From the NCBI GenBank assembly GCA_963729605.1, contig CAVSNY010000007.1:544001-608000 (forward strand): 64,000 bases of DNA. Direction: 5' to 3'. Origin of the DNA: an uncultured Gammaproteobacteria bacterium (lineage in GTDB: Bacteria; Pseudomonadota; Gammaproteobacteria; DRLM01). Of the stretch, positions 1 through 64,000 are shown piece by piece. Both the position numbers and the translations under genes were made by a program. Positions within the stretch are counted from its first letter, which is position 1; the number at the start of each line of letters is the position of its first letter. The notes beneath the pieces are model-generated. The model did no database searches. It was given only the letters and a program-made list of their open reading frames with translations, and was not told the origin of the DNA.

Positions 1-2
1 AC

Positions 3-1037
3 GTGGCGGAGGCGGGCGACGTCAATCTGCTCGCGCAAAAAATTCTCGATGTGTTGAAGCCGCCGTTCTCGATCAACGAGACCACTTTGCACGTCACCGC
101 CAGTATCGGCATCAGTCTGTTTCCCGGCGACGGCGATGATTCGGGCAGTCTGCTGCGCAACGCCGACAACGCCATGTACCGCGCCAAGGAATTGGGCCGC
201 AATAACTATCAGTTTTATTCCTCCGAGATGGGCGCCCGCGCCCTGGCGCGCCTTACCTTGGAAAACAGCCTGCGCCGCGCTTTGGAGAACAAGGAGTTCG
301 TGCTGCATTATCAGCCGCAGGTGGACGCCCGCGATGGACGGGTGGTGGGCGTCGAGGCCTTGCTGCGCTGGCAACATCCGGAACTGGGGCTGATGCCGCC
401 CTTGGAATTCGTGCCGCTGCTGGAAGAGACCGGCCTGATCGTCCCGGTCGGCCAGTGGGTGCTGCAAACCGCCTGCGAGCAATTGGCGGCTTGGCGGCGG
501 CAGGGCTGGCCGAGTCTGCGCATGGCGGTGAATATCTCCAGCCGCCAGTTCGAACACGCCAGCCTGCCGGGCACGGTGGCAGAGGCCTTGTTTTCCTGCG
601 GGCTCGCGGCGGCGGATTTGGAGCTGGAAATCACCGAGAGCATTCTGATGCATCAAGGCCCCGCGACGGCTTCGGCCTTGGAGGCCTTGACTGTTTTAGG
701 CGTGCGGCTCGGCATGGATGATTTCGGCACCGGCTATTCGTCGCTGGGTTATCTGCGCCGATTCCCTATCGACACCTTGAAGATCGACCGTTCCTTCATC
801 CGCGACATCCCCGGCGACACGGAAGACGCCGCCATCACCCACGCGATCATCGTGATGGGCCAGAGTCTGAAGTTGGAACTGGTTGCCGAGGGCGTGGAGA
901 CCGCCGAGCAGCGGGCCTTCCTGCTTTCCCATCACTGTCATTTGATGCAGGGCTATTTCTTCAGCCCGCCGTTGCCGCCGGAGGGTTTGACGCGTTACCT
1001 GGCCTCGGTGCAAGGCGGGCAAGGGATGGGGATTTGA
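3..1037 (+). CDS. GGDEF-EAL c-di-GMP signalling protein, 5' truncated by window
   Basis: End of GGDEF domain (ASIG...ADNAMYRAK), then EAL domain ([20 protein letters not shown]). Confidence 0.9.
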   Translation: MAEAGDVNLLAQKILDVLKPPFSINETTLHVTASIGISLFPGDGDDSGSLLRNADNAMYRAKELGRNNYQFYSSEMGARALARLTLENSLRRALENKEFVLHYQPQVDARDGRVVGVEALLRWQHPELGLMPPLEFVPLLEETGLIVPVGQWVLQTACEQLAAWRRQGWPSLRMAVNISSRQFEHASLPGTVAEALFSCGLAAADLELEITESILMHQGPATASALEALTVLGVRLGMDDFGTGYSSLGYLRRFPIDTLKIDRSFIRDIPGDTEDAAITHAIIVMGQSLKLELVAEGVETAEQRAFLLSHHCHLMQGYFFSPPLPPEGLTRYLASVQGGQGMGI

Positions 1038-1068
1038 GCGGGCTCTGCGCCCGCGCGCTCCTTAGGTT

Positions 1069-1225
1069 TTAAGGAACCTCTGATTTATTAGAGGTTCCAT
1101 GCGGTGCAGGGATGCGCCGCCTTTCTCGAACACGTGCGTGTTCGAGAAAGGCGGAAAACAAAAATCCCATTTTTTGGTTTTCGTCTCTGAAAAATCCAGG
1201 GATGGATTTTTCAGAGCTTACTTAA
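1069..1225. repeat. MITE-like palindromic element
   Basis: Terminal inverted repeats TTAAGGAACCTCTGA / TCAGAGCTTACTTAA (2 mismatches) enclose three nested hairpins. Confidence 0.65.
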
Positions 1226-1324
1226 GTGCAGCCGCCAAGACCGAGCGCCCAGTTTTTTCTTTTGGTCGATGAATTTTTCCTGGCGTGTTGGCCGGCCGAT
1301 CGGCTTGCACCGTCCGGCGCGCGG

Positions 1325-2392
1325 CTATCGCAAATTCAAGGGGTCGGCGGGGTCCACGCCGTTCATGAAGGGCAGGCGGCGGTCCTGGTTAGTGATCTGG
1401 TACACCTTGCCCATCCAGTTGTTGATCACCGCTTCGGCGGTGTCGTGCCAGGTATTGTCGAGATCGGGCAGGAGCACGCTTTCCGGCAGTTCCGGCGCCG
1501 GCGCGTGACCTTGCCGCGCGGCGTTGACCCGTTCCTTGTGTTCGTCGAGTATCGCCTGGCCGCGCGGGGTGAAGTAGTTTTCCGGGAAGGGCGGATAATC
1601 GTCGCGGGCGCCTTCGACATAACGTCCCACCTCGCGTTTGTATTCCTTGAGCAGGCTGATGGTGTCGTATTCCGGATGGCCTTGGAAGAACACCAGGCGG
1701 AACAGATCCTCGCTCACCGCGAGGTGCACGCCCGCTTCCTTGCTCTCCACCAGCACTTGCAGGCCCGCCGCCTCGAATTGGGCGCGGCCCACGTCGTTGA
1801 AACGCGAATGGGGTACGTCGAAACGGGTGTTGATGCCTTGCGCCAGCGGGTGATGCAAATCCACTACCCGGTGCGAGAACACGCCCCAGCGCTTGTAGCC
1901 GAGGTGGCGGCGCTTCTGGCCGTAGCGGAATTGCAGCACCGCATGGGTGGCGAGACAGGAACAAAGGGTGGAGGTGACGTTGTCGTAGGCCCAGTCGATC
2001 ACCTCGATCAGCGGCCGCCAGAACGGTTCCAGGGCGAGGTCGGGCTGGGTGACGTTGGCGCCGGTGATGATCAGCGCGTCCAGGCCGTCGGCCTTGATCT
2101 GTTCGAAACTCTCGTAATATTGCCCGATATGCGCGCGCCCCTCCGGCCCGCGCGCGAGTTCTTTGAGCGTGAAGGGGTGCATGTAGAATTGGGCGATCTG
2201 ATTGCTCTCGCCCACCAGCCGGAAGAATTGGCGCTCGGTGGCGGTGAGCGCGGCGTCGGGCATCATGTTGAGCAGGCCGATGTGCAGCTCGCGGATGTCC
2301 TGTTGCAGGGCCGCGTCGCGGGGCAGTACGGCGCCGCCTTCTTTTTGTATCCGTTCGAAGGCGGGAAGTTGGGAATTGGCGACCAGGGGCAT
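1325..2392 (-). CDS. metA: Homoserine O-succinyl/acetyltransferase
   Basis: IGLLNMMPD...TERQF, IITGA, CSCLATHA, PHSR, QGHPEYD motifs. Confidence 0.93.
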   Translation of the reverse strand: MPLVANSQLPAFERIQKEGGAVLPRDAALQQDIRELHIGLLNMMPDAALTATERQFFRLVGESNQIAQFYMHPFTLKELARGPEGRAHIGQYYESFEQIKADGLDALIITGANVTQPDLALEPFWRPLIEVIDWAYDNVTSTLCSCLATHAVLQFRYGQKRRHLGYKRWGVFSHRVVDLHHPLAQGINTRFDVPHSRFNDVGRAQFEAAGLQVLVESKEAGVHLAVSEDLFRLVFFQGHPEYDTISLLKEYKREVGRYVEGARDDYPPFPENYFTPRGQAILDEHKERVNAARQGHAPAPELPESVLLPDLDNTWHDTAEAVINNWMGKVYQITNQDRRLPFMNGVDPADPLNLR

Positions 2393-2422
2393 GTCAGTTT
2401 GCTCGCGGGCTGATGACTGAAG

Positions 2423-3268
2423 TCACGATTGTTGTTCCACCGCCGTTTCCACCAACCGCAGAAAATCGGCCTCGGTCTCGACCTCGGCGAGTTGGGTGGT
2501 GGTGATGGTGTATCCGTATTGTCCGGCGATGGCTTGATAGCGCGGGATGCGCGAATAAAACAGCCGCGGGAACATCCAGCGCACGAAATCGTCGGGGTCT
2601 ATCATCGCCACGTAGGACAGGTCGCGCTCGCGCATGTAGATGTCGAGCTGCTCGACGAGAAAGGTCTCGCGGTAATAAAGCGGTTTGGGCGCCGACACGG
2701 CGCGGCGGATCAGTTCCTGTTCGTCCTGTTCGGTGGCCTTGATGTAGAGGATCAGACTGTGCTCGGCGAGCACTTGCAGCGCCTCGGGGTCGTCGAGCTC
2801 GCAGACACTGCCGCCGGCGTCGTTGACGAAATGGCGATAACCGTAGATATCCTGAGCCTTGCGGATGAATTCCGGCACGTCCTTCATCGCCGCGATCTCG
2901 GCCTGGCGGTGCAGCTCCTGGCGGCGCTTGAATTCCTTGAGCGGCAGACCGCCCTGTTCCGGGTCGCCCAATTTGCCGAGGAAACTCGACACCGGGCGGA
3001 GATTGTCGACGGTGATGTTGTTGACGATGTAGATCGAATCCGAGCGCAGCAGGTCGCGCAGGAAGGGAATGGCCATGGCCTGCTGCTTGATGTTGTCGAG
3101 GATGGGTTCGTCGAGATAACGGGTGCCGATACGGTAGTCACCCGAATAGTGGAACCAGTTGTGGGCGCGCAGCATCACCGACAGGCAGGTCTTGCCCACC
3201 CCGGACATGCCGAGCAAGGTGATGCACTTGTGTTCCCAGTTGCGGAATTGGTCGACGCTCAGCTTCAC
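2423..3268 (-). CDS. Conserved P-loop ATPase/kinase-like protein upstream of metA
   Basis: Walker A GMSGVGKT, DYRIGTRYL, DAGGS; co-oriented and close to metA. Confidence 0.8.
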   Translation of the reverse strand: MKLSVDQFRNWEHKCITLLGMSGVGKTCLSVMLRAHNWFHYSGDYRIGTRYLDEPILDNIKQQAMAIPFLRDLLRSDSIYIVNNITVDNLRPVSSFLGKLGDPEQGGLPLKEFKRRQELHRQAEIAAMKDVPEFIRKAQDIYGYRHFVNDAGGSVCELDDPEALQVLAEHSLILYIKATEQDEQELIRRAVSAPKPLYYRETFLVEQLDIYMRERDLSYVAMIDPDDFVRWMFPRLFYSRIPRYQAIAGQYGYTITTTQLAEVETEADFLRLVETAVEQQS

Positions 3269-3363
3269 GGTTCTGCTCCAGGCGGCGACGTGCCGCGTCG
3301 GCTATTGTGTCAGATGGGCGCGTCAATGAAAAATAGGCCGGGCCTCGGTAAAGGAGCGAGCAG

Positions 3364-4221
3364 ATGATTCATACCACGCTGATTACGCCGGCCGTGCTGG
3401 CGGCGCATCTCGATCATCCCGGCTGGGTGGTGATCGACTGCCGCTTTTCCCTGACCGATCCCGCCGCGGGGGAGCGCGCCTATCGGGAGGGGCATATCCC
3501 GGGCGCGCGTTACGCCCACCTCGATCGCGACCTCACCGCGCCGGTCACCCCGGCCAGCGGTCGTCACCCCTTGCCGGCGCCGGAATGGCTGGCGGTCAAA
3601 CTCGGCGTCTGGGGGGTGGCCGCCGACAGTCAGGTGGTGGTGTATGACGACGCGGGCGGCGCCTTTGCCGCGCGGCTGTGGTGGCTGTTGCGCTGGCTGG
3701 GCCACGCCGCGGTCGCCGTGCTCGACGGTGGTCTGCCGCGCTGGCGGCGTGAAGGCCGGCCGGTGAGCGAGGCGCTGCCGTCAGTTATGGCGGTGACGTT
3801 CACGCCGCGCGCCGCCCTCGGCCAGGCCGTCACCGTCGAGCGGCTGCAACGGGAATTGGCGGCGGGCGAGGGCGTGGTGCTGGACGCCCGCGCGCCGGCG
3901 CGTTTCTGCGGCGAGGTCGAGCCCATCGATCCGGTGGCGGGGCATGTGCCCGGCGCGCGCAACCGGCCGTTGCAGGACAATCTCGACGGGCAGGCGTGTT
4001 TTCTTGCCGCCGGCGAACTCCGGCGCCAATTCCAGCAACTGCTCGGCGCGACGCCGCCGGAGCAAGTGGTGCATATGTGCGGTTCCGGCGTCACGGCCTG
4101 CCACAATCTGCTGGCGATGGAGCACGCCGGTCTGCCCGGCTCGCGGCTGTACGCCGGTTCGTGGAGCGAATGGATACGCGACCCGGCGCGGCCGGTGGCG
4201 CGGGGTCGTCGCGATGGGTAG
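3364..4221 (+). CDS. sseA: Sulfurtransferase (tandem rhodanese, SseA-like)
   Basis: GHIPGA, CGSGVTAC active-site loop, LYAGSWSEW. Confidence 0.9.
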   Translation: MIHTTLITPAVLAAHLDHPGWVVIDCRFSLTDPAAGERAYREGHIPGARYAHLDRDLTAPVTPASGRHPLPAPEWLAVKLGVWGVAADSQVVVYDDAGGAFAARLWWLLRWLGHAAVAVLDGGLPRWRREGRPVSEALPSVMAVTFTPRAALGQAVTVERLQRELAAGEGVVLDARAPARFCGEVEPIDPVAGHVPGARNRPLQDNLDGQACFLAAGELRRQFQQLLGATPPEQVVHMCGSGVTACHNLLAMEHAGLPGSRLYAGSWSEWIRDPARPVARGRRDG

Positions 4222-4280
4222 CCGCGGTTATAGTTATTCGTATTCCGAACGGCGCCGTCTGCGACGGCGGGAGGACAGGT

Positions 4281-4847
4281 ATGTCGATGCGAGATGAACG
4301 CAAATTCATTCATGTGGTGGACGGTGAAGACCGGATCATTGCCGTCAACCCGGCGTGGCGTGAATTCGCCGAGGAAAACGCCAGCCCGGCCCTGGCGGCC
4401 GCGGTAATCGGCCGGCCCTTGTGGGAGTATATTTGCGATCCCGACACCATCCATTTGTATCAAGTATTGCTGGAGCGGGCGCGGAAGGGCGCCAAGCCGG
4501 CGCGAGTCCCGTTTCGTTGCGATTCACCGACCCTGCGCCGTTTCATGGTGATGGAGTTGATCCACCAAGAGGACGGATCGGTACGGTTTACTTCCTGGAT
4601 GGATGGCCAGGAAGCGCGTCCTTTTATGGCCTTGCTCGATCCCGCGCAGGCGCGCGACGAGGCCCTGTTGAAGATGTGCGGCTGGTGCAAGAAAATCGAG
4701 GGCGCGGACGACGAGTGGCTGGAGGTGGAGGCCGCGGTGGCGCGGCTCGGCTTGTTCGATGCGGTGACGGTGCCCCGGCTTACCCACACCATGTGTCATG
4801 CTTGCTACGCCCGCTTGTATGAAGACGATGCCGAGGAATCCTCCTGA
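4281..4847 (+). CDS. PAS-like domain protein with C-terminal CxxC...CxxC motif
   Basis: GGAGG RBS before ATG 4281; IIAVNPAWREF PAS-like start; MCGWCKK and HTMCHAC. Confidence 0.75.
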   Translation: MSMRDERKFIHVVDGEDRIIAVNPAWREFAEENASPALAAAVIGRPLWEYICDPDTIHLYQVLLERARKGAKPARVPFRCDSPTLRRFMVMELIHQEDGSVRFTSWMDGQEARPFMALLDPAQARDEALLKMCGWCKKIEGADDEWLEVEAAVARLGLFDAVTVPRLTHTMCHACYARLYEDDAEESS

Positions 4848-5165
4848 AGCGACAGCGCCGGGCGGGCTGCCCCCGCGGAATAAATTTTTTATTTGATGAT
4901 TCTGGCGTCCGGCCGCACGGCGGGTTACTCTGTTCATGGATCTCGCGGCGGGCGGCGCATCGGCATCGATGCCGGCCTCGACCTTGGATCTAGCCGTTGC
5001 TGGATGTCCGCGAACCGGGTTTTACCGGACTTGCGGCGCCCTCGACCCACCCGGCCCGTCCGGTCATGAAGTAGGCGAGAACGGCTTCAAAGGCAATTCG
5101 CGGCCACACGGTCGGCGCGGCCGCGCTTCGTAAGACTTATCACCCAATCCTTGAAGGAGAAAATC

Positions 5166-5567
5166 ATGAAATTGATGCGGCGTATGGCGCGGAGCGTATG
5201 TGGGGTGCTCATCATGAGCGTCATGATGTTGAGCATACAGGCGCCGGCCGTGGCCGGTATGGTGGGTACCGGCGAAGTCATCGCGCAACAGCAGCAGACG
5301 CTGGACCGCGGCCAGTTGCTCGGCGCCCTGGCGCAAGAGGACGTGCGTGCGCAGCTGGTGGCCTTGGGCGTGGATCCCGAGCAGGCCGCGGCGCGGGTCG
5401 CCGCGCTCAGCGACGAGGAACTGCAACTCCTCGCCGCGCAAATGGACGAGATGCCCGCCGGCGGCAGTGTGCTGGGCGTTGCGGTATTCATCTTCCTGGT
5501 GCTGCTGGCCACCGACATCCTCGGTTTCACCGACGTCTTTCCCTTCGTGAAGAAAACGGTGCATTGA
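5166..5567 (+). CDS. PA2779-family secreted protein
   Basis: Signal peptide, AARVAALSDEEL...PAGG, TDILGFTDVFPF. Confidence 0.85.
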   Translation: MKLMRRMARSVCGVLIMSVMMLSIQAPAVAGMVGTGEVIAQQQQTLDRGQLLGALAQEDVRAQLVALGVDPEQAAARVAALSDEELQLLAAQMDEMPAGGSVLGVAVFIFLVLLATDILGFTDVFPFVKKTVH

Positions 5568-6553
5568 GCGCCGCGCGTGCCGGTCGGGTGAGGCGCCGGT
5601 GCGCCGCCGCCCGGGGCTGGCCGGGCGCGCTGTTGCTGGTTCTGCTGTTGAGCGCCTGCGCGGCGCCGCTCCAATCCACCGCCTGGCGGCAGGCGCCGCC
5701 CGACCACCTCCGCCAGCCGGTGGAGCTCAGCGCCGTGCCGTTTTTCCCGCAAACGCCTTTTCAATGCGGTCCGGCGGCCTTGGCCACGCTGCTGGTGTGG
5801 AGCGGGGTGGAGGTGGTGCCGGAAGACCTCGTTCCGCAAGTTTATCTGCCGGAACGGCAGGGGAGCTTGCAGTCGGAACTGCTGGCCGCCGGCCGCCGCC
5901 ACGGCCGCGTGCCTTACGTGCTGGCGCGCGATCTCGACGCCCTGTTGCGGGAAGTGGCGGCGGGCCATCCGGTCATCGTCTTGCAGAATCTCGGTCTGAA
6001 CTGGTATCCCCGCTGGCATTACGCGGTGGTGGTGGGGTTTGACCTGGCGCGTGACGAAGTGGTGTTGCGTTCCGGCGGCGAGGCGCGCCATCGGCTGTCG
6101 CTCGCCACCTTCGAGCGCACCTGGCGGCGGGGTGGTGAATGGGCGGCGGTGGTGCTGCCGCCCAGCCGGTTGCCGGCCACCGCCGATGAATTGAGCTATG
6201 TGCGGGCGGTCAGCGTGTTGGAGAAACTGGATGAAGGCCGCACCGCCGGCGCCGCTTATGAGACCGCGACCCGGCGCTGGCCCGGGAGTAGCGTGGCCTG
6301 GTTCGGCCTCGGCAACAGCGCCTATGCGCAAGGCCGTTATGCCGAGGCCGGGCAGGCCTATCGGCGCATCTTGGCCCTGGAACCCGCCCACGGGCCGGCG
6401 TTGAATAATCTGGCGAATACCTTGCTGCAACAAGGCGAACTGGCCGAGGCGGAGCGTTACGCCCTGGCCGCGCTGGCGGTGGATGCCGATCAGGCGGCGT
6501 ATGCCGACACGCTGCGCGAGATCAGGACGCGGATGGCGCGCCCTGATCATTGA
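5564..6553 (+). CDS. PA2778-family C39-like cysteine peptidase lipoprotein with TPR repeats
   Basis: Lipobox LSAC, QCGPAALA, WHYAVVVGFD, C-terminal TPRs; start codon uncertain. Confidence 0.85.
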   Translation: MSAARAGRVRRRCAAARGWPGALLLVLLLSACAAPLQSTAWRQAPPDHLRQPVELSAVPFFPQTPFQCGPAALATLLVWSGVEVVPEDLVPQVYLPERQGSLQSELLAAGRRHGRVPYVLARDLDALLREVAAGHPVIVLQNLGLNWYPRWHYAVVVGFDLARDEVVLRSGGEARHRLSLATFERTWRRGGEWAAVVLPPSRLPATADELSYVRAVSVLEKLDEGRTAGAAYETATRRWPGSSVAWFGLGNSAYAQGRYAEAGQAYRRILALEPAHGPALNNLANTLLQQGELAEAERYALAALAVDADQAAYADTLREIRTRMARPDH

Positions 6554-6698
6554 ACCGCCAATGAGATTTTCAGGCCTCCCGACCCGGCGCGCAACGCCGC
6601 AGCCGGGGCCGGCTTGCCTCCTCCCGCCGATGGGATCATGATGAATTTTCATATCACCGCCCTGGACACGGCTGAGCCGTTCAGCGAAAGGAGCCGCG

Positions 6699-7367
6699 AT
6701 GGACGCAAGTAAAAACATACTCATGGTGACTACCAGTTATGGTCGTATCGACGAGGCCCATCCCACCGGTTTGTGGTTCGAGGAGTTCGCCATCCCCTTC
6801 GAACGTTTCACCGCCGAAGGCCACGTGGTGACGGTGGCCAGCATCAAGGGCGGCAAGGTGCCGGTGGACCCCCGCAGCGAACCCGCCGACGAGCAGTCGC
6901 TGGCGGTCCGCGGTCCGCGCGAGGCCCTCAAGCATACCCAGCGTCTGCTGGAGCTGGACGTCAGTGACTACGACGCGGTGTTTTTCCCCGGCGGCCACGG
7001 CACCATGTTCGACTTTCCCCACAATCACGAAGTGGCGGCCGTGGTCAGCCGCTTTCTCGGCGACGGCAAAGTGGTCGCCGCCGTCTGCCACGGCCCCGCC
7101 GCCCTGGTGGAGGCCAAGGACCGCCACGGCGCGCCGCTGGTGCGGGGCCGTAAGCTGACGGCCTTCACCGACGCCGAGGAGCGCGAGGTGCAGCTGGATA
7201 CCCTGATGCCGTTTCTGCTGGAAACCCGGTTGCGGGAATTGGGCGCGCTGGTGCAGTCCGCGCCCAACTGGCGGGAACACGTGGTGGTGGACGGCACGCT
7301 GGTGACGGGACAGAACCCGCAATCCAGCGCCGCCGCCGCGAACGCGGTGCTGCGTTTATTGGCGTGA
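6699..7367 (+). CDS. DJ-1/PfpI family (glyoxalase III-like) protein
   Basis: TGLWFEE, PGGHG, AVCHGP, TGQNPQS. Confidence 0.9.
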   Translation: MDASKNILMVTTSYGRIDEAHPTGLWFEEFAIPFERFTAEGHVVTVASIKGGKVPVDPRSEPADEQSLAVRGPREALKHTQRLLELDVSDYDAVFFPGGHGTMFDFPHNHEVAAVVSRFLGDGKVVAAVCHGPAALVEAKDRHGAPLVRGRKLTAFTDAEEREVQLDTLMPFLLETRLRELGALVQSAPNWREHVVVDGTLVTGQNPQSSAAAANAVLRLLA

Positions 7368-7458
7368 AACCCGGGCGCGACGGAACGAGCGCGGCGGGTC
7401 GTCGCGGCGCGTTCACGGCGCCGGCGGGTGAGGCAATCACGATAGAGGAGAACCCCTG

Positions 7459-7854
7459 ATGGTGGAGAAGGTGAGCAAGTCCGAAGAGCAATGGCGCAAC
7501 GAACTCAACGAGGAACAATTCACGGTCTGCCGCCGCAAGGGCACCGAGGCGCCGTTCAGCGGTGAATATTGGGACAGCAAAGAGTCCGGCGTCTATCATT
7601 GCGTGTGTTGCGGCGCCGCCTTGTTCGACTCGGAGACCAAATTCGATTCCGGCACCGGCTGGCCCAGTTTTTATCAGCCGGTGGACGGTCATATCGCTAC
7701 CCAGCGCGACGCCAGCCACGGCATGACCCGCACCGAGGTGATGTGCAAGGCCTGCGGCGCCCACTTGGGCCATGTGTTCGACGACGGCCCCCAACCCTCC
7801 GGTCTGCGTTATTGCATCAACTCGGTGGCGCTCAAACTCGAGCCGGAGAAATAA
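7459..7854 (+). CDS. msrB: Peptide-methionine (R)-S-oxide reductase
   Basis: [30 protein letters not shown]. Confidence 0.95.
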
Positions 7855-7873
7855 CGCTGAAACCGCGGATGCA

Positions 7874-7993
7874 AACCACGGAGATCACGGAGAATGAGGG
7901 TATTGCTGCGTTGGGCGGGTTCACCTGTAGTGTGACTGCGACAAGGGCATGCAGTCGTTGATGTTCCTCCGTGATCTCCGTGTCCTCCGTGGT
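7874..7993. repeat. Inverted-repeat element (ACCACGGAGATCACGGAG...CTCCGTGATCTCCGTGTCCTCCGTGGT)
   Basis: Inverted arms between convergent msrB and yrfG; similar layout at 46456-46552. Confidence 0.55.
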
Positions 7994-8119
7994 CAACGGC
8001 TTTTTTCAGGAGAACCGGTCTTCACGTGTTCGGCTGGACACGGCGAATCTAGCGAAGGCATCGCACCCTTCCATGGGTGGTCCCCCATCGCCCCGACCCG
8101 CGGCAAGCCACGAGGAATT

Positions 8120-8782
8120 TCAAGATTCAAGGGCGGGCGTGATGGTGCGGAAATCCCGCAGCGCGGCGAATTCGCCGGTATCGCCGCATGGACGGCGGCT
8201 GTCCGGTTGTCCTATCGCCAATAAATGCGCGATACCGTAGCGGCGCGCCGAACGCAGCACGTTCAGATTGTCGTCGATCAGCAGGCTGCGGTCGGGGGCG
8301 TAAGGGTGGCGCTCCGCCAGGTGCCGCCAGAACAGCGGGTCTTCCTTGGGATAACCGATGTCGTGGGCGCTGACGATGGCGTCGAGGTGATCGCCGAGCC
8401 GGGTGTACTCCAGCTTCAACGCCAGGCTTTGGTGGTGGGCGTTGGTCACCAGCAAGGCCCGCTTGCCCGCCGCGCGCAACGCGCGCAGGAAATCCAGCAC
8501 ATGGGGATGGACGGCGATCAAATGGGCGACTTCGCGCTTGAGCAAGGGGATGTCCAGCCCCAGTTCCCGCGACCAGTGATCGATGCAATACCAGTTCAGC
8601 GTGCCCTCGGTGCGCTTGAAGATCGGCTTGAGCACCGCCTTGGCGGTGTTGACGTCGAGGCCGCGGCTTAGCGCATAGCGGCGCGGTATCAGCTCTTGCC
8701 AGAACTGGTTGTCGTAGTGGAGGTCGAGCAGGGTGCCGTCCATGTCCAGCAGGACGCTGTCGATTTGTCGCCAATCTATCAT
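8120..8782 (-). CDS. yrfG: GMP/IMP nucleotidase (HAD family)
   Basis: DMDGTLLDLHYDNQFW, GYPKED, IDDN; divergent from nudE. Confidence 0.9.
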   Translation of the reverse strand: MIDWRQIDSVLLDMDGTLLDLHYDNQFWQELIPRRYALSRGLDVNTAKAVLKPIFKRTEGTLNWYCIDHWSRELGLDIPLLKREVAHLIAVHPHVLDFLRALRAAGKRALLVTNAHHQSLALKLEYTRLGDHLDAIVSAHDIGYPKEDPLFWRHLAERHPYAPDRSLLIDDNLNVLRSARRYGIAHLLAIGQPDSRRPCGDTGEFAALRDFRTITPALES

Positions 8783-8874
8783 GCCGAACCGTCTACCGCC
8801 GTGCCAAACCAGAACTGAGGGGTGATAGTATACTAGCCCCGGCGCCCTACGGACCCGCAGTTTTAAGTCACTTT

Positions 8875-9435
8875 ATGCCGCGAAAGCCCAAAATCGTCAG
8901 CGTACAGACCGTCGCCCGTACCCGGCTCTTTCATGTCGAGGCGGTGGGCCTCGAGTTTTCCAACGGCACCGTGGTGAGTTACGAGCGGCTCAGCGCCTCG
9001 CCGCGCGGGGCGGTGCTGGTGGTGCCGATGCTGGACGACGATACGGTGCTGCTGATCCGCGAATACGCCGCCGGGGTCCACCGCTACGAATTGGGCTTGC
9101 CCAAGGGTTTGATCGAAGCGGAGGAAGGGGTGCTGGAGGCGGCCAATCGCGAACTGATGGAGGAGGTCGGCTACGCCGCGCGGCGTTTGCGGCAGGTGAC
9201 TTCATTCACCCTGGCGCCGGGTTATTTCGGCCATGTCACCCATGTGGTGTGCGCCCAGGATTTGTATCCGCAGCGGCGTCCCGGCGATGAGCCGGAAGAG
9301 ATCGAGGTGGTGCCCTGGCGCTTGAGCGAGCTTAAGAGTTTACTGTCGCAGGACGATTGTACCGAGGCGCGCAGCATCGCCGCGCTTTACATGGTGCGCG
9401 ACCTGCTGAGCGACGAACGAGAGGGAGGTTTTTAA
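8875..9435 (+). CDS. nudE: ADP compounds hydrolase
   Basis: Nudix box PKGLIE...AANRELMEEVG, GDEPE, EARSIAAL. Confidence 0.92.
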   Translation: MPRKPKIVSVQTVARTRLFHVEAVGLEFSNGTVVSYERLSASPRGAVLVVPMLDDDTVLLIREYAAGVHRYELGLPKGLIEAEEGVLEAANRELMEEVGYAARRLRQVTSFTLAPGYFGHVTHVVCAQDLYPQRRPGDEPEEIEVVPWRLSELKSLLSQDDCTEARSIAALYMVRDLLSDEREGGF

Positions 9436-10262
9436 TGAGTGGTTTGAAAAATCCGGCTGACTGGTTGCCGGAGGTGGTGGCCTTGGCCGAGGAGGCGGGA
9501 CGCAAGATCATGGAGGTCTACGCCCGCGGTTTCGACATCGAGCAAAAACACGACCGCTCGCCGCTCACCGAGGCGGACATGGCCGCCCATCACGTCATCA
9601 ACGCCGGCCTGAATAAACTGGCCCCCGGGGTGCCGGTGTTGTCCGAGGAAGCGGCCGACATCCCTTACGCCACCCGCGCGCAATGGCGCCGTTATTGGCT
9701 GGTCGATCCCCTCGACGGCACCCGCGAATTCATCAAGCGCAACGGCGAATTCACCGTCAACATCGCCTTGATCGACGAGCAGCGGCCGGTGCTCGGCGTG
9801 ATCTACGTGCCGGTGAGCGGCGTGAATTATTACGCCTGCGCCGGCCAGGGCGCCTACCGCACGGCGCCGGGCGAGGCGGCGCGGGCGATCAAGGTGCGGC
9901 CGTGGCGGGGCGGCCATATCGCGGTGGCCGGCAGCCGCTCCCATCGCGACGAAAGCTTCGACCGTTTCCTCGCGCAATTCCCCGACTACGAGATCATCTC
10001 CATGGGCAGTTCCCTCAAGTCCTGCCTGGTGGCCGAGGGCAAGGCGGATATTTATCCGCGCCTGGGTCCCACCTCGGAATGGGACACCGCCGCCGCGCAG
10101 TGCGTGGTGGAAGAGGCGGGCGGCAAATTGCTGGATCTGCGCTTGGCGCCCCTGCGTTATAACACCAAGGATTCCCTACTCAATCCCTCCTTCATCGTCT
10201 GCGGCGACACCCGCCACGATTGGGCGAAATACCTGTCGGCGGAGATCGTCGGACCCGGCTGA
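9435..10262 (+). CDS. cysQ: 3'(2'),5'-bisphosphate nucleotidase
   Basis: SPLTEAD, DPLDGTREF, GSSLK, PTSEWDTAA; ATG overlaps the nudE stop. Confidence 0.93.
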   Translation: MSGLKNPADWLPEVVALAEEAGRKIMEVYARGFDIEQKHDRSPLTEADMAAHHVINAGLNKLAPGVPVLSEEAADIPYATRAQWRRYWLVDPLDGTREFIKRNGEFTVNIALIDEQRPVLGVIYVPVSGVNYYACAGQGAYRTAPGEAARAIKVRPWRGGHIAVAGSRSHRDESFDRFLAQFPDYEIISMGSSLKSCLVAEGKADIYPRLGPTSEWDTAAAQCVVEEAGGKLLDLRLAPLRYNTKDSLLNPSFIVCGDTRHDWAKYLSAEIVGPG

Positions 10263-10291
10263 GCCTCCGGATCGCCGCCGCGGCCCCGCGC

Positions 10292-12934
10292 TCAGGGGAA
10301 GACGGATGACGAGGCCGGCAGCCGGATGATCCGGGTATTTTGCAGGACGGCGTGGGTGGCGGCGGTGTCGATGGGCCGATAAAACAAATAACCTTGCGCG
10401 GAATCGCAGCCGTAGGCGCGCAGGAAGGCCAGTTGTTCCGGTGTCTCGACACCCTCGGCGACCACGTAGAGGTCGAGGGCATGGGTGAGGTTGATGATCG
10501 ACTCCACGATGCGGGCGTTGCGGCGGTTCTCGGTCATGTCGGCGACGAAGCTGCGGTCGATCTTGAGTGAATCCACCGGCAGCCGCGCCAGGTAGTTCAA
10601 CGACGAATAGCCGGTGCCGAAGTCGTCGATGGTGAATTTGACCCCGATCTCGCGCAGGGCGTGCATGACCTTCAGGGCATTGTCGATGTCGGGCATCACC
10701 GCGCTTTCGGTGATTTCGAGCTTGAGCAATTCCGGCGCGACGCCGGTGCGGCCGATGATGTCGGAGATCATGGTGTGAATCTCGGGGTGGCGCAATTGGC
10801 GGGGCGATAGATTCACCGACATGACGATCGACAAGCCTTCGTCGTGCCATTGCTTGGCGAGATAACAGGCCGCCTCCAACACCCAGTTGCCGATGGCGAC
10901 GATCATGCCGGTCTCTTCCGCGAGCGGAATGAAGTCGAGCGGCGAGATCAGGCGGCCGTCATCGCCGCGCCAGCGGATCAAGGCCTCCACGCCGATGATC
11001 GCGTCGGCATCGAGCGACACCTGGGGCTGAAAGAACAGCTCGAATTGTTCTTTTATCAAGGCCTGATGCAGACGCGACTCGATGCTCAAACGGCTCTTCG
11101 CCAGCGCATTCATGTCCGCCGTATAAAATTGATAGGCGTTGCCGCCGGTGTCCTGCACCCGGGCCAGGGCGGTGCCGGCGTCGCGCAGCAGGCTCTCCGC
11201 GTTGTCGGCGTCTTGGGGAAAGGTGGCGGCGCCGATGCTGATGCTGAGGGTGATGCTTTGCTGGCCGAGGGTGACCGGCGTCGCGAAGGTGTCGGTCAGC
11301 CGTTTCACCAGGCTCACCGCTTCGTCCAATTCCCGCAGCCCGATCATGAGCAAGGCGAACTGATTGCCGCCGACCCGCGCCGCGGTGTAGAACTCGCCGG
11401 CCAGCGCGCTGCTGCGCAGCGCCACTTCCTGAATCAGATTTTCGCCTTCGCGGATCCCCAGGCTTTGCTCCACGGTCTCGTATTGGTCGATGCTGAAAGT
11501 GACGATGGCGACCATGGCGTGGTCGTGACGCGCGGCGCGGATGGCCTGCCCGGTCCGTTCCAACAGCAGTTTTTGGTTGGCAAGGCCGGTGGCGCGGTCG
11601 TGATAGGTGAGGAATTCGAGTTTTTGCTCGGCGTGTTTGCGGTCGGTGATGTCGAGAATCAAACCATCCCAGACGATGCTGCCGTCCCCTTGGGGCGGCC
11701 GCGGCCGCGAACGGCCGTGTATCCAGCGGATCGCCCGATTTTTATGTTGGACGCGAATCTCCATTTCCCAAGGGGCCAGATTGGCGGCCGAGGTTTCCAC
11801 CGATTGAATCAGCGGCACGCGGTCTTCCGGAAAAATACTGCTCAATAAGAAATTGGGATTGCGCATCGCCTCTTCTGACGAATAGCCATAGAGATCCTCG
11901 ACCGCGCGGCTGATGTAAGGGATAGAGTAGCGCCCGTCCGCCGCGCGCTTGAATTGATAAATCACGCCGGGGACGTGATCGGCCAGGCTGGAGAGCAGGG
12001 CCTCGCGTTCGCGGAGGGTCTCGGTGGTGATCAGGCGTTGAAAGGCGCCGCTCAGTTGATTGGCCACCGCCACCAGGATGCGGCTGATGCGGGCGTCGGG
12101 CCGCAGCGTGCGGCTGGTGAAGAAGCTCAATAAAGTAATCGGTTTGCCGTTGTGTCCGATTATGGGTAGCACCAGCCCCGCGCGCAGCCCGGCCTGCGCG
12201 GCGCTGGCCTGGCGCGAAAAACGCGGCGGCGGGACGCGCTGCAAATCCTTCACATAACGGGTCTTGCCGGAGATCCACGACCAGCCCGCCAGATCCTCGC
12301 CGCGCCGCAGCACTTGGCTTTCGCCTTGTTGGCGAAATTCCTTGAAGCGCTGGCGGTCGCCCCACCAAATGGGCGAGCAGCGCAGGGTGTCGGTGTCGGG
12401 ATCGGGGACCCAGGCCTCGCCGTAATCCCAGTTGAGCTCGATGCCCATGGCCCGTAGCGCCTCTTGCAGGACGTAGTCCGAGTCGTCGGAGATCGAAGCG
12501 GATTGGGCGATCTGCAACAATAAATGGACTTCACTCTCCGAGCGTTGGCGGGCGCGGCGGATCTCGGCCTCGCGCAGTTCCCGCAAGATGGCCGGACCGA
12601 GGCGGGCGAGCTGATTTTTCAAGATGTAATCGTGGGCGCCGTCGCGCATCATGGCGACCGCGACGTCTTCACCGATGGTGCCGGAGACCACGATGAAAGG
12701 GATGTCGAGATCCAGACTTTTCAGCACGCCGAGGGCGGCCGGCGCGCTGAAGCGGGGCATGGTGTAATCGCAGAGGATGAGGTCGGGTTCGCTCTGCAGC
12801 GCCTCGCGGAAACGCACTTCATCCTCCACCCGCTGCATCTCGTATTCGATGCCGTATTCGGTGAGCGTCAGGCAGCATAACTCGACGTCGTATTCGTTGT
12901 CCTCGACGGCGAGGATTTTCAGTTTCTTTTTCAT
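10292..12934 (-). CDS. REC-GAF-PAS-GGDEF(degenerate)-EAL c-di-GMP phosphodiesterase
   Basis: N-terminal receiver, GAF, PAS, GGNQF in place of GGDEF, intact EAL motifs. Confidence 0.88.
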
Positions 12935-13386
12935 GAAGCCGGTCGGCTCGGCGGCGCGACTTCGTTGAGGAGCAGCCAATACAATCCCAGCTGGCCGACG
13001 CATTCGAGGAAACGTTCGAAATCCACCGGCTTGCGCAGATAGCTGTTGGCCCCCAGTGAATAACTGCGGAGGATGTCTTCTTCTTCCTTGGACGAGGTCA
13101 AGACCACCACCGGAATGAGTTTGGTGCGGGGATCGTTGCGGATCCGTTGCAGTACCTCCAGGCCGCTGACCTTGGGCAGTTTGAGATCGAGCAGGATTAC
13201 CGCCAGATCCTGCGTGAAGCTTTTGCCGGTGAAATGGCCTTGTTCGAACAGGAAGTCCAAGGCCTCCGCGCCGTCGCGGACGATTTCCACGCGGTTGAGA
13301 ATATTGTTCTTCTTGAGGGCGAGTAAAGTGAGTTCTTCATCGTCTGGATTGTCTTCAACCAACAGGATGGCCTTGGCGTGACTCAT
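12931..13386 (-). CDS. Single-domain response regulator
   Basis: [30 protein letters not shown]. Confidence 0.92.
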
Positions 13387-15707
13387 TGCGGATCTCCTAT
13401 GCCGGGAATGTAAATGAAGAGGGTGGTGCCTTTGCCGACCTCGGCCTCGGCCCATACCCGTCCGCCGTGTTTGGCGATGACGCGGTGCACGGTGGCGAGC
13501 CCGATGCCGGTGCCTTCGAACTCCGATGTGGAATGCAGGCGTTGGAAGGCGCCGAATAATTTATTGCTGTAAGTCATGTCGAAGCCGGCACCGTTGTCCT
13601 TTATATATAAAACCGCTTGTTCATCGATGACGCGGACGCCGATCTCGATATGCGCGGGGTCCCGCTCGCGGGTGAACTTCCAGGCGTTTTCGATGAGGTT
13701 GCGCCAGACGATTTCCATGAGGGCGGTGTCGGCGACGGCGTGGAGGGCGGGGGCGATGACGGTCTGCACATTGCGTTCCGGGTAGGCGCTCTGCTGTTCC
13801 ATAGTGATGCGCTGGGTCATGGCGGTGATGTCGATTGGGCCGGGCGTGATTTCGGTACGGGTGACCCGCGACAATTTCAACATGTCATCGATGAGTTGTC
13901 CCATGCGTTGGCTGGCGTTGCGTACCCGGCCCAAGTAATTCTGTCCCTGGGCGTCGAGGTGAGCGGCATGATCACTCATGAGGGCCTTGCTGAAGCCGTC
14001 GATGGCGCGCAGCGGCGCGCGCAGGTCGTGGGAGACCGAATAGGAAAAGGCTTCGAGTTCGCGGTTGGCCGCTTCGAGTTGGGCGGTGCGCTCCTGGACG
14101 CGGCGTTCGAGATTTTCGTTGAGGTGTCTGATCTCGGTTTCCGCCCGCTTGCGGTCGGTGATGTCGCGCAGGTAGCCGGTAAAATAGCGGCGCTCCGAGA
14201 CTTGTATCAGGGAAATGGCCAGCTCGACCGGAAAAATGCCGCCGTCTTGTCGGCGCGCGGTCATCTCCAGGCGTCGGCCTATCACCGAACCTTTGCCGGT
14301 TCGCAGATAATGCTCGAGTCCGCGTTGGTGGGCCGAACGCAGTTCCGGCGGGATCATGATCTCGGCCAAGGGCTTGCCGATGACCTGATCACGGCGATAA
14401 CCGAAAGTGCGTTCGGCCGCGGGATTAAACTCGATGATGTTGCCTTGGTCATCCATGCTGACGATGCAGTCGAACGCCGATTCGAACATGGCGCGGATGC
14501 GCGTCTCGCTGTCGCGCAGCGCGCGGGCATTGCGTTCCCGCTCGGTAATATCGTTGATCAGGAATAAATGGGCCGGGGTGGCCTTCCAACTGATTTCATG
14601 CCAGGTGAGCTCGACGTCGACCCGGCTGCCGTCCTTGCGCAAATGATGGGTGAGGGTGGGCCGCGGATTGAGCGAGGTCTTGAACGCATGCGCCGTAGCG
14701 GACCGGGCCGGTTGGACGAGGGTTTCCGGCATGACCTTGTCGATTTTCATGACCAGGAATTCGGCTTCGCTGTAACCGTAGTGCAACACCGCGGCGCGAT
14801 TCACCGCGAGAAATCGCCGCGAGTCCCAGTTGACGATCCACATCGGCAAGGGGCTTTCCTCGAACAGCAGGCGATAGTCGTGCTCTCTGGCCTGCAAGGC
14901 GTCCTGCGCCTGTACGCGCTGATGGATTTCTTGATCGAGTTCGGTGATTTTTCGTTCGAGATCGGCCTGAGCGGCCGAGAGTTCCCGGTCGCGGCTCTCG
15001 ATTTCACCGAGCATGTCGTTGAAACCGTCGACCAGTCTGCCGAGTTCGTCGTTACCGTGGCGGCGGGCGCGCAGCGAGTAGTGTTTGCTGGCGGTGACCC
15101 GGCTCATGGTATCGAGCAGGGAAGAGATGGGCTGGGTCAAGATGCGCTGGGTCTTGACCGCGGCCCAGGTCGCGGCGATCAGCACCAGGATCATCAGCGA
15201 CAGGGTGAAGGTGAGGAAACCCACCACATTCTCCTGCCATTCCAGGGTGTCGCCGACGAGTTGGAGTTGGCCCAGGCGTTGGTTCTGGTGGACGATGGGC
15301 GTCGAGACCGTGATGAAGGCGGGAAACCATTCGTCGGAATCGGACGCCGGCGGGTCGGCGCTTTGCCCGCGGCTGTAGCGCGCGAAGATTTTTTGATTTT
15401 GATCGAAAACCATGGCCTGGGTGATATGGGGGTGCACGCGCAGCGCGGATAAAACTTCGTTGGCGGCGGACGGATCGTTGAAAGCGAGGGCGGCCTTGCT
15501 GTTTTCGGCGAGTACGCCGGCGATGATGGCGAGCGATTGCTGGAGATCGCGCTCGAATTGCAGGCGGTTTTGCAGCAACAGTCCCGCCGCGGCCAGCAAT
15601 AAACACGTGGCACTGATGTAGATGATGATTTGCACCAGCTTCCATTTGATGGAGGTGGCCCTGGCCGACAGCGCTTGCGAACGGTCGGCGGAGATCAGCG
15701 CATTCAT
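13383..15707 (-). CDS. Membrane sensor histidine kinase (periplasmic-HAMP-PAS-PAS-HisKA-HATPase)
   Basis: Two TM segments, HAMP, PAS motifs, FSYSVSHDLRAP, NAWKF, GTGIGL. Confidence 0.92.
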   Translation of the reverse strand: MNALISADRSQALSARATSIKWKLVQIIIYISATCLLLAAAGLLLQNRLQFERDLQQSLAIIAGVLAENSKAALAFNDPSAANEVLSALRVHPHITQAMVFDQNQKIFARYSRGQSADPPASDSDEWFPAFITVSTPIVHQNQRLGQLQLVGDTLEWQENVVGFLTFTLSLMILVLIAATWAAVKTQRILTQPISSLLDTMSRVTASKHYSLRARRHGNDELGRLVDGFNDMLGEIESRDRELSAAQADLERKITELDQEIHQRVQAQDALQAREHDYRLLFEESPLPMWIVNWDSRRFLAVNRAAVLHYGYSEAEFLVMKIDKVMPETLVQPARSATAHAFKTSLNPRPTLTHHLRKDGSRVDVELTWHEISWKATPAHLFLINDITERERNARALRDSETRIRAMFESAFDCIVSMDDQGNIIEFNPAAERTFGYRRDQVIGKPLAEIMIPPELRSAHQRGLEHYLRTGKGSVIGRRLEMTARRQDGGIFPVELAISLIQVSERRYFTGYLRDITDRKRAETEIRHLNENLERRVQERTAQLEAANRELEAFSYSVSHDLRAPLRAIDGFSKALMSDHAAHLDAQGQNYLGRVRNASQRMGQLIDDMLKLSRVTRTEITPGPIDITAMTQRITMEQQSAYPERNVQTVIAPALHAVADTALMEIVWRNLIENAWKFTRERDPAHIEIGVRVIDEQAVLYIKDNGAGFDMTYSNKLFGAFQRLHSTSEFEGTGIGLATVHRVIAKHGGRVWAEAEVGKGTTLFIYIPGIGDPQ

Positions 15708-16234
15708 GAGACGCCCTCCGCCAGCCTCAAGACTTGCGCGGGGATGCGCAGGCCGGCGCGTTGGGCGGCCTGCTGGTTGACGCGAAACCGCAGCCGGCCG
15801 TCGACGAGCAAAAGGGTGATCATCCCGTCGTCGATCTCGGGATTGCCGGCATCGACGACCGTGAGTATGGGGAGGTTCCTGGTGTCGTCGAGGATGGCGC
15901 GCCCCAAGCCGCCGGTCGGGTTGGTGATGAAGACCAGTTGGCAGTGCTGAACGGTGGCGGCGTTGTTGAGCAGAGTCACGTTCAAACGCCGGTTACCGAT
16001 GTCTTTGCTCTTGGCGTCATTGAGCGCGCGGGCGATTTTAGGGTCGCCGACGATGCACAGATTAAATGCCGAAGCATCGAGCTCGGCGTCGGCTTTCGGC
16101 CATTGGATGAACCGGGCGAAATTAAACAAATAGGCCGCCTTGACCTGGGTCGCGAGGTCGATATCGTCGGCCGCCGCCAACGTGTGGGTAAGAACCGCGC
16201 AACCGAGCGTGATGAAGACGAGTAGACGTTTCAT
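15704..16234 (-). CDS. YfiR/DUF4154 family periplasmic protein
   Basis: Signal peptide, VKAAYLFNFARFIQWP, LRFRVN...LRLA. Confidence 0.85.
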   Translation of the reverse strand: MKRLLVFITLGCAVLTHTLAAADDIDLATQVKAAYLFNFARFIQWPKADAELDASAFNLCIVGDPKIARALNDAKSKDIGNRRLNVTLLNNAATVQHCQLVFITNPTGGLGRAILDDTRNLPILTVVDAGNPEIDDGMITLLLVDGRLRFRVNQQAAQRAGLRIPAQVLRLAEGVS

Positions 16235-16252
16235 GCAATGTGCCGTGGTTCC

Positions 16253-18196
16253 CTAAAGTTGCAGGATCAATTCGACGAAGCCACTGGGCGCGACCTTGGT
16301 CGCCTCGATGCCGGGTTGTTCGTAATGGGGGCCATGGAACAGGTTTCTGCCGGCCAAGACCCATTCGACTCGAGACGAAAGACGCCAGCCCAGCCGCAGA
16401 TCGGCCACCGTGTAGGCGTCGACGTTCAAGGCGGGCAGTTCGTCCACGTAACGCAGGGTGAGGTCCACTCTGGTGTGCGGCGAAGTTTGCCAGCCGTTGT
16501 GATAACTCGCCTGATGGCGGGGCGCGCCGCCCTGGGTGGTCCGCCGCCGATTGTTGTCGGTGCCGCCGGCGGCGAGCTCGAGGTTGAGATCGAGGTAACT
16601 GTAGGTGAAGTCCATCCGCCAGGCCGGCGTGGGCGTGGCGCGCACGGCGAGTTCAAAACCGTGGGCGTCGCCTTGCATATTGTTGGTGAAGATGCCGTTG
16701 TCGATGGTGGTGAGCCGCGAATAATCGTTGAAAAAAATCGCGGTGTCGATGAAGAGGTCGGGCCGCGGCAAGAGCCGATAACCCACCTGGTAGGCGGTCA
16801 ACAATTCCGAGTTAAAATCGGGATTGCCGCGGGCGTTGGGCGTGATGATGCTGGTCTCGGCGCGGGTCGGCGCGCGCGCGGTGCGGGCGATCGACGCCCA
16901 CAGCGTGTGCGCGGTGTTGGGATACCAGGCGTAGTGAATGCTCGGCTGAATTTCGGTGCCGGAGTAATCGTTGCGTTCCACTTTGCTGCCGATGTCGAGT
17001 TTATGCCGGTCGGGGACCAGCCAGATTTCATCGACCAGGCGCACGCTGTAAGTTTCATCGCTGCGCCGATCTTGCATGACATCCAACAAGGCGGGCGTGA
17101 TGCGGTCGGCGGTGTAGCGATATTCGGCGCCCCAGTTGAGGGTGTGGCGGCCGGTACCGAGCCGGACCCGCTCCTGGTATTCCATGGCGTAGGTGTGGCG
17201 CTTTTCCTTGAGGAAATAATGGTCCACTTCGAACCAGTCGTAATTGGCTTGCAGCCAATTCTGTTTTTTGTCGTCGTTTGGGCTGAGGTCGAGTTTCGCC
17301 AGCAGGTTATAACCGCGATGATTGACTTCGCGCGGCCCGCTCGGACCGAATTCATCGGCGCTGCCTTCATAGGTGTTGCCCTTGATCGTCAACGCGTTAT
17401 TCGAGGCCAGGGTGCTGTCGGTGCGGAAGCCGGCGCGGGCCATTTTATATTCGTCTTGGGCGTTGCTGTTTTGCGGGCTGGGTTCGCGGTGAGTGTATTT
17501 CGCAAAGACCCGGCTCGCGGTCCCGCCGCTGCTGCGCCAGCCTTGGCGGGCGTCGATGAAGCCGCTTTCGATGTTCCCGCCGCCGGTCTCGACATAAGTG
17601 CCCTGCGTATCGTGGGCATGTTTGGTGATGATGTTGATCACGCCGTTGACGGCGTTGACGCCCCATTGGGTGCCGCCCGGGCCGCGGATGACCTCGATGC
17701 GTTCGATGTTTTCCAACATCACGTCGTTGGCCTCCCAGAACACGCCGCCGAAGAACGGATCGTAGATGCTGCGGCCGTCGACCAGCACCAGTAATTTATT
17801 GGCGGTGCGAGTGGCGAAACCGCGGATGCTGACCGCCCATTTGTTGCCGTCGAGACTGGCGACCTGCACGCCCGGAATGATGCGCAGGATGTTCGGTATG
17901 TTGCGCGCGCCGCTGCGGCGGATGTCCTCGGCGGTGAGGACGAAAAGGGCGGCGGGCACTCGAAAGAACGGGTCCTCCGATTTCGACGCGCTGACGACTT
18001 GAATGGCGATCAGCTCTTCCAGGGAGATTCGGCTGATGTCGATTTGCGGTGCGCCCGATGCGTAACGAGAAAAGATGCTCATGAACGCGAGGCTGACCAA
18101 CCCTATTTTCAGGTGCCGACTCATCGGGATTAACGCCATAGTCACCGCTCTTAAAAAATCAGCCGTTGCTGCGTTGATAAATATAACGAGACGCAC
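16253..18196 (-). CDS. TonB-dependent receptor
   Basis: Plug motifs (SASK, EDIRRSGA, IERIEVIRGPG, GVINIITK) and beta-barrel; start uncertain. Confidence 0.88.
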   Translation of the reverse strand: MRLVIFINAATADFLRAVTMALIPMSRHLKIGLVSLAFMSIFSRYASGAPQIDISRISLEELIAIQVVSASKSEDPFFRVPAALFVLTAEDIRRSGARNIPNILRIIPGVQVASLDGNKWAVSIRGFATRTANKLLVLVDGRSIYDPFFGGVFWEANDVMLENIERIEVIRGPGGTQWGVNAVNGVINIITKHAHDTQGTYVETGGGNIESGFIDARQGWRSSGGTASRVFAKYTHREPSPQNSNAQDEYKMARAGFRTDSTLASNNALTIKGNTYEGSADEFGPSGPREVNHRGYNLLAKLDLSPNDDKKQNWLQANYDWFEVDHYFLKEKRHTYAMEYQERVRLGTGRHTLNWGAEYRYTADRITPALLDVMQDRRSDETYSVRLVDEIWLVPDRHKLDIGSKVERNDYSGTEIQPSIHYAWYPNTAHTLWASIARTARAPTRAETSIITPNARGNPDFNSELLTAYQVGYRLLPRPDLFIDTAIFFNDYSRLTTIDNGIFTNNMQGDAHGFELAVRATPTPAWRMDFTYSYLDLNLELAAGGTDNNRRRTTQGGAPRHQASYHNGWQTSPHTRVDLTLRYVDELPALNVDAYTVADLRLGWRLSSRVEWVLAGRNLFHGPHYEQPGIEATKVAPSGFVELILQL

Positions 18197-19052
18197 GCGC
18201 CTCCATTCACCGTTGCCATCGCTTCACTATGTATCAACAGTATTGAGGACGTTCTTCACCTCCGACAACGAATTTGCGTGGCGCGACGCATCGGTTGACT
18301 CGGAATACCTGCCGCCGTCGCGTTGAGGGCGGTACGGCCGTGGCGGGCTCGAGTGAGATGATGGCCCGCGCCGGTGAAAAAACTTGATCCATTGACGAGT
18401 TTTTCCCTTGCGATAGGGAACAGCGCTAGCCCCGTGCGTTGGTTTTTAGTGCTGTTGGAGGTCATGCTCAACTCACGGCTGGAAATTTCGCCGAATAGAT
18501 TTTCCGCGCCGCCTGAGAGGGCGGTTCGCGGGTGATGATTATAGAATTCTCTTTCAAGGACCAGGCCTCATATGATACGTGATGGGCCAGGCGCCATGAT
18601 TCGTACATATATGTTCATCCATCGGTGCGCGTTCCCTGCTGAGTCATCCACCGCCGCGTCCAGGGCCATGGGGCATGAAAACGGTTGATTCCGACACTTA
18701 AGCCACGATATCAACCCATCCCCCGTCATTGGCATCCCGCCATGTTAAAAGACCCCGCCGGCATGCGAGGTCTGAACATCCCATGGCCTATTCAGCGCGC
18801 CGTGGGTGGGACTATAAATCAATAGTCTAAAGCCCGGCCAAATGCAAATTGTCTTTCGTGACCTGGACTTATTGCGTAGTTATTGGGTGGTAATGTAGGC
18901 GTCGCAACGCCGCGGGCGACATGGACAAGCCCTGCGACGGCGGGATGTTAATCGCGTGACCGATGTATAGCCTGTGATGGCGTGGCGTGGGTGCGCCGGT
19001 CAAAGGCGGCCGTGAAATGAATGGTCATGGGTGGAGGAGGCTTGATATTTTA

Positions 19053-19128
19053 TGGTGGCCAGGGACGGAATCGAACCGCCGACACGGGGATTTTCAGTCC
19101 CCTGCTCTACCAACTGAGCTACCTGGCC
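19053..19128 (-). tRNA. tRNA-Phe(GAA)
   Basis: GGCCAGGTAGCTCAGTTGGTAGAGC...CTGAAAA...GGTTCGATTCCGTCCCTGGCCACCA, 76 nt. Confidence 0.97.
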
Positions 19129-19502
19129 CCGAGAGAACGCGTATTAAAGCGACTGGGCGGCCTCGAGTCAAGCCGCGTCGGGGGCCAGGATGCTGAAAAA
19201 TGTTGGGAATTGACCCCGCGTGATGGAAAAAGGCTGGTGAAGTCTCGAAGGCGCGCCGCGCGATATGCGGCGCAGGGCTCTGGGGGGCGTGATGAGCATG
19301 CGGCTCTTGGCATGGATACTGGCCTGCCCAGGCCGATTCGAGTGAAAATAGTCACCAAGCGTTGTAAAGAAGTAAAGGTGGCCGGGGGAGGGCCGGGCAG
19401 TACCCAACTTGGGCCGATGTTTAATGCGGCTTTTAATAATCAAGGAAAAAAATGCAAGCTTCGGTTTCCGGTACGCCCGGACTGTTTTCTGAGCGGAGAT
19501 TG

Positions 19503-20519
19503 ATGGAGCGGTGCGCGTTATGTCCAATCGCGGTTCGTGTCGGGGTAATGGGCCTGGCCTTGGCCCTCGCGGCTTGTAGCGATAAACCGGATGCGCAACA
19601 GGCGGCCCCGCCCCATCACGCCATCGTCAACGTGGATATGGTGCTGATCCCCGCCGGCGAGTTCATCATGGGCAGCGATAAGGTCGATGAAAAAGGCCTG
19701 CAAAAGGAATACGGCATGGTCGATCCGCTGTATCTCAACGAACACCCGCGGCGCAGCCTCTTTCTCGATGCATACTTCATCGACAAATATGAGGTGAACA
19801 ACGGCGAGTACAAGGTGTTCGTGGCGGAGATGAAGGAACGGGTCAAGGCGCAGGGCAAGGACTATCCGGAGCCTCTGGACTGGGTGCAGAACGGTTACAA
19901 CGTCAGCGATAAAAAATTGATGGACGCGCATGTGGACAGCCTGCGCTGGATCGCCAGTGAATATTTCAAGCTCGACCGCGATACCACTCAAATGGACAAG
20001 CAGACCCTGCTCGACGAACTGTTCAAGATTCAACGCCACCGCGACACCCTGCCGGTGACCGGCGTCAATTGGTACGACGCCTACAGTTATTGCGCATGGG
20101 CCGGCAAGCGCCTGCCCCGCGAGGCGGAGTGGGAAAAGGCGGCGCGCGGCGAAAACGGTTTGGAATATCCCTGGGGTGACGCCTGGGAGGACGGCAAGGC
20201 CAATACCGGCGAGGACCGCGACGCCGACGAGGCGGTGGCGCCGGTGGGTTCCTTTCCCGGCGATAAATCGCCTTTCGGTGTATTCGATATGTCGGGCAAT
20301 GTCTCGGAGTGGGTGAACGACTGGTATCAGGCCTATCCCGGCGCCGAGTATCAGCATCCGCTCTACGGCGAGTTGCACAAGGTCTTGCGCGGCGGCGGCG
20401 CCGGCATGGGCCATTATGCGCTACAGGCCTTTTTCCGCGGCGCGCGGCGCGCCCACGCCGATCCGACCCTGGGCGGCACCGACGTCGGTTTCCGTTGCGC
20501 GCAGGATGTCCCGCATTAA
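19503..20519 (+). CDS. FGE-sulfatase (SUMF1-like) domain lipoprotein
   Basis: Lipobox LAAC, IPAGEFIMG, RLPREAEWEKAARG, DMSGNVSEW, GFRCA. Confidence 0.85.
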   Translation: MERCALCPIAVRVGVMGLALALAACSDKPDAQQAAPPHHAIVNVDMVLIPAGEFIMGSDKVDEKGLQKEYGMVDPLYLNEHPRRSLFLDAYFIDKYEVNNGEYKVFVAEMKERVKAQGKDYPEPLDWVQNGYNVSDKKLMDAHVDSLRWIASEYFKLDRDTTQMDKQTLLDELFKIQRHRDTLPVTGVNWYDAYSYCAWAGKRLPREAEWEKAARGENGLEYPWGDAWEDGKANTGEDRDADEAVAPVGSFPGDKSPFGVFDMSGNVSEWVNDWYQAYPGAEYQHPLYGELHKVLRGGGAGMGHYALQAFFRGARRAHADPTLGGTDVGFRCAQDVPH

Positions 20520-20587
20520 AGACCAGTCAACGCCGCGACAGGATTTGATTCATGGAAGCAGCCCTCTGCCGGGGGCCATGATGGTTG

Positions 20588-20752
20588 ACCACAAGGTAGC
20601 ACTACGAGGTAAAACCACGAGGTAAAACCACGAGGTAAAACCACGAGGTAAAACCACGAGGTAAAACCACGAGGTAAAACCACGAGGTAAAACCACGAGG
20701 TAAAACCACGAGGTAAAACCACGAGGTAAAACCACGAGGTAAAACCACGAGG
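20588..20752. repeat. 13-bp tandem repeat (ACCACGAGGTAAA)n
   Basis: Ten perfect units at 20614-20743, two degenerate units before and a 9-bp partial unit after. Confidence 0.95.
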
Positions 20753-20786
20753 CGCGTTCTGCGCGGCGTTGGTGTTTGCGATCTTA

Positions 20787-20833
20787 TCCCCTCCTTTCAT
20801 AAGGAGGGGTGGCCCGCAGGGCCGGGGTGGTTT
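20787..20833. repeat. REP-like double hairpin (CCCCTCCT...AGGAGGGG family)
   Basis: Same family occurs as an inverted pair at about 32489-32630. Confidence 0.6.
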
Positions 20834-20965
20834 TGCTTTATTGCTACGCCGGTTTTACCGCGGGCCATTTGCCTTGGCGGAAGCGGGTATTTCGTACCGC
20901 CTATGGCCCACGCGTCGATTTCATTGCGGGCCATTTCGCGGTGCGATTTTTAGAGTCGATATCCG

Positions 20966-21238
20966 TTATTTTTTCGGCGCCACGTAACCTTCGGGCAGGG
21001 CTGAACCGCCGCCGAAGAAATATTTTTCCATCTCGCCTTCCAGAAACTGGCGGGCCTTGGGGTCGAGCGGGGTGATGCGATTCTCGTTGATGAGCATGGT
21101 TTGATGTTTCAACCACATCTGCCAGGCCTCTTTCGAGACGTTTTCGAAGACGCGTTTGCCCAGTTCGCCGGGATAAGGCGCCATCGCCAGCCCTTCCGCT
21201 TGTTTACCCAGTTTGACGCATTTGACCATTCGAGACAT
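20966..21238 (-). CDS. yggX: Fe(II)-trafficking / oxidative damage protection protein
   Basis: MSRMVKC..., [18 protein letters not shown]; follows mutY. Confidence 0.93.
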
Positions 21239-21256
21239 CGTTGCGCTCCATGCCGC

Positions 21257-22360
21257 TCAGGTCGGCGACGATTTGAGTTGAGTGAGTAATTGCTGCACCG
21301 GCGCCGCGAGTCCGCCCGGCGGCGGCGCGTCGAGATTGTACCAAACGGCCCCCGCCTCATCCATGACGCCAGCCACGTCGCTTGTATAACGGGCCAGCAC
21401 CGGTTGGATATCGAGATGAAAATGACTGAAGGTGTGGCGCAGGGGCGTCCAATGGGTGGTGTCCGCCACCTCGCAGCGCAGTTGTTCGCGGCACCACGCG
21501 GCGACATCGGTCTGCGCCGGGCATTCCGGCAGGCTCCACAAACCGCCCCAGATCCCGGCGGGCGGACGTTTCATCAGCAACACCGTGCCGGCCTTGCGCA
21601 GCAACAACATTTGGGTGCTGCGCACCGGTAAAACGCGGCGCGGTTTGGCGGTGGGGATGAACGCGACGCGGTCTTCCGCGCGCGCGACGCAGTCGACGCC
21701 GACCGGGCAGCGTTCGCAGGCGGGACGGCCGCGGGTGCACAAGGTCGCGCCGAGATCCATGATGGCCTGGGTGTAATCATCGCTGCGCCGCGCGGGCGTA
21801 TGACGGGCGGCCACCTCCCACAACAACGTTTCGACTTGTTTGACGCCGGGCCAGCCCTCGATGCCGTGATAACGCGTGAGCACCCGCTTGACGTTGCCGT
21901 CCAAGATGGGATGGTGCTGGCCTAAAGACAGCGCGAGGATCGCGCCGGCGGTGGAGCGGCCGATGCCGGGCAGTTCCACCAGCGTAGCGTGGTCGCGCGG
22001 GAGTTCGCCGTGGAAGACGTCGCGGATCAGCTGCGCGGCGCGGTGCAGATTGCGGGCGCGGGCGTAATAACCCAGCCCGCTCCAGTGGCGCAGCACCTCG
22101 TCGGCGGGCGCGTCGGCGAGCGTTACCACGTCGGGAAAGCGTTGCATGAAACGCTGGTAATAAGGGATGACGGTGCCGACCTGAGTCTGTTGCAGCATGA
22201 TCTCCGACACCCACACCCGATACGGCGAGGGCTCGTGTTGCCAGGGCAGATCCTTGCGGCCGTGGTGATCCCACCAGGCGAGCAGCCGCTCGCTGAAACG
22301 GTCCGCGTCGGGCGGCGGCGCGCCGCGGTTTTCGCCGGACGCGGGCGGGCGGCGGGTCAT
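21257..22360 (-). CDS. mutY: A/G-specific adenine glycosylase
   Basis: VWVSEIMLQQTQV, GLGYYARARN, LPGIGRSTAGAI, 4Fe-4S Cys motif. Confidence 0.96.
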   Translation of the reverse strand: MTRRPPASGENRGAPPPDADRFSERLLAWWDHHGRKDLPWQHEPSPYRVWVSEIMLQQTQVGTVIPYYQRFMQRFPDVVTLADAPADEVLRHWSGLGYYARARNLHRAAQLIRDVFHGELPRDHATLVELPGIGRSTAGAILALSLGQHHPILDGNVKRVLTRYHGIEGWPGVKQVETLLWEVAARHTPARRSDDYTQAIMDLGATLCTRGRPACERCPVGVDCVARAEDRVAFIPTAKPRRVLPVRSTQMLLLRKAGTVLLMKRPPAGIWGGLWSLPECPAQTDVAAWCREQLRCEVADTTHWTPLRHTFSHFHLDIQPVLARYTSDVAGVMDEAGAVWYNLDAPPPGGLAAPVQQLLTQLKSSPT

Positions 22361-24645
22361 TTGAACATGTCCTTCAATTTATTCTGCAACTGCTCCTGCA
22401 CCTTTTCCTCCAGCTTTTTCTGTTGTTGTTGGAGTTTTTCCTGGGCCTCCTGCTTTTTTGTTTCGAGCTTCCCGCGCAGCTGTTCTTCCTTGGCCTTCAG
22501 TTCGGCCTCCAGCTTTTCCTTCTCGACGTCGAGGCGATCTTTCACCTGCCGCTTGAGCGCCTCGTCGAGATCGACGCTGAATGACGGCGCGTTCAGCGGG
22601 CCTTGAACCTTAACCGGTATCGTCACGTCTTTGAACCGGCCGAGTTGTTTGGCGAATTGACCGGTGGGTTTGGCGTCCAAACGCAGGGCGATCCGTTCGC
22701 TCGCCAGGTTGACGCTGCCGCGGCCTTTGACGTTGAGTTGGGCCGAATTGAGGGTGAGATCATTGGTGGCGAGGTCGCCGTCGGTCACCTTGGCGGTGGC
22801 GCTGAAATTGGAGAACACCGTCTGATTGAGGGTGGCGGGATCGCTCACCAGATTTTGCAGATACTTCGCGTAATCCTTTTGGATCAACTCCACCAGATTG
22901 ACGCCGTTGACCCGGCCGCCGCTGAAGACGAAGCCGAGCTGGCCGTTGAGCGAGCGGCGGAGTTCCGCGCTGTCGCCGGCGGTGCCGCTGAGTCGCAGAT
23001 GGATGTTGCCGGTGCCGCTCACCAAGTCTTTTTCCAGCCAGTCGCGGCTGAGCGGGCCGATCTCGATCTTGCTTAAGGTGTCATTGGTGTTGAAGGTCAG
23101 TTTTTCGCCGCGGGCGTCGAGGGCGAGGTCGCCGCGATAGGTGCCGCCGTACAAATTGGCCGTCAATGGCTGGGCGCGCAACCGGCCGTCCTTGGCTTTG
23201 AAGCCCAGTTCGAGATCGCTCAAATGCAGTTTGGCGATTTTGAGTTTGCCGACGCGGAGTTTGCCGTCCACGTCCAACTTGCGGAGGGTGGCGAGCGGCA
23301 ATTCCCGCGCGCCGGCGGCGGCCGCCGCCGTAGGGGGCGCGGCGGCGGGAACGGTTTCCGGCGCGGGCGGCGCCAGGTAACGGTCGGCGTCGATGCCGTC
23401 GAGGGCGAGCTGGAAGCGGATCGCCGGAGCGGCGAAATCACGGAGGGCGGCGTTGCCGCTGAGCGTGGATTGATCCAGCTTGAGAACCAGCTTGGTAAGT
23501 TCGATGTCTTGGGCGGAGGCCTGAAATGCCAGTTGGCCGCTCACCACGCTGAGTGCCTTGGGGTCGGCGGTCACCGGCGCGCGCATGCCGAGTTTGCTCA
23601 TGAGTTCGCGGGCGTTGAAGTCGGCGATGGTCAGCGCGCCGTCGAAACGCGGCGTGCCGCTGAGGTCCCGGCCTTGCACCGCGCCCGTGGTCTTGACGCC
23701 CGCCACGGTGAGGGTGAGCGGTTCGGCCTTGAAGCGTTGTTCTTGCAGGTCGAGTTCGATCCGGGTGGCGAGATCGGCGGCGATGGTTTGGGCGGGCAGT
23801 TTACCGCCGCTCAGCTTGGCGGCGATTTTGAGGTCGTTGATCGCGTAACGCCGTTCCGCGAAGTTGAGCGTGGCGTGCGCCTGTAGATCCAGCTCGGTAT
23901 TTTCGGCGGGCAATGTTTCGCCCCGTAGCGTGGCCGCGAGTTGGATGTCGCGCAAATTCAACACTTGGCCGGCGACGTCATACTCCGCCACGGTGGCGAG
24001 CTGCAACCGGCCGTTCAGCGCGGGCGCGCTGCCGGCGACGTCGAAATCCATGTCGAGCCGCACCGGCTCCGATGGGGAAATGGGGCCGCTGCGCAGATTG
24101 AGTTTGCTGATGTCGTAACGCGCGGGCGCGGCTTGATCGTCCCAGATCAAGGTGGCGTCGCGCAGGTTTACCCCGCCGATGGCCAGGCTGGCCAGGGCGG
24201 GGGCGGGATTGGTGTCGTCCGCGGATTTTTCTTCCGTCGATTGCCCCGCCAAGTCGTCCCAGTTGTTGCGCCCCGCCGCGTCGCGGCGCAATAACAGATA
24301 AAGCCCGTCGAGGGTGACGGTACTCACTTCCACTTCCTTTTTGAACAAGGGCAGCAGTTTGACCTTCACCGCGGCGCCGCCGATCTTCGCGAAGGGTTCG
24401 GGGCCGAAGCCGGCGGCGTTGCTCAATTCCATGGCGCCGAGCTCCACGCCCAGCCAGGGGAAGAGGGATAAACCGAGGTCGCCGTGGATGGTGAGCTCGC
24501 GTCCGGTGGCGTCGCGCACCGCGCTGACGATGTCGGCTTTGTATTGGTTGGGATCGAAGGTCAGCACGATGAATATCGCGGCGGCGGCCAGCAGCGCCGC
24601 CGCGCCGCCGGTGAGCCACAGTAAACCCTTCAATGCTTTTTTCAT
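22357..24645 (-). CDS. asmA: AsmA family protein
   Basis: N-terminal TM, FDPNQYK, TGRELTI.GDL.LSLFPWLG; asmA-mutY-yggX order. Confidence 0.85.
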   Translation of the reverse strand: MKKALKGLLWLTGGAAALLAAAAIFIVLTFDPNQYKADIVSAVRDATGRELTIHGDLGLSLFPWLGVELGAMELSNAAGFGPEPFAKIGGAAVKVKLLPLFKKEVEVSTVTLDGLYLLLRRDAAGRNNWDDLAGQSTEEKSADDTNPAPALASLAIGGVNLRDATLIWDDQAAPARYDISKLNLRSGPISPSEPVRLDMDFDVAGSAPALNGRLQLATVAEYDVAGQVLNLRDIQLAATLRGETLPAENTELDLQAHATLNFAERRYAINDLKIAAKLSGGKLPAQTIAADLATRIELDLQEQRFKAEPLTLTVAGVKTTGAVQGRDLSGTPRFDGALTIADFNARELMSKLGMRAPVTADPKALSVVSGQLAFQASAQDIELTKLVLKLDQSTLSGNAALRDFAAPAIRFQLALDGIDADRYLAPPAPETVPAAAPPTAAAAAGARELPLATLRKLDVDGKLRVGKLKIAKLHLSDLELGFKAKDGRLRAQPLTANLYGGTYRGDLALDARGEKLTFNTNDTLSKIEIGPLSRDWLEKDLVSGTGNIHLRLSGTAGDSAELRRSLNGQLGFVFSGGRVNGVNLVELIQKDYAKYLQNLVSDPATLNQTVFSNFSATAKVTDGDLATNDLTLNSAQLNVKGRGSVNLASERIALRLDAKPTGQFAKQLGRFKDVTIPVKVQGPLNAPSFSVDLDEALKRQVKDRLDVEKEKLEAELKAKEEQLRGKLETKKQEAQEKLQQQQKKLEEKVQEQLQNKLKDMFK

Positions 24646-24900
24646 GAAACTTCCCTTTGCGAGGCGGTTTTGCGAACGAGGGCCGATGCGGCCTGACGCG
24701 GCGGGCCCGGGGGCGGCGTGCTGAGCCGGTATGATACCGCGCGTCCGGCGCGCCGCCTATCGATGCGGCATCGAAAGGATTTGGCAATCCCGTTTCCCAT
24801 CCGGCCGGCGGGTAATTAAGCAGCCGGTCGGAGAAAAGAGGATATGGTATCCTTGCGCCTGCATGCGGCGCCCGGGTGCGCTCCAGGCTGGGAGGATGAA

Positions 24901-25293
24901 ATGTCCGTGCTGGAACAGCGGTCGATTTTGATAAAAAGCGGCGAATTGGAGAGTGACGGCTTGTTGTATTCGCAAGTCTTCGCCCCTCAGGAGCGTCTGC
25001 TGCGCGCGATGAAGGTGTGGGGCTTGTCGTGGCTGCTCGCGGTGCCGTCGATCCTCCTCCCGATCGCGCACTGGGTGCTGGTGCCCGGCTTCATCATTGC
25101 CGGGCCGATCTGGGCCTATAAGCGTTATCGCACGCCCTCGGTCCCCGATCATGTCAGTGGCCATTGCCCGATGCAGCACGAGGAAATCTCCGTGCCGTTG
25201 GAGGCCTCCGACCGCTTGCCGATGTGGACCCATTGCCCCGTGTGTCACGCATCCTTGCAGTTCGTCGAGCGGGAACAGGCCCCGCTCTCCTGA
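24901..25293 (+). CDS. Hypothetical membrane protein with Cys motifs
   Basis: GGAGG RBS, two TM helices, CPMQH and CPVC. Confidence 0.7.
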   Translation: MSVLEQRSILIKSGELESDGLLYSQVFAPQERLLRAMKVWGLSWLLAVPSILLPIAHWVLVPGFIIAGPIWAYKRYRTPSVPDHVSGHCPMQHEEISVPLEASDRLPMWTHCPVCHASLQFVEREQAPLS

Positions 25294-25335
25294 TGAAGGT
25301 ATTACGTGTTATTGAATTGTGACGGGTAGTTATTC

Positions 25336-25434
25336 ATGCGAGCGACCATGGCCATTATGATACTCGGCGTGCTGGTGATATCGGCGGCCGCCACCCTCTT
25401 TTTGATGCTTTACCTCCTCGGGATCATCGGTTGA
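25336..25434 (+). CDS. Putative 32-aa single-TM small protein
   Basis: MRATMAIMILGVLVISAAATLFLMLYLLGIIG read by hand; below the ORF-track cutoff. Confidence 0.4.
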   Translation: MRATMAIMILGVLVISAAATLFLMLYLLGIIG

Positions 25435-25565
25435 CGATTTGACGCCGGCACGTGGGTGCCGGGCTTTCGCGCGCCGTTTTCGGCCGCTTGCTTTATCCGT
25501 GGCGGTGTGATTATCCTCCTATAGGGTAAGTGAATCGCGCCACAACCGGGAGGCAGGGTAAGCTT

Positions 25566-26057
25566 ATGAACGCATGCTGTGTTGTAACCGTCGATGGAAC
25601 GCGGGCTCGTTTTTTTTCCTTGGAAAAATCGCCGCGGCCCGCGGTGGAGGCGGGGCCTTTGCTGGTGGAGCAGGAAGAGGCCTTGATCAATACCGAACAC
25701 GAGATGTCGGGACGCGAGTTGTGGAGCGACACCAAGTCCGGCCGTAATGCGGCGAACGGGATGGCCCATAGTTACGACGATCACCGCACCCAGCACGTGG
25801 ATGAAGTACAGCGTCGTTTCGCCAAACGGGTCGCCGAACAGGCCGTGCGGTTGGCCGAACGCACGGGCGCCAAAAAACTGATCCTGGCCGCGGAAAAACA
25901 AATGCTGGGTTTTCTGCGCGGGGCGCTGCAAGTCCCGCCCAAGGCCGGCTTCGAGGTGCGCGAGTTGGCCAAGGATTTGAGCCGTTTGTCCCCGCAGGAT
26001 TTGCAAGGCCATCTGGCGGCCGAGGGATTGGTGCCGGCGCGGCAGCGGCCCGCTTGA
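25566..26057 (+). CDS. Host-attachment / baeRF-like protein
   Basis: VVTVDGTRARFF, SDTKSGR, RRFAKRVA, LILAAEKQMLGFLR, KDL. Confidence 0.75.
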   Translation: MNACCVVTVDGTRARFFSLEKSPRPAVEAGPLLVEQEEALINTEHEMSGRELWSDTKSGRNAANGMAHSYDDHRTQHVDEVQRRFAKRVAEQAVRLAERTGAKKLILAAEKQMLGFLRGALQVPPKAGFEVRELAKDLSRLSPQDLQGHLAAEGLVPARQRPA

Positions 26058-26155
26058 AGGCGGTTTACGCCGGCTCGTTAAATACCGCTACGGCGGATCG
26101 CCGGGATCATGGGCCGCCGAGGTCGCGGACGAAAGTAAGGCTGGGCCGGATGAAG

Positions 26156-26229
26156 TGGAGCGGGTGATGGGAATCGAACCCACGCTATCAGCTTGGGAAG
26201 CTGAAGTTCTACCATTGAACTACACCCGC
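26156..26229 (-). tRNA. tRNA-Gly(CCC)
   Basis: GCGGGTGTAGTTCAATGGTAGAAC...TTCCCAA...GGTTCGATTCCCATCACCCGCTCCA, 74 nt. Confidence 0.97.
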
Positions 26230-26454
26230 GGGAGTCCCGCATTTTACGTGTTCGGTGCCGCCGGTCAATCCCGCGTCGGCTACGGCGGTTTTTCGCGCTG
26301 ATCGCCTGACGCACGAGTTAAGGTGGATGGCGCATTTTTCACATAGCGGTGTGCCCCCATGTTACATGGCTCGCCGCGGAGCGGTTTGCACGGCCGGGCG
26401 CCTGTCATGTGTTAAATCCGTGTATGGAACGTATTGTAAGGTGAAATCTTGGAC

Positions 26455-26655
26455 GTGGATGTATATGTGAATGGCGAGCCGCGCCGTCTCCCCGCCGGCG
26501 TGACGGTGGCGCAACTGCTCGACGAGCTGGCCCTCACCGGCCAGCGCCTGGCCGTGGAAGTAAATCTGGAAATCGTGCCGCGCAGCGCCCATGCCGCGCA
26601 CACCCTGCGTACCGGCGACCGGGTGGAGATCGTCCGTGCCATCGGCGGCGGTTAG
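26455..26655 (+). CDS. thiS: Sulfur carrier protein ThiS
   Basis: VNGE, AVEVNLEIVPR, C-terminal IGGG; upstream of thiG. Confidence 0.93.
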   Translation: MDVYVNGEPRRLPAGVTVAQLLDELALTGQRLAVEVNLEIVPRSAHAAHTLRTGDRVEIVRAIGGG

Positions 26656-26723
26656 AACAGGTTCTTAGGCCCATCGATGCGCGCGGGTTATAATCGGCCC
26701 CAGATTTTTTCCAGCATTTTAGG

Positions 26724-27524
26724 ATGACCTCAATGGCACAGACGACCCGTGACCCGCTCATCATCGCCGGGGTGGAATACCAATCCCGCCTGCTGGTGGG
26801 CACCGGCAAATATAAAGACCTCGACGAGACCCGCCGCGCCGTGGAGGCCAGTGGCGCCGAGATCATCACCGTCGCGATCCGCCGCACCAACATCGGCCAG
26901 CACAAGGGCGAGCCCAATCTGCTCGACGTGTTGCCGCCGGATAAATACACCTACCTGCCCAATACCGCCGGCTGCTACAGCGCCGACGACGCGATCCGCA
27001 CCTGCCGCCTGGCGCGCGAGCTGCTCGACGGCCACGACCTGGTCAAGCTCGAGGTGCTGGGCGACGAGAAGACTTTATTCCCCGACATCGTGCAGACCCT
27101 CGCGGCCGCCGAGGTGCTGATCAAGGACGGCTTCAAGGTCATGGTCTACACCAACGACGACCCCATCATCGCCAAACGTTTCGAGGCGCTGGGTTGCGTG
27201 GCGGTGATGCCGCTGGCCGCGCCGATCGGTTCCGGCCTGGGCGTGCGCAATCCTTATAACATCCTCACCATCGTCGAAAACGCCGAGGTGCCGATTTTGG
27301 TGGACGCCGGCGTCGGCACCGCCAGCGACGCGGCCCTGGCCATGGAGCTCGGCTGCGACGGCGTGCTGATGAACACCGCCATCGCCGGCGCCAAGCAGCC
27401 GGTGCTGATGGCCTCGGCGATGAAGAAGGGCATCGAGGCGGGCCGCGAGGCGTTTCTCGCGGGGCGTATTCCGCGCAAACGTTTCGCCAGCGCCTCGTCG
27501 CCCATCGACGGGACGTTTTTTTAG
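26724..27524 (+). CDS. thiG: Thiazole synthase
   Basis: [37 protein letters not shown]. Confidence 0.96.
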
Positions 27525-27685
27525 GGAAAAACTCGTCAACGCACAGACGCAAAAACAAAGAATATTAAAGACGCTACCGTTCAGGACTATCCTCGGATGA
27601 AGTATGTGGACGATCTCTTCGTCATAGCGGCGGGGGAGAATTTCGATAGGGTGCATTGCGGCCTCGGCGTCTTCGCCTTGTCTGT

Positions 27686-28369
27686 ATGAGCGAACCCGCA
27701 CCACGCCGCATCCGCAGCTTCGTGCGCCGTCAAGGGCGCATGACCAAGTCCCAGCACAGCGCCCTGGACCGCTTGTGGGATCGTTATGTCATCGTGCCGG
27801 AAGACGTGCTCGATCTCGATGCCTTGTTCGGCCGCGCCGCGCCGCGGGTGTTGGAGATCGGCTTCGGCATGGGCGACTCGTTGGCGGCGATGGCGCTGGC
27901 GCATCCCGAACGCGATTATCTCGGTATCGAAGTGCATCGTCCCGGCGTCGGCCGCCTGCTGAGTCATTTGGAGGCGCAGGGCAACGGCAATGTGCGGGTG
28001 ATCTGCGCCGACGCGGTGGAGGTGCTGCAACGCCATGTGCCGGACGCGAGCTTCGACACCGTGCAATTATTTTTCCCCGACCCCTGGCCCAAACAGCGCC
28101 ACCACAAACGCCGCATCGTACAAAGCGAATTCGTTGAACTGCTGCGCCGCAAACTCAAAATCGGCGGCGTCTTTCACGTCGCCACCGATTGGGAACACTA
28201 CGCCGAACATGTGTTGACGGTGCTGGCGCAGGCGCCGGGTTTTCGCAACAACGCCGGCGCCGCCCGCTACACCGAACGGCCCGATGATCGCCCACCGACC
28301 AAATTCGAACAGCGCGGCCAACGCCTGGGACATGCGATCCGCGATCTGATTTTTGTGCGGGAAGGATGA
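27686..28369 (+). CDS. trmB: tRNA (guanine-N7)-methyltransferase
   Basis: [36 protein letters not shown]. Confidence 0.95.
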
Positions 28370-28465
28370 GGCGGAGTGCGCGGCGATGACGCCCGCGGAA
28401 TACGGTGGGCTGGGTGGAGGAAGCCAAACCTGGTCCGTTCGACACTGAAAAAACCTCAGCATACG

Positions 28466-28592
28466 TCCCCTCTCCCGCAGGCGGGAGAGGGTCAGGGTGA
28501 GGGAAGGGAGCGATGAGAAAGGCGCTTTTGCGGAGTGGCGGCGGACATCCAGGCGCCCCCCTCGCTCCGCTCTCCCCGCCCGCGGGAGAGGA
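28466..28592. repeat. REP-like palindromes (CCCTCTCCC...GGGAGAGGG..AGGGTGAGGG)
   Basis: Inverted pair; same family at 57821-57859 and 57941-57975. Confidence 0.65.
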
Positions 28593-28914
28593 GGAATAAC
28601 GCATCAGCCGGTTTGAAATCTGTATTCCAATGTTGGGGCAGGTTCGATGTGTCGCGGTCCTCGGGAAACAATTCGCACATTTGTGGGCGAATTGACTTAC
28701 GTCGAGCGACGTTGATTCCTTTTGCCCCGGACGTCCTGCGTCCGCCCGACGCGCTATTACGCGCCGCGTCAGGGCGAGCACAATGACTGACGCCGCTTCG
28801 CGGTTACCGCGACTTTTCTCCCTCCGCTCTCCCTGGCTCGCTGGCGAGTCTCTCTTCTGGTCGTGCGCGGCTGGATTTTCAATCCAGCCTACCTCGGTTC
28901 GCTTCACGCTACGC

Positions 28915-29030
28915 GCCGTCAGCAGTCCCGCCGACACCACCGCCAGGATGCTGATGAGGAAGATGCCGTCGAAGGTGCCCGCGCCGCCGATGGAAGCGAT
29001 CGGCGTGCGAGTCCGCGTATGAGGTGAACG
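28915..29030 (-). pseudogene. DUF1614-like membrane protein C-terminal remnant
   Basis: Minus strand reads PIASIGGAGTFDGIFLISILAVVSAGLL with no intact upstream frame. Confidence 0.5.
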
Positions 29031-29295
29031 TCATTCCGGGTCAGGCCCGCGGGATGTTTAATTCTGACTAAGTGGCGAAGCGGCTGGCGTGTGGCCGCCG
29101 GCCCACCGGCCCGATGGCCAATCAATATTGCGCATTATGTCGAAATGATGACAGGCGTTGGCGCCCCGGGCCACCGGACAGGGCGCCAATTCGGCCGGCG
29201 CGGCGCGCTTTTGGCGCGGCGTGTACAATAGCGCCTCGCTTTTTTGGTTATAAGCCGCCGGGCGAGGTGCCCGGCCGGTCGAGAGGAGTTTTGCA

Positions 29296-30612
29296 ATGTT
29301 CGTTTGGGAACTGGTCGTCATCTTTTTGCTGATTCTGTTGAACGGGGCCTTCGCCATGTCGGAAATGGCGGTCGTCTCGTCGCGGCGGGCGCGCTTGAAA
29401 ATGATGGTCACCCGCGGCTCGCGCGGCGCCGGCCTGGCCTTGCGGCTGATCGACGATCCCAGCCGCTTTCTTTCCACCGTGCAGATCGGCATCACCCTGA
29501 TCGGCATCGTGGCGGGTGCCTACGGCGGCGCCACCCTCGGAGAAGAACTCGGCGCCTGGCTCAATACCTTCCCGTTGTTCGAGCCTTACGGCGGGGCGCT
29601 GGGGTTCGGCATCGTCATCATGGCGATCACTTATCTTTCGCTGATTTTCGGCGAGCTGGTGCCCAAACGGGTGGCCTTGCACAGCCCCGAGCGCATCGCG
29701 ATCTTGGCGGCGGCGCCGATGATGCTGATCTCCAAGGTGGCGGCCCCGCTGGTGTGGCTGCTCAAACTGTCCATCGACGCGGTGCTGCGCGTGCTCAAGC
29801 GCGACACCGCGCGCGAGACGGCGGTGACCGAGGACGAGGTCAAGTCGCTCATCAGCGAAGGGACCCTGGCCGGCATTTTCGTCCCCGCGGAACGGGAGAT
29901 GATCGAAGGCGTATTGCGCCTCGCCGATCGCGCGGTGCGGGTCATCATGACCCCGCGTAACGACGTGGCGTGGCTGGATGTCGGCGACACGCCGGCCCAG
30001 GTACGGCGCAAGATCAGTCAGGCGGGATTCTCCCGCTTTCCGGTTTGCCGCGGGGCGCTGGACGAACTCATCGGCGTCGTCCACACCAAGGATCTGCTCG
30101 ACGCCGCCTTGCGCGGCGAAACGCTTTCGCTGGTCAAACACGCCGTCGAACCCATGGTGGTGCCGGAAGGAACGTCGGTGCTGCGCCTGCTGGAACAGTT
30201 CAAGAAAACCGGCGTGCATATCGCGGTGATCGTCGATGAGTTCGGCATGGTGGAAGGCATCGCCACGCTCACCGATATCCTGGAGGCGATCGTCGGTGAA
30301 TTGCCCGAGCAAGGTGAAACCGCCTTGCCGGAGGCCGTGCAGCGCGAGGACGGCTCGTGGCTGGTGGACGGCATGATGCCGATGGATGAATTCGAGGACC
30401 GCGTCGGTCTGCACGGCCTGCGCGCGCCGGGAAAATACGAAACCGTCGGCGGTTTCATCTTGCACGTCCTGGGGCACTTCCCCGTGACCGGCGAAAATTT
30501 TCTGCATGACGGCACCCGTTTTGAAGTCGTGGACATGGACGGCCGCCGCGTCGACAAGGTGTTGGTACATCCGCAGTCAAACGATGATAAAGGCGAGACC
30601 ACCGACTTGTGA
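29296..30612 (+). CDS. HlyC/CorC (CNNM-CBS-CorC) family transporter
   Basis: NGAFAMSEMAVVSSR, FLSTVQIGIT, GELVPKR, CBS pair, C-terminal CorC domain. Confidence 0.92.
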   Translation: MFVWELVVIFLLILLNGAFAMSEMAVVSSRRARLKMMVTRGSRGAGLALRLIDDPSRFLSTVQIGITLIGIVAGAYGGATLGEELGAWLNTFPLFEPYGGALGFGIVIMAITYLSLIFGELVPKRVALHSPERIAILAAAPMMLISKVAAPLVWLLKLSIDAVLRVLKRDTARETAVTEDEVKSLISEGTLAGIFVPAEREMIEGVLRLADRAVRVIMTPRNDVAWLDVGDTPAQVRRKISQAGFSRFPVCRGALDELIGVVHTKDLLDAALRGETLSLVKHAVEPMVVPEGTSVLRLLEQFKKTGVHIAVIVDEFGMVEGIATLTDILEAIVGELPEQGETALPEAVQREDGSWLVDGMMPMDEFEDRVGLHGLRAPGKYETVGGFILHVLGHFPVTGENFLHDGTRFEVVDMDGRRVDKVLVHPQSNDDKGETTDL

Positions 30613-30682
30613 TCGGTGGATGATCGTTGCGCTCAACCCGGTTGCGTAGAATCTCGGCAGGACCGCCGCAAAAGACGCCCGC

Positions 30683-31516
30683 TCACGCCGTGAACGCCAA
30701 CACGCCCGCCAGATCGCAATGATGCAAACCGGTGTGCGCCTGTGCCCGCACCTTGGGTTTGGCGTGATAGGCGATGCTCAAACCCGCTGCTTTCATCATC
30801 AGCAGGTCGTTGGCGCCGTCGCCCATGGCGATGGCCTGCGCCGGTGTGATGTTCAATTCTTTGCACAGGTCAAACAGGAAATCGCGTTTGCCTTCGGCGC
30901 CGACGATCTTGCCCAGCACGCGGCCGGTGAGTTTGCCGTCAATGATTTCCAGGGTATTGGCGCGCGCGTAGTCGAGGCCCAGGCGTGCCTTCAGCCGTTC
31001 GGTGAAATAGGTGAAGCCGCCGGAGACCAGAGCCACTTTGATGCCGCGTGCTTGCAACCCGGCGAGCAGGATGTCGGCGCCTGGGTTGGGGCGCAAACGT
31101 TCCTGGTAAACATGTTCCAGCGCGGCGGCGTCGAGGCCGGCGAGCAGGCCGACGCGGCGGGTCAGCGATTGTTCAAAATCGAGTTCGCCGCGCATCGCCG
31201 CCTCGGTGATGGCGGCCACTTGCGGTTTCAGTCCGGCGAAGTCGGCGATCTCGTCGATGCACTCGATGTTGATGAGGGTGGAATCCATGTCGGTGATCAG
31301 CAGGCGCACCTGCGCGGGATCGAAATCGTGCGGCAGCGGGTTGATGTCGCAGGGCAGCTCGGCGCGTAGCGTGTGCAGCAGTTCGGCTTGCGGCGGGTGT
31401 GCGGTGTGGACGCGCATGTGATCGGCGCGTTCTTCCAGCGTGCCGCCCAGACGTCGGGCGGTTTCCGCGGCGAGGTCGGCGGTGAGCCGCGGGCCTTGTA
31501 AAATGATGGTGGTCAT
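30683..31516 (-). CDS. serB: Phosphoserine phosphatase
   Basis: DMDSTLINIECIDE, VSGGF, GDGANDL. Confidence 0.94.
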   Translation of the reverse strand: MTTIILQGPRLTADLAAETARRLGGTLEERADHMRVHTAHPPQAELLHTLRAELPCDINPLPHDFDPAQVRLLITDMDSTLINIECIDEIADFAGLKPQVAAITEAAMRGELDFEQSLTRRVGLLAGLDAAALEHVYQERLRPNPGADILLAGLQARGIKVALVSGGFTYFTERLKARLGLDYARANTLEIIDGKLTGRVLGKIVGAEGKRDFLFDLCKELNITPAQAIAMGDGANDLLMMKAAGLSIAYHAKPKVRAQAHTGLHHCDLAGVLAFTA

Positions 31517-31588
31517 GGTGCGCCGTGCGTGAAAAATCAGAAGCGCATCTTAGCAGCCCCGCGCCGGCTTGTGCAGCGCGCGGGTAGC

Positions 31589-32278
31589 TCAAAACTGCAA
31601 TTGGATGACGGCCTGCAGCGCGATCTGCTGGCGGCTGGTGCCCGCCTCGCCGGCCACCGGCGCGCCGCTGTCCATCTCGGCCTTGGCCATGCGGAGCATC
31701 ATGGGCATGGGCGGCGGCGCGCCCGCGCCTTGCACGCTCAGGCGTACTATGCGATAGCTTTTAGCGCCCAGGCTGCGTTGGATGCGGGCGGCGCGTTCCT
31801 TGAAATTTTCCATGGCCTGATCCACCAGCTGCGCCTCGCCGGCGCGCTGGCGGGCGGGCGAGACGATGAACTGCATGCTCTTTATTTGCAGGCGTTGCTG
31901 CAGGGCGCCGGCCAATACGTTGAGGTCCTCGATTTTCTCGCTGCGCAGTATCAAGTGCTGCGTGCCGCGCCAGTGGTGCAGCCGGGTGTCGTCGTAGACC
32001 GGGTAGGTTTGATAATCGCCGCTGCGCGATTCGATGGCGGGGCGCTTGCGCACCTCGCCCAGCGCCCAGCTCATGGCGCGATTGATCTCGGCGGCGAGCT
32101 GCGCCGGATCGGTGTGTTCCGCCTCCGCCGCCAGCGTCACCTCGGCAAGATCGTTTTGCAGTTCACCGGAGGCCTCCACGGTGAACTCCACTTGATCGTA
32201 ATGCAGGTCTTCGGCGCGGGCGTGGTTCGCCGCGGCCAGCGCCGCGATCAAGATGAGTGAAACAAACCAAGGTTTCAT
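31589..32278 (-). CDS. SIMPL/DUF541 periplasmic protein
   Basis: Signal peptide, YQTYPVY, overall SIMPL-like pattern. Confidence 0.8.
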   Translation of the reverse strand: MKPWFVSLILIAALAAANHARAEDLHYDQVEFTVEASGELQNDLAEVTLAAEAEHTDPAQLAAEINRAMSWALGEVRKRPAIESRSGDYQTYPVYDDTRLHHWRGTQHLILRSEKIEDLNVLAGALQQRLQIKSMQFIVSPARQRAGEAQLVDQAMENFKERAARIQRSLGAKSYRIVRLSVQGAGAPPPMPMMLRMAKAEMDSGAPVAGEAGTSRQQIALQAVIQLQF

Positions 32279-32311
32279 AGTGCGTGTGCTCCTTTGAGGA
32301 TGACTGAAAGC

Positions 32312-32441
32312 TGTCTCAAAATCGGGATATGGATTTCAAACCGGTTAACCGTCCGCGCTCCATATGAATATTTCTCGGGAAATAATCCATGTTCATGGGC
32401 GCCATAGGGGGCGAATACTCTTAAATCCATTTTGAGATAAG
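32312..32441. mobile_element. MITE-like element, copy 1
   Basis: Terminal inverted repeats TGTCTCAAAAT/ATTTTGAGATA; internally similar to 49036-49178. Confidence 0.7.
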
Positions 32442-32752
32442 TAAGGACATCGACGAGTGTAATCCGTCCTAAATTTAGGAACGAGCATCTCCCCTCCTTG
32501 TTACAAGGAGGGGTGCCCCGTAGGGGCGGGGTGGTTGAAGTGCGGCGTACCCGAATAGTTTGTTCATCGCGCTTTTGAATCCACCACCCCGGCGCTAGTC
32601 GCGCCACCCCTCCTCATTTGAGGAGGGGAGTGATAATACAAGCTTTCATCCCATGGCCAATGTTCCAGCCATCGCGACGCATTACACGTGCGATTAAACA
32701 TAGTGTGTGCCGAAATGCACGCGAGGAGTTTAGCAGACTCGCCGCCGCGCTT

Positions 32753-33919
32753 TCAGTCCTCCGGCAAAAACAGCGCCGTGAGGTCGTTGAGAAAACGCTG
32801 GCCCAGTTCGGTGGGGCGGATGTGATGCAGGTCGCGCTCGATCAGACCCTTGGCCTCCGCCTGTTGCAGCGGTTTTTCGACGACGTTCAACGCCAGGCCG
32901 GTGTGTTCGGCGAACAGCGCCACGGGGAAACCATCGTTCAAACGCAGCGCGTTGAGCATGAAATCGAAGCCCGCTTCGCGCCGCGACAAGCTACGTTCGC
33001 TGGCGATGCGCGCGGCGCTCGCCGCCTTGGCCAGATACTCGCGCGGGTGGCGCAGCTTGGCGGTGCGGACGATGCGCTGATGCTGCGCGCTGCTGATCTT
33101 GGCGTGGGCGCCGGCGCCGATGCCGAGGTAATCGCCGAACAGCCAGTAGTTGAGATTGTGCCGGCAGCGGTGGCCCGCTTGCGCATAGGCCGACACCTCG
33201 TATTGTCCGTAACCCGCCGCCGCGATGCGCGTCTGGCAGTGTTGCTGTATCTCCCACAAGGCGTCGTGGTCCGGCAAGTTCGCCGGCGGCGTGTGGGCGT
33301 AGCGGGTGTTGGGTTCCAGCGTGAGTTGATAATGCGACAGGTGCGTGGGTTGCAGCGCGATGGCCTGTTCGAGATCGGCCAAGGCCTGCGCCACGCTTTG
33401 GCCGGGCAGGCCGAACATCAAATCCAAATTCAATTCGTCGAAGCCGGCGGCATGGGCGCGCTCGGCGGCGGTGATCGCCTCGCGCGCGCCGTGGATGCGC
33501 CCGAGTTTTTTCAGCATGTCGTCATTGAAACTCTGCACGCCGATGGAAAGACGGTTGATCCCCGCGGCGCGGAATTCCGCGAACTTGCCCGCCTCCAAGG
33601 TGCCGGGATTGGCCTCCATAGTGATCTCGGCGGTGGCGGGCAAGACCAATAAGGCCCGCAACTGCGAAAACAAACGGTCGATGCTCTCGGGCGAAAACAG
33701 ACTCGGCGTGCCGCCGCCGAGAAACACCGTCTCGATGGGGCGGCCCCAGATCGAGGGCAGGTCTTGTTCGAGATCGGCGATCAGCGCGTCGATATAAGCC
33801 CGCTCCGGCACCGCGTCCTTCGCCTCGTGGGAGTTGAAGTCGCAATACGGACACTTGCGTACGCACCACGGCAGGTGCACGTACAACGACAAAGGGGGCA
33901 GGGCGGCGAAGTTGAACAT
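32753..33919 (-). CDS. hemW: Radical SAM heme chaperone
   Basis: LSLYVHLPWCVRKCPYCDFNSH, GGGTPS, EANP, HNLNYW.FGDYLGIGAGAH. Confidence 0.95.
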   Translation of the reverse strand: MFNFAALPPLSLYVHLPWCVRKCPYCDFNSHEAKDAVPERAYIDALIADLEQDLPSIWGRPIETVFLGGGTPSLFSPESIDRLFSQLRALLVLPATAEITMEANPGTLEAGKFAEFRAAGINRLSIGVQSFNDDMLKKLGRIHGAREAITAAERAHAAGFDELNLDLMFGLPGQSVAQALADLEQAIALQPTHLSHYQLTLEPNTRYAHTPPANLPDHDALWEIQQHCQTRIAAAGYGQYEVSAYAQAGHRCRHNLNYWLFGDYLGIGAGAHAKISSAQHQRIVRTAKLRHPREYLAKAASAARIASERSLSRREAGFDFMLNALRLNDGFPVALFAEHTGLALNVVEKPLQQAEAKGLIERDLHHIRPTELGQRFLNDLTALFLPED

Positions 33920-34169
33920 GGCGACAGTTTAACAGCCTTGACGGTAGGAGGTGTATCACGGGCGCTAAGCGTTACTCATCTTGATGGAAAAACATGCGTG
34001 AATATCTGTAGCGTGGATTGAACGCGGTGAAACCTGGCGTGGAATTTTCTTGACAACAGCTTGTCGGGTAGCGTCGTGGAGAAATAGGTTCCGCCTATTG
34101 CGCCGGCTTTTCGGTGAGAAAGCCATTGAGTGGGTTTGTAATGCTAGGTTCTATTTTTTAGTCCGGCTA

Positions 34170-34560
34170 CGAAACTAAAAGGACACGTATGTCGCTCCGA
34201 GTACTCGGAGAACCGCTTCCTGCTGGAACTGGGTCTTGTAGGTGCCACGATCTCGTTAAGCGCGGCGCTCGTAGTGATATTTCCCTCGTGAATAATATTC
34301 AACACATACGAAGCTTCACGAATGAGGGATCGGTAGTTAACCTCCCTTATCCAGAGGCCGGCCAAACGCTCAAGCCTCCGGGAAATTGCGGAGTGACTGG
34401 TTGAGAAAGCTTGCCAATCTTCGGCGGTGACTATTCCACCCGGCGTGGTGGTTTCGAAGTGCAGCAACTCGCTGATCATGGCCTTTTGCCCGTTGGGACA
34501 AATTGATTGTCCGGGGCGCGCAGGCGCTAAGGAATGCGACAAGCGCGGCGCCCATCAAAA
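34170..34560 (-). pseudogene. DUF3574-like lipoprotein remnant
   Basis: Pieces LSACAP, TPGGIVTAEDWQAF, IREASYVLNIIH lie in different frames. Confidence 0.5.
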
Positions 34561-34742
34561 AGTATTTGCGGTACGCGGGTTCATCCTTACGAAAAATAAC
34601 GTTTGTGATAAGTGTGCTTTTCTCAATAGGCTCGGCTCGTCGGTCATCTTTACATCCACACACATCTGCCTTCATGATATCGGGCAGCTCCGGCGTCCAA
34701 TTCAGATTAATTACAGTTGCTTATTCTGGGACAAAGAATCTT

Positions 34743-34758
34743 TGGTGTAAAAACTGCA
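34743..34758 (+). promoter_or_regulatory. Possible sigma-54 promoter
   Basis: TGGTGTAAAAACTGCA has the GG/GC spacing of -24/-12, 40 bp upstream of the PEP-CTERM gene. Confidence 0.35.
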
Positions 34759-34798
34759 TTACCAGAGACCAATACGACAATATGGAGGTCGATTCCTC

Positions 34799-35458
34799 AT
34801 GAAATTTAATAGAATGGTAATAATAAGCACGGTGTTCCTGTTTTTAGGAGTCAACGTCGCCCAAGCCAGTCCAATCACTACTCTCTACAATACAGGCGTG
34901 GACGCGAATGGTGTGGTGCTTGCTAATGGCGTGATCGGAGATCCGCACTATTCCCTGATATCAGTTCCGGGCGGAACCAGCACCATTATGACCCGCACTT
35001 CGGCCGGCGGTTATCCGATCGGACCTTGGCTCGCTGACAATGACTTATCGGTTTGGATCGGCCCCGCCAATAATTCTCAGCTGAACGGACCAGTAGGTGA
35101 TTTTATATATCGAACAAGCTTCGATCTCACGGGTTTTAATCCATTGAGCGCCTCGATTACCGGACAATGGGCAACGGACAATCCGGGTACCAGCCTGCTG
35201 CTTAACGGTATCGTAGCTGCCGGCATGACGACTACGGGTTATACCGTTTGGTCGCCCTTCATACTCACTAGCGGATTTATCGCCGGGATCAATACGCTTG
35301 ATTTCGTGGTCCGTAACAATGGCGGGCCAACAGGCTTGCGCGTGGAAATGACCGGCAATGCCTCACCCGCTATCGGAGCGGTTCCGGAGCCCGCAACGCT
35401 TGCCTTGTTCGGACTTGGATTGATGGGCGTTGCGTTAGGGCGTCGACGCAAGCATTAA
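34799..35458 (+). CDS. PEP-CTERM sorting-domain protein
   Basis: Signal peptide; C-terminal VPEPATLALFGLGLMGVALGRRRKH. Confidence 0.92.
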   Translation: MKFNRMVIISTVFLFLGVNVAQASPITTLYNTGVDANGVVLANGVIGDPHYSLISVPGGTSTIMTRTSAGGYPIGPWLADNDLSVWIGPANNSQLNGPVGDFIYRTSFDLTGFNPLSASITGQWATDNPGTSLLLNGIVAAGMTTTGYTVWSPFILTSGFIAGINTLDFVVRNNGGPTGLRVEMTGNASPAIGAVPEPATLALFGLGLMGVALGRRRKH

Positions 35459-36019
35459 ATCCGGATTTAATTTCATCCGAGATACGCTTGTGGCTCTCGA
35501 GGATGGGCAACACATCGAGGCTGAAACAGACCTGCTGCGGCGGCGGCCGGCGTGCACCAGATCGCAAGTTGCGCCAATGCGGCCGTGGTGAGGACAAAAG
35601 CAAAATGGCGGGATCGTTTGGCGTGAGGCATGACACGGCTCCTTGCCGTTTATGAGAATGGCATTTTAGCGCCTGGCGAGGGGAAGCCTCGGGGCCGGTA
35701 ATGAAACGCAGTGGAATCTTTTGATGTTGAGCTTCACTGCTCAGTCTGCGGAATTGTTGTAATGCCAACGATCGGAAGTGGGAGGCGACTGTAAAAAAAG
35801 TTAAACCCACCCCCGACGCGCTCCTAACTAACCGCCCGCACCTTACAGGAAACATTGACAAACATGTGGTATCTACTACGCTTCCTTCTCCACCGAAAAA
35901 CAAAATCTGCTCTTGACATCAAAGCAGCAAAGGGAGGGTTTCCCCGCATAGGCCGACATGGTGTTCCTAACGCTTGGCGCAGGAGACCAACTACTAACGA
36001 ATTGTGAAGGAGGCACCTT

Positions 36020-38644
36020 ATGTGTGTACATCCTCGCAGTATGCTGTTGGGTCTCTTGTTGGTCATTTCAAACTTTAATTTCATTCAGTTCGCCGCCGCC
36101 GCGGCCGGTGACCTCGATGCGGGTTTCGGCAGCGGAGGCAAGGTCACGACGGACTTTTCACCCACGGTAAACGACATCGATTGGGCGAATGACGTCGCGA
36201 TTCAAAGTGACGGTAAATTAGTCGTCGCCGGATATACCTTCGACTCCGGGACGAGCCCGACGCAACACTTCATGCTGGCGCGTTACCACCCTGATGGTAG
36301 CCTGGATGCCGGTTTCGGAGCAGGCGGTCTGGTGCAAACCAATTTTGGTAATCCGGGGGTTTTTGCCGGTGTAAAAATCCAGGCTGACGGCAAGATCGTG
36401 GCGGTGGGGTCAATTGCAGTGACGACGTTGACGACGGGGTCTCGGTTTTTTATCGCGCGATATAACAGCGACGGTAGCCTGGACACCAGCTTCGGCACCG
36501 GCGGCAGCACGACCACCGCCGCCGGTGAGAACGGGAGTAACGGCCTAGGACTGGCGATTCAGGCCGACGGAAAGATCGTTGTCGTCGGTTCCCATGGTCT
36601 CGCGTTTTCTGGACTCAACTTCGCCGTCGCGCGCTATAACACGGACGGCAGTTTGGACAGTAGCTTCGACGGTGACGGCATCGTGTCGACCGATATCGCC
36701 GGGAGTGGTGATGGCGCCAACGATGTTGCACTGCAAGCCGACGGCAAGATCGTCGTGGTGGGCGTGGGTGTTGATCCCTCACTATCCACCACCTCGCGCT
36801 TCGCCGTGGTCCGATACAACGCCAATGGTAGCTTGGATACTAGCTTTGACGGTGACGGCAAGACCACCACCGCGCTCGGTACCATACTCGACTCGGCGCA
36901 CGCCGTGGCCATTCAAGGCGATGGCAAGATCTTATTGGCGGGGTCGTCCCACAACAGCGCAACCAGCGCGCCGGATTTCGCGTTGGTGCGCTACACCACC
37001 GCCGGCAGTCTGGATGGCACGTTCAATGGGACGGGCCGCGTGGTCACGCCGTTTCCTTATGGCCAAAGCGTGGCCAATGGCGTGGTGGTATTGCCGAACG
37101 GAAAAATCGTTGCCGGCGGTTTTACGACCGGCGACCCCGGCGCCGCGTCGGGTAACGATTTCGCCTTGGCGCGTTACAACTCCAACGGTAGTTTGGACAG
37201 CAATTTCGGCACCGGCGGACTGGTGACGACACCCTTCGGCACCCCGGCGCTCGGGAGTGACGACTTCGCCAACGCGCTACTTTTGCAGCCGGACGGAAAG
37301 CTGGTGCTGGCCGGCTATCTCACCAAATTCGGCGTCGGTTCGGATCGAGATCTGGCGCTCGCACGCTATCTCGATGCCCCCGATCCGCCGGTCGCCAACG
37401 CCGGCCCCGACCAGAGCGTCAATGAGGGTGATACGGTGATCTTGGACGGCTCGGCCAGCGCTGACGCGGGGAACCCGCCGCTGACCTATCACTGGACGCA
37501 GTTGGCGGGCACGCCGGTGGCGTTGAATTTATCCGATCCCGTCCATCCCCTGTTCGTCGCGCCCAATGTCGCGTCGGGCGGCGAGACCTTGTCGTTCCAG
37601 TTGATCGTGAATAACGGCCTCGCCGACAGCGCTCCTGATACGGTCGATGTCACGGTAAAGAACGTTAATCACGCGCCGGTGGCGGACGCCGGCCCGGCGC
37701 AGACCGTGGCGGAAGGCGCGCCGGTCACCCTCGACGGCACCGGCAGCTTTGATGTGGACGGCGATACCCTCGCCTACGCGTGGACGCAAACCGCCGGTCC
37801 CGCCGTCACGCTCGCCGGTTCCACGACGGCCAATCCGACCTTCACCGCGCCGGCGGTGGCCAGCGGCAGTGTCGTGTTCACCTTCCAACTCACGGTCAGC
37901 GACGGCGCGCTTAGCGCGATTGCCTCCGTCAATGTGACGGTGGAGCATGTCAATCACGCACCGGCCGCTGACGCGGGCGCTCCGCAAACCGTCAACGAAG
38001 GCAGCGTGGTGATCCTCGACGGCTCGCTCAGCGGTGACCCCGACGGCGACGCGCTCACCTACGCGTGGACACAGTTGGCGGGACCGGCGGTGAGCTTGAA
38101 TTTAAGCAATCCAGTGCAGCCAGTGTTCACCGCGCCCAACGTCAGTTCGGGCGGAGCGGTGCTGCGTTTTCAACTGATCGTCAATGACGGCTCGTTGAGC
38201 AGTGCGCCGAGCACGATCGACATCACGGTGCTGGACGTGAACGACCCGCCGGTCTGCACCATGGCGCAAGCCTCGCCCGCGAGTCTGTGGCCGCCCAATC
38301 ACAAGCTGAAGTTGGTCACCATCACCGGCGCCAGCGATCCGAACAACGACGGTGTCACCCTGACCATCACCGGCGTGATGCAGGATGAGCCGGTCGATGG
38401 TTTGGGTGACGGCGATACCGATCCGGATGCGATCATTCAAGACGCCAGCGTGCTGTTACGCGCCGAACGGTCCGGCATGGACAATGGACGGGTCTACCAC
38501 GTCAACTTCACCGCGAATGACGGGCAGGGCGGCGTATGCAGCGGAACGGTGAAGGTCACTGTTCCCCATTCCAAAAATCAAACCGCCGTCGATGGCGGCC
38601 TCTTGTTCGATTCCACCGTCGATCTGCCGGATGGCGGACATTGA
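36020..38644 (+). CDS. Secreted delta-60 repeat (beta-propeller) plus PKD/Ig-like repeat protein
   Basis: About seven repeats of QADGKIVVAG...ARYNSDGSLDTSFG, then three PVANAGPDQ...LDGS PKD-like repeats. Confidence 0.88.
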   Translation: MCVHPRSMLLGLLLVISNFNFIQFAAAAAGDLDAGFGSGGKVTTDFSPTVNDIDWANDVAIQSDGKLVVAGYTFDSGTSPTQHFMLARYHPDGSLDAGFGAGGLVQTNFGNPGVFAGVKIQADGKIVAVGSIAVTTLTTGSRFFIARYNSDGSLDTSFGTGGSTTTAAGENGSNGLGLAIQADGKIVVVGSHGLAFSGLNFAVARYNTDGSLDSSFDGDGIVSTDIAGSGDGANDVALQADGKIVVVGVGVDPSLSTTSRFAVVRYNANGSLDTSFDGDGKTTTALGTILDSAHAVAIQGDGKILLAGSSHNSATSAPDFALVRYTTAGSLDGTFNGTGRVVTPFPYGQSVANGVVVLPNGKIVAGGFTTGDPGAASGNDFALARYNSNGSLDSNFGTGGLVTTPFGTPALGSDDFANALLLQPDGKLVLAGYLTKFGVGSDRDLALARYLDAPDPPVANAGPDQSVNEGDTVILDGSASADAGNPPLTYHWTQLAGTPVALNLSDPVHPLFVAPNVASGGETLSFQLIVNNGLADSAPDTVDVTVKNVNHAPVADAGPAQTVAEGAPVTLDGTGSFDVDGDTLAYAWTQTAGPAVTLAGSTTANPTFTAPAVASGSVVFTFQLTVSDGALSAIASVNVTVEHVNHAPAADAGAPQTVNEGSVVILDGSLSGDPDGDALTYAWTQLAGPAVSLNLSNPVQPVFTAPNVSSGGAVLRFQLIVNDGSLSSAPSTIDITVLDVNDPPVCTMAQASPASLWPPNHKLKLVTITGASDPNNDGVTLTITGVMQDEPVDGLGDGDTDPDAIIQDASVLLRAERSGMDNGRVYHVNFTANDGQGGVCSGTVKVTVPHSKNQTAVDGGLLFDSTVDLPDGGH

Positions 38645-38770
38645 AGCAGCGGCGGAGGTTAGTAACCGAATCGTGACCGGCCATGGTGCGCGTGGTTACT
38701 GCGCATCATGGCCGGCGCGAGGCATCTGCATAAGCGGCACGATAGCTTGGTCGTGAATGATCTTCAGCTC

Positions 38771-39118
38771 TGTAGGTTGAACGTAGTGAAGCCCAGCATG
38801 GAGTTACTCGTAATAACCGCCGGCCCAACGTGTTATGGACAAATCCATTCCACCCATTGTGCCCGTTTTCCAGAACGCATCAAATGAATCGGCATGTGAT
38901 GTTGGGCTTAATTTCATTCAGCCCAACCTACAGGACTTCAGCCTATGTAGGTTGGGTTGAACGTAGTGAAACCCAACATGGAGTTACTTGTGATAACCGC
39001 AGATCAGGTGTGCCATGAAGAAACCCATCCCGCCCATTGCGCTAGTTTTCCGGTAACGCATCAATTAAATTGGCATGTGATGTTGGGCTTCATTTCATTC
39101 AGCCCAACCTACAGGACT
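38771..39118. repeat. Two tandem GTAG-type REPIN elements
   Basis: TGTAGGTTGGGTTGAACGTAGTGAAACCCAAC...GTTGGGCTTCATTTCATTCAGCCCAACCTACA inverted REP pairs around a ~90-bp spacer. Confidence 0.8.
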
Positions 39119-39168
39119 GCCCATCACGCGCGTGCGTCCTCGCACGTCGCGTGATGGGCTTGTTATGC
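39116..39168 (-). mobile_element. attC site, R' end disrupted by REPIN
   Basis: GCATAAC followed by hairpin GCCCATCACGCG...CGCGTGATGGGC, just after the cassette ORF stop. Confidence 0.75.
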
Positions 39169-39183
39169 GCCGCCACCAAGCCT

Positions 39184-39624
39184 TTATCTGGCGATTTTCG
39201 AAAACTCACACTTCAGTTGCACGGACCGCGCCTTTACTCCTGCACCAATGACACTGTGACCATTGACCTGCGATGCGGCGATGACTTTGAGCTTTGTATG
39301 GATGACGTATGTCCATACGCTAACAGCAGTAGAATTTTTCGCGACAGAACCAACCACCAAGACTTCTTCTGTACTTCCAAGAACCTCGGCGGGCTTTCCG
39401 TCCACCAGAGCTTCAGACTTGCCGTTATACTCAAACAGCCATTTGCCCCCGAAACGCTCATTCTCTGACCAGCCGTCCGCAAGCAGCCCGCCATCAATAC
39501 CGATCTCCTGGCGGTAGCCCTCAGTACGTGTGTCGACGCAGACGGCAGTGAAGCCTTCTACCGCGAAGGAACTCTCTGCAGCGGCAAGGAGGACGACTGC
39601 GATCAAACTCCTCTGCAGTGTCAT
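39184..39624 (-). CDS. Gene cassette: secreted hypothetical protein
   Basis: AGAGGAG RBS, signal peptide; cassette bounded by GTTATGC...GCATAAC. Confidence 0.75.
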   Translation of the reverse strand: MTLQRSLIAVVLLAAAESSFAVEGFTAVCVDTRTEGYRQEIGIDGGLLADGWSENERFGGKWLFEYNGKSEALVDGKPAEVLGSTEEVLVVGSVAKNSTAVSVWTYVIHTKLKVIAASQVNGHSVIGAGVKARSVQLKCEFSKIAR

Positions 39625-39643
39625 ACGACGATCTCCTCTGATC

Positions 39644-39865
39644 GCATAACTTAAAGTAGACCCCGATATTGGGGTGTTATAACACACCATTTTTAGCACC
39701 TAATCCCGCTGATATAGCCATAACCCTGTGCTTCAATTGGCATCAGCCTATATCAATCCGTAAAAGTACACCACTAAACGCACGGAGAAATAGGGCGTGA
39801 AGAACTAGCCGAATCTTATGATGGAGCTTATCGCGCTATTGGCGTCAGGGTGGCCGAATATTCTC
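39644..39865 (-). repeat. attI/promoter-like block, copy A
   Basis: Near-identical to 44219-44439 and 45629-45849; similarity ends at a GTTRRRY core. Confidence 0.8.
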
Positions 39866-39972
39866 TTACCCCCGCAACGCCTCAATCAACTTCCGCAATG
39901 CCAGCCCGCGATGGCTCAAACTGTTTTTGATGTCAGGCGTTAATTCGGCGGAGGAGCAGTCGTGGGTGGGGA
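39866..39972 (-). pseudogene. rdgB: Duplicated rdgB 3' end, copy A
   Basis: Encodes [33 protein letters not shown], matching the rdgB C-terminus. Confidence 0.9.
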
Positions 39973-40077
39973 GTGAGGGCAACGGCAAATAGCGGGATCG
40001 TTTGCCGTTAGACATGACACGGCGTCTTGCCGTTTGTGAGAATGGCATTTAGCGCGTGGCGAGCCGGGAAGTCCGCG

Positions 40078-41732
40078 TCACATCTCCTTCAGATATTCGT
40101 GCACGAACAGGACCGCCATCGACCCCTCGCCGACGGCCGAGGCGACGCGCTTGACCGAGCCGGACCGGACGTCGCCCGCGGCGAAGACGCCGGGGCGGCT
40201 GGTCTCCAGCAGGTAGGGCTGCCGACGTGCCGTCCACGCCTCGGAATTCGCCAGGGACGGCCCCGGTCCGGACGAATCCCTTCTCGTCCTTCTCGATCTC
40301 CGGGGGGAGCCAGTCGGTCCGCGGCGTCGCGCCGATGAAGCTGAACAGGGCCGGGGTCTTGATCGTCCGCGCCTCGCCCGTCTTGTTGTTGACGACCTCG
40401 ACCTCGCGGAGGCAGCGGTCCCCGGACATCCGCCGGACCTCGGTGTTGAGGAGCACCTCGATGTTGGGGGTCTCCTCGATCCGCTGGGCCAGGTAGCTCG
40501 ACATGTGCTTGTAGAGGTCGTCGCCGCGGACCACGAGGTACACCTTGCGGACCTGCCCGGCGAGGAAGACGGCGGCCTGGCCGGCGGAGTTGCCGCCGCC
40601 GACGACCACGACGTCCGAGCCCTCGGCAGAGCTGCGCCTCGATGGGGGTCGCGGCGTAGTAGACGCCGCACCCTTCGAACCGCTCGCACCCCTCGACGCC
40701 CAGCCGGCGGTAGTCGGCCCCGGTGGCGATCAGCAGGCACTTGGCCGAGACCGTCTCGCCGTCGTCGAGGTGCAGCACCGCGTACTTGTTGTCGAACGTC
40801 AGGCCCGTGACCGGCGAGGCGACGGGCAGGTGCGCCCCGAACTTGTTGGCCTGCACGACGGCGTTCTCGGCAAGTTCGCCGCCGGTGATGCCGGTGGGGA
40901 AGCCGAGGTAGTTCTCGATCCGCATGCTGCGGCCGGCCTGACCCCCGGGCGCGTCCCGCTCCAGCACGACCGTGTTCAGCCCCTCGGAGGCGCCGTAGAC
41001 GGCCGCGGCCAGCCCCGCCGGGCCGGCCCCCACCACGGCCAGGTCGTACACCGTGTGCTCGAGCGGCCGGCGGAGGCCGAGGGCATCCGCCAGCTCCTCG
41101 GTTCGAGGGGTTGCGCAGGAGCAGCTTGTGGCCCCAGGCGACCACGGGCGTGTCGGCCTCGGTCAGCCCGGACTGCTCGAGCAACTGCTTCACCTGCGGG
41201 TCGGCCTCCAGGTCCAGCCAGGTGAACGGCACCCGGTTCTTGGCCAGGAACTCGCGGACCCGGAAGGTGTCCTGCGAGTAGCGCGACCCGATCACGCGCA
41301 GGCCCGTGAAGTCCCCCGATCTCGTGGAGGAGGTGGCGGCGGGCGATGAAGGCCCGGAGGATGACGTCGCCCAGGTCCGGGTGGACGTTCAGGATCTCAC
41401 GCAGGGCATCGTTCGAGACCTCGAAGACGTCGCACTCGCCCCGGGCGACGCCGCTGAAGATCGCCGGGCCCCCGGTCAACTGGGCCACCTCGCCGGTGAA
41501 CTCCCCGGGCCCGAGGGTCGCGACGATCTTCGGCTCATCGCCGGAGTCGTCGACGATCTCGACCTCGCCGGTCTTGACGACGTAGAAGTTGCAGTCGCAT
41601 TGCGCCGGCTTCGAAGAGCTTCTCCCCGTCGCGATAATGCTTGAGCTTCGACAGAGGGCAGCCCTCCAGCGCGGCGAGCTGGGCCTCGTCGAGCCTGGGG
41701 AATGCGGCGGCGTGCAGGTCCTGATCGATCAT
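40078..41732 (-). pseudogene. cNMP-binding domain plus thioredoxin-reductase-like oxidoreductase, multiply frameshifted
   Basis: VVGAGPAGL, IENYLGFPTGI, GGGNSAGQAA, AGDVRSGSVKRVASAVGEG spread over several frames; visibly very GC-rich. Confidence 0.85.
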
Positions 41733-41769
41733 GTCTCGGGCTCCTTTGGTTCGACGCTGTCTGCTTCAG

Positions 41770-42157
41770 TCACACAGGACCGGCAGGATATGCTCCGGCA
41801 CCGGCAGCGCCGTCTCGTCGACGTAGACAGCCTTGCCCATGAGTGAGTCGATCTTGCGTTTCATCGCCTGGGGTGAATATCTCAGGTTTGCAGGTATCGC
41901 CATAGGCCGGACGGCCGCTGTCGTCGTTGCGCTGGTCGAAGAACGACAAGTCCAGCTCGTGGTCGATCAGAGAATTGACGGTGTATTCAAACGTGCCGGG
42001 GAGAATCTGGTCCCGAAAGGAGATCGGGATCATCTTGCCTTGCTCGTAGCAGTAATCCTTGTGGCGGGCCATCCATTCCCCCTTCAGGCTGAGCGGCCTG
42101 TTATGGCATCTTGGATAGCAGTAATTATAGGACCGAATGGGGTTTTTCTACAGGTTC
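41770..42157 (-). mobile_element. IS1182-family remnant (left end plus transposase N-terminus)
   Basis: End sequence GAACCTGTAGAAAAACCCC, then MARHK...QILPGTFEY...LDLSFFD...GRPAY. Confidence 0.7.
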
Positions 42158-42660
42158 AACGTTCGCGCTTGCCGAGCGCCCGTGTTGAGCGTTGGGTTGG
42201 GGCTCATGTTGTACCGTGCCATGATGGTTGCAGCGACATCTCGGTGAACTTGGGTGGACGGATGAAAGTGGATCTCTGTTTGATACATTGGCCACTGTCC
42301 GGCGCAGCGGATAAGGAAAACAACTTCCGCCTCAACCGTCTCGATGTCTAGCGTCGGATTCTCCGTCGGAGGATCGTCGTGGCACCATACGTCGAGGAAC
42401 GCCTCGGTGAGGTCGTGGCGCCATGCGTACCCGTAATACCCTCCCTTGCCCGCAGCATTCCAACCGAAGCGCAGGCGGTTCCTAACCGATTGCTTGGTGA
42501 CGCCGACGTAGATTGGCCGTTCATCAACGCTCGCAATATAGAGTTTTGGCTTCGTCGACGTCGCAATACCCGAGAAGTTGGCCGTCCCCTTCTCGCATTC
42601 GACGACGAAGGCAATCTCGTCAAACGTGAGCTTGTAGCGCTGAGGGCCGGTAATGCGCAT
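42148..42660 (-). CDS. Gene cassette: GIY-YIG-like nuclease
   Basis: KLYIASVDERPIYVGVTKQSVRNRL and a later Glu (VEAE); cassette bounded by GTTGGGG...CCCCAAC. Confidence 0.65.
   Translation of the reverse strand: MRITGPQRYKLTFDEIAFVVECEKGTANFSGIATSTKPKLYIASVDERPIYVGVTKQSVRNRLRFGWNAAGKGGYYGYAWRHDLTEAFLDVWCHDDPPTENPTLDIETVEAEVVFLIRCAGQWPMYQTEIHFHPSTQVHRDVAATIMARYNMSPNPTLNTGARQARTLNL
42154..42202 (-). mobile_element. Short attC abutting the IS end
   Basis: CCCCAAC...GTTGAAC; the IS end begins right after GTT. Confidence 0.6.
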
Positions 42661-42668
42661 GCTATGAG

Positions 42669-42729
42669 CCCCAACGCCCAGCATCAGCGAGTGGCGCGTA
42701 GCGCCGTCCGCTGCATGCTGTTGTTGGCG
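42669..42729 (-). mobile_element. attC site
   Basis: CGCCAAC-aacagcatgcagcg...cgctgatgctgggc-GTTGGGG, imperfect palindrome, 61 bp. Confidence 0.85.
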
Positions 42730-42738
42730 GCTTAGCGG

Positions 42739-43668
42739 TCATTTCGAGTGCTTCTCTTCGTACATCTGTTTGTCGGCGGCTAAGCAGGCACCAACGAGTC
42801 CGACCGCCGGGTCGCGCATGGCGAGGCCAATGGAAGCCTTGACGTTCGCTTCGCTTAGCGCCGTCCGAACACGCTTGAGGAACGTCTGCGCGTCGGAACG
42901 GTCGCATTCGGCGAGGAGGATGCCGAACTCATCTCCCCCCAGACGCGCAACGATGTCGCTTGTCCGGGCAACGTTGCGCAATGCAGCGCTCGCGCGCACG
43001 ATGAGCGCATCGCCTGCCGCGTGCCCCTCCCTGTCATTCACTGCTTTCATGTCGTCCAAATCAATGATCAAAACTGCCGCAGGATGGCCATACCGGAGGC
43101 AGCGCTCCTCTTCGGAGGCCAATAGGCGATCCCAACCGCGCCGGTTGTACAAACCCGTCAGTTCGTCCGTCAACGCCTCGACTTGGAGTTTCTCGGAACG
43201 GCGGGTCTCCTCTGCGGCCTTAAGCTCAGCCTGAAGAATCGTGCTCAACATGGCTGCGAGCAACTCCACGAGTTCTTGCTCTTCGACGATCGACTCGGGT
43301 TGGGGCGAGGGGTGAATTGCACATAGCGTCCCAAACAGGCTCCCGTCCGAGCGCACCAAAGGCAGACCGACATACGACCCGATCTGGACCTGACGCCCGA
43401 TCGGCGCCCCTTCATATGCAGGGACGTCCGCCGAACGCGGCGCAATGCGGGGGCCGTTACCCTTGACCATCTCGGAGCAAAATGAATCGGCCCAACGAAA
43501 AACCGTACCCGGCTCGACGCCGTAACCGTGATCCTCGCTCTGCAGCACGATCCAGTCGTCACCCTCTGTCCGGGTGACCATCCAGAGATCGAAACCCAAT
43601 CGCCGGTGGAGAAATGAAAGCACCTCCCGCCCGGCTGATTCGAAATCCCTGATGCAATCCGTATTCAT
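42739..43668 (-). CDS. Gene cassette: GAF-GGDEF diguanylate cyclase
   Basis: GAF (FGTLCAI), DELTGLYNRR, GGDEF. Confidence 0.9.
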   Translation of the reverse strand: MNTDCIRDFESAGREVLSFLHRRLGFDLWMVTRTEGDDWIVLQSEDHGYGVEPGTVFRWADSFCSEMVKGNGPRIAPRSADVPAYEGAPIGRQVQIGSYVGLPLVRSDGSLFGTLCAIHPSPQPESIVEEQELVELLAAMLSTILQAELKAAEETRRSEKLQVEALTDELTGLYNRRGWDRLLASEEERCLRYGHPAAVLIIDLDDMKAVNDREGHAAGDALIVRASAALRNVARTSDIVARLGGDEFGILLAECDRSDAQTFLKRVRTALSEANVKASIGLAMRDPAVGLVGACLAADKQMYEEKHSK

Positions 43669-43688
43669 TTTACGCCTCTCTATAAACC

Positions 43689-43776
43689 GCCCAACGTCGC
43701 CGTTCAGAGGCCGCGTCAGCGGCGCGAAGCGCAGCCCAGCTGGCAAGCGGTCCACTGCAACGGCTGGCTATTATGT
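43689..43776 (-). mobile_element. attC site
   Basis: ACATAAT-agccagccgttgcag...ctgaacggcgac-GTTGGGC, 88 bp. Confidence 0.8.
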
Positions 43777-43777
43777 C

Positions 43778-44200
43778 TCACTCTTGGACAACCCACTCGG
43801 GATTCCACGCCACTTCCCACAGATGCCCGTCAGGGTCTTGGAAGTAGCCCGCGTAACCACCCCAAAAGGTGTCGTGCGCTGGCTTCACGACAACTGCACC
43901 CGCTCTCCTGGCCTGGTCCATAACTGTGTCGACTTCGACTTTCGAGGAGACGTTGTGCCCAATGGTGAAATCGGTCGCGTTTGGGTTGCCAAGAGCGATC
44001 CCGGTATCGTGCGCAATGCTCTTTCGCGGCCAAAGCGCGAGCTTCAAACCGGCCTCGAGCTCGAAGAAAGCCACTGCGCCATGCTCGAACTGTGTGCCGA
44101 CAACGCCCTCGGTCTTCAAGCACAGACCGTCACGGTAGAACCGGACTGCCCTTTGTAGATCGTCAACACCGAGAGTGATGAGCGTTATCCGGGGTTTAAT
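43778..44200 (-). CDS. Gene cassette: VOC/glyoxalase family protein, start codon reads ATT
   Basis: (I)KPRITLITLGVDDLQRAVRFYRDGL...FWGGYAGYFQDPDGHLWEVAWNP. Confidence 0.8.
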   Translation of the reverse strand: MKPRITLITLGVDDLQRAVRFYRDGLCLKTEGVVGTQFEHGAVAFFELEAGLKLALWPRKSIAHDTGIALGNPNATDFTIGHNVSSKVEVDTVMDQARRAGAVVVKPAHDTFWGGYAGYFQDPDGHLWEVAWNPEWVVQE

Positions 44201-44218
44201 GCGCTGACGCTCCGTGAG

Positions 44219-44439
44219 GCATAACTCAAAGTAGACCCCAATATCGGGGTGTTATAACACACCATTTTAGTACCTAGTCCCGCTGATATAGCTATAAGCC
44301 TGTGCTTCAATTGGCCTCAGCCTATATCAATCCGTAAAAGTACACCACTAAACGCACGGAGAAATAGGGCGTGAAGAACTAGCCGAGTCTTATGATCGAG
44401 CTCGTCGCGCTAGTGGCATGAGGGTGACCGAATATTCTC
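44219..44439 (-). repeat. attI/promoter-like block, copy B
   Basis: Second copy, ending ...TCTACTTTGA GTTATGC. Confidence 0.8.
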
Positions 44440-44598
44440 TTACCCCCGCAACGCCTCAATCAACTTCCGCAATGCCTGCCCGCGATGGCTCAAACTGTTC
44501 TTGATGTAAGGCGTTAATTCGGCGGAGGAGCAGTCGTGGGTGGGGACGTAGAACACCGGGTCGTAGCCGAAGCCGTTTTCGCCGCGCGGTGAAAACAG
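44440..44598 (-). pseudogene. rdgB: Duplicated rdgB 3' end, copy B
   Basis: Near-identical to 45850-46008; ends at the REPIN. Confidence 0.9.
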
Positions 44599-44776
44599 CC
44601 TATGTAGGTTGGGTTGAACGTAGTGAAACCCAACATGGAGTTACTGGTGATAACCGCAGACCAGGTGTGCCATGAAGAAACCCATCCCGCCCATTGCGCC
44701 AGTTTTCTGGTAACGCATCAATTAAATTGGCATGTGATGTTGGGCTTCATTTCATTCAGCCCAACCTACAGGACTG
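44598..44776. repeat. GTAG-type REPIN
   Basis: Near-identical to 38941-39118. Confidence 0.85.
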
Positions 44777-44781
44777 AGATG

Positions 44782-45216
44782 TTAGGCCTCATAAAAGCTA
44801 AGTAATCCATGCTGACGCACCCATACAATGAATTTCTCGGCCTCTTGCGGCAACTTACGCCCACATAGTTGAAAGTTAACGACCGCCCGAACGAGCATTA
44901 AGACTGCGGCTTCGTCATCAAACGTAAACCGATCTTCTGCTGCGACCTTTGCGTGCTTTAAGGCGTTCCGAAGTTTGGACGCACGACCATACAGCGCTTC
45001 CTCTGACAGATTCAAGCCTCGGCGCTCACTCTCGTCATACATCATTCGAAGAATGTTCTTCTTTCCCGCGCGCCGCAGAATATTTCCACAGATCTCTTCC
45101 GCCGCACCTGCGAGAGTCATTACAGATACCAAGTCGCCATGCAGGAAATACAAGTCGCAGGCGGTCCTGATTTGACGCTCTGCCGCTTTCAGCTTCGTTA
45201 AGGCGTGCCGTGCCAT
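44782..45216 (-). CDS. Gene cassette: HEPN-like hypothetical protein
   Basis: AAERQIRTA, TLAGAAEEI, RNALKH (Rx4H); stop overlaps GCCTAAC of a truncated attC. Confidence 0.65.
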   Translation of the reverse strand: MARHALTKLKAAERQIRTACDLYFLHGDLVSVMTLAGAAEEICGNILRRAGKKNILRMMYDESERRGLNLSEEALYGRASKLRNALKHAKVAAEDRFTFDDEAAVLMLVRAVVNFQLCGRKLPQEAEKFIVWVRQHGLLSFYEA

Positions 45217-45223
45217 TGGTAAG

Positions 45224-45286
45224 GCCTACCATGGAGCTAAGGGGCTGCGCGCTTTTGCGCAGTCCCACTTGAGCGCAGGGTTAGAC
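45224..45286 (-). mobile_element. attC site
   Basis: GTCTAAC-cctgcgctcaagtgggactgcgcaaaagcgcgcagccccttagctccat-GGTAGGC, 63 bp. Confidence 0.85.
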
Positions 45287-45619
45287 CTTTGCTTTGAGTT
45301 TTGCACGAATAACAGATTTTGCCTTTTCATCTGCGCTGTCCCAAAGTGCGAATAGTCCGAATGCATAGAGCCGTTCGTTCATTGTCATACCATTGATGCC
45401 TTCAATTGCTTCAGCCTTAAACTGAATCCAGTCTTGGTAGAATTTATTTGAAACGTTAGTCTCTTTAAACCACACATTGCCGTGCCATTTTCCAACGACA
45501 TAGCTCAATTTTTCAATTGAATCTTCATTTCTTTTCCATTCATCAATCCAATAAGCCAACTGATTTCTTAGATCGGATTCACTGTCGGGAAGGGATTGGA
45601 CAAGATCGTCGAGGTTCAT
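45281..45619 (-). CDS. Gene cassette: hypothetical protein
   Basis: AT-rich ORF whose stop lies in the attC R'' box; GMTMNERLYAFGL motif. Confidence 0.75.
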   Translation of the reverse strand: MNLDDLVQSLPDSESDLRNQLAYWIDEWKRNEDSIEKLSYVVGKWHGNVWFKETNVSNKFYQDWIQFKAEAIEGINGMTMNERLYAFGLFALWDSADEKAKSVIRAKLKAKV

Positions 45620-45628
45620 CGGATAAAT

Positions 45629-45849
45629 GCCTAATCAAAGTAGACCCCAATATTGGGGTGTTATAACACACCATTTTTAGTACCTAATCCCGCTGATATA
45701 GCCATAACCCTGTGTCTTAATTGGCCTCAGCCTATATCAATCCGTAAAAGTACACCATTAAACGCACCGAGAAATAGGGCGTGAAGAACTAGCCGAATCG
45801 TATGATGGGGCTTATCGCTCTAGTGGCGTGAGGGTGGCCGACTATTCTC
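45629..45849 (-). repeat. attI/promoter-like block, copy C (next to intact rdgB)
   Basis: Third copy, ending ...TCTACTTTGA TTAGGC. Confidence 0.8.
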
Positions 45850-46440
45850 TTACCCCCGCAACGCCTCGATCAACTTCCGCAATGCCTGCCCGCGATGGCT
45901 CAAGCTGTTTTTGATGTCGGGCGTTAATTCGGCGGAGGAGCAGTCGTGGGTGGGGACGTAGAACACCGGGTCGTAGCCGAAGCCGTTTTCGCCGCGCGGT
46001 GAAAACAGGATGCGGCCTTCCCAGGTGCCTAGACAGATGAGCGGGGTGGGGTCGGCGGCGTGGCGCAGATACACCATCACGCATTGGAAGCGTGCGCCGC
46101 GTCGTGGTTCGGGTACGTCGGCGAGATCGGTCAGGAGTTTGTTCACGTTGTCGCGGTCGTTGGCGGCGGGGCCGGCGTAGCGCGATGAATAAATGCCGGG
46201 CGCGCCATTGAGGGCGTCGACTTCCAGACCGGAGTCGTCGGCGATGGCGGGCAGGCCGGTGTGTTGCGCGGCGTTGCGCGCTTTGAGGATGGCGTTTTCG
46301 ACGAAGGTGAGGCCGGTTTCTTCCGCTTCGATGACGCCGAATTGCGATTGAGGTTCGACGTGAAGATCGAGACCCGCGAGCAGTTGGTTGATCTCGCGGA
46401 CCTTGCCGGTGTTGCCGGTGGCGAGCACGATTTTTTTCAT
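45850..46440 (-). CDS. rdgB: dITP/XTP pyrophosphatase
   Basis: [29 protein letters not shown]. Confidence 0.96.
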
Positions 46441-46561
46441 CGGGAAAAATGTTCCAACGCAAAGGCGCACGGATGCGAAGTATCGGTTTCAATCAGCAGC
46501 GGATTTTGAATTTCCATTCCTGTCTACCTTCGCGTCTTCGCGCCCTTGCGTCGGATTTGAA

Positions 46562-47278
46562 TTATCCCGCCAGCGCCGCCCGCTGTTTGGCGGTGAGTTC
46601 GGCGATGCCGGTCTTGGCGAGTTCTAGCATGGCTTGCAGTTCGTCCATGCGGAAGGCGTGGCCTTCGGCGGTGCCTTGCACTTCGATGAAGGCGCCGGCC
46701 TCGTTCATCACCACGTTCATGTCGGTCTCGGCGTTGGAGTCTTCGGCGTAGTCGAGGTCGAGCACCGGCACGCCTTTATAAATGCCCACCGACACCGAGG
46801 CCACTTGGCCGTAGAGGGGATTTTTGTTCAGGCCGCCGTTTTTCATCAAATGTTTGACCGCGTCCACTAGCGCCACGTAGCCGCCGGTGATGGAGGCGGT
46901 GCGGGTGCCGCCGTCGGCCTGAATCACGTCGCAGTCGACGGTGATGGTGCGCTCGCCGAGGGCGCTCAAGTCCACCACCGCGCGCAGCGAGCGGCCGATC
47001 AGGCGCTGGATTTCCATGGTGCGGCCGCCTTGTTTGCCCTGCGCGGCCTCGCGCTGGGTGCGTTGGCCGGTGGCGCGCGGCAACATGCCGTATTCGGCGG
47101 TGACCCAGCCCTTGCCGCTGCCTTTGATCCAGCGCGGGGTGCGCTCGTCGACGCTGGCGGTGCACAACACGCGGGTGTCGCCGAACTCCACCAGCACCGA
47201 ACCTTCGGCGTGTTTGGTGTAGTTGCGGGTGAAACTGATAGTGCGGAGCTGATCGGGCTGTCTGCCGCTGGGACGCAT
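46562..47278 (-). CDS. rph: Ribonuclease PH
   Basis: [31 protein letters not shown]. Confidence 0.97.
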
Positions 47279-47424
47279 CGGGAATCCTATCTGTACTACT
47301 TTGGAAGGGGGGGCATTATAGCCCGCGGGCGGGGTGCGGGCCACGCTAAAAACGCCGGATTTTTCAATTTCCGGCGAAGGGCGTACCATGGCCGATCATT
47401 AAAAATAGCAACGAGGGGTTCGAC

Positions 47425-48291
47425 ATGATACGCAGTATGACGGCATTCGCCCGCCATGAGCGCGAGACGCCGTGGGGGACGCTGACTTGGGAGCTGCGTT
47501 CGGTCAATCACCGCTATCTGGAGGTCTATCCCCGCTTGCCCGACGATTTGCGCGCGCTGGAGACGCCGGTGCGCGAGCGTGTCACCGCCGCCCTGGGTCG
47601 CGGCAAGCTCGAATGTCAGTTGCGCTTTCGTTCCGTGGAGGCCGCGACCGCGGGCTTTTCGCTGGACCGGGATTTGATCGCCGGGCTGGTGGCCGCCACC
47701 GGCGAAGTGACGGCGGCTCTGCCCGCCGCCGCCGCGGTGAATCCCCTCGACGTGTTGCGTTGGCCCGGTGTGGTGCGCGCCGCGCCCCTCGATTATGAAG
47801 GCATCGCCGAGGCGGCGATGGCCGGTCTGAACCTGGCGTTGGCCGAACTGGTGGACACCCGCGAGCGCGAGGGGGCGAAATTACGGGTCCTGATCGAGCA
47901 GCGCTGCGACGCCATTGACACACAAGTCAGCGCGGTGACGCAGCGGGTGCCCGAGGTGCTGGCCCGGCAGCGCGAAAAACTCGTCGCCCGCCTCGCCGAG
48001 GTGCGCGCCGAACTGGACCCGTCGCGCCTGGAGCTGGAGATGGTGTTGTTCAGCCAGCGGTTGGACGTGGGCGAGGAAGTGGATCGCCTCGCCGCCCACA
48101 TCGGCGAGGTGCGGCGGGTGCTCAAACAGAAGGAACCGGTGGGCCGCCGCCTGGATTTTCTGATGCAGGAGCTCAATCGCGAGGCCAATACCTTGGGTTC
48201 CAAATCGGCGGATGTTGAGACCACCCGCGCCTCGGTGGAGCTGAAGGTCTTGATCGAGCAGATGCGAGAGCAGGTGCAGAATATTGAATGA
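47425..48291 (+). CDS. yicC: YicC/YloC family endoribonuclease
   Basis: MIRSMTAF, SVNHRYLE, GRRLDFLMQELNREANTLGSK, QMREQVQNIE. Confidence 0.96.
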   Translation: MIRSMTAFARHERETPWGTLTWELRSVNHRYLEVYPRLPDDLRALETPVRERVTAALGRGKLECQLRFRSVEAATAGFSLDRDLIAGLVAATGEVTAALPAAAAVNPLDVLRWPGVVRAAPLDYEGIAEAAMAGLNLALAELVDTREREGAKLRVLIEQRCDAIDTQVSAVTQRVPEVLARQREKLVARLAEVRAELDPSRLELEMVLFSQRLDVGEEVDRLAAHIGEVRRVLKQKEPVGRRLDFLMQELNREANTLGSKSADVETTRASVELKVLIEQMREQVQNIE

Positions 48292-48471
48292 ACGTCCGCG
48301 ACGGCCCCGCGGCGTCCGCTGATAGCGGCGCAAGTTTATGTCGGTACTGGTTTTCCGCCTTGTGCCCCCTTCGAGGGGCTTCCGATACCATCCAAAAAAA
48401 TTATGTAGCTACAATGTGTAGCTAGGCGTGTAGCTAAGACGCGAAACCGCGATGACGATGATCAGCAGCCT

Positions 48472-48706
48472 GCTTATGGGGGCGCTACCGTTCTTCATCT
48501 TGCTTGTGATCTTTATTGAAGAGTCATGGCATACCATGCGTGTTACAAACGGAGAATGCTTTTTCTCTGAGGTGAAAAATAAATTCCTTCTACAACATCA
48601 TCCTCGTCCACTTCCATAGCCGATTCTTCGATAGGCTCACCTCCAAGCTCTTTAATGAATTCCGCCGTGCCCCAAATCGGGATAGGCAGACTCATGCTCT
48701 GTTGGG
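48472..48706. repeat. ~235-bp direct repeat with 5'-truncated copy of the small gene at 54123
   Basis: Matches 54051-54286 (offset about 5580 bp). Confidence 0.9.
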
Positions 48707-48905
48707 CAGCATCGATCCGGGCGCTGCCGCCTTCGCCAAGGTCAAGGCCGGCGCGAGCCTGATCCAGCTTTACACGGGGCTCGTTTTTCGCGGTTCGAGC
48801 TGGTTTCCGAGACAAGTCCGTTTGCTAAACTTCGTGCGTCTTGGCCGCTATGACTCGCTCGCAGACGACGCGGCGGCGGTGATGGCGGAACCATGGCTGG
48901 AGTAG
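48707..48905 (+). pseudogene. pyrD: Dihydroorotate dehydrogenase C-terminal fragment
   Basis: AAFAKVKAGASLIQLYTGLVFRG. Confidence 0.7.
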
Positions 48906-49035
48906 CCACCCGCCCAAGCGTGCGGCCGAGACTCTCTTTTGTCTTTTCCTGTGGCCACCCCTTGTCATAGCACCAGTAAAAGTCAGGGCGAACATTTTCG
49001 CTTTTTACTTGATTTATAATCAGTGGTTTCTATAC

Positions 49036-49178
49036 TAGAAACTATCTCAAAATTGGGATATAGACTTCAAGCCGGTTAACTGTTTGCGCTCCATATCAGT
49101 ATTTCTCGTGAAATAATCAATGTTCATAGGCGTCATATGGGGCGAAGACTCTTAAAATCAATTTTGAGATAAGTTCTA
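49036..49178. mobile_element. MITE-like element, copy 2
   Basis: Terminal inverted repeats TAGAAACTATCTCAAAATTG / CAATTTTGAGATAAGTTCTA; related to 32312-32441. Confidence 0.75.
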
Positions 49179-49218
49179 ATCAAGTTGACTTCCACTGGAA
49201 TCCCAAGGAGGGGCGGCA

Positions 49219-51306
49219 ATGCAGATTCTCAATCTCATCTACGATAAGATCAATGAAGTCATCGGCGGCACCAGCGAAAATCAATTTTTTACGTTGATGC
49301 TACCGGGAACGCTTCTTAACAAGGCGGACTTCACGAGCGGCACGAAGGCCAAGATCGCGATCCAGGAATCCAATCTCGTCCATGGTCTGCTCGACCTTGC
49401 CCAGGTTGTTCCGTCGCACAACGGGCGCAAGCTTTTCCGGCAGTACGAGTCGGCGCTTAGCGCCCTGCTGCCGAAGCTCGATCCGCAGGTGGAAACCTGG
49501 CGCAAGGGTTTGCGCCAGATGCTCGATCAGCAGATCGAGGTCACCATTGATGGCAACAAGGCATCGATGAAAAAGCTGGATTATTTCAATCGGTTGGTCG
49601 ATCAGTACGACCAGGCCGTCGCCGACTGGGAGGGTCAACAGCATAAGAAGCGGGACAGCCTGCTTGCCGATCCCAACATAAAGGACGCGACCAAGCGCGA
49701 GGATGCATTCGATGCCTGGTACAGCGACAACTACCGGGCGACGGAGGCGAAGATTCAGCACGCCTATCAACAGACGACCGCCGTCCTGTCGCCGGACGAG
49801 CAGACGCTGATCGACCGTGTGCTGGGCAGCGGCGATACCAGCCTGATGGACGCCGCCGAAATCTTGCGGTCGGCGCCTGTCCAATATCCCCAGGGCGTCG
49901 CCTATCCGGTCGAGTTCACCCCCGGCAACTGGCCGAACCTGTTGGACAGCGACTTCGCCTACGTCGATCTGCTTGCGTCTCCGGAAGCGGTCGCCAACAA
50001 ACTCGACGTGCAGCAGCAGATCGTCCAGGATTCCATCGACCGTCTCAATGCCCTCACCGTTAATATGCCGACTGACCTGCAAAGCGATCTCGATGCGCTG
50101 ACGCAGGCGCAGAGCGCCTATCAGGACGCGCAGGACAGTTTGCTGACGACCTACACCCGGAATGCAGCGACCGCGGTGAAGATCTATCTATCGAAAACGC
50201 AGTCTAAGAAAGACGACCAGGCATCCAAGACCAAAAACGTCAACGGCATTCTCGGTGGACTCGAGAAGGATTCTCCTTCCTCCGACGCGGATGAGGGCAA
50301 GACTGGCAGAGGCGGGACATTGACGGACGATGACGTCAATAAGATCATGGACGGGCAAAAAACTTTGATTGCGGCGCAGAGCAAGGTTCAGGCGACCGGC
50401 CTAAACATGGCAGACGCCGCGAACAAGGTCGGGCGCGACGAGGCAGAATACATGGATTTGCACATCTATGTGGATAAGCTCGCCGCCGCGCTCAAACAGG
50501 TCGTCGCATTGCGCAAGCAGCTAGATATCACGGCGAACGTGCCGTCGGACAGTGTGATCAACAAGATCTATCCGGACGCGAAATCCGAGGCTTTCACCGA
50601 GGCGCTGGTCACCTTCCAAAAGCAGGACATGTCGGATCAGTCCACCCTGACGACGAGCTTTTCACAGACGAGCTGGTCAGTCGACCTGTTCTTCGGCAGC
50701 GCCAGCGGCACCAAGTCAAAACAACAAACCGACTTCACCCACGACGTTATGTCGGACAGCACTGATTTCCAAATCGGCATGCTGCTGGCGAAGGTTGAGA
50801 TCGACCGGTCCTGGTTCGATCCCGGCATCTTCGACCGCACCCAGGACATGCACCGGATCGGCGCGACACCGATCTCGCACGGCCCCCTGAAACCGGAGCA
50901 GTTCAAGAACGCGAACAGCACGATCCTGCCGACCTTCCCGACCGCCTTTGTGATTGCCAAGGACATCACGATCAAGATCGCCATTGAGGCGGGAAAGACC
51001 AGCCAGGCCTCGCACGTGCTGGATACTCACGAGTCGGAGAGCGGTGGGTTCCTCTGCTTTAGCGTCTCGCATGTGGCCGCCGACCACGAGGAAAGCAAGG
51101 TGTTCTCCTCGCACGTGGAGGGGACCAACGTCGTGATCCGCATCCCGGCGCCGCAGATCATCGGCTGGTACCAAGAGTTCGTGCCGCTCGATCAAAGCAC
51201 GGAGCTGACCGACGTCGACGAGGCTTCGCTGTCGGGCTTCCTGTCCAGCTACCAGCGGGTGGTCGCGGGCGCCGCGGGGCAGCAAAACTTGCGGCAGGCG
51301 GTCTGA
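49219..51306 (+). CDS. 695-aa hypothetical protein: helical/coiled-coil N-part, beta-rich C-terminal domain (candidate pore-former)
   Basis: AAGGAGG RBS, uninterrupted ORF, no signal peptide, Ser/Thr-rich hairpin-like segments centred on DLFFGS and GGFLCFS. Confidence 0.8.
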   Translation: MQILNLIYDKINEVIGGTSENQFFTLMLPGTLLNKADFTSGTKAKIAIQESNLVHGLLDLAQVVPSHNGRKLFRQYESALSALLPKLDPQVETWRKGLRQMLDQQIEVTIDGNKASMKKLDYFNRLVDQYDQAVADWEGQQHKKRDSLLADPNIKDATKREDAFDAWYSDNYRATEAKIQHAYQQTTAVLSPDEQTLIDRVLGSGDTSLMDAAEILRSAPVQYPQGVAYPVEFTPGNWPNLLDSDFAYVDLLASPEAVANKLDVQQQIVQDSIDRLNALTVNMPTDLQSDLDALTQAQSAYQDAQDSLLTTYTRNAATAVKIYLSKTQSKKDDQASKTKNVNGILGGLEKDSPSSDADEGKTGRGGTLTDDDVNKIMDGQKTLIAAQSKVQATGLNMADAANKVGRDEAEYMDLHIYVDKLAAALKQVVALRKQLDITANVPSDSVINKIYPDAKSEAFTEALVTFQKQDMSDQSTLTTSFSQTSWSVDLFFGSASGTKSKQQTDFTHDVMSDSTDFQIGMLLAKVEIDRSWFDPGIFDRTQDMHRIGATPISHGPLKPEQFKNANSTILPTFPTAFVIAKDITIKIAIEAGKTSQASHVLDTHESESGGFLCFSVSHVAADHEESKVFSSHVEGTNVVIRIPAPQIIGWYQEFVPLDQSTELTDVDEASLSGFLSSYQRVVAGAAGQQNLRQAV

Positions 51307-51325
51307 CCCAGCAGACAGCCGACAC

Positions 51326-51353
51326 GTGAAGGCGGCGCCAGCGCCGCCTTCAC
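51326..51353. terminator. Stem-loop after the 695-aa gene
   Basis: GTGAAGGCGGCGC-CA-GCGCCGCCTTCAC; no U-tract. Confidence 0.5.
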
Positions 51354-51466
51354 TCCGTGCTGGCCGCACTCTCAAACAACAGCGGGGCCGACTAGCGCGC
51401 GCAATCGCCGATGAATGACCCTGGCATTAGCCCAGCAAGCGGCCGGTCAGGTCGATGGAGAGGGAC

Positions 51467-51883
51467 ATGATACTCTGTTTTTCCCAGGACGATCTCGAGG
51501 TCGTTGAGAAGGCGTACGGACAGCAGACGAAGACCTACGGCACGGCGTATTGCTATCTTAAGGACCACTCGTACAACCAATTCCTCGGCCAGCAGGAAAA
51601 CCTATTCATCACGGCGCATGGCAACGAGGACGAGATCGGAAACCAGGGAGCGGGATTCGCGTTGACCCCGGAGCAACTCGCAGCCGTGCTTTCCAAGAGC
51701 GTGTTGCCCGGAAAGTACCAGGGTTCAATTTACGTTTCAGCGTGCGACACGTCGCCGAAATACGTCACTGGTCTCCTCAAGCATATGGGGGGCGACTATA
51801 AGGGCCGCATCTATGGCTGCGTCGGTGACGTCGACCTGGTCATCGAGCCATCGGGGAACAACATGTGGGTCATGGCAAAGTAG
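51467..51883 (+). CDS. Small caspase/CPD-fold (clan CD) peptidase-like protein
   Basis: LFITAHGN and IYVSACDT: strand-His-Gly and strand-Ala-Cys dyad motifs about 40 aa apart. Confidence 0.65.
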   Translation: MILCFSQDDLEVVEKAYGQQTKTYGTAYCYLKDHSYNQFLGQQENLFITAHGNEDEIGNQGAGFALTPEQLAAVLSKSVLPGKYQGSIYVSACDTSPKYVTGLLKHMGGDYKGRIYGCVGDVDLVIEPSGNNMWVMAK

Positions 51884-51899
51884 CCCTGGGACGCGCGTC

Positions 51900-52330
51900 C
51901 TCTGCCGCAGTTCTGCGGTCGGACCTAACGGCAAAACTCGCGGAAGCCAATGCCGGATACCTCCCGGCCTGCAACAGCCCGCGCGCGAGGAGAAACGTCA
52001 GCAGCGCATGCCATAGTCCGGTGTTGCCAAGCGGCTGCAACGTCCACCAAATCGCAAAATAAATCGCGAGCGCAATCAGCATCAGGTCGCGCCGATGAAG
52101 ATGCCGTCATAGCCATAGGCGAGCACGCCGGCGGTCGGCGCGAGCGCGGCGAAAATGAGGAACAGCCGGGGCGGCTTCCCGGACTTCGGAGCTCGTGGTC
52201 ATCAGGTCGATCAAGAGTTCGCCGCCCACGAGGAAAAACGCGCTGGTCGCGACGCCGAAGCCGAATCCCCAGGCGAGGATCAGCCGCACCGCGCGCGAAG
52301 GCGACTCGGTCGCGCGCGCCCACCGAGCTG
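51900..52330 (-). pseudogene. MATE/DinF efflux protein C-terminal fragment
   Basis: LIDLMTTSSEVR, YDGIFIGAT, LGNTGLWHALLTFLLARG across frames. Confidence 0.7.
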
Positions 52331-52341
52331 TAGCAGCCCGA

Positions 52342-52748
52342 TGCAGCTGGTGGATCACCTTTTTGTGTTCGAAGGCAATGGTGTTGTCCGCGATTTCCGG
52401 GCAACTCTACCGAGTACCGCGACAGGAAAGAATGGGAAGACAGGAACAAGCCTGCAGAGCAGATCACAGCTCCTGTTGAATAACGGAAGAGAAAAAAGCA
52501 GAGCCTGTTGCTGCAAAGCCGGAGCCAGCTGCCAATAAAAAGAAGCCGAGCTTCAAGGGAAAGTTTGAATACGAGCAGTTAGAGAAAGAGACAGCAGCGC
52601 TTGAAAAGAAGAGAAACACTTTCCGAAAAACTGAACAGCGGCATCAGCGATCATAACGAGATCGCGAAATGTTCGCAGCGCATTTCAGCTCATTTCCGAG
52701 CTGGATGAAAAAGGGCTGAGGTGGCTGGAGTTGAGGGAGATGATGTAA
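52342..52748 (+). pseudogene. ABC-F (Uup-like) C-terminal fragment
   Basis: LVDHLFVFEGNGVVRDF, KFEYEQLEKE, ELDEKGLRWLEL across frameshifts. Confidence 0.65.
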
Positions 52749-52777
52749 TCTCCCCAAAGAAAGGAATTACCTGCTAT

Positions 52778-53941
52778 TTACTCCTTTGTGCAGATTCGCA
52801 TATTATTTGTATAATTTTTCCTTGCTGCGGTGGTCGTTTGCAACACTTTTTCTATGTTTGCACCCTGATTTTCGAAGCAGGCATTATCCACCCAATTATG
52901 AAAGGCCATGGGGGCATTTGGAATATTGCTGGGGTTGGTAACGCGCGCTACCGATATTCCATCAATAAAGTATTCGATGCAGTTGCTATTCATTACAATC
53001 TGGTATTCGTGCCAGTTCTCGTCAAGATCGGGGAGACGCACCACCGAAAATTGAAGCCCGTTAAACGTATGTGCAAAGAAGCCGTTGTTCTCCTCGCTTA
53101 CATTCCCCTGCTGCTGCATGAACCAGGCTGTTTTCATTCCTACCACCGGAATTGCATTCGTGTTCCAAAAGCCCCAGCCTCGGGATCCGCCATTAATATT
53201 CTCTACTTTTATCTTTGCGGAAAAAATAATGTTATGGGCAGGAGCAAACGGAATATTTATGAAAAGGTCGTAAATAAAATTCTCCAGCTCAATGGTATCT
53301 GTGATCGTATCAACAGGGTAGGGGTTCACAATTACATTTTTGGGAAGCTGCGTAGTATAAGGGCTGTTGTACACCTCGGAATTTGAATAAGCGTTGCTAC
53401 TTGCCGGAGGAATGGAATTTACAAGGTAGTTGCCGTTGGGTGTATTGAACTCATGCGTGCCTGCAATATCAACCCGCTGAAACCAGAAATCTTCGGAAGG
53501 ATTGTGCAAGTCATAACGGTTTTTCGTATTGCAAAAAGCGACACTTTTCTCGTAATCACCAATGAGAATAAGTATATAAAATAAAGCGGACTGAATTGCC
53601 GCAGCACTATTCTTTCCAGGTGGTGAAGAGATTTTTGTTTTCAGAATATTGACAATATTTAAAGCAAGATCGAGCAAGGCATGATGATTCTTTGCCTGCA
53701 AATCGATTCCTTTCAGCTCCTTGAGCCATGCTGCTTTTTTTGCTGCATCAGCGAAATTGATCTCTTCTTTTAGTTGGGGCAATGCTATTCCGGCTTCCAT
53801 AATGAGCTTTGTAAAGGAAACGGAATGGTCTGATCCGATGAGGCCGGGTTGCTGTTCAAGTGCATGGGCAAGCTTAACAGTAAAGGCAATAAAGGTAGTT
53901 GGGGTTTGCATGTTTGGGAGTGTCCATATTCTTTCGCACAT
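52778..53941 (-). CDS. Protein with C-terminal GH16/ConA-like domain
   Basis: GSRGWGFWN, WHEYQI...IEYFIDG, HNWVDN; AT-rich. Confidence 0.6.
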   Translation of the reverse strand: MCERIWTLPNMQTPTTFIAFTVKLAHALEQQPGLIGSDHSVSFTKLIMEAGIALPQLKEEINFADAAKKAAWLKELKGIDLQAKNHHALLDLALNIVNILKTKISSPPGKNSAAAIQSALFYILILIGDYEKSVAFCNTKNRYDLHNPSEDFWFQRVDIAGTHEFNTPNGNYLVNSIPPASSNAYSNSEVYNSPYTTQLPKNVIVNPYPVDTITDTIELENFIYDLFINIPFAPAHNIIFSAKIKVENINGGSRGWGFWNTNAIPVVGMKTAWFMQQQGNVSEENNGFFAHTFNGLQFSVVRLPDLDENWHEYQIVMNSNCIEYFIDGISVARVTNPSNIPNAPMAFHNWVDNACFENQGANIEKVLQTTTAARKNYTNNMRICTKE

Positions 53942-54122
53942 TTATTAACGGTGGTCCGTTCTGGTCACGCCGCCGCCCCCGGCGTCTCGCTGAAAGGTGA
54001 TGTATGTATAAAGCTGGTATGACTGGATGATAAAGCCGGCCTGGATCCTGGCTTATAGGCGCCCTTACCGCTCGTCATCTTGCTTATGATCTTCATTGAA
54101 AAGTCATTGCATACCATACGTG

Positions 54123-54335
54123 TTACAAACGGAGAATGCTTTTTCTCTGAGGTGAAAAATAAATTCCGTCTACAACATCGTCCTCGTCCACTTCCATAGC
54201 CGATTCTTCGATAGGCTCACCTCCAAGCTCTTTAATGAAATCGGCCGTGCCCCAAATCGGGATAGGGAGACTCATGCTCTGTTGGGACATGGTATCCCAC
54301 CCAGTAAATCTATAGACCATCACACGCTTGCCCAT
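54123..54335 (-). CDS. Small hypothetical protein (intact copy of the duplicated gene)
   Basis: AAAGGA RBS before MGKRVMVYRF...; 3' part duplicated at 48543. Confidence 0.65.
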   Translation of the reverse strand: MGKRVMVYRFTGWDTMSQQSMSLPIPIWGTADFIKELGGEPIEESAMEVDEDDVVDGIYFSPQRKSILRL

Positions 54336-54420
54336 GGCGATTCCTTTCAATAATTCCATCTGACGTTAATGCGTTGCGTTTGGCGGCGACATTTTAATAA
54401 CACTTGACGATGACGAGAGA

Positions 54421-54777
54421 TTACAAAGTCGACAACAAATAGCCATGAAGCCACCGATTCAGTAGCGGTCCCATGTCGATACCAACGCATTTTCCCAATT
54501 GGTCGTAATAGTAGGCCAGAGACTCTCGGTCCTCCTGGTCGAGGGGTTTCTCTACCGAGCAAAGCGAGGTCTTGATGTACATACTTAGCTGGGCAGGCGA
54601 AGCACCACTCTTCACCAATGACGCAAGATCACTGGCGCAACGATTAAGCGCCGCCTCTAAAGGTCCGGCCAATCGTGCCCTGCTCGGAACGCGAAGTTCC
54701 GGCTCTGCACGCTGGAACTTCGGGGCTGCCTGGAAAGTAGCCAGATCAGCAAGCATTTCGTCGCTGTCTGCGTTCAT
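54421..54777 (-). CDS. DUF4844-like hypothetical protein
   Basis: LDQEDRESLAYYYDQL...LLNRWLHG. Confidence 0.55.
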   Translation of the reverse strand: MNADSDEMLADLATFQAAPKFQRAEPELRVPSRARLAGPLEAALNRCASDLASLVKSGASPAQLSMYIKTSLCSVEKPLDQEDRESLAYYYDQLGKCVGIDMGPLLNRWLHGYLLSTL

Positions 54778-54949
54778 AAGAGGTCACGTTCGCTAAACAA
54801 CACAACAACCAGTGTTTTAAAACAGGCTCGTCTCATTGCTCGCCCTGACAATGACTGCTAATTACAGCATAGCAGACGCTCCCGGTGGTCGCGCTGATGG
54901 CGCCTCAAACATGGTCTGAGGCGAGCTTGTTACCTCTGTGGCCTTGGGC

Positions 54950-55085
54950 GCGCCGCCGCGCTCGTCGGCATCTTGAGGAATAGCAAATACGTCAACTGCT
55001 CGACGTAGTCACCATACGACAGGCCATCGTCGCGCAGCACGTTGCAGTAGTGCCAGAGTTTTTGGACGATGGTAGATGTGTTCAT
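54950..55085 (-). pseudogene. hsdM: Type I R-M HsdM 5' fragment (third copy)
   Basis: MNTSTIVQKLWHYCNVLRDDGLSYGDYVEQLTYLLFLKM. Confidence 0.85.
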
Positions 55086-55088
55086 GCG

Positions 55089-56010
55089 TCAGTTCCCAAA
55101 CAAGAATGCTTCCAATTTTTCTGCAGCCTCTTGCCGTTTCTTATCCGAGATGCGTTCCAGGTTATGCAGCTTCCACTGTACGGCAGGCAGATGTAGGGCC
55201 TGCGGATAGGCGAATTGCGTCCAATCGGCTCCGCCCTTTTTCACCGCGAGCAGAAATCGTTTGTCAGCATCCGTGAGCGTATTGTTCAATATCTGAACCA
55301 ACTGCGCCCGACTTTCGATCAATGTATCCAGACTGACCGGCTCCGCCACCATGCCAGAAAATTCCGCCCGATAGGCCGGTTCGATGTCCTGCATCGTAGG
55401 ATTCAGCAACTCCACCATAGGCCGATTGTGCGCCAGCAAGTAGACCAGAAAGACATCCTTGAGCGCGGGCGTGATCCCCTCATTGGCAAGCAACAGGTGC
55501 ACATCGTACAGATCACGGGGGTGCTGCCGATCCAGAGCTGCGCACAGCTTCCCCGCGTACAGCTCATCGAACGCCAGCACCTGCATGCGCGCATACCCAA
55601 AACCGTTGCGCACACTCTGCGACACCTCATGCAGCTCCGGCGTCAATAGGCTTCCTCTCAACACCGGCGTGACCTCCACTTTCACGGCCACGTCACCGCG
55701 TACCACCAGCAGTTTGAAGTGAAAGCGCGTGCCCTTCAGGATCGATGCGTGCACCCTGCAACCGGACACCATGCGCTCGATATCCGAAGCGATCGTGCGT
55801 AGCGCCTTATCGATACCCGCGAGAATTCGTGTTCCGTTCTTCCAGTGGCAGATAGACTAGATCGATATCCACCGACAGCCGTGGCATATTGCGCACGAAT
55901 AGATTAATCGCTGTGCCGCCTTTCAACGCAAAACATTCCTGCCGGGCCACGATCGGCAACAGGCTGACCAGCAGGCCGACCTGGTCAGAAAAAGTCTGGG
56001 CCAGCGCCAT
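55089..56010 (-). pseudogene. abiEii: AbiEii nucleotidyltransferase toxin with 1-bp frameshift near 55826
   Basis: FALKGGTAINLF, RLSVDIDL in one frame; KLCAALDRQHPRDLYD in the next; joined by ILAGIDKALR. Confidence 0.85.
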
Positions 56011-56779
56011 CCGCCATCTCTCCTGCCATGTCACGCGGTACAGTGATGAGAAATTTCCGATCCAAAACGCCGCCACGGATGATCATCCGCTTGCTTCGTC
56101 CGAGTTCCACACCGCCGGTATCCAATACTGAAAACCAGGGATGTTGATGGCGCACGCTGAACCATAGAAACAACCGCTTCGCCTTGATATGCGTGCACGC
56201 GAGCAACAGTGACCGCACCCGTTCCGGCCGCAGAGTGGCCGCTGCCGCAAACAACTCGTCGGCAACCTGGAAGTCGGTGACGGTTTCCACCTCGGCGAGC
56301 AATTCCAGAAAAGCCAATTCCGGCGTCGCGTAGCGTATGGGCCAGTCCCAATGCCCGAACGGTCGAGAGATCACCGCCTCCGCGGGCGGGACAGCAAATA
56401 GCTTCGGGTTGTGGCGCTCCAGGCGGTATTTCGCCACCAAGTCTTCAACCCAAGCCGGCCAGCGGCTCACCCCATACAGCGCTATTCGACGCCCCTCGCC
56501 CATGGGCAGGTAATGCGCCAGGCCCATCAGTTCCAGCGCACTGCGCCCGCCCACATGGACCGCATACCCCAATGCCTGGAGCGAGTAGACGACATGCTCC
56601 CACTTCAAGGGCGGTCCCGGCCGCCGATAGGCGCCTCGGGCTACCGCTTGCAATGCACCCGAGCGCAGGTAGAAGTCGACACGCGGCCGATCGAAACCCT
56701 TGGCCTTCAGCCAGTTGCGATCCACCACCTGCCCCTCGGGCAGACAGGATTCCAAGGAATGGGAGGGTTGGGCGACCAT
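55985..56779 (-). CDS. abiEi: AbiEi type IV TA antitoxin
   Basis: LPEGQVVD, HVGGRSALEL.GLAHYL, TPELAFLE, KAKRLFLW. Confidence 0.85.
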   Translation of the reverse strand: MVAQPSHSLESCLPEGQVVDRNWLKAKGFDRPRVDFYLRSGALQAVARGAYRRPGPPLKWEHVVYSLQALGYAVHVGGRSALELMGLAHYLPMGEGRRIALYGVSRWPAWVEDLVAKYRLERHNPKLFAVPPAEAVISRPFGHWDWPIRYATPELAFLELLAEVETVTDFQVADELFAAAATLRPERVRSLLLACTHIKAKRLFLWFSVRHQHPWFSVLDTGGVELGRSKRMIIRGGVLDRKFLITVPRDMAGEMADGAGPDFF

Positions 56780-56924
56780 GAGCGGTTTACCGACATCCTC
56801 TTTTGCATAGTATTGCTATGCATTATGGACAAACGCTAAACCAGAGACAAGTTTAGAGTTTACCGGCTTTGCATAGGCGGGCTATGCGAAAAAGCCTAAG
56901 GGGCAAACCAAGCAAAGGCGAAAG

Positions 56925-57005
56925 GCAGTCGCCATACAACATGCCGTCGTCGCGGAGAACGTTGCAGTAGTTCCAGAGTTTTTGGACGATGGTGGCAGTA
57001 TTCAT
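56925..57005 (-). pseudogene. hsdM: HsdM 5' fragment (second copy)
   Basis: MNTATIVQKLWNYCNVLRDDGMLYGD. Confidence 0.8.
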
Positions 57006-57084
57006 AGCCCTGCTTTATTACCCTCTCCATTACCCTTACGTCAGGGTCATTACCCTTTCTTCCGCTACCGAGCAGCCGGCTTCG

Positions 57085-57588
57085 TCATTCTGCGACATGC
57101 CCCAGGTGTTCCCGCAGCACCTCGACGGGGTAGCGGTAACCGACAGCTCCGAAGGGGATGCGGTTTAGTCTGTGGTGAAGGTCGACCAAATCAACACTTT
57201 CCAGACCCCCAGCGTGTTCGACGCTCAGCTCGACATGAAAGCGAACATCGTTCATCGACCCCAGCACGCTGCGGTTGTTGGAACGTGTGAAACGAATCGT
57301 GCGGGCTGCATCCAGCATCCTCTCGACCTGAACCTGGGTAAATTCGTCCCAGAGCAGCGCCTTGAACAGACGCTGACCAAAAACCAAATCCAGCCGCATG
57401 AACTCCGGTTTTTTCAGCCCCGGCACGAACACGGAGTACAAGGTCACATCATGCGTAAACAACACGCACTTGCGCCGCTCGATACGCAGAAGATTGGCGT
57501 GCCAGCTTTCGCCGGAAGCACTCGGGTCAACGAGGTCATCAGGAATTTCCTTCAGCAACTTCTGTGTGCAATGTATCAAGAGCGGCAT
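57085..57588 (-). CDS. DUF6933-like hypothetical protein
   Basis: LIHCTQKLL, WHANLL, NRSVLGSMND, LNRIP. Confidence 0.65.
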   Translation of the reverse strand: MPLLIHCTQKLLKEIPDDLVDPSASGESWHANLLRIERRKCVLFTHDVTLYSVFVPGLKKPEFMRLDLVFGQRLFKALLWDEFTQVQVERMLDAARTIRFTRSNNRSVLGSMNDVRFHVELSVEHAGGLESVDLVDLHHRLNRIPFGAVGYRYPVEVLREHLGHVAE

Positions 57589-57599
57589 ACGGATCGATC

Positions 57600-58173
57600 C
57601 GTCAACACGAGCAGCCGCCGCAGCTTCGCCGGGTCTTGAAGCTTGTTCTGCGACTTGTTGAAGATCAGCCCGAGCAAGCCCTTCTGGTTGCCCAACGCCT
57701 CAAGCATGTGACGGTAGTGATGAACGGTTCGTCACGTCCAGCCACGTAATAGTGCTATTACGTAAGCCCTCAAGCGTGTGGCGATAGTGATCGAACAGCT
57801 CGTCGCCGTCACAAACCAAACCCCCTCTCCCGCTCGCGGGAGAGGGCTGGGGTGAGGGCGGCCAACCGTACTTCTCCGGTACCGGGCTCGTCTGGTTATA
57901 CGGCGCCTTGGTGCGCTCGTCGGCCATCACCCCTTCTAATCCCCTCTCCCTCTGGGAGAGGGCTAGGGTGAGGGCATACGTCAACTGCTCAGAGCCTGCC
58001 CTGTGTGAAGTCGAAGGGTACTCGCCATACGACATGCCGTCGTCGCGCAGGGTGAGCCGGGGTTTCTCGCGAGCACCTGCGTACTCGCGTGCCGGCGAAC
58101 GGATGCGGCTCTGTCCACACCCTGGGCCGTTGCAGTAGTTCCAGAGTTTTTGGACGATATTGGACGAGTTCAT
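57600..58173 (-). pseudogene. hsdM: HsdM 5' fragment (first copy) interrupted by repeats
   Basis: MNSSNIVQKLWNYCN..LRDDGMSYG..EQLTY..MADERTKAPY..GDELFDHYRHTLE..KSQNKLQDPAKLRRL with inserted palindromes. Confidence 0.85.
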
Positions 58174-58191
58174 GGAATCGGTTCGTGCTAC

Positions 58192-59151
58192 TTAGTTTTC
58201 GTTTTCGGACTTCACGACGAAGTCTGCATATGAGAGGTGACCTCGCACCCTCTGCATATCGTCGTCTCTAATCTTTCCAGACGCCAATAGGTGTTTGAAT
58301 GCGCGAATCCTGTTTCTATATCCCTTTGTTAAGCGAGGAGTACTGCCGTGCACCAATAGACCGTGCACCTTCAAGCGTGCGGGTAATTTGCTTAGATGCT
58401 CTTTTTCTGGAGCTATGTCCCAGCCCCCACTGGTAACAATCGCTCTAACGCGTTCAGCAAGTTCGTGTGGCGGCTCACCTTGGCCCGAAAAGACAATATC
58501 ATCGGCGTATCTGGTGTAACGAATGTTTTCTGCTTTAGCGATGTCCTGAAGCTGAATATCGAAAGGCGTAAAAACGAGATTGGATAACACTGGGCTGGCC
58601 GGTGACCCTTGTGGCAAGCGCGCATTCAGCGTGCACAAGCGGGTAATCAATGTGGCGCCATGCTCCGCGTACCCCAGGCTAGTCAGTGCCCCTAACACCT
58701 GGTCTGAGGTGGTGCTCGAAAAAAAATCCCGGATATCGAGCGAATAAACCCAAGTTGCGTCGCAATGAATTTTGGCAGCACCTACGACAGATCTGCCTTG
58801 CACAAATCCATAAATGCAGTCTGGCAATTCAACGCTTGCGCTCAGATGCGCGCCAATCCATCGCTGAACCACCTTAAGCGCCACACGTGGTGCTTGTATT
58901 TGTCGTGTCTTCTTACCCTTCTTGATCTTAAAGTTTCGATAGTAGCGATGAGGGACACGGACCATTGTGCCTACGAATTCTGCGCTAACGCCAAAAAGGG
59001 TACTAACGGTACGAAGGGAAACGGCCGGCGGAAGGCCTTTCTCAGCAAGAGCACGAATTTCTGGCTCGTAGGTCTCTCGCGTTTGCTGAGGCAGCGACTC
59101 TACTAAAGTGTCAACTGAGGAAAAGGAAACGAGGAGTGGCGGCGCGTTCAT
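58192..59151 (-). CDS. Retron-type reverse transcriptase
   Basis: R.I.AP...LK.VQRWI, YGFV.GRS..GAAKIH (region X), LDIRDFF, LPQGSPASP.LSN, YTRYADDIVFS, VHGL (region Y VTG variant). Confidence 0.92.
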   Translation of the reverse strand: MNAPPLLVSFSSVDTLVESLPQQTRETYEPEIRALAEKGLPPAVSLRTVSTLFGVSAEFVGTMVRVPHRYYRNFKIKKGKKTRQIQAPRVALKVVQRWIGAHLSASVELPDCIYGFVQGRSVVGAAKIHCDATWVYSLDIRDFFSSTTSDQVLGALTSLGYAEHGATLITRLCTLNARLPQGSPASPVLSNLVFTPFDIQLQDIAKAENIRYTRYADDIVFSGQGEPPHELAERVRAIVTSGGWDIAPEKEHLSKLPARLKVHGLLVHGSTPRLTKGYRNRIRAFKHLLASGKIRDDDMQRVRGHLSYADFVVKSENEN

Positions 59152-59307
59152 GGGAAGAGCAAAGCTGAAAAGCTTTCGTTGACGCAGCCTGCAGAACTGC
59201 GGGTGATTCGAAGGAGCACCCGCAGTTCTGCAGGCTTCCTTCTGTCCCTGGTCTTCGCTAGTGGGCGTGATACACGCCCGCACGAGTGCGCCGCCACAAA
59301 TCCCACT
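59152..59307 (-). ncRNA. Putative retron msr-msd ncRNA
   Basis: Intergenic, directly 5' of the RT; short hairpin 59263-59279 precedes a perfect 20-bp stem at 59186-59236. Confidence 0.75.
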
Positions 59308-60054
59308 TTACCACTCCTTGCGCCGGGAAAGTAAGAGCATCCGCTCAACATCCGTGCTGGACCGGGAGCGGGAATGGGGGACCAGATCGAGGCCTGTCGC
59401 CGTCAGGACGTACGACCCACTGTGTTCCCTAAGTACAAGGCCCTTCTTACGGGCCGTATCAAGCCGCCTAGATAACCATCGGTCATTTGGAATAATGAAC
59501 CCACGACCCCGTAGATACTCAATGACTGCCGCTATCTTGGCTGGTGACAAGGCCTTTAGCGCACGGAGTATTGCGGCAATGGACGGTTCCGGGGAGCCGG
59601 GCGGTATGAATTCGATGCCCTCGACTTTCAATGCTGCAGCGTCAAGGTACTCGTTTGCTTGCTCACTAATCTGTTTAACGGAGGCATCCGTTGCCTCGCT
59701 TTTTAGGGAAACCCATATTTGAGCAGATTCACCGGTCACGAATGACATATAGATACCGGAGACATTGTCTGGATATCTACGCACTAACAAAGCTTCAAGA
59801 CCCGCCTCCAAGGAATCCAATTGATGCTCTTGGCGAAAGGCAGTGACAACATTCACGTTGAATTTCTCACGTATCATGCGCCCTAGATACGCAAGCTGGC
59901 GCTTAGAAGTGAAGCCTTTTCCAGATATCTCCCTTACGCACTTAAGTGGAATCTCAAGCACTAAGGTATTGGATGGCTCGTCAAAGTGGAAAGACGTCAC
60001 ATAGTCTGCCTTACGACCCTTTAGGTACGCCGCGATGTCTTTTTCGTTATACAA
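59308..60054 (-). CDS. Retron-associated protein with C-terminal winged HTH
   Basis: AILRALKALSP...WLSRRLDTARKKGLV...SYVLTATG; overlaps the HEPN gene stop. Confidence 0.75.
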   Translation of the reverse strand: MYNEKDIAAYLKGRKADYVTSFHFDEPSNTLVLEIPLKCVREISGKGFTSKRQLAYLGRMIREKFNVNVVTAFRQEHQLDSLEAGLEALLVRRYPDNVSGIYMSFVTGESAQIWVSLKSEATDASVKQISEQANEYLDAAALKVEGIEFIPPGSPEPSIAAILRALKALSPAKIAAVIEYLRGRGFIIPNDRWLSRRLDTARKKGLVLREHSGSYVLTATGLDLVPHSRSRSSTDVERMLLLSRRKEW

Positions 60055-60547
60055 GACCCAACTCCTTCGATATACCTAGCAATACACCTATCGCCTGATC
60101 TACGCGGGTTTTCCAATTTCTTGCTTCTGCCCTGGTATGGTTTGCCAGTGCAAAGTCTGCATGATTGAATAAGACAGGCTGCTCAGGTTTGTAATCAGCT
60201 ACGACACGAACGTTGTAAGCAATACGAAGAATGCTGGCGATTTCGCTCGATGCCTGGCCCGCCTGCTTTGAGATTGCACGCTCCCTTGACGTTGTGATGG
60301 TGTCGTGTTTTTTCAACTTCTTTGCTTGATTCCGAATAATTCTCAGCACGTCACCCTCTAGCAGATCTGGCAATCCGCTATGAGTTCTTCTACCCCAATC
60401 CGCATCAAGCGCTGATACAAATTTACGTACACCAAGAAATGTCGCGTAGTAATAGCGGTTAAAAGCGCTGCGCGCGAAGGCATCCGCATCAAGGGGCTCT
60501 TTTTGCACCTTGGCTTCACTAGACAAATGTTCAGCTACCTGATGCAA
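60047..60547 (-). CDS. Retron-associated HEPN domain protein
   Basis: RSAFNRYYYA, TH, RVVADY pattern of HEPN proteins; TTG start. Confidence 0.78.
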   Translation of the reverse strand: MHQVAEHLSSEAKVQKEPLDADAFARSAFNRYYYATFLGVRKFVSALDADWGRRTHSGLPDLLEGDVLRIIRNQAKKLKKHDTITTSRERAISKQAGQASSEIASILRIAYNVRVVADYKPEQPVLFNHADFALANHTRAEARNWKTRVDQAIGVLLGISKELGLV

Positions 60548-60550
60548 CTC

Positions 60551-61408
60551 TTAGGTCCTCCGCAAAGGGACGAATGAGTTCGCGAGCGTAGCTTGGCGCA
60601 GGCGCTCGGCTCGCTGGAGGTTGGCGTCCACCTCAGCCCCGGTTTCGCGGAGAATGGAGAGGCGACGGTCGATTTCGGCGACCACTCGCAGCTGTTCTGC
60701 AACTGGCGCTACAGGGAGTGGTAGCTGTGCGAATGACTCGCGAGTGAAATGCTTGATCGTGCTGCCTGTAAACCAACGCTCAAGCCGACCAGTCTTTGCC
60801 AAGAATTCTAGATAAAAGACGAGCAATCTCTGCTCATAACCAGCCTTAAACCTCACGCGGTGGATGGCCTTCTGGTACATCATTCCAAGAACTCGGCCAT
60901 CCCAAATGGCTGCTCTGCCTGGTTCGCCTCCCTCGCACACCAAAACATCCCCGGTTTGCAATCCATACCTTTCAAGCTCGCTATCTTTGAAAAACATCGT
61001 CAGCAAGTCTGATGAGTCAGCCGAATCCCAGCGAACATTGATGTTTCGAAGGTAAGGCAACTCCTTCCCTAATTGATGCTTCTGCTTATCCAGCATCTTT
61101 CCCAGCTGAACATTCGCTAGCTGTTCTACCGTCGCCCACACCCACCCCTCCGGCAATTCTGGCAGGTCGGTGGTGTCGGGCGCGGCGGGTTCTTTGTATT
61201 TGCCCTTACCTTTCCACTGGCTGCGGCGGGTTTCGAGGATGCGTTGCAGGAGTTGTTCGCCGGTTTCGTAGCTGCGGCCTTCGCTGCGGGCGAGTTCCAC
61301 GCCGCGGTAAGCCGTGATATTGGCTTGGTCGACATCGCAGACATGCCAGCCCGCTTGGGCAAGCAATTGATCGATCTCCCCTCGGGCGTCTTGTTCCGGA
61401 TTCCCCAT
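60551..61408 (-). pseudogene. hsdS: HsdR N-terminus fused in frame to the C-terminal half of HsdS
   Basis: PEQDARGEIDQLLAQAGW (HsdR start), then LLQRIL...LPELPEGWVW...PLPVAPVAEQLRVV...LRQATL (one TRD). Confidence 0.78.
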
Positions 61409-61720
61409 CTTCCCAGCTTCAGGCTTGTTTTTGTGAGCACAGCGCGTCGGCATTCCCCGCCACGGATCATAACATTCGAGCGATGGAAAACCAGCCGAAC
61501 ACCCTGACTAAGCTCGTGTGTGGACGAAGCCGGCCCGCCCGCTGGCGAGACCGTCTTCGTCCTGGGCATTGACCTGCGTGTAATGATGAAACACGGCGAG
61601 CAAGGTTTCATCGACATGTCGCGCGTGGTGTTTATCCGGGGATGTGATGACGGGTGAATGAATCGGAGTCCGTTCCGCGTGGGCACGGAAGACGTGCCCA
61701 TCCTATTGTGTTCATCGCCC

Positions 61721-62296
61721 TCAGAAGCGATAGCCCACTCCCAGCTCCCAGGCGTAGACATTCGCGCCGGCGAAACGGTAGGTGTTCCATCCCAGCCGCA
61801 CCGGCAGATAGGGGGTGGCCGCCAGTTCCAGACCGATGCCCAGGTTGCCGCTCACGCCGTTATCGGAAAATTTTCGCGATGCCGTGGCGCTGGCCAGGGT
61901 GTAATCGGCCTTCCATGCCAATACGCCAAGTTTGAATATCCCATCGATCCTTTCGTGCATCGCTTTGCGCATGACCACGTTGAAGGTCCAACCCGAGGCG
62001 GTGACGGGGTGCACCGCCGAGGCGGTGGCGAGATAGCTGTCGACGTCGGAGGTCGCGCCGCTGATGGTGGTGGTCACCTCGCCCAGATCGACATAGCCGA
62101 ATTCAAAAGCGGCATGTTTATGTACCTGATAACCGATATAGGGCGACCAGCCGTCGCGCGACAAATCGGTTTGCGTTACGTCGGCGGCCAAACTCAAGGC
62201 GCTGAACTCGGCCTCGAAATCAGCGCTCCGCTCATCACTCTTGACCGCGAGATAACTCACTCCGACATAAGCGGGTTTGAGCGAAGTGAGCGGCAT
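61721..62296 (-). CDS. Outer-membrane beta-barrel (OmpA-type membrane domain), probably 5'-truncated
   Basis: IGYQ...AFEFGYVDLG, C-terminal LGVGYRF; no signal peptide. Confidence 0.6.
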   Translation of the reverse strand: MPLTSLKPAYVGVSYLAVKSDERSADFEAEFSALSLAADVTQTDLSRDGWSPYIGYQVHKHAAFEFGYVDLGEVTTTISGATSDVDSYLATASAVHPVTASGWTFNVVMRKAMHERIDGIFKLGVLAWKADYTLASATASRKFSDNGVSGNLGIGLELAATPYLPVRLGWNTYRFAGANVYAWELGVGYRF

Positions 62297-62539
62297 GGGT
62301 GGCTGGACCAGTCTGACGGGCGAAAAAATATTTCCTCGTCATGAAGATATGTCGCATAATCGCGAGCAGGTAAAATATCGTATAAATTTAAATTCGGGCG
62401 GCGTACCGGCCATGGGGATGGCCGTTCTACATTCCGCCCGGTAAAGTCCGCCAGTCCGAGAAGCGCCGCGACGTTGAAACAGGGCGCGTCCGCCGCCGGT
62501 GCGGGGCGGGAAGCGCGTGACGTCGGCCGCGGTGCGTAA

Positions 62540-63205
<666 letters not shown>

Positions 63206-63286
63206 CCGGCCCGCCATTCCCAAGGGCGCGGCAAGCGGGGTATACTCCCCGGTCACTGTTATTGCTTCACGCTCAAGGGGAAATTC

Positions 63287-63613
63287 ATGGCGCGAGTCAC
63301 TGTAGAAGATTGTCTGGACAACGTCGACAACCGTTTCCAATTGGTGCTGATCGCCACCCGGCGGGCGCGCCAGTTGGCCAAAGGCACGGCGCAGCCCGGC
63401 CTGCCTTGGGAAAACGACAAGCCCACCGTGATGGCGCTCCGCGAAATCGCCGAGGGTTTGGTGGACGTGTCGATCCTCGATCAAGTGCCCGCCGACGAAT
63501 TCGTTCACTCCGCCGAGATGACCGAGGCCCAGCGCGCCGAGCTGGAGGCCGAAGTGGGTGAAAAGGCCGCCGTGCAAGTCGCCCCCGGTCGGGAGGACGC
63601 GGGTGAGGAGTGA
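63287..63613 (+). CDS. rpoZ: RNA polymerase omega subunit
   Basis: MARVTVEDC...[25 protein letters not shown]. Confidence 0.96.
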
Positions 63614-63637
63614 TACTCCTCCCGTTGCCCGGCAGCC

Positions 63638-64000
63638 TTGAATAATCCAGCGCCCAGTCACACTCTCGCCGATACCCCTCAAGATTCCACCCGCGCGGTG
63701 ATCGGTGATCTCTGCACGCTGCTCACTTCCTATCTTGAACCCTCGCAGGTGGAGGGCGTGCGGCGCGCCTGCGATTTCGCCGCCGCCGCCCACGCCGGCC
63801 AGCAGCGCGCCTCCGGTGAACCCTATGTGCAACACCCCATCGCGGTGGCGCGCATCCTCGCCGAGATGCGCATGGATCACGAGAGCATCATGGCCGCCAT
63901 CCTCCATGACGTGATCGAAGACACCCCCACCGCCAAGGAGCAGATCGCCACCCAGTTCGGCGCCGAGGTCGCGGAGCTGGTGGACGGGGTGAGCAAGCTC
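63638..64000 (+). CDS. spoT: (p)ppGpp synthetase/hydrolase, 3' truncated by window
   Basis: AHAGQQRASGEPYVQHP, AAILHDVIEDT read by hand; follows rpoZ. Confidence 0.92.
   Translation, partial: MNNPAPSHTLADTPQDSTRAVIGDLCTLLTSYLEPSQVEGVRRACDFAAAAHAGQQRASGEPYVQHPIAVARILAEMRMDHESIMAAILHDVIEDTPTAKEQIATQFGAEVAELVDGVSKL

Follow-up and report, generated by a model that had tools for sequence, protein, structure and literature searches.

Integron cassettes end in attC sites, imperfect palindromes with the architecture R''-L''...L'-R' in which exchange takes place between G and TT. In complex class 1 integrons such as In104 of Salmonella genomic island 1, a second attI1 lies behind a truncated intI1. 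REPINs, a different kind of repeat, are pairs of REP hairpins associated with a RAYT transposase.

The term CALIN denotes two or more attC sites that cluster together and lie farther than 4 kb from any intI. Half of the CALINs reported come from genomes that lack intI, and only 15 of 279 have a recognisable intI pseudogene close by; IntegronFinder annotates attI of classes 1-3 only, by exact match, and attI is not assessed in CALINs (PMC4889954). A preprint on Xanthomonas describes a sedentary chromosomal integron with a degraded integrase (10.1101/2025.06.18.660453). In T6SS and rhs loci, strings of orphan 3' regions are attributed to homology-facilitated illegitimate recombination (PMC5361080).

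The locus examined here lies downstream of rdgB in a 64,000-nt stretch (the window) of the genome of an uncultured gammaproteobacterium. It is probably an orphan attI platform, that is, a CALIN with its own attI, which has been stacked by displacement-type recombination. The repeated module consists of an rdgB 3' end and a non-coding block. A repeat search, whole-genome BLAST and direct reading agree on exactly three copies (modules C, B and A), all on the minus strand. As the preliminary description had proposed, different cassettes follow each copy: two behind C, three behind B and one behind A. The main features are as follows.

46562-47389: rph, upstream of rdgB
45850-46470, minus strand: intact rdgB (dITP/XTP pyrophosphatase; ORF), whose 3' end belongs to module C and whose last ~160 nt are the template of the duplicated fragments
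45628-45849, minus strand: block C, non-coding, with a conserved ~150-nt putative attI module at ~45635-45783 and core ATTAGGC at 45635-45629
44440-44598, minus strand: rdgB'_B of module B, displaced rdgB 3' fragment, from ~aa 155 to the stop
44219-44439, minus strand: block B, putative attI core GTTATGC at 44225-44219
39866-39972, minus strand: rdgB'_A of module A, displaced rdgB 3' fragment, from ~aa 171 to the stop
39644-39865, minus strand: block A, putative attI core GTTATGC at 39650-39644
38645-38769, minus strand: terminal array segment, beginning (TT)AGCTGAAG on direct reading
32858-33892, minus strand: hemW (TIGR00539, 369.6 bits), the native downstream neighbour of rdgB, now ~12 kb off

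The copies are 96-97% identical to one another in the rdgB part (BLAST) and 91-94% in the ~220-nt block (91-93% by BLAST); rdgB'_B matches intact rdgB at 96.9% over 159 nt and rdgB'_A at 96.3% over 107 nt. Read on the minus strand, blocks A and B end in GGGGTCTACTTTRAG/TTATGC and block C in ...TTTGA/TTAGGC. The likeness between modules breaks off at this GTTRRRY-type core, and the cassettes beyond it are mutually unrelated. Their GC content is 0.48-0.56, against 0.6-0.7 in the flanks. The left edge of the structure had been placed at 39116; the array is present, but it continues to ~38645 and takes in two REPINs and the conserved terminal segment. Six cassettes can be delimited.

45225-45634, minus strand: cassette C1, ORF 45281-45619 (112 aa, no family) and predicted attC 45224-45286
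44777-45224, minus strand: cassette C2, ORF 44782-45216 (144 aa, no family)
43689-44224, minus strand: cassette B1, glyoxalase/VOC-fold protein (43778 to ~44200) and predicted attC 43689-43769
42669-43690, minus strand: cassette B2, GAF-GGDEF diguanylate cyclase (42739-43674) and predicted attC 42669-42729
42154-42674, minus strand: cassette B3, 178-aa ORF 42148-42684, its 3' end overlapped by the predicted attC 42154-42206
39120-39649, minus strand: cassette A1, secreted-looking 146-aa ORF 39184-39624 and predicted attC with R'' box GCATAAC at 39163-39169

The B1 protein belongs to PF00903 (1.5e-17), has no canonical start codon that we could see, and is only distantly similar to FosA models, below their cut-off. 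B2 matches PF00990 (3.7e-31) and PF01590 (5.8e-09), and an atlas lead (0.97) hints, as a lead only, that the product of B3 may be GIY-YIG-like.

The attC predictions were put to a covariance model that we trained on eight attC sites lying beyond the window and ran over both strands of the 64 kb at E<=10. The training sites were collected with a heuristic combining a regular expression and a fold, which served solely for this purpose; it is too strict, yielding few sites in relatives and, for the window, none in the correct orientation. Of the 18 window matches of the model, those ranked 1, 3, 4, 5 and 15 coincide with predicted cassette ends in the expected orientation, so that predicted ends make up four of the five best matches, albeit with a home-built model and with scores that are individually weak (8-17 bits, E 0.02-8). 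Rank 2 is a site outside the array (22062-22128). The B2 site gives the top match of the window (16.7 bits, E 0.019) and a DNA fold well beyond shuffled sequences (z -5.44); C1 ranks fourth (12.8 bits, z -2.81). B3 ranks third (13.5 bits) with a fold that is not significant (z -0.74), and B1 fifteenth (8.3 bits), folding no better than shuffles (z -1.46). At the end of C2 the attC is reduced to an R'' box (GCCTAAC, 44781-44787) with a REPIN abutting, and the match (44759-44787) covers the R''/R' boxes only. The A1 site is not matched by the model; a REPIN sits at its R' position, and its hairpin has the strongest fold (z -7.09). The folds thus lie far beyond shuffles in three of the five cases.

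Cassette start and end heptamers had been described as complementary or nearly so. This holds exactly for A1 (TTATGC/GCATAAC) and B3 (TTGGGG/CCCCAAC), and with one mismatch for C1 (TTAGGC/GTCTAAC) and C2 (GTAGGC/GCCTAAC), but B1 (TTATGC/ACATAAT) has two mismatches. Taken as a whole, the sequence points to attC-bounded cassettes, and array B alone has three model-supported attCs within 1.7 kb, with no intI in window or genome, as in a CALIN. Applied to the rdgB-linked loci of two congeneric genomes, the sister species G002 and G001, the model returned nothing convincing; over five loci at E<=1 it gave ten matches, among them two training sites, none in L072 or L073 and one weak match in L074.

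The remaining DNA of the locus consists of REPINs and of filler between arrays B and A.

44599-44776, no strand assigned: REPIN copy 3, two inverted REP hairpins with 34-nt arms
38939-39119 and 38770-38937, no strand assigned: two tandem REPIN units (repeat search, BLAST)
39973-42153, minus strand: non-cassette filler carried with module B
41770-42072, in the filler: transposase-like N-terminal fragment
40049-41732, in the filler: frameshifted cNMP-binding/thioredoxin-reductase-like gene, GC ~0.7
39973-40071, in the filler: promoter region and first 14 codons of a cytochrome-c-like small ORF

The 180-nt units are REPIN repeats. Their inverted arms of 34 nt lie 100 nt apart, and the unit at 44599-44776 is 98% identical to that at 38939-39119. 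The same REP hairpin occurs on both sides of an ORF on another contig (C3:193943-194473; the hairpins span C3:193888-194507), which encodes a RAYT (NF047646, 180.8 bits against a cut-off of 80). This link rules out an alternative view of the units ('GTTGGGC...GCCCAAC') as giant attCs or non-coding cassettes. There are ~10 REP hairpins in the genome, five of them at this locus, and two REPIN units occupy the precise position expected for the R' box of a terminal attC. The fragment at 41770-42072, which may be IS1182-like, occurs once in the genome and belongs to no Pfam or NCBIfam family. In the reductase-like gene, contigs of four sequencing runs lack single bases at 5-6 places.

How the modules came to be stacked can be read from their joints. 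The rdgB' fragments start at different points: at ~aa 171 in A, at ~aa 155 in B and at ~aa 135 in G001. A 3-nt microhomology (CAG), 6 nt past the REPIN end, marks the joint between rdgB'_B and the REPIN flank, and rdgB'_A is joined to the fragment of the cytochrome-c-like ORF with a microhomology of 0-2 nt. In G001, the terminal array segment is retained (91.7% over 132 nt) and abuts a further rdgB' fragment. The module joints are illegitimate breakpoints inside rdgB, not att sites. Because these breakpoints differ, the stacking is not the work of the integrase or of any other site-specific enzyme. The tandem stacking that had been suggested is real and extends beyond this assembly, with joints that are illegitimate and lie within rdgB.

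Under the preferred reading, the locus is an orphan platform, comprising attI and ~150 nt upstream of it but no intI, which sits just downstream of rdgB, co-oriented with it, between the ancestral neighbours rdgB and hemW. An integrase encoded elsewhere or since lost would have loaded the attC-bounded cassettes at this attI. Displacement-type recombination may then have inserted whole modules of rdgB 3' end, attI and cassettes on the upstream side: DNA arriving from a related strain, or in the form of a looped-out circle, would pair through the conserved rph-rdgB/attI region, and its far end would be joined illegitimately inside the resident rdgB. Each such event would leave rdgB complete, place a new array ahead of the old one, and push the old rdgB 3' stump, attI and cassettes downstream. 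From the anatomy alone, we infer homology-facilitated illegitimate recombination or Campbell-type insertion as the route, and likewise the order of events. ComEC and DprA are present in this genome, as a search that also matched ten of 14 control genomes, E. coli included, indicates (DprA above cut-off in all ten, ComEC in five). Expression of the first cassettes may occur by read-through from rdgB; a consensus scan of the blocks found no sigma-70-like promoter, and a conserved GTACTTTTAC motif of the blocks recurs in other attI regions. The stacking might, as the preliminary description suggested, serve to give each of the three arrays a first position.

The stack might instead have arisen in situ, the segment of rdgB, attI, array and REPIN being doubled twice by illegitimate, possibly REP-associated, unequal sister exchange, after which the copies diverged and integrase activity replaced the cassettes. 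The illegitimate joints, one of them 6 nt past a REPIN end, would suit this, as would the 98% identity of the REPINs after C2 and A1, and the three rdgB' copies share states (e.g. GAATTAACGCC) that are absent from G001 and G002. We nevertheless regard it as unlikely. Divergence of 7-9% in the blocks but 2% in the REPINs is an uneven outcome for a single history of duplication; between the cytochrome-c-like 5' region near hemW and its second copy, identity reaches only 85%; and the filler behind module B (reductase-like gene, GC ~0.7), present at ~94% identity in contigs of four other samples and in other contexts, appears to have been imported. Over the time that 8% divergence takes, moreover, 330-nt direct repeats should have been lost or homogenised. 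Synonymous and non-synonymous changes in the rdgB' fragments involve too few sites to separate import from decay in situ.

An assembler might have concatenated variants of a single locus from co-existing strains, and the strain-level differences between module copies, the single-module forms (attI-B1-B2-REPIN) in other samples and the 5-6 indel-type differences in the reductase-like gene relative to four samples, which could be assembly errors, are all compatible with such a chimera. The joints, however, do not fall within sequence common to the copies. They are new combinations, of a REPIN flank with mid-rdgB and of codon 14 of the cytochrome-c-like ORF with mid-rdgB, for which neither overlap nor graph assembly offers a cause. 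The outside samples are Logan contigs, the fullest run containing 26% of the sampled words, so that gaps (e.g. A1, C2) are uninformative. Record 13 of an unrelated run, X4, bridges the junction between REPIN and rdgB'_B, with 33 nt on the rdgB' side and other sequence upstream of the REPIN, which argues against a chimera. X4 also joins 38769 to 39973, a form without module A, and in X4 and X6 the R' end of the B2 attC (42673) is joined either to a REPIN or, after 185 other letters, to another attI block. Outside support thus extends to the B junction, one of the two between modules; the A junction has none in the runs searched. The novel joints, the X4 bridge and the independent fusion of an array end to an rdgB' fragment in G001 make a chimera highly improbable.

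Homology supports the identification of the block end as a putative attI, in line with the initial proposal. Its last ~65 nt align with DNA that lies upstream of an intact intI of G006, a member of the same family, with the attI beside an open intI of 316 aa on a metagenome contig (L064), and with the attI beside the intI remnants of this genome, where GTCTACTTTRAGTTAGGC is common to them. Blocks and intI-linked attI regions share a palindrome, a GGATTAG-type box at equal spacing and a GTCTAC...GTTRRRY core. About 12 orphan attI modules are present in this genome, and the rdgB modules are three of them. An exact-pattern scan of genome contigs gave 24 loci, with likeness beyond the seed only in L045 (149 nt, 92.6%) and L053 (30 nt), the remainder being chance; in metagenome contigs, one of four loci (L064) was relevant. 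Pairing of attI type with IntI lineage (identities 55-72%) revealed no pattern. In Rfam searches of 36000-48000 at E<=1, only three sub-threshold matches to miRNA models were returned, two on REPIN hairpins and none for the block; at the gathering score, the loci of three relatives gave nothing, the group II intron included.

If the block were not attI, the cassettes would have landed at secondary GTT-type sites beside an unrelated conserved intergenic element. Insertion of cassettes outside att sites by integrases is described in a preprint (10.1101/2022.09.11.507474), and the block has neither an Rfam match nor an intI remnant. This is very unlikely given that the ~65 nt align with regions directly upstream of intact intI from two unrelated sources, and that in G001 the same ~150 nt has travelled, together with cassettes, to another anchor gene. 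There, a copy of the block (93% over 149 nt relative to block C) follows a diacylglycerol kinase gene and, as an orphan attI, heads a cassette, and an array is fused to an rdgB stump.

The absence of a nearby integrase had been noted correctly but understated: no match to TIGR02249 above cut-off is found in the 3.48-Mb assembly (best 76 bits against 265), which is 94.5% complete, so that the missing part could still hold intI. The nearest remnant (C7:412215-412467; aa 1-45 and 94-135, one stop) is ~177 kb away, and the remnants of this genome, at other loci, accompany a different attI subtype. Among 40 relatives, 12 have an integrase above cut-off, including G001, with two intact intI genes, and G002. 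The gene is gone from this assembly except for remnants, and intact in relatives; the loading enzyme could be either of the two originally offered, an integrase acting in trans or one since lost. Since only remnants are left, the arrays have probably become static and would change only if an integrase were supplied in trans.

Tandem accretion of a site-specific island that targets the rdgB 3' end and carries a replacement 3' end is very unlikely. Repeated gene 3' ends around inserts are the classic signature of such islands, and G001 has the order array, rdgB', native downstream gene, but the rdgB' fragments begin at three codons (~171, 155 and 135) instead of one att boundary, the repeats take in ~220 nt of non-coding DNA past the gene, and neither a recombinase gene in or beside any module nor a recombinase ORF in 38600-46500 is present.

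The anchoring to rdgB, which the preliminary description had inferred from one genome, extends to a second species of the genus. In G002, rdgB is followed by a diverged block and two co-oriented ORFs without Pfam family or recognised attC, in an rdgB-hemW interval of 3.6 kb. In the neighbouring genus (g2), where rdgB and hemW are adjacent, the interval measures 55-100 nt (G009, G011) or ~740 nt (G004, G008), the inserts being a cytochrome-c-like ORF (G004) and a different small ORF (G008). Full-length RdgB is 68-85% identical at the amino acid level in eight of 11 other genomes of the family; in G001 there is a 3' fragment, only 83.6% identical over 73 nt.

A wider reading, which is possible if rather doubtful, is that the genus has a split integron: a stand-alone attI platform kept behind rdgB and expressed by read-through from the rph-rdgB operon, with integrases supplied from elsewhere in the genome or on mobile DNA. 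Strains would exchange whole platforms and their cassettes by transformation-type displacement, several live landing sites could build up on one chromosome, and this might be how many CALINs originate. G001 fits this reading: it combines two intact intI genes with an array on an rdgB stump and with a cassette headed by an orphan copy of the attI block.

The origin and usability of CALINs are an open question in integron biology, and standard tools look only for attI of classes 1-3. The orphan attI platform proposed here offers a testable case in which a recognisable attI, tied to a housekeeping gene in two species, outlives its integrase, and in which a 150-nt attI module moves between species and is multiplied by ordinary recombination, not by the integrase. 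Should these orphan sites work in trans, arrays of the kind would not be dead remnants but reservoirs open to reshuffling by whichever integrase comes in, and there would be a second, integrase-independent route of array growth.

In comparison with known systems, the 180-nt units agree with REPIN/RAYT elements in consisting of two inverted REP hairpins of the kind that flanks the RAYT gene; they differ in the small size of the family (~10 hairpins) and in the position of two units at terminal attC R' boxes. With In104, the locus shares more than one attI per array region and a downstream attI preceded by the stump of a normally upstream gene. In104, however, is mobile, bears an integrase and carries resistance, whereas here the stump is that of a housekeeping gene, the units number three and there is no integrase. 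The sedentary integron of Xanthomonas is similar in lying beside a conserved housekeeping gene, in integrase decay and in cassettes mostly of unknown function; here, neither intI nor a remnant occurs at rdgB, which takes the place of intI but is co-oriented with the cassettes. The C-terminal displacement arrays of rhs and T6SS loci likewise have a conserved upstream anchor, new modules in front, and old stumps with their cargo downstream, but here the cargo is an integron landing site with cassettes, and the displaced gene is not itself polymorphic. CALINs, finally, have the same attC cassette arrays with no intI within reach. Unlike these, each array here is headed by a recognisable attI with ~150 nt of platform DNA, and the platform, anchored on a housekeeping gene in two species, occurs here three times in tandem.

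The 3' end of rdgB (about 160 nt) and the non-coding block behind it occur in three copies and no more, as found by a repeat search of the window and BLAST against the whole genome. By BLAST, the copies are 96–97% identical in their rdgB parts and 91–93% in their blocks. Intact rdgB heads module C, and displaced 3' fragments of the gene (rdgB'_B and rdgB'_A) head modules B and A.

Main features of the array, with window positions
46562–47389, minus strand, rph, upstream of rdgB
45850–46470, minus strand, intact rdgB, followed by the 222-nt non-coding block (block C)
45281–45619 and 44782–45216, minus strand, two small ORFs behind block C (cassettes C1 and C2)
44219–44598, minus strand, module B, recurring rdgB 3' end (~160 nt) and block
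Behind block B, minus strand, three ORFs (cassettes B1 to B3): a VOC-fold protein, a GAF-GGDEF cyclase and a 178-aa ORF
39644–39972, minus strand, module A, recurring rdgB 3' end and block
39184–39624, minus strand, single ORF behind block A (cassette A1)

Blocks A and B terminate in GGGGTCTACTTTRAG/TTATGC and block C in ...TTTGA/TTAGGC; past these ends, direct reading finds nothing in common among the three copies. The preliminary description had claimed three rdgB-3'/block copies, each ending at a core before different cassettes (two, three and one), and the repeat search, BLAST and reading bear this out; its claim that cassette start and end heptamers are complementary or nearly so stood on direct reading for most cassettes, not for all. 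A gap of 222 nt separates rdgB from the first C cassette; the two are co-oriented and no terminator is predicted on their strand, so that expression of this cassette by read-through from rdgB is plausible. Cassette B3 (42148–42684, minus strand) may code for a small nuclease or act in defence; it has no Pfam or NCBIfam match, and in a protein atlas it resembles GIY-YIG and Eco29kI-like nuclease clusters (0.94–0.97). Between the arrays and hemW, and convergent with the array, lies a gene for a large, secreted-looking DUF5122 beta-propeller/PKD-repeat protein (36020–38644, plus strand), which is missing from the rdgB–hemW interval of the same-genus genome G002 and of genus g2.

By homology and by layout, the end of the rdgB block is a predicted attI. 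An attI comprises integrase-binding repeats plus a simple site. On contig C7 of this genome, an intI remnant (C7:412215–412467; residues 1–45 and 94–135, one stop) adjoins lysA; about 160 nt from its start, facing away, stands ...GATGTCTACTTTAAG/TTAGGC, behind which follow a low-GC ORF and then a textbook attC. Scanning this genome with this 18-mer at up to four mismatches gave 17 matches, eight of which head runs of low-GC genes; two of the three rdgB blocks are among these eight, and the third departs by an indel-like change. In a genome of the same family (G006), an intact intI (489 bits) has, in the region ~250 nt upstream, a stretch that aligns with the final ~65 nt of the rdgB block, and on a metagenome contig (L064) a near-identical palindrome-plus-core lies ~130 nt upstream of an open intI of 316 aa. 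A nine-way alignment has in common a GGATTAG-type box at equal spacing, an inner palindrome and a GTCTAC...GTTRRRY core, which is the layout expected of an attI.

The cassettes, in turn, are bounded by predicted attC sites. A covariance model (R1) was built in-house from eight attC sites outside the window (five lying in further arrays of this genome, two in G004 of genus g2 and one in same-genus G001) and run over the whole 64-kb window, on both strands, with filters off and E ≤ 10. It returned 18 matches, five of them at predicted cassette ends and all five on the minus strand.

Predicted cassette ends: R1 match and z-score of the single-stranded DNA fold against shuffles
42669–42729, minus strand, end of B2; rank 1, 16.7 bits; z −5.44
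42154–42190, minus strand, end of B3; rank 3, 13.5 bits; z −0.74
45224–45286, minus strand, end of C1; rank 4, 12.8 bits; z −2.81
44759–44787, minus strand, R'' of C2; rank 5, 11.8 bits
43689–43769, minus strand, end of B1; rank 15, 8.3 bits; z −1.46
End of A1; missed by R1 in the window on both strands at E ≤ 10; z −7.09

Taken one by one, the scores of this home-made model are low; the assignment is made because position, strand and heptamer logic coincide. The rank 2 match (22062–22128, minus strand, 14.7 bits) lies in high-GC DNA outside any array and is probably a false positive; the other 12 also lie elsewhere. A contig from another sequencing run (X6) goes back 62 at the C1 attC (window 45224–45285), which suggests that this site is tandemly duplicated in another population.

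None of the joints between modules lies at an attC or attI core. Fragment rdgB'_B begins at about residue 155 and abuts a 180-nt unit's flank, CAG being the three-base microhomology at the joint. Fragment rdgB'_A begins at about residue 171 and is fused to the start (14 codons) of a cytochrome-c-like ORF, with 0–2 bases in common. With G001 counted, the three rdgB breakpoints all differ. Joints off the att cores and differing breakpoints argue that neither an integron integrase nor another site-specific enzyme made the stacking.

Units of 180 nt
38770–38937
38939–39119
44599–44776

These units are REPINs. Their inverted arms are 34 nt long and each forms a GTTGGG...CCCAAC hairpin of its own; the identical hairpin stands on both sides of an ORF that scores 180.8 bits, against a cut-off of 80, with the model for the REP-associated tyrosine transposase. 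About ten such hairpins occur in the genome, five of them at this locus. Their likeness to attC cores is superficial, the hairpin flanking the transposase gene, and they were rejected as attC-like elements. A REPIN starts (…AGTC/CTGTAGG) exactly at the expected R' box of the terminal attC of A1 (39102–39125) and of C2 (44770–44790); the C2 attC is reduced to its R'' box alone.

A transposase-like fragment and a reductase-like gene, the gene frameshifted and of high GC, separate the module B cassettes from the cytochrome-c-like stump. This gene (40049–41732, minus strand; cNMP-binding/thioredoxin-reductase-like, in four frames, with a GC of ~0.7 that sets it apart from its surroundings) has either decayed to a pseudogene or carries local assembly indels; contigs of four other samples are one base shorter at 40258, 40625, 41100, 41318 and 41605 (in one run also at 41789). 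The small cytochrome-c-like ORF has its promoter and 5' end twice in the window (35488–35700 and 39973–40071, both minus strand), as copies that have diverged to 85% identity; near hemW, the second copy of the 5' end is 35588–35686. Both are truncated, the hemW-side one after ~55 codons by a low-GC insert (34800–35480); such an ORF precedes hemW in G002 and G004.

Logan contigs from four runs of four studies cover most of the locus piecewise, at 90–99% identity and in other arrangements; being contigs, they document presence, not frequency, and among 24 listed runs the best contains 26% of the sampled words. In run X4, a 550-nt contig (record 13) spans the REPIN/rdgB'_B joint, reaching 178 nt to the REPIN side and 33 nt into rdgB', and then runs into sequence unlike C2; record 27 of X6 begins 30 nt within rdgB'_B, one short of the bridging rule. 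At least one stacking junction is thus not an artefact of this assembly. The A junction (cytochrome-c'/rdgB'_A) found no outside support in the four-run contigs, and a joint 38769/39973 in X4 represents a form without module A. Position 42673 (R' of the B2 attC) is joined in X4 to a REPIN, giving a simple attI-B1-B2-REPIN array, and in X6, after 185 other letters, to another attI block, which amounts to stacking in a second sample. In X1 and X6, the R' of the B3 attC (42154) is joined to the rdgB 3' end. Cassette neighbours therefore swap exactly at attC ends.

In the window, hemW (32858–33892) lies 12 kb from rdgB. In genus g2 the gap is 55–100 nt (G009, G011) or ~740 nt (G004, G008); in the longer form, G004 carries a small cytochrome-c-like ORF as its insert and G008 another small ORF. 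G002, whose RdgB is 85% identical to that of the window, has an interval of 3.6 kb, which opens with a diverged, clearly homologous block (by eye, about two-thirds of positions identical) that terminates in ...AATTTTAG/TTAGCT. Behind it come two ORFs of the same orientation, with no Pfam family and no attC sites recognised by R1. The attI anchor on rdgB is hence not peculiar to this genome but fixed to that gene in two species. In G001, a copy of the block (93% over 149 nt) stands behind a diacylglycerol kinase gene, not rdgB, and heads a cassette. Since 73 nt of rdgB 3' end are only 83.6% identical between G001 and the window, the 150-nt attI module is better conserved between these species than its neighbouring gene and seems to be mobile. 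The end of that cassette is interrupted, on the opposite strand, by a group II intron RT/maturase ORF (L011, contig C72 of G001, 2107–3147; RVT_1 8.1e-32, GIIM 5.8e-18), the intron RNA scoring below its gathering score in Rfam at this locus; group IIC introns are described as associating with attC sites (PMC7923331). G001 further has an array end, made up of an attC and a 132-nt terminal segment (the segment 91.7% identical to window 38645–38769), fused to an rdgB fragment from about residue 135 and then native DNA; its 110-contig assembly lacks rph and the 5' portion of rdgB.

The simplest account of the stacking, judged from this anatomy, is displacement. DNA of a related strain carrying rph-rdgB-attI-cassettes would pair through the conserved left side, and an illegitimate joint would tie its right end to a point not far inside the resident rdgB. 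The conserved upstream anchor, varied rdgB 3' breakpoints, microhomology joints and strain-level divergence of the copies favour this reading. Passages of earlier work propose such logic for orphan 3' region strings at T6SS and rhs loci (PMC5361080), and natural transformation is said to carry integrons and cassettes between species (PMC3410848). The genome encodes ComEC and DprA, a weak point in favour of displacement. A looped-out circle inserted in the Campbell manner, either via the block or by exchange between two attI sites, would yield the same product. Duplication in situ followed by divergence is possible and rated lower, because divergence is uneven (REPINs 2%, blocks 7–9%, cytochrome-c-like stump 15%) and the filler behind module B recurs elsewhere in other contexts.

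That no integrase lies nearby, as first described, holds for the whole assembly (3.48 Mb, seven contigs, 94.5% complete): TIGR02249 gave nothing above its cut-off, and its weaker matches are the two pieces of the remnant and, at a level that every control genome attains, two pairs of stretches. The arrays are therefore probably static today. Among 40 relatives, 12 have intI above cut-off, including G001 (two copies) and G002, both of the same genus. BLAST with the remnant region found further modules of an intI 5' stump plus attI, 75–91% identical.

Orphan attI sites elsewhere in the genome (contig:position)
C7:412057, at the C7 intI remnant
C7:406105, 6 kb downstream of the first remnant module, in tandem
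C7:1211836, found by BLAST with the remnant region
C5:230005 and C5:232504, a tandem pair 2.5 kb apart
C4:27197, found by BLAST with the remnant region
C2:532, 530 nt from the contig end
C7:325563, a 41-nt piece
C7:382589, its own attI with a different intI stump (N-terminal ~20 residues)

Most of these nine carry a 15–250-nt stump of the intI 5' end. Where the contig permits, each heads a run of low-GC ORFs, from one to about ten of them, beyond which native high-GC DNA begins. With the three rdgB blocks, about 12 attI-like sites stand in an assembly with no intact integrase. Two MITE-like families, one with GGGACAGATTTATTTAT-type inverted ends and one with GTAGGGCGGAAGCCC...CCGCCCTAC ends, surround the orphan modules, often directly upstream of the intI stump.

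MITE-like repeats (contig:position)
C7:409400–410200
C7:325600–325800
C7:1212050–1212200
C5:230160–230330

A full-text literature search returned no paper joining integrons and attC with rdgB, and for a second or duplicated attI only two-attI recombination studies and Salmonella genomic island 1 papers mentioning a second attI. Complex class 1 integrons, which carry a second attI1, are the nearest structural precedent. By definition (PMC4889954), the locus is a CALIN. Unlike CALINs as usually described, it keeps its attI and platform DNA, is anchored on one housekeeping gene in each of two species, and is stacked threefold.

Follow-up and report, generated by a model that had tools for sequence, protein, structure and literature searches.

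The window analysed here, a stretch of 64,000 nucleotides from an uncultured Gammaproteobacteria bacterium, carries a compact group of open genes inside the remains of a type I restriction-modification (R-M) locus. The question that it raises is which kind of system these genes form, and whether it may still act in such a setting. Our analysis indicates that the locus is very probably a complete retron of type IX (rough probability 0.93), a kind of anti-phage system that works by abortive infection; its studied homologues are Retron-Kva2, Retron-Sen3 and Retron-Yin1. It is a further copy of a known system type and not a new system. Type IX is used here as defined by Mestre et al. 2020 and by the retron IX system of PADLOC.

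The initial annotation described four co-oriented parts, all of which were confirmed in position and orientation. They lie on the minus strand in the order HEPN, winged helix (WH), ncRNA and reverse transcriptase (RT), which is the order of type IX retrons (Table 1). All three ORFs are open, 733 codons in total, while the flanking hsd genes are broken; this had also been noted, and the flanks turned out to be even more degraded than first read. An alternative RT reading frame of 363 aa, starting at the GTG at 59283, was rejected as an over-extension across the ncRNA, as the PADLOC RT_IX model aligns with it only from residue 45.

Table 1 Features of the retron locus and of the R-M remnants around it. 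Positions are those of the window.
Feature	Position	Strand	Remarks
HEPN gene	60547-60047	minus	166 aa, TTG start
Winged-helix (WH) gene	60054-59308	minus	248 aa, TTG start; shares 8 nt with the end of the HEPN gene
Spacer between WH and RT genes	59307-59152	minus	156 nt
RT gene	59151-58192	minus	319 aa, ATG start at 59151
Retron ncRNA (msr-msd)	59297-59136	minus	~162 nt; fold, 60-locus alignment, covariation
a1 repeat	59297-59288	minus	10-bp duplex with a2
a2 repeat	59145-59136	minus	inside RT codons 3-6
msr stem-loop	59263-59279	minus	17 nt: 7 bp + UAU loop; 99.5% of cells paired
msd stem-loop	59186-59236	minus	perfect 20-bp stem (100% complementary) + 11-nt loop
Small conserved hairpin between msd template and a2	59161-59176	minus	covariation alignment
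hsdR'-'hsdS chimera, dead type I R-M remnant	61453-60551	minus	tblastn; Pfam Methylase_S; PADLOC Specificity_I
hsdM 5' stub 1	58173-57579	minus	residues 1 to ~100; starts 18 nt past RT stop
Two further cassettes, each ending in an hsdM 5' stub	54933-57588	minus	
DUF6933/PDC-S63	57588-57085	minus	first further cassette
hsdM 5' stub 2	57005-56913	minus	closes DUF6933/PDC-S63 cassette
AbiEi	56779-55985	minus	full length; second further cassette
AbiEii, split	56076-55807 and 55772-55089	minus	two frames
hsdM 5' stub 3	55085-54933	minus	closes AbiE cassette

The type IX assignment is supported by full-length matches of the three proteins to the PADLOC models RT_IX, HTH_IX and HEPN_IX, and the best solved relative of each is the matching chain of Retron-Kva2 (PDB 36ht). 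Classified by its HMM scores, the RT groups with type IX retrons: it covers positions 1-315 of the 317 in the RT_IX profile (2.8e-140) and reaches 464.9 bits there, while the next model, RT_III-A, gives 234.3 bits. It matches the Kva2 RT (36ht_A) at 2.4e-83 over residues 5-319 and the Ec86 RT at 6.4e-33. The motifs YADD (215-218), GAAKIH and VHG are found in its translation, YADD being invariant in 78 of 78 RTs, and it carries the type IX N-terminal domain.

The HEPN protein aligns over residues 1-165 with positions 1-161 of the 161 in the HEPN_IX model (1.3e-50) and matches the Kva2 HEPN chain (36ht_I) at 3.2e-27. A separated His and Arg replace the Rx4-6H motif, as is typical of type IX. These residues, H56 and R114, align with H64 and R122 of Kva2 and are predicted to form a composite active site. 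Tyrosines 32-34 match the YYY motif of Kva2 and may position the substrate. H56, R114, Y33 and Y34 are invariant in all 65 homologues.

The WH protein matches HTH_IX (2e-70, residues 1-246 on positions 1-240 of 240) and the Kva2 WH chain (36ht_B; 2.3e-31 over residues 5-245). As judged from these matches, it is the KH-KH-HTH accessory protein of type IX, predicted to have KH-like domains in tandem and a winged HTH at its C terminus. Its residues D199, R202, K203 and R209 correspond, under identical numbers, to those with which the HTH of Retron-Yin1 reads the tip of the msDNA. In a sample of 63 sequences, made up of the window's own and 62 from related loci, D199 is kept in 60, R202 in 59, K203 in 48 (with Arg in another 14) and R209 in 52. 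Two tip contacts of the Kva2 WH protein, D190 and N193, are not kept and align here with R192 and S195, at positions that vary within the family.

Between the WH and RT genes the initial annotation had noted a structured spacer of 156 bp. The strong structure was borne out, with a fold of -84.5 kcal/mol (z = -5.04) that none of 200 shuffled sequences equalled; the ncRNA itself extends beyond the spacer, and its a2 repeat lies within the RT coding sequence. The element comprises the parts of a type IX ncRNA: the repeats a1 and a2, the msr stem-loop, and an msd stem-loop whose tip is conserved. In an alignment of 60 sequences, 80.4% of cells were paired, against 64.0% in shuffles, and the covariation score was 0.448, against 0.155 in shuffles, with 0 of 500 shuffles scoring as high. 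Sliding the pairing partners lowered the score to 0.08-0.17. Changes on both sides were seen in 20 of the 20 msd stem pairs (85.9% paired), in 5 of 7 pairs of the msr stem-loop and in 4 of 6 pairs of the small hairpin, whose two helices are 94.9% and 74.2% paired. The a1/a2 duplex is at least 8 bp long in all 60 sequences. The msd loop is conserved across loci, and its DNA complement carries TCGAAGG, corresponding to the msDNA tip. Two conserved Gs, at 59283 and 59281, are candidates for the branching G. Rfam 15, searched over 50000-64000 at E values up to 1, gave no retron family; its sub-threshold matches, to miRNA precursors on the msd hairpin and to the REP-like 'whalefall-1', were rejected as chance hairpin likeness.

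The same set of parts is found together elsewhere. A single-protein query with the RT returned only two Bacteroidia loci (31% identity), and the search was repeated with an alignment as the query. Both accessory genes were present upstream of the RT in 59 of the 71 related loci that have at least 1500 nt of upstream DNA, as expected if they belong to one system with it. The spacer between WH and RT genes measures 140-170 nt in 59 of 64 loci. Close kin for a comparison of synteny were absent from 400 genomes of the same class, where RT_IX (E <= 1e-60) matched 1 of 400, the window's own. The whole retron (58128-60702) was also found on metagenome contigs from two runs, with 149 differing letters and 7 gaps, and these copies are joined to an hsdS with a different recognition domain.

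The retron had been placed between an hsdS 3' end and an hsdM start. The placement holds, but the flanks are an hsdR'-'hsdS chimera and an hsdM stub. Mapping by tblastn with HsdR and HsdS proteins showed that hsdR codons 1-39 (61408-61292) are fused to residues 213-457 of hsdS (61297-60572), its C-terminal half. The first hsdM stub is interrupted by two REP-type insertions, near 57975-57938 and 57860-57819, at places where contigs of other organisms have a short uninterrupted sequence. No intact set of hsdR, hsdM and hsdS is present, hsdM being represented by three 5' stubs only; across the whole genome, the only genes that match the MTase_I model in full are more distant ones, located on other contigs and scoring at most 126.8 bits. 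The AbiE toxin-antitoxin neighbour likewise lacks an intact pair of AbiEi and AbiEii, as AbiEii is split between profile positions 2-43, in its first frame, and 84-228, in its second.

Relatives show such an array of cassettes closed by hsdM stubs too, as does one Verrucomicrobiota genome.

How the retron would work can be drawn from its relatives. Its mechanism had been called little studied, which is out of date: three preprints of July 2026 give an msDNA-caged HEPN RNase, phage triggers and cleavage of tRNAs and rRNAs (Kva2: bioRxiv 10.64898/2026.07.14.738597 and PMC13405049; Sen3 and Yin1: bioRxiv 10.64898/2026.07.14.737667). Reported triggers are T5 D5, the Bas14 PD-(D/E)XK nuclease and a phage exonuclease. 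Control of the HEPN effector by msDNA, as first proposed for this locus, is reported for Kva2, Sen3 and Yin1, and would extend to this copy by homology. Defence by abortive infection, with a requirement for the active sites of both RT and HEPN, was shown for Kva2 and Sen3 only, and for the present copy we infer msDNA, defence and toxicity by analogy. By homology, the RT would bind the msr stem-loop and the a1/a2 duplex, prime from the branching G and copy roughly 59252-59177 into an msDNA of ~70-76 nt, which would fold into a 20-bp hairpin with the TCGAAGG-bearing tip. The WH protein would wrap a HEPN subunit and read this tip. RT, WH, HEPN and msDNA would then join in a higher-order assembly in which the composite H56/R114 site of the HEPN dimer is blocked. 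Once a phage factor cuts the msDNA or binds to it, the HEPN RNase would be set free, cleave tRNAs and rRNAs and arrest the infected cell. As the preprints differ over what triggers the system and how the assembly is shaped, the mechanism transferred to this copy is unsettled in detail.

Retron-Kva2, a type IX retron of Klebsiella variicola, has the same three proteins at full length in the same gene order. It likewise has the non-canonical HEPN site, the YYY motif, YADD, the RT N-terminal domain, the C-terminal helix of the WH protein and, in its ncRNA, a long msd hairpin whose tip is conserved. The thumb of its RT binds the msr stem-loop G18-C34, and the msr stem-loop found here has the same size. 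The proteins are nevertheless diverged, HEPN and WH matching those of Kva2 at only ~100-110 bits, and D190 and N193 of its WH protein are replaced as described above. The host also differs, being an environmental bacterium with ~60% G+C and not an enterobacterium, and the present copy, known from sequence alone, sits in a dead type I R-M locus. With Sen3 and Yin1, for whose study rings of 8-10 units and a PD-(D/E)XK phage nuclease as trigger are reported (bioRxiv 10.64898/2026.07.14.737667), the locus shares a tip sequence that includes GAAGG, and it has the catalytic His of HEPN and the Asp-Asp of the RT. Retron-Eco1 (Ec86, type II-A) likewise combines a YADD RT, an msr-msd ncRNA with a1/a2 and an effector partner bearing an HTH, and domain 3 of the Kva2 WH protein resembles the HTH of the Eco1 effector (Kva2 preprint). 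However, the RT match to Eco1 is far weaker than that to Kva2, the gene order and accessory proteins differ, and the Eco1 effector is an N-glycosidase and not a HEPN RNase. The locus extends, by one diverged copy from the environment, a retron type for which preprints of 2026 describe the structure and the logic of the trigger. It offers a comparison point for the conserved contacts between msDNA tip and WH protein, with D199, R202, K203 and R209 kept and the equivalents of D190 and N193 not.

Three other readings of the locus were weighed. The RT could be that of a different retron type or come from outside the retrons (group II intron, Abi/UG/DRT), its neighbours then being an unrelated toxin-antitoxin pair. 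Pfam would allow this, giving only the generic RVT_1 for the RT (1.3e-20) and no match for the HEPN or the WH protein. Yet RT_IX scores about as far above the next retron model as that model scores in total, the match to the Kva2 RT exceeds by many orders those to Ec86 and to Drt2 (1.3e-06), the neighbours match HEPN_IX and HTH_IX across their full length, and the WH and RT genes are separated by an msr-msd ncRNA that shows covariation, so that this reading has almost no probability left. It is also very unlikely that the retron serves, or once served, the type I R-M system around it as a functionally coupled backup, like PrrC with EcoprrI. The tight packing, with gaps of 3 nt from the hsdS stop and 18 nt to the hsdM start, would suit such coupling, as would the same hsdS, retron IX and hsdM-stub placement in L021, a Verrucomicrobiota genome in which the ATG of the HEPN gene overlaps the stop of hsdS; other backup systems embedded in this way have been described (Payne et al. 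2024; the TgvAB study). Against this, no more than 3 of 80 related type IX loci have any hsd gene next to the retron, cloning Kva2 or Sen3 alone is enough to protect E. coli, and hsdM is a mere stub both here and in L021, which leaves no enzyme for coupling. The retron is a cassette lodged between hsdS and hsdM, and since the type I R-M operon around it has decayed, it most likely now acts independently.

A retron that acts alone could still have fallen silent. It may be an inactive, intact-looking relic in a decaying island that lost its promoter together with the R-M operon and is becoming a pseudogene. The decay around it agrees with this: the upstream operon is down to the hsdR'-'hsdS chimera, hsdM consists of stubs into which REP elements have inserted, and AbiEii next to them is split. 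A crude consensus scan of 57500-62400 gave no sigma-70-like promoter on the minus strand; given this result and the remnant state of the upstream operon, expression of the retron is uncertain. Among the 40 of 275 differences to the metagenome relatives that are listed, 13 fall in the retron genes, 8 of them non-synonymous and 5 synonymous; this small, selected sample gives no support for purifying selection. On the other side stand the three open ORFs, the retention of all residues known to be essential, and an ncRNA that keeps its perfect 20-bp msd stem, its conserved tip and the 10-bp a1/a2 duplex. The hsdR 5' end, presumably with its promoter region, is still located upstream, and a crude consensus match is a blunt instrument for finding promoters. 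We consider a relic unlikely, though less so than the two readings above. That the retron is under selection we infer only from its intact ORFs and the conserved essential residues.

The context is the more useful part of the locus: it presents a retron as cargo embedded in a type I R-M operon, and this cargo has outlived its host system. Defence cassettes between hsd genes are known from PrrC in EcoprrI, from TgvAB in V. cholerae VPI-2 (PMC11411939) and from the 'guilt by embedding' of Payne et al. 2024. The present locus differs from them in that the R-M system is dead and the slot holds three serial cassettes, each ended by an hsdM 5' stub. In the accessible text of Payne et al. 2024 the word 'retron' occurs 0 times, and neither retrons nor stub arrays appear there or in that of PMC11411939. 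We found no description of hsdM-stub arrays, or of retrons embedded in type I R-M loci, in the literature as far as it was accessible, and the supplementary context tables of the type IX preprints may bear on the point. The hsdM-stub array is the sole mildly novel aspect of the locus.

Repeated hsdM stubs mark successive cassettes, a pattern that could be mined for new defence genes. We tentatively suggest, as a possibility short of even odds, that the hsdS-hsdM junction of this type I R-M family serves as a cassette slot. The conserved hsdS 3' end and the first 40-100 hsdM codons would act as homology arms through which defence cargo is exchanged, even across phyla, and one-sided or unequal recombination would add one stub with each cassette. 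If so, the three stubs would record the serial acquisition of retron IX, DUF6933/PDC-S63 and AbiE, and genes without annotation that lie between the stubs of relatives could be candidates for new defence genes. The hsdS, retron IX and hsdM-stub unit of the Verrucomicrobiota genome would then be a cassette that travels along with its arms.

The four-part retron layout of the initial annotation, a HEPN gene, a winged-helix (WH) gene, a structured spacer and a reverse transcriptase (RT) gene, was confirmed with all parts on the minus strand, and the YADD, GAAKIH and VHG motifs claimed for the RT are present in its translation. A mechanical ORF list placed the RT start at GTG 59283 (363 aa). We rejected this start because the type IX RT profile begins aligning at residue 45; over-extension of the same kind is common in database homologues (356–368 aa). 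A crude scan of the minus strand (57500–62400) for sigma-70-like sites found no retron promoter.

Features of the retron and the flanking hsd remnants, in window coordinates
Feature	Coordinates	Strand	Description
HEPN ORF	60547-60047	minus	166 aa
WH ORF	60054-59308	minus	248 aa; 8-nt overlap with HEPN ORF
Non-coding spacer	59307-59152	minus	156 nt
RT gene	59151 (ATG) to 58192	minus	319 aa
a1 (inverted repeat, ncRNA end)	59297-59288	minus	
a2 (inverted repeat, ncRNA end)	59145-59136	minus	within RT codons 3-6
hsdR'-'hsdS chimera ORF	61453-60551	minus	hsdR codons 1-39 joined to hsdS residues 213-457
hsdM stub 1	58173-57579		about 100 codons; two genome-wide REP-type insertions
hsdM stub 2	57005-56913		31 codons
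hsdM stub 3	55085-54933		51 codons

Pfam recognised RVT_1 alone in the RT (1.3e-20) and had no match for the HEPN and WH proteins. PADLOC models match all three proteins over nearly their full length: RT_IX (2.8e-140, 464.9 bits, vs 234.3 bits for the second-best model, RT_III-A), HTH_IX (2e-70) and HEPN_IX (1.3e-50). When all PDB chains were searched, the top match for each protein was its counterpart chain in 36ht, the Klebsiella variicola Retron-Kva2 (RT 2.4e-83, WH 2.3e-31, HEPN 3.2e-27); the second-best match of the RT was Ec86 (6.4e-33). The full-length type IX matches and the Kva2 chains as best PDB matches show that the locus was rightly read as a type IX retron.

The mechanism of this type, earlier thought to be little studied, is now described in three preprints of July 2026 (Hayashi et al.; Carabias et al.; Hibshman et al.). 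By their account, a HEPN dimer is caged by a higher-order complex of RT, WH (also called KH-HTH), HEPN and msDNA, the reverse-transcribed product. The HEPN site, without Rx4-6H, is made of H64 and R122, and Y40–42 contact RNA. The msDNA tip is read by HTH residues D197/R200/K201/R207 in Retron-Sen3 and D199/R202/K203/R209 in Retron-Yin1, and neither the N-terminal domain of the RT nor the C-terminal helix of the WH is dispensable. When a phage factor cuts or binds the msDNA, the RNase is set free and cuts tRNAs (plus rRNAs in one preprint), leading to abortive infection. The preprints name different triggers (a phage exonuclease, a PD-(D/E)XK nuclease, the T5 D5 HTH protein) and describe the assembly variously as a sheet, as a ring of 8–10 units or as an asymmetric complex.

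Alignment to the Kva2 chains places H56, R114 and Y32–34 of the window's HEPN at the known functional positions, YADD at RT residues 215–218, and D199, R202, K203 and R209 of the WH at the tip-reading positions. Among homologues translated from related loci, with the window's own protein counted in, HEPN H56, R114, Y33 and Y34 (65/65) and the RT YADD (78/78) are invariant. WH D199 is kept in 60/63, R202 in 59/63 and R209 in 52/63, while K203 is Lys in 48/63 and Arg in 14 more. The Kva2 WH contacts D190 and N193, in contrast, are R192 and S195 in the window, at positions that vary across the type IX family. Judged from its sequence, the window copy is a diverged, apparently intact member of a known, mechanistically described kind of retron, to which a putative function is assigned by homology.

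The spacer folds at -84.5 kcal/mol (z = -5.04; 0/200 shuffles equally good) and holds a perfect 20-bp inverted repeat. With the RT alignment as query, we collected 80 related loci from species genomes. In 71 of these loci the sequence reaches 1500 nt or more upstream of the RT; 59 of the 71 have both accessory genes upstream on the same strand, and the remaining 12 have one detectable accessory gene (6 loci) or none (6 loci, three of them partial RT matches). The WH stop is 140–170 nt from the RT start in 59/64 loci. Fifty-nine spacers were aligned with the window's (n = 60), and a structure drawn from the window sequence was then counted across the alignment, which has conserved blocks. Standard pairs occupy 80.4% of cells vs 64.0% in shuffles, and the covariation score is 0.448 vs 0.155 shuffled (0/500 as high) and 0.08–0.17 with slid partners. 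Both-sided changes occur in 20/20 pairs of the msd stem, and pairing reaches 99.5% in the 7-bp msr stem-loop. For the a1/a2 helix it is only 48% in the alignment, where two subgroups are out of register; sequence by sequence, 60/60 have a 5'/3' duplex of 8 bp or longer (mean 11.6 vs 7.5 with shuffled 3' regions). Since a2 sits inside the RT gene, the ncRNA is about 162 nt long and extends into the start of that gene. Across loci the msd loop is conserved, and its DNA complement contains TCGAAGG; in the window this includes GAAGG, the tip read by the HTH in Yin1 and Sen3. From the position relative to the 17-nt Kva2 msr stem-loop, we infer an msDNA of about 70–76 nt, with its template within about 59252–59177.

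The surrounding type I restriction-modification (R-M) locus had been called dead, and this was borne out. Across the whole genome, the hsdM family model has three matches at this locus, all to stubs (hsdM 5' fragments), its matches on other contigs being to less closely related methyltransferase genes; the system is therefore dead, with hsdR and hsdS reduced to a chimera. The chimera is one open 300-aa ORF that fuses the hsdR start to the C-terminal half of hsdS; one deletion seems to have taken out almost all of hsdR and the first hsdS recognition domain. The three hsdM 5' copies (54933–58173) share 86–87% identity, and each closes a different defence cassette. Some hsdM stubs break near the same place, past the LFLKM motif at about codon 40–50. 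Stub 1 is interrupted by REP-type G-rich palindromes (57819–57860 and 57938–57975), an element with dozens of copies across this genome and its relatives. One REP-type copy in stub 1 accounts both for a hairpin resembling a terminator and for an Rfam hit to 'whalefall-1', which was dismissed as spurious.

The cargo between the stubs comprises a DUF6933 gene (PADLOC candidate PDC-S63) and an AbiE pair. The former (57085–57588) is full length and begins where stub 1 breaks. AbiEi is full length, but the adjacent AbiEii (55089–56076) is divided between two reading frames; the toxin-antitoxin pair is therefore probably inactive.

In its native form this R-M family is arranged as hsdR, hsdS, cargo, hsdM. 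In G030 (locus L012), a genome from a different family of the same class, hsdR and hsdS are intact; behind them come an OLD-like ATPase, an hsdM stub, DUF6933 and hsdS 3'-end fragments, a PDC-M05A/B pair and hsdM at the contig end. Its DUF6933 fragment (9429–9857) likewise directly follows an hsdM stub. In a genome of the window's own family (G008, locus L011), unannotated genes separate three copies of the hsdM 5' end. Repeated hsdM 5' ends span 10757–14093 in L011 and 9008–11707 in L012. Five L011 ORFs (147–349 aa; 8313–13518) lie between hsdS and hsdM stubs without a PADLOC match and, by position, are candidate embedded defence genes. An hsd gene adjoins the retron in 3/80 type IX loci. At L021, in a Verrucomicrobiota MAG, a full hsdS, whose stop codon overlaps the ATG of HEPN, precedes the retron, and a single 50-codon hsdM stub (5956–6108) starts 4 nt past the RT stop. 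After this stub, 6079–10908 encodes a 1609-aa protein with DUF4011, SF1 helicase domains, an MTES_1575 nuclease and DUF3320. Metagenome contigs from two runs hold the whole retron (149 differing letters and 7 gaps over 58128–60702) and extend through a different recognition domain of 452 nt into the central part of hsdS. Defence genes embedded in type I R-M operons have been described (Payne et al. 2024; PMC11411939); in the literature consulted, we found no stub arrays or embedded retrons. On the boldest reading of these data, to which we give about one chance in three, the hsdS-hsdM junction would be a slot into which cassettes recombine, its stubs being the record of successive acquisitions.

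The variable island (48300–62500) is bounded by yicC (47425–48291) and by an OmpA-like gene with gmk-rpoZ-spoT (61721–64000). A 695-aa ORF within it (49219–51306) has no Pfam match. G+C falls to 41–47% at 52500–54500, vs about 60% around; this block holds a 387-aa ORF (53941–52778) with a weak GH16-like match alone and small unknown ORFs at 54777–54421 and 54359–54123. A duplication of about 235 nt (54052–54287 and 48472–48706) has 93% identity.
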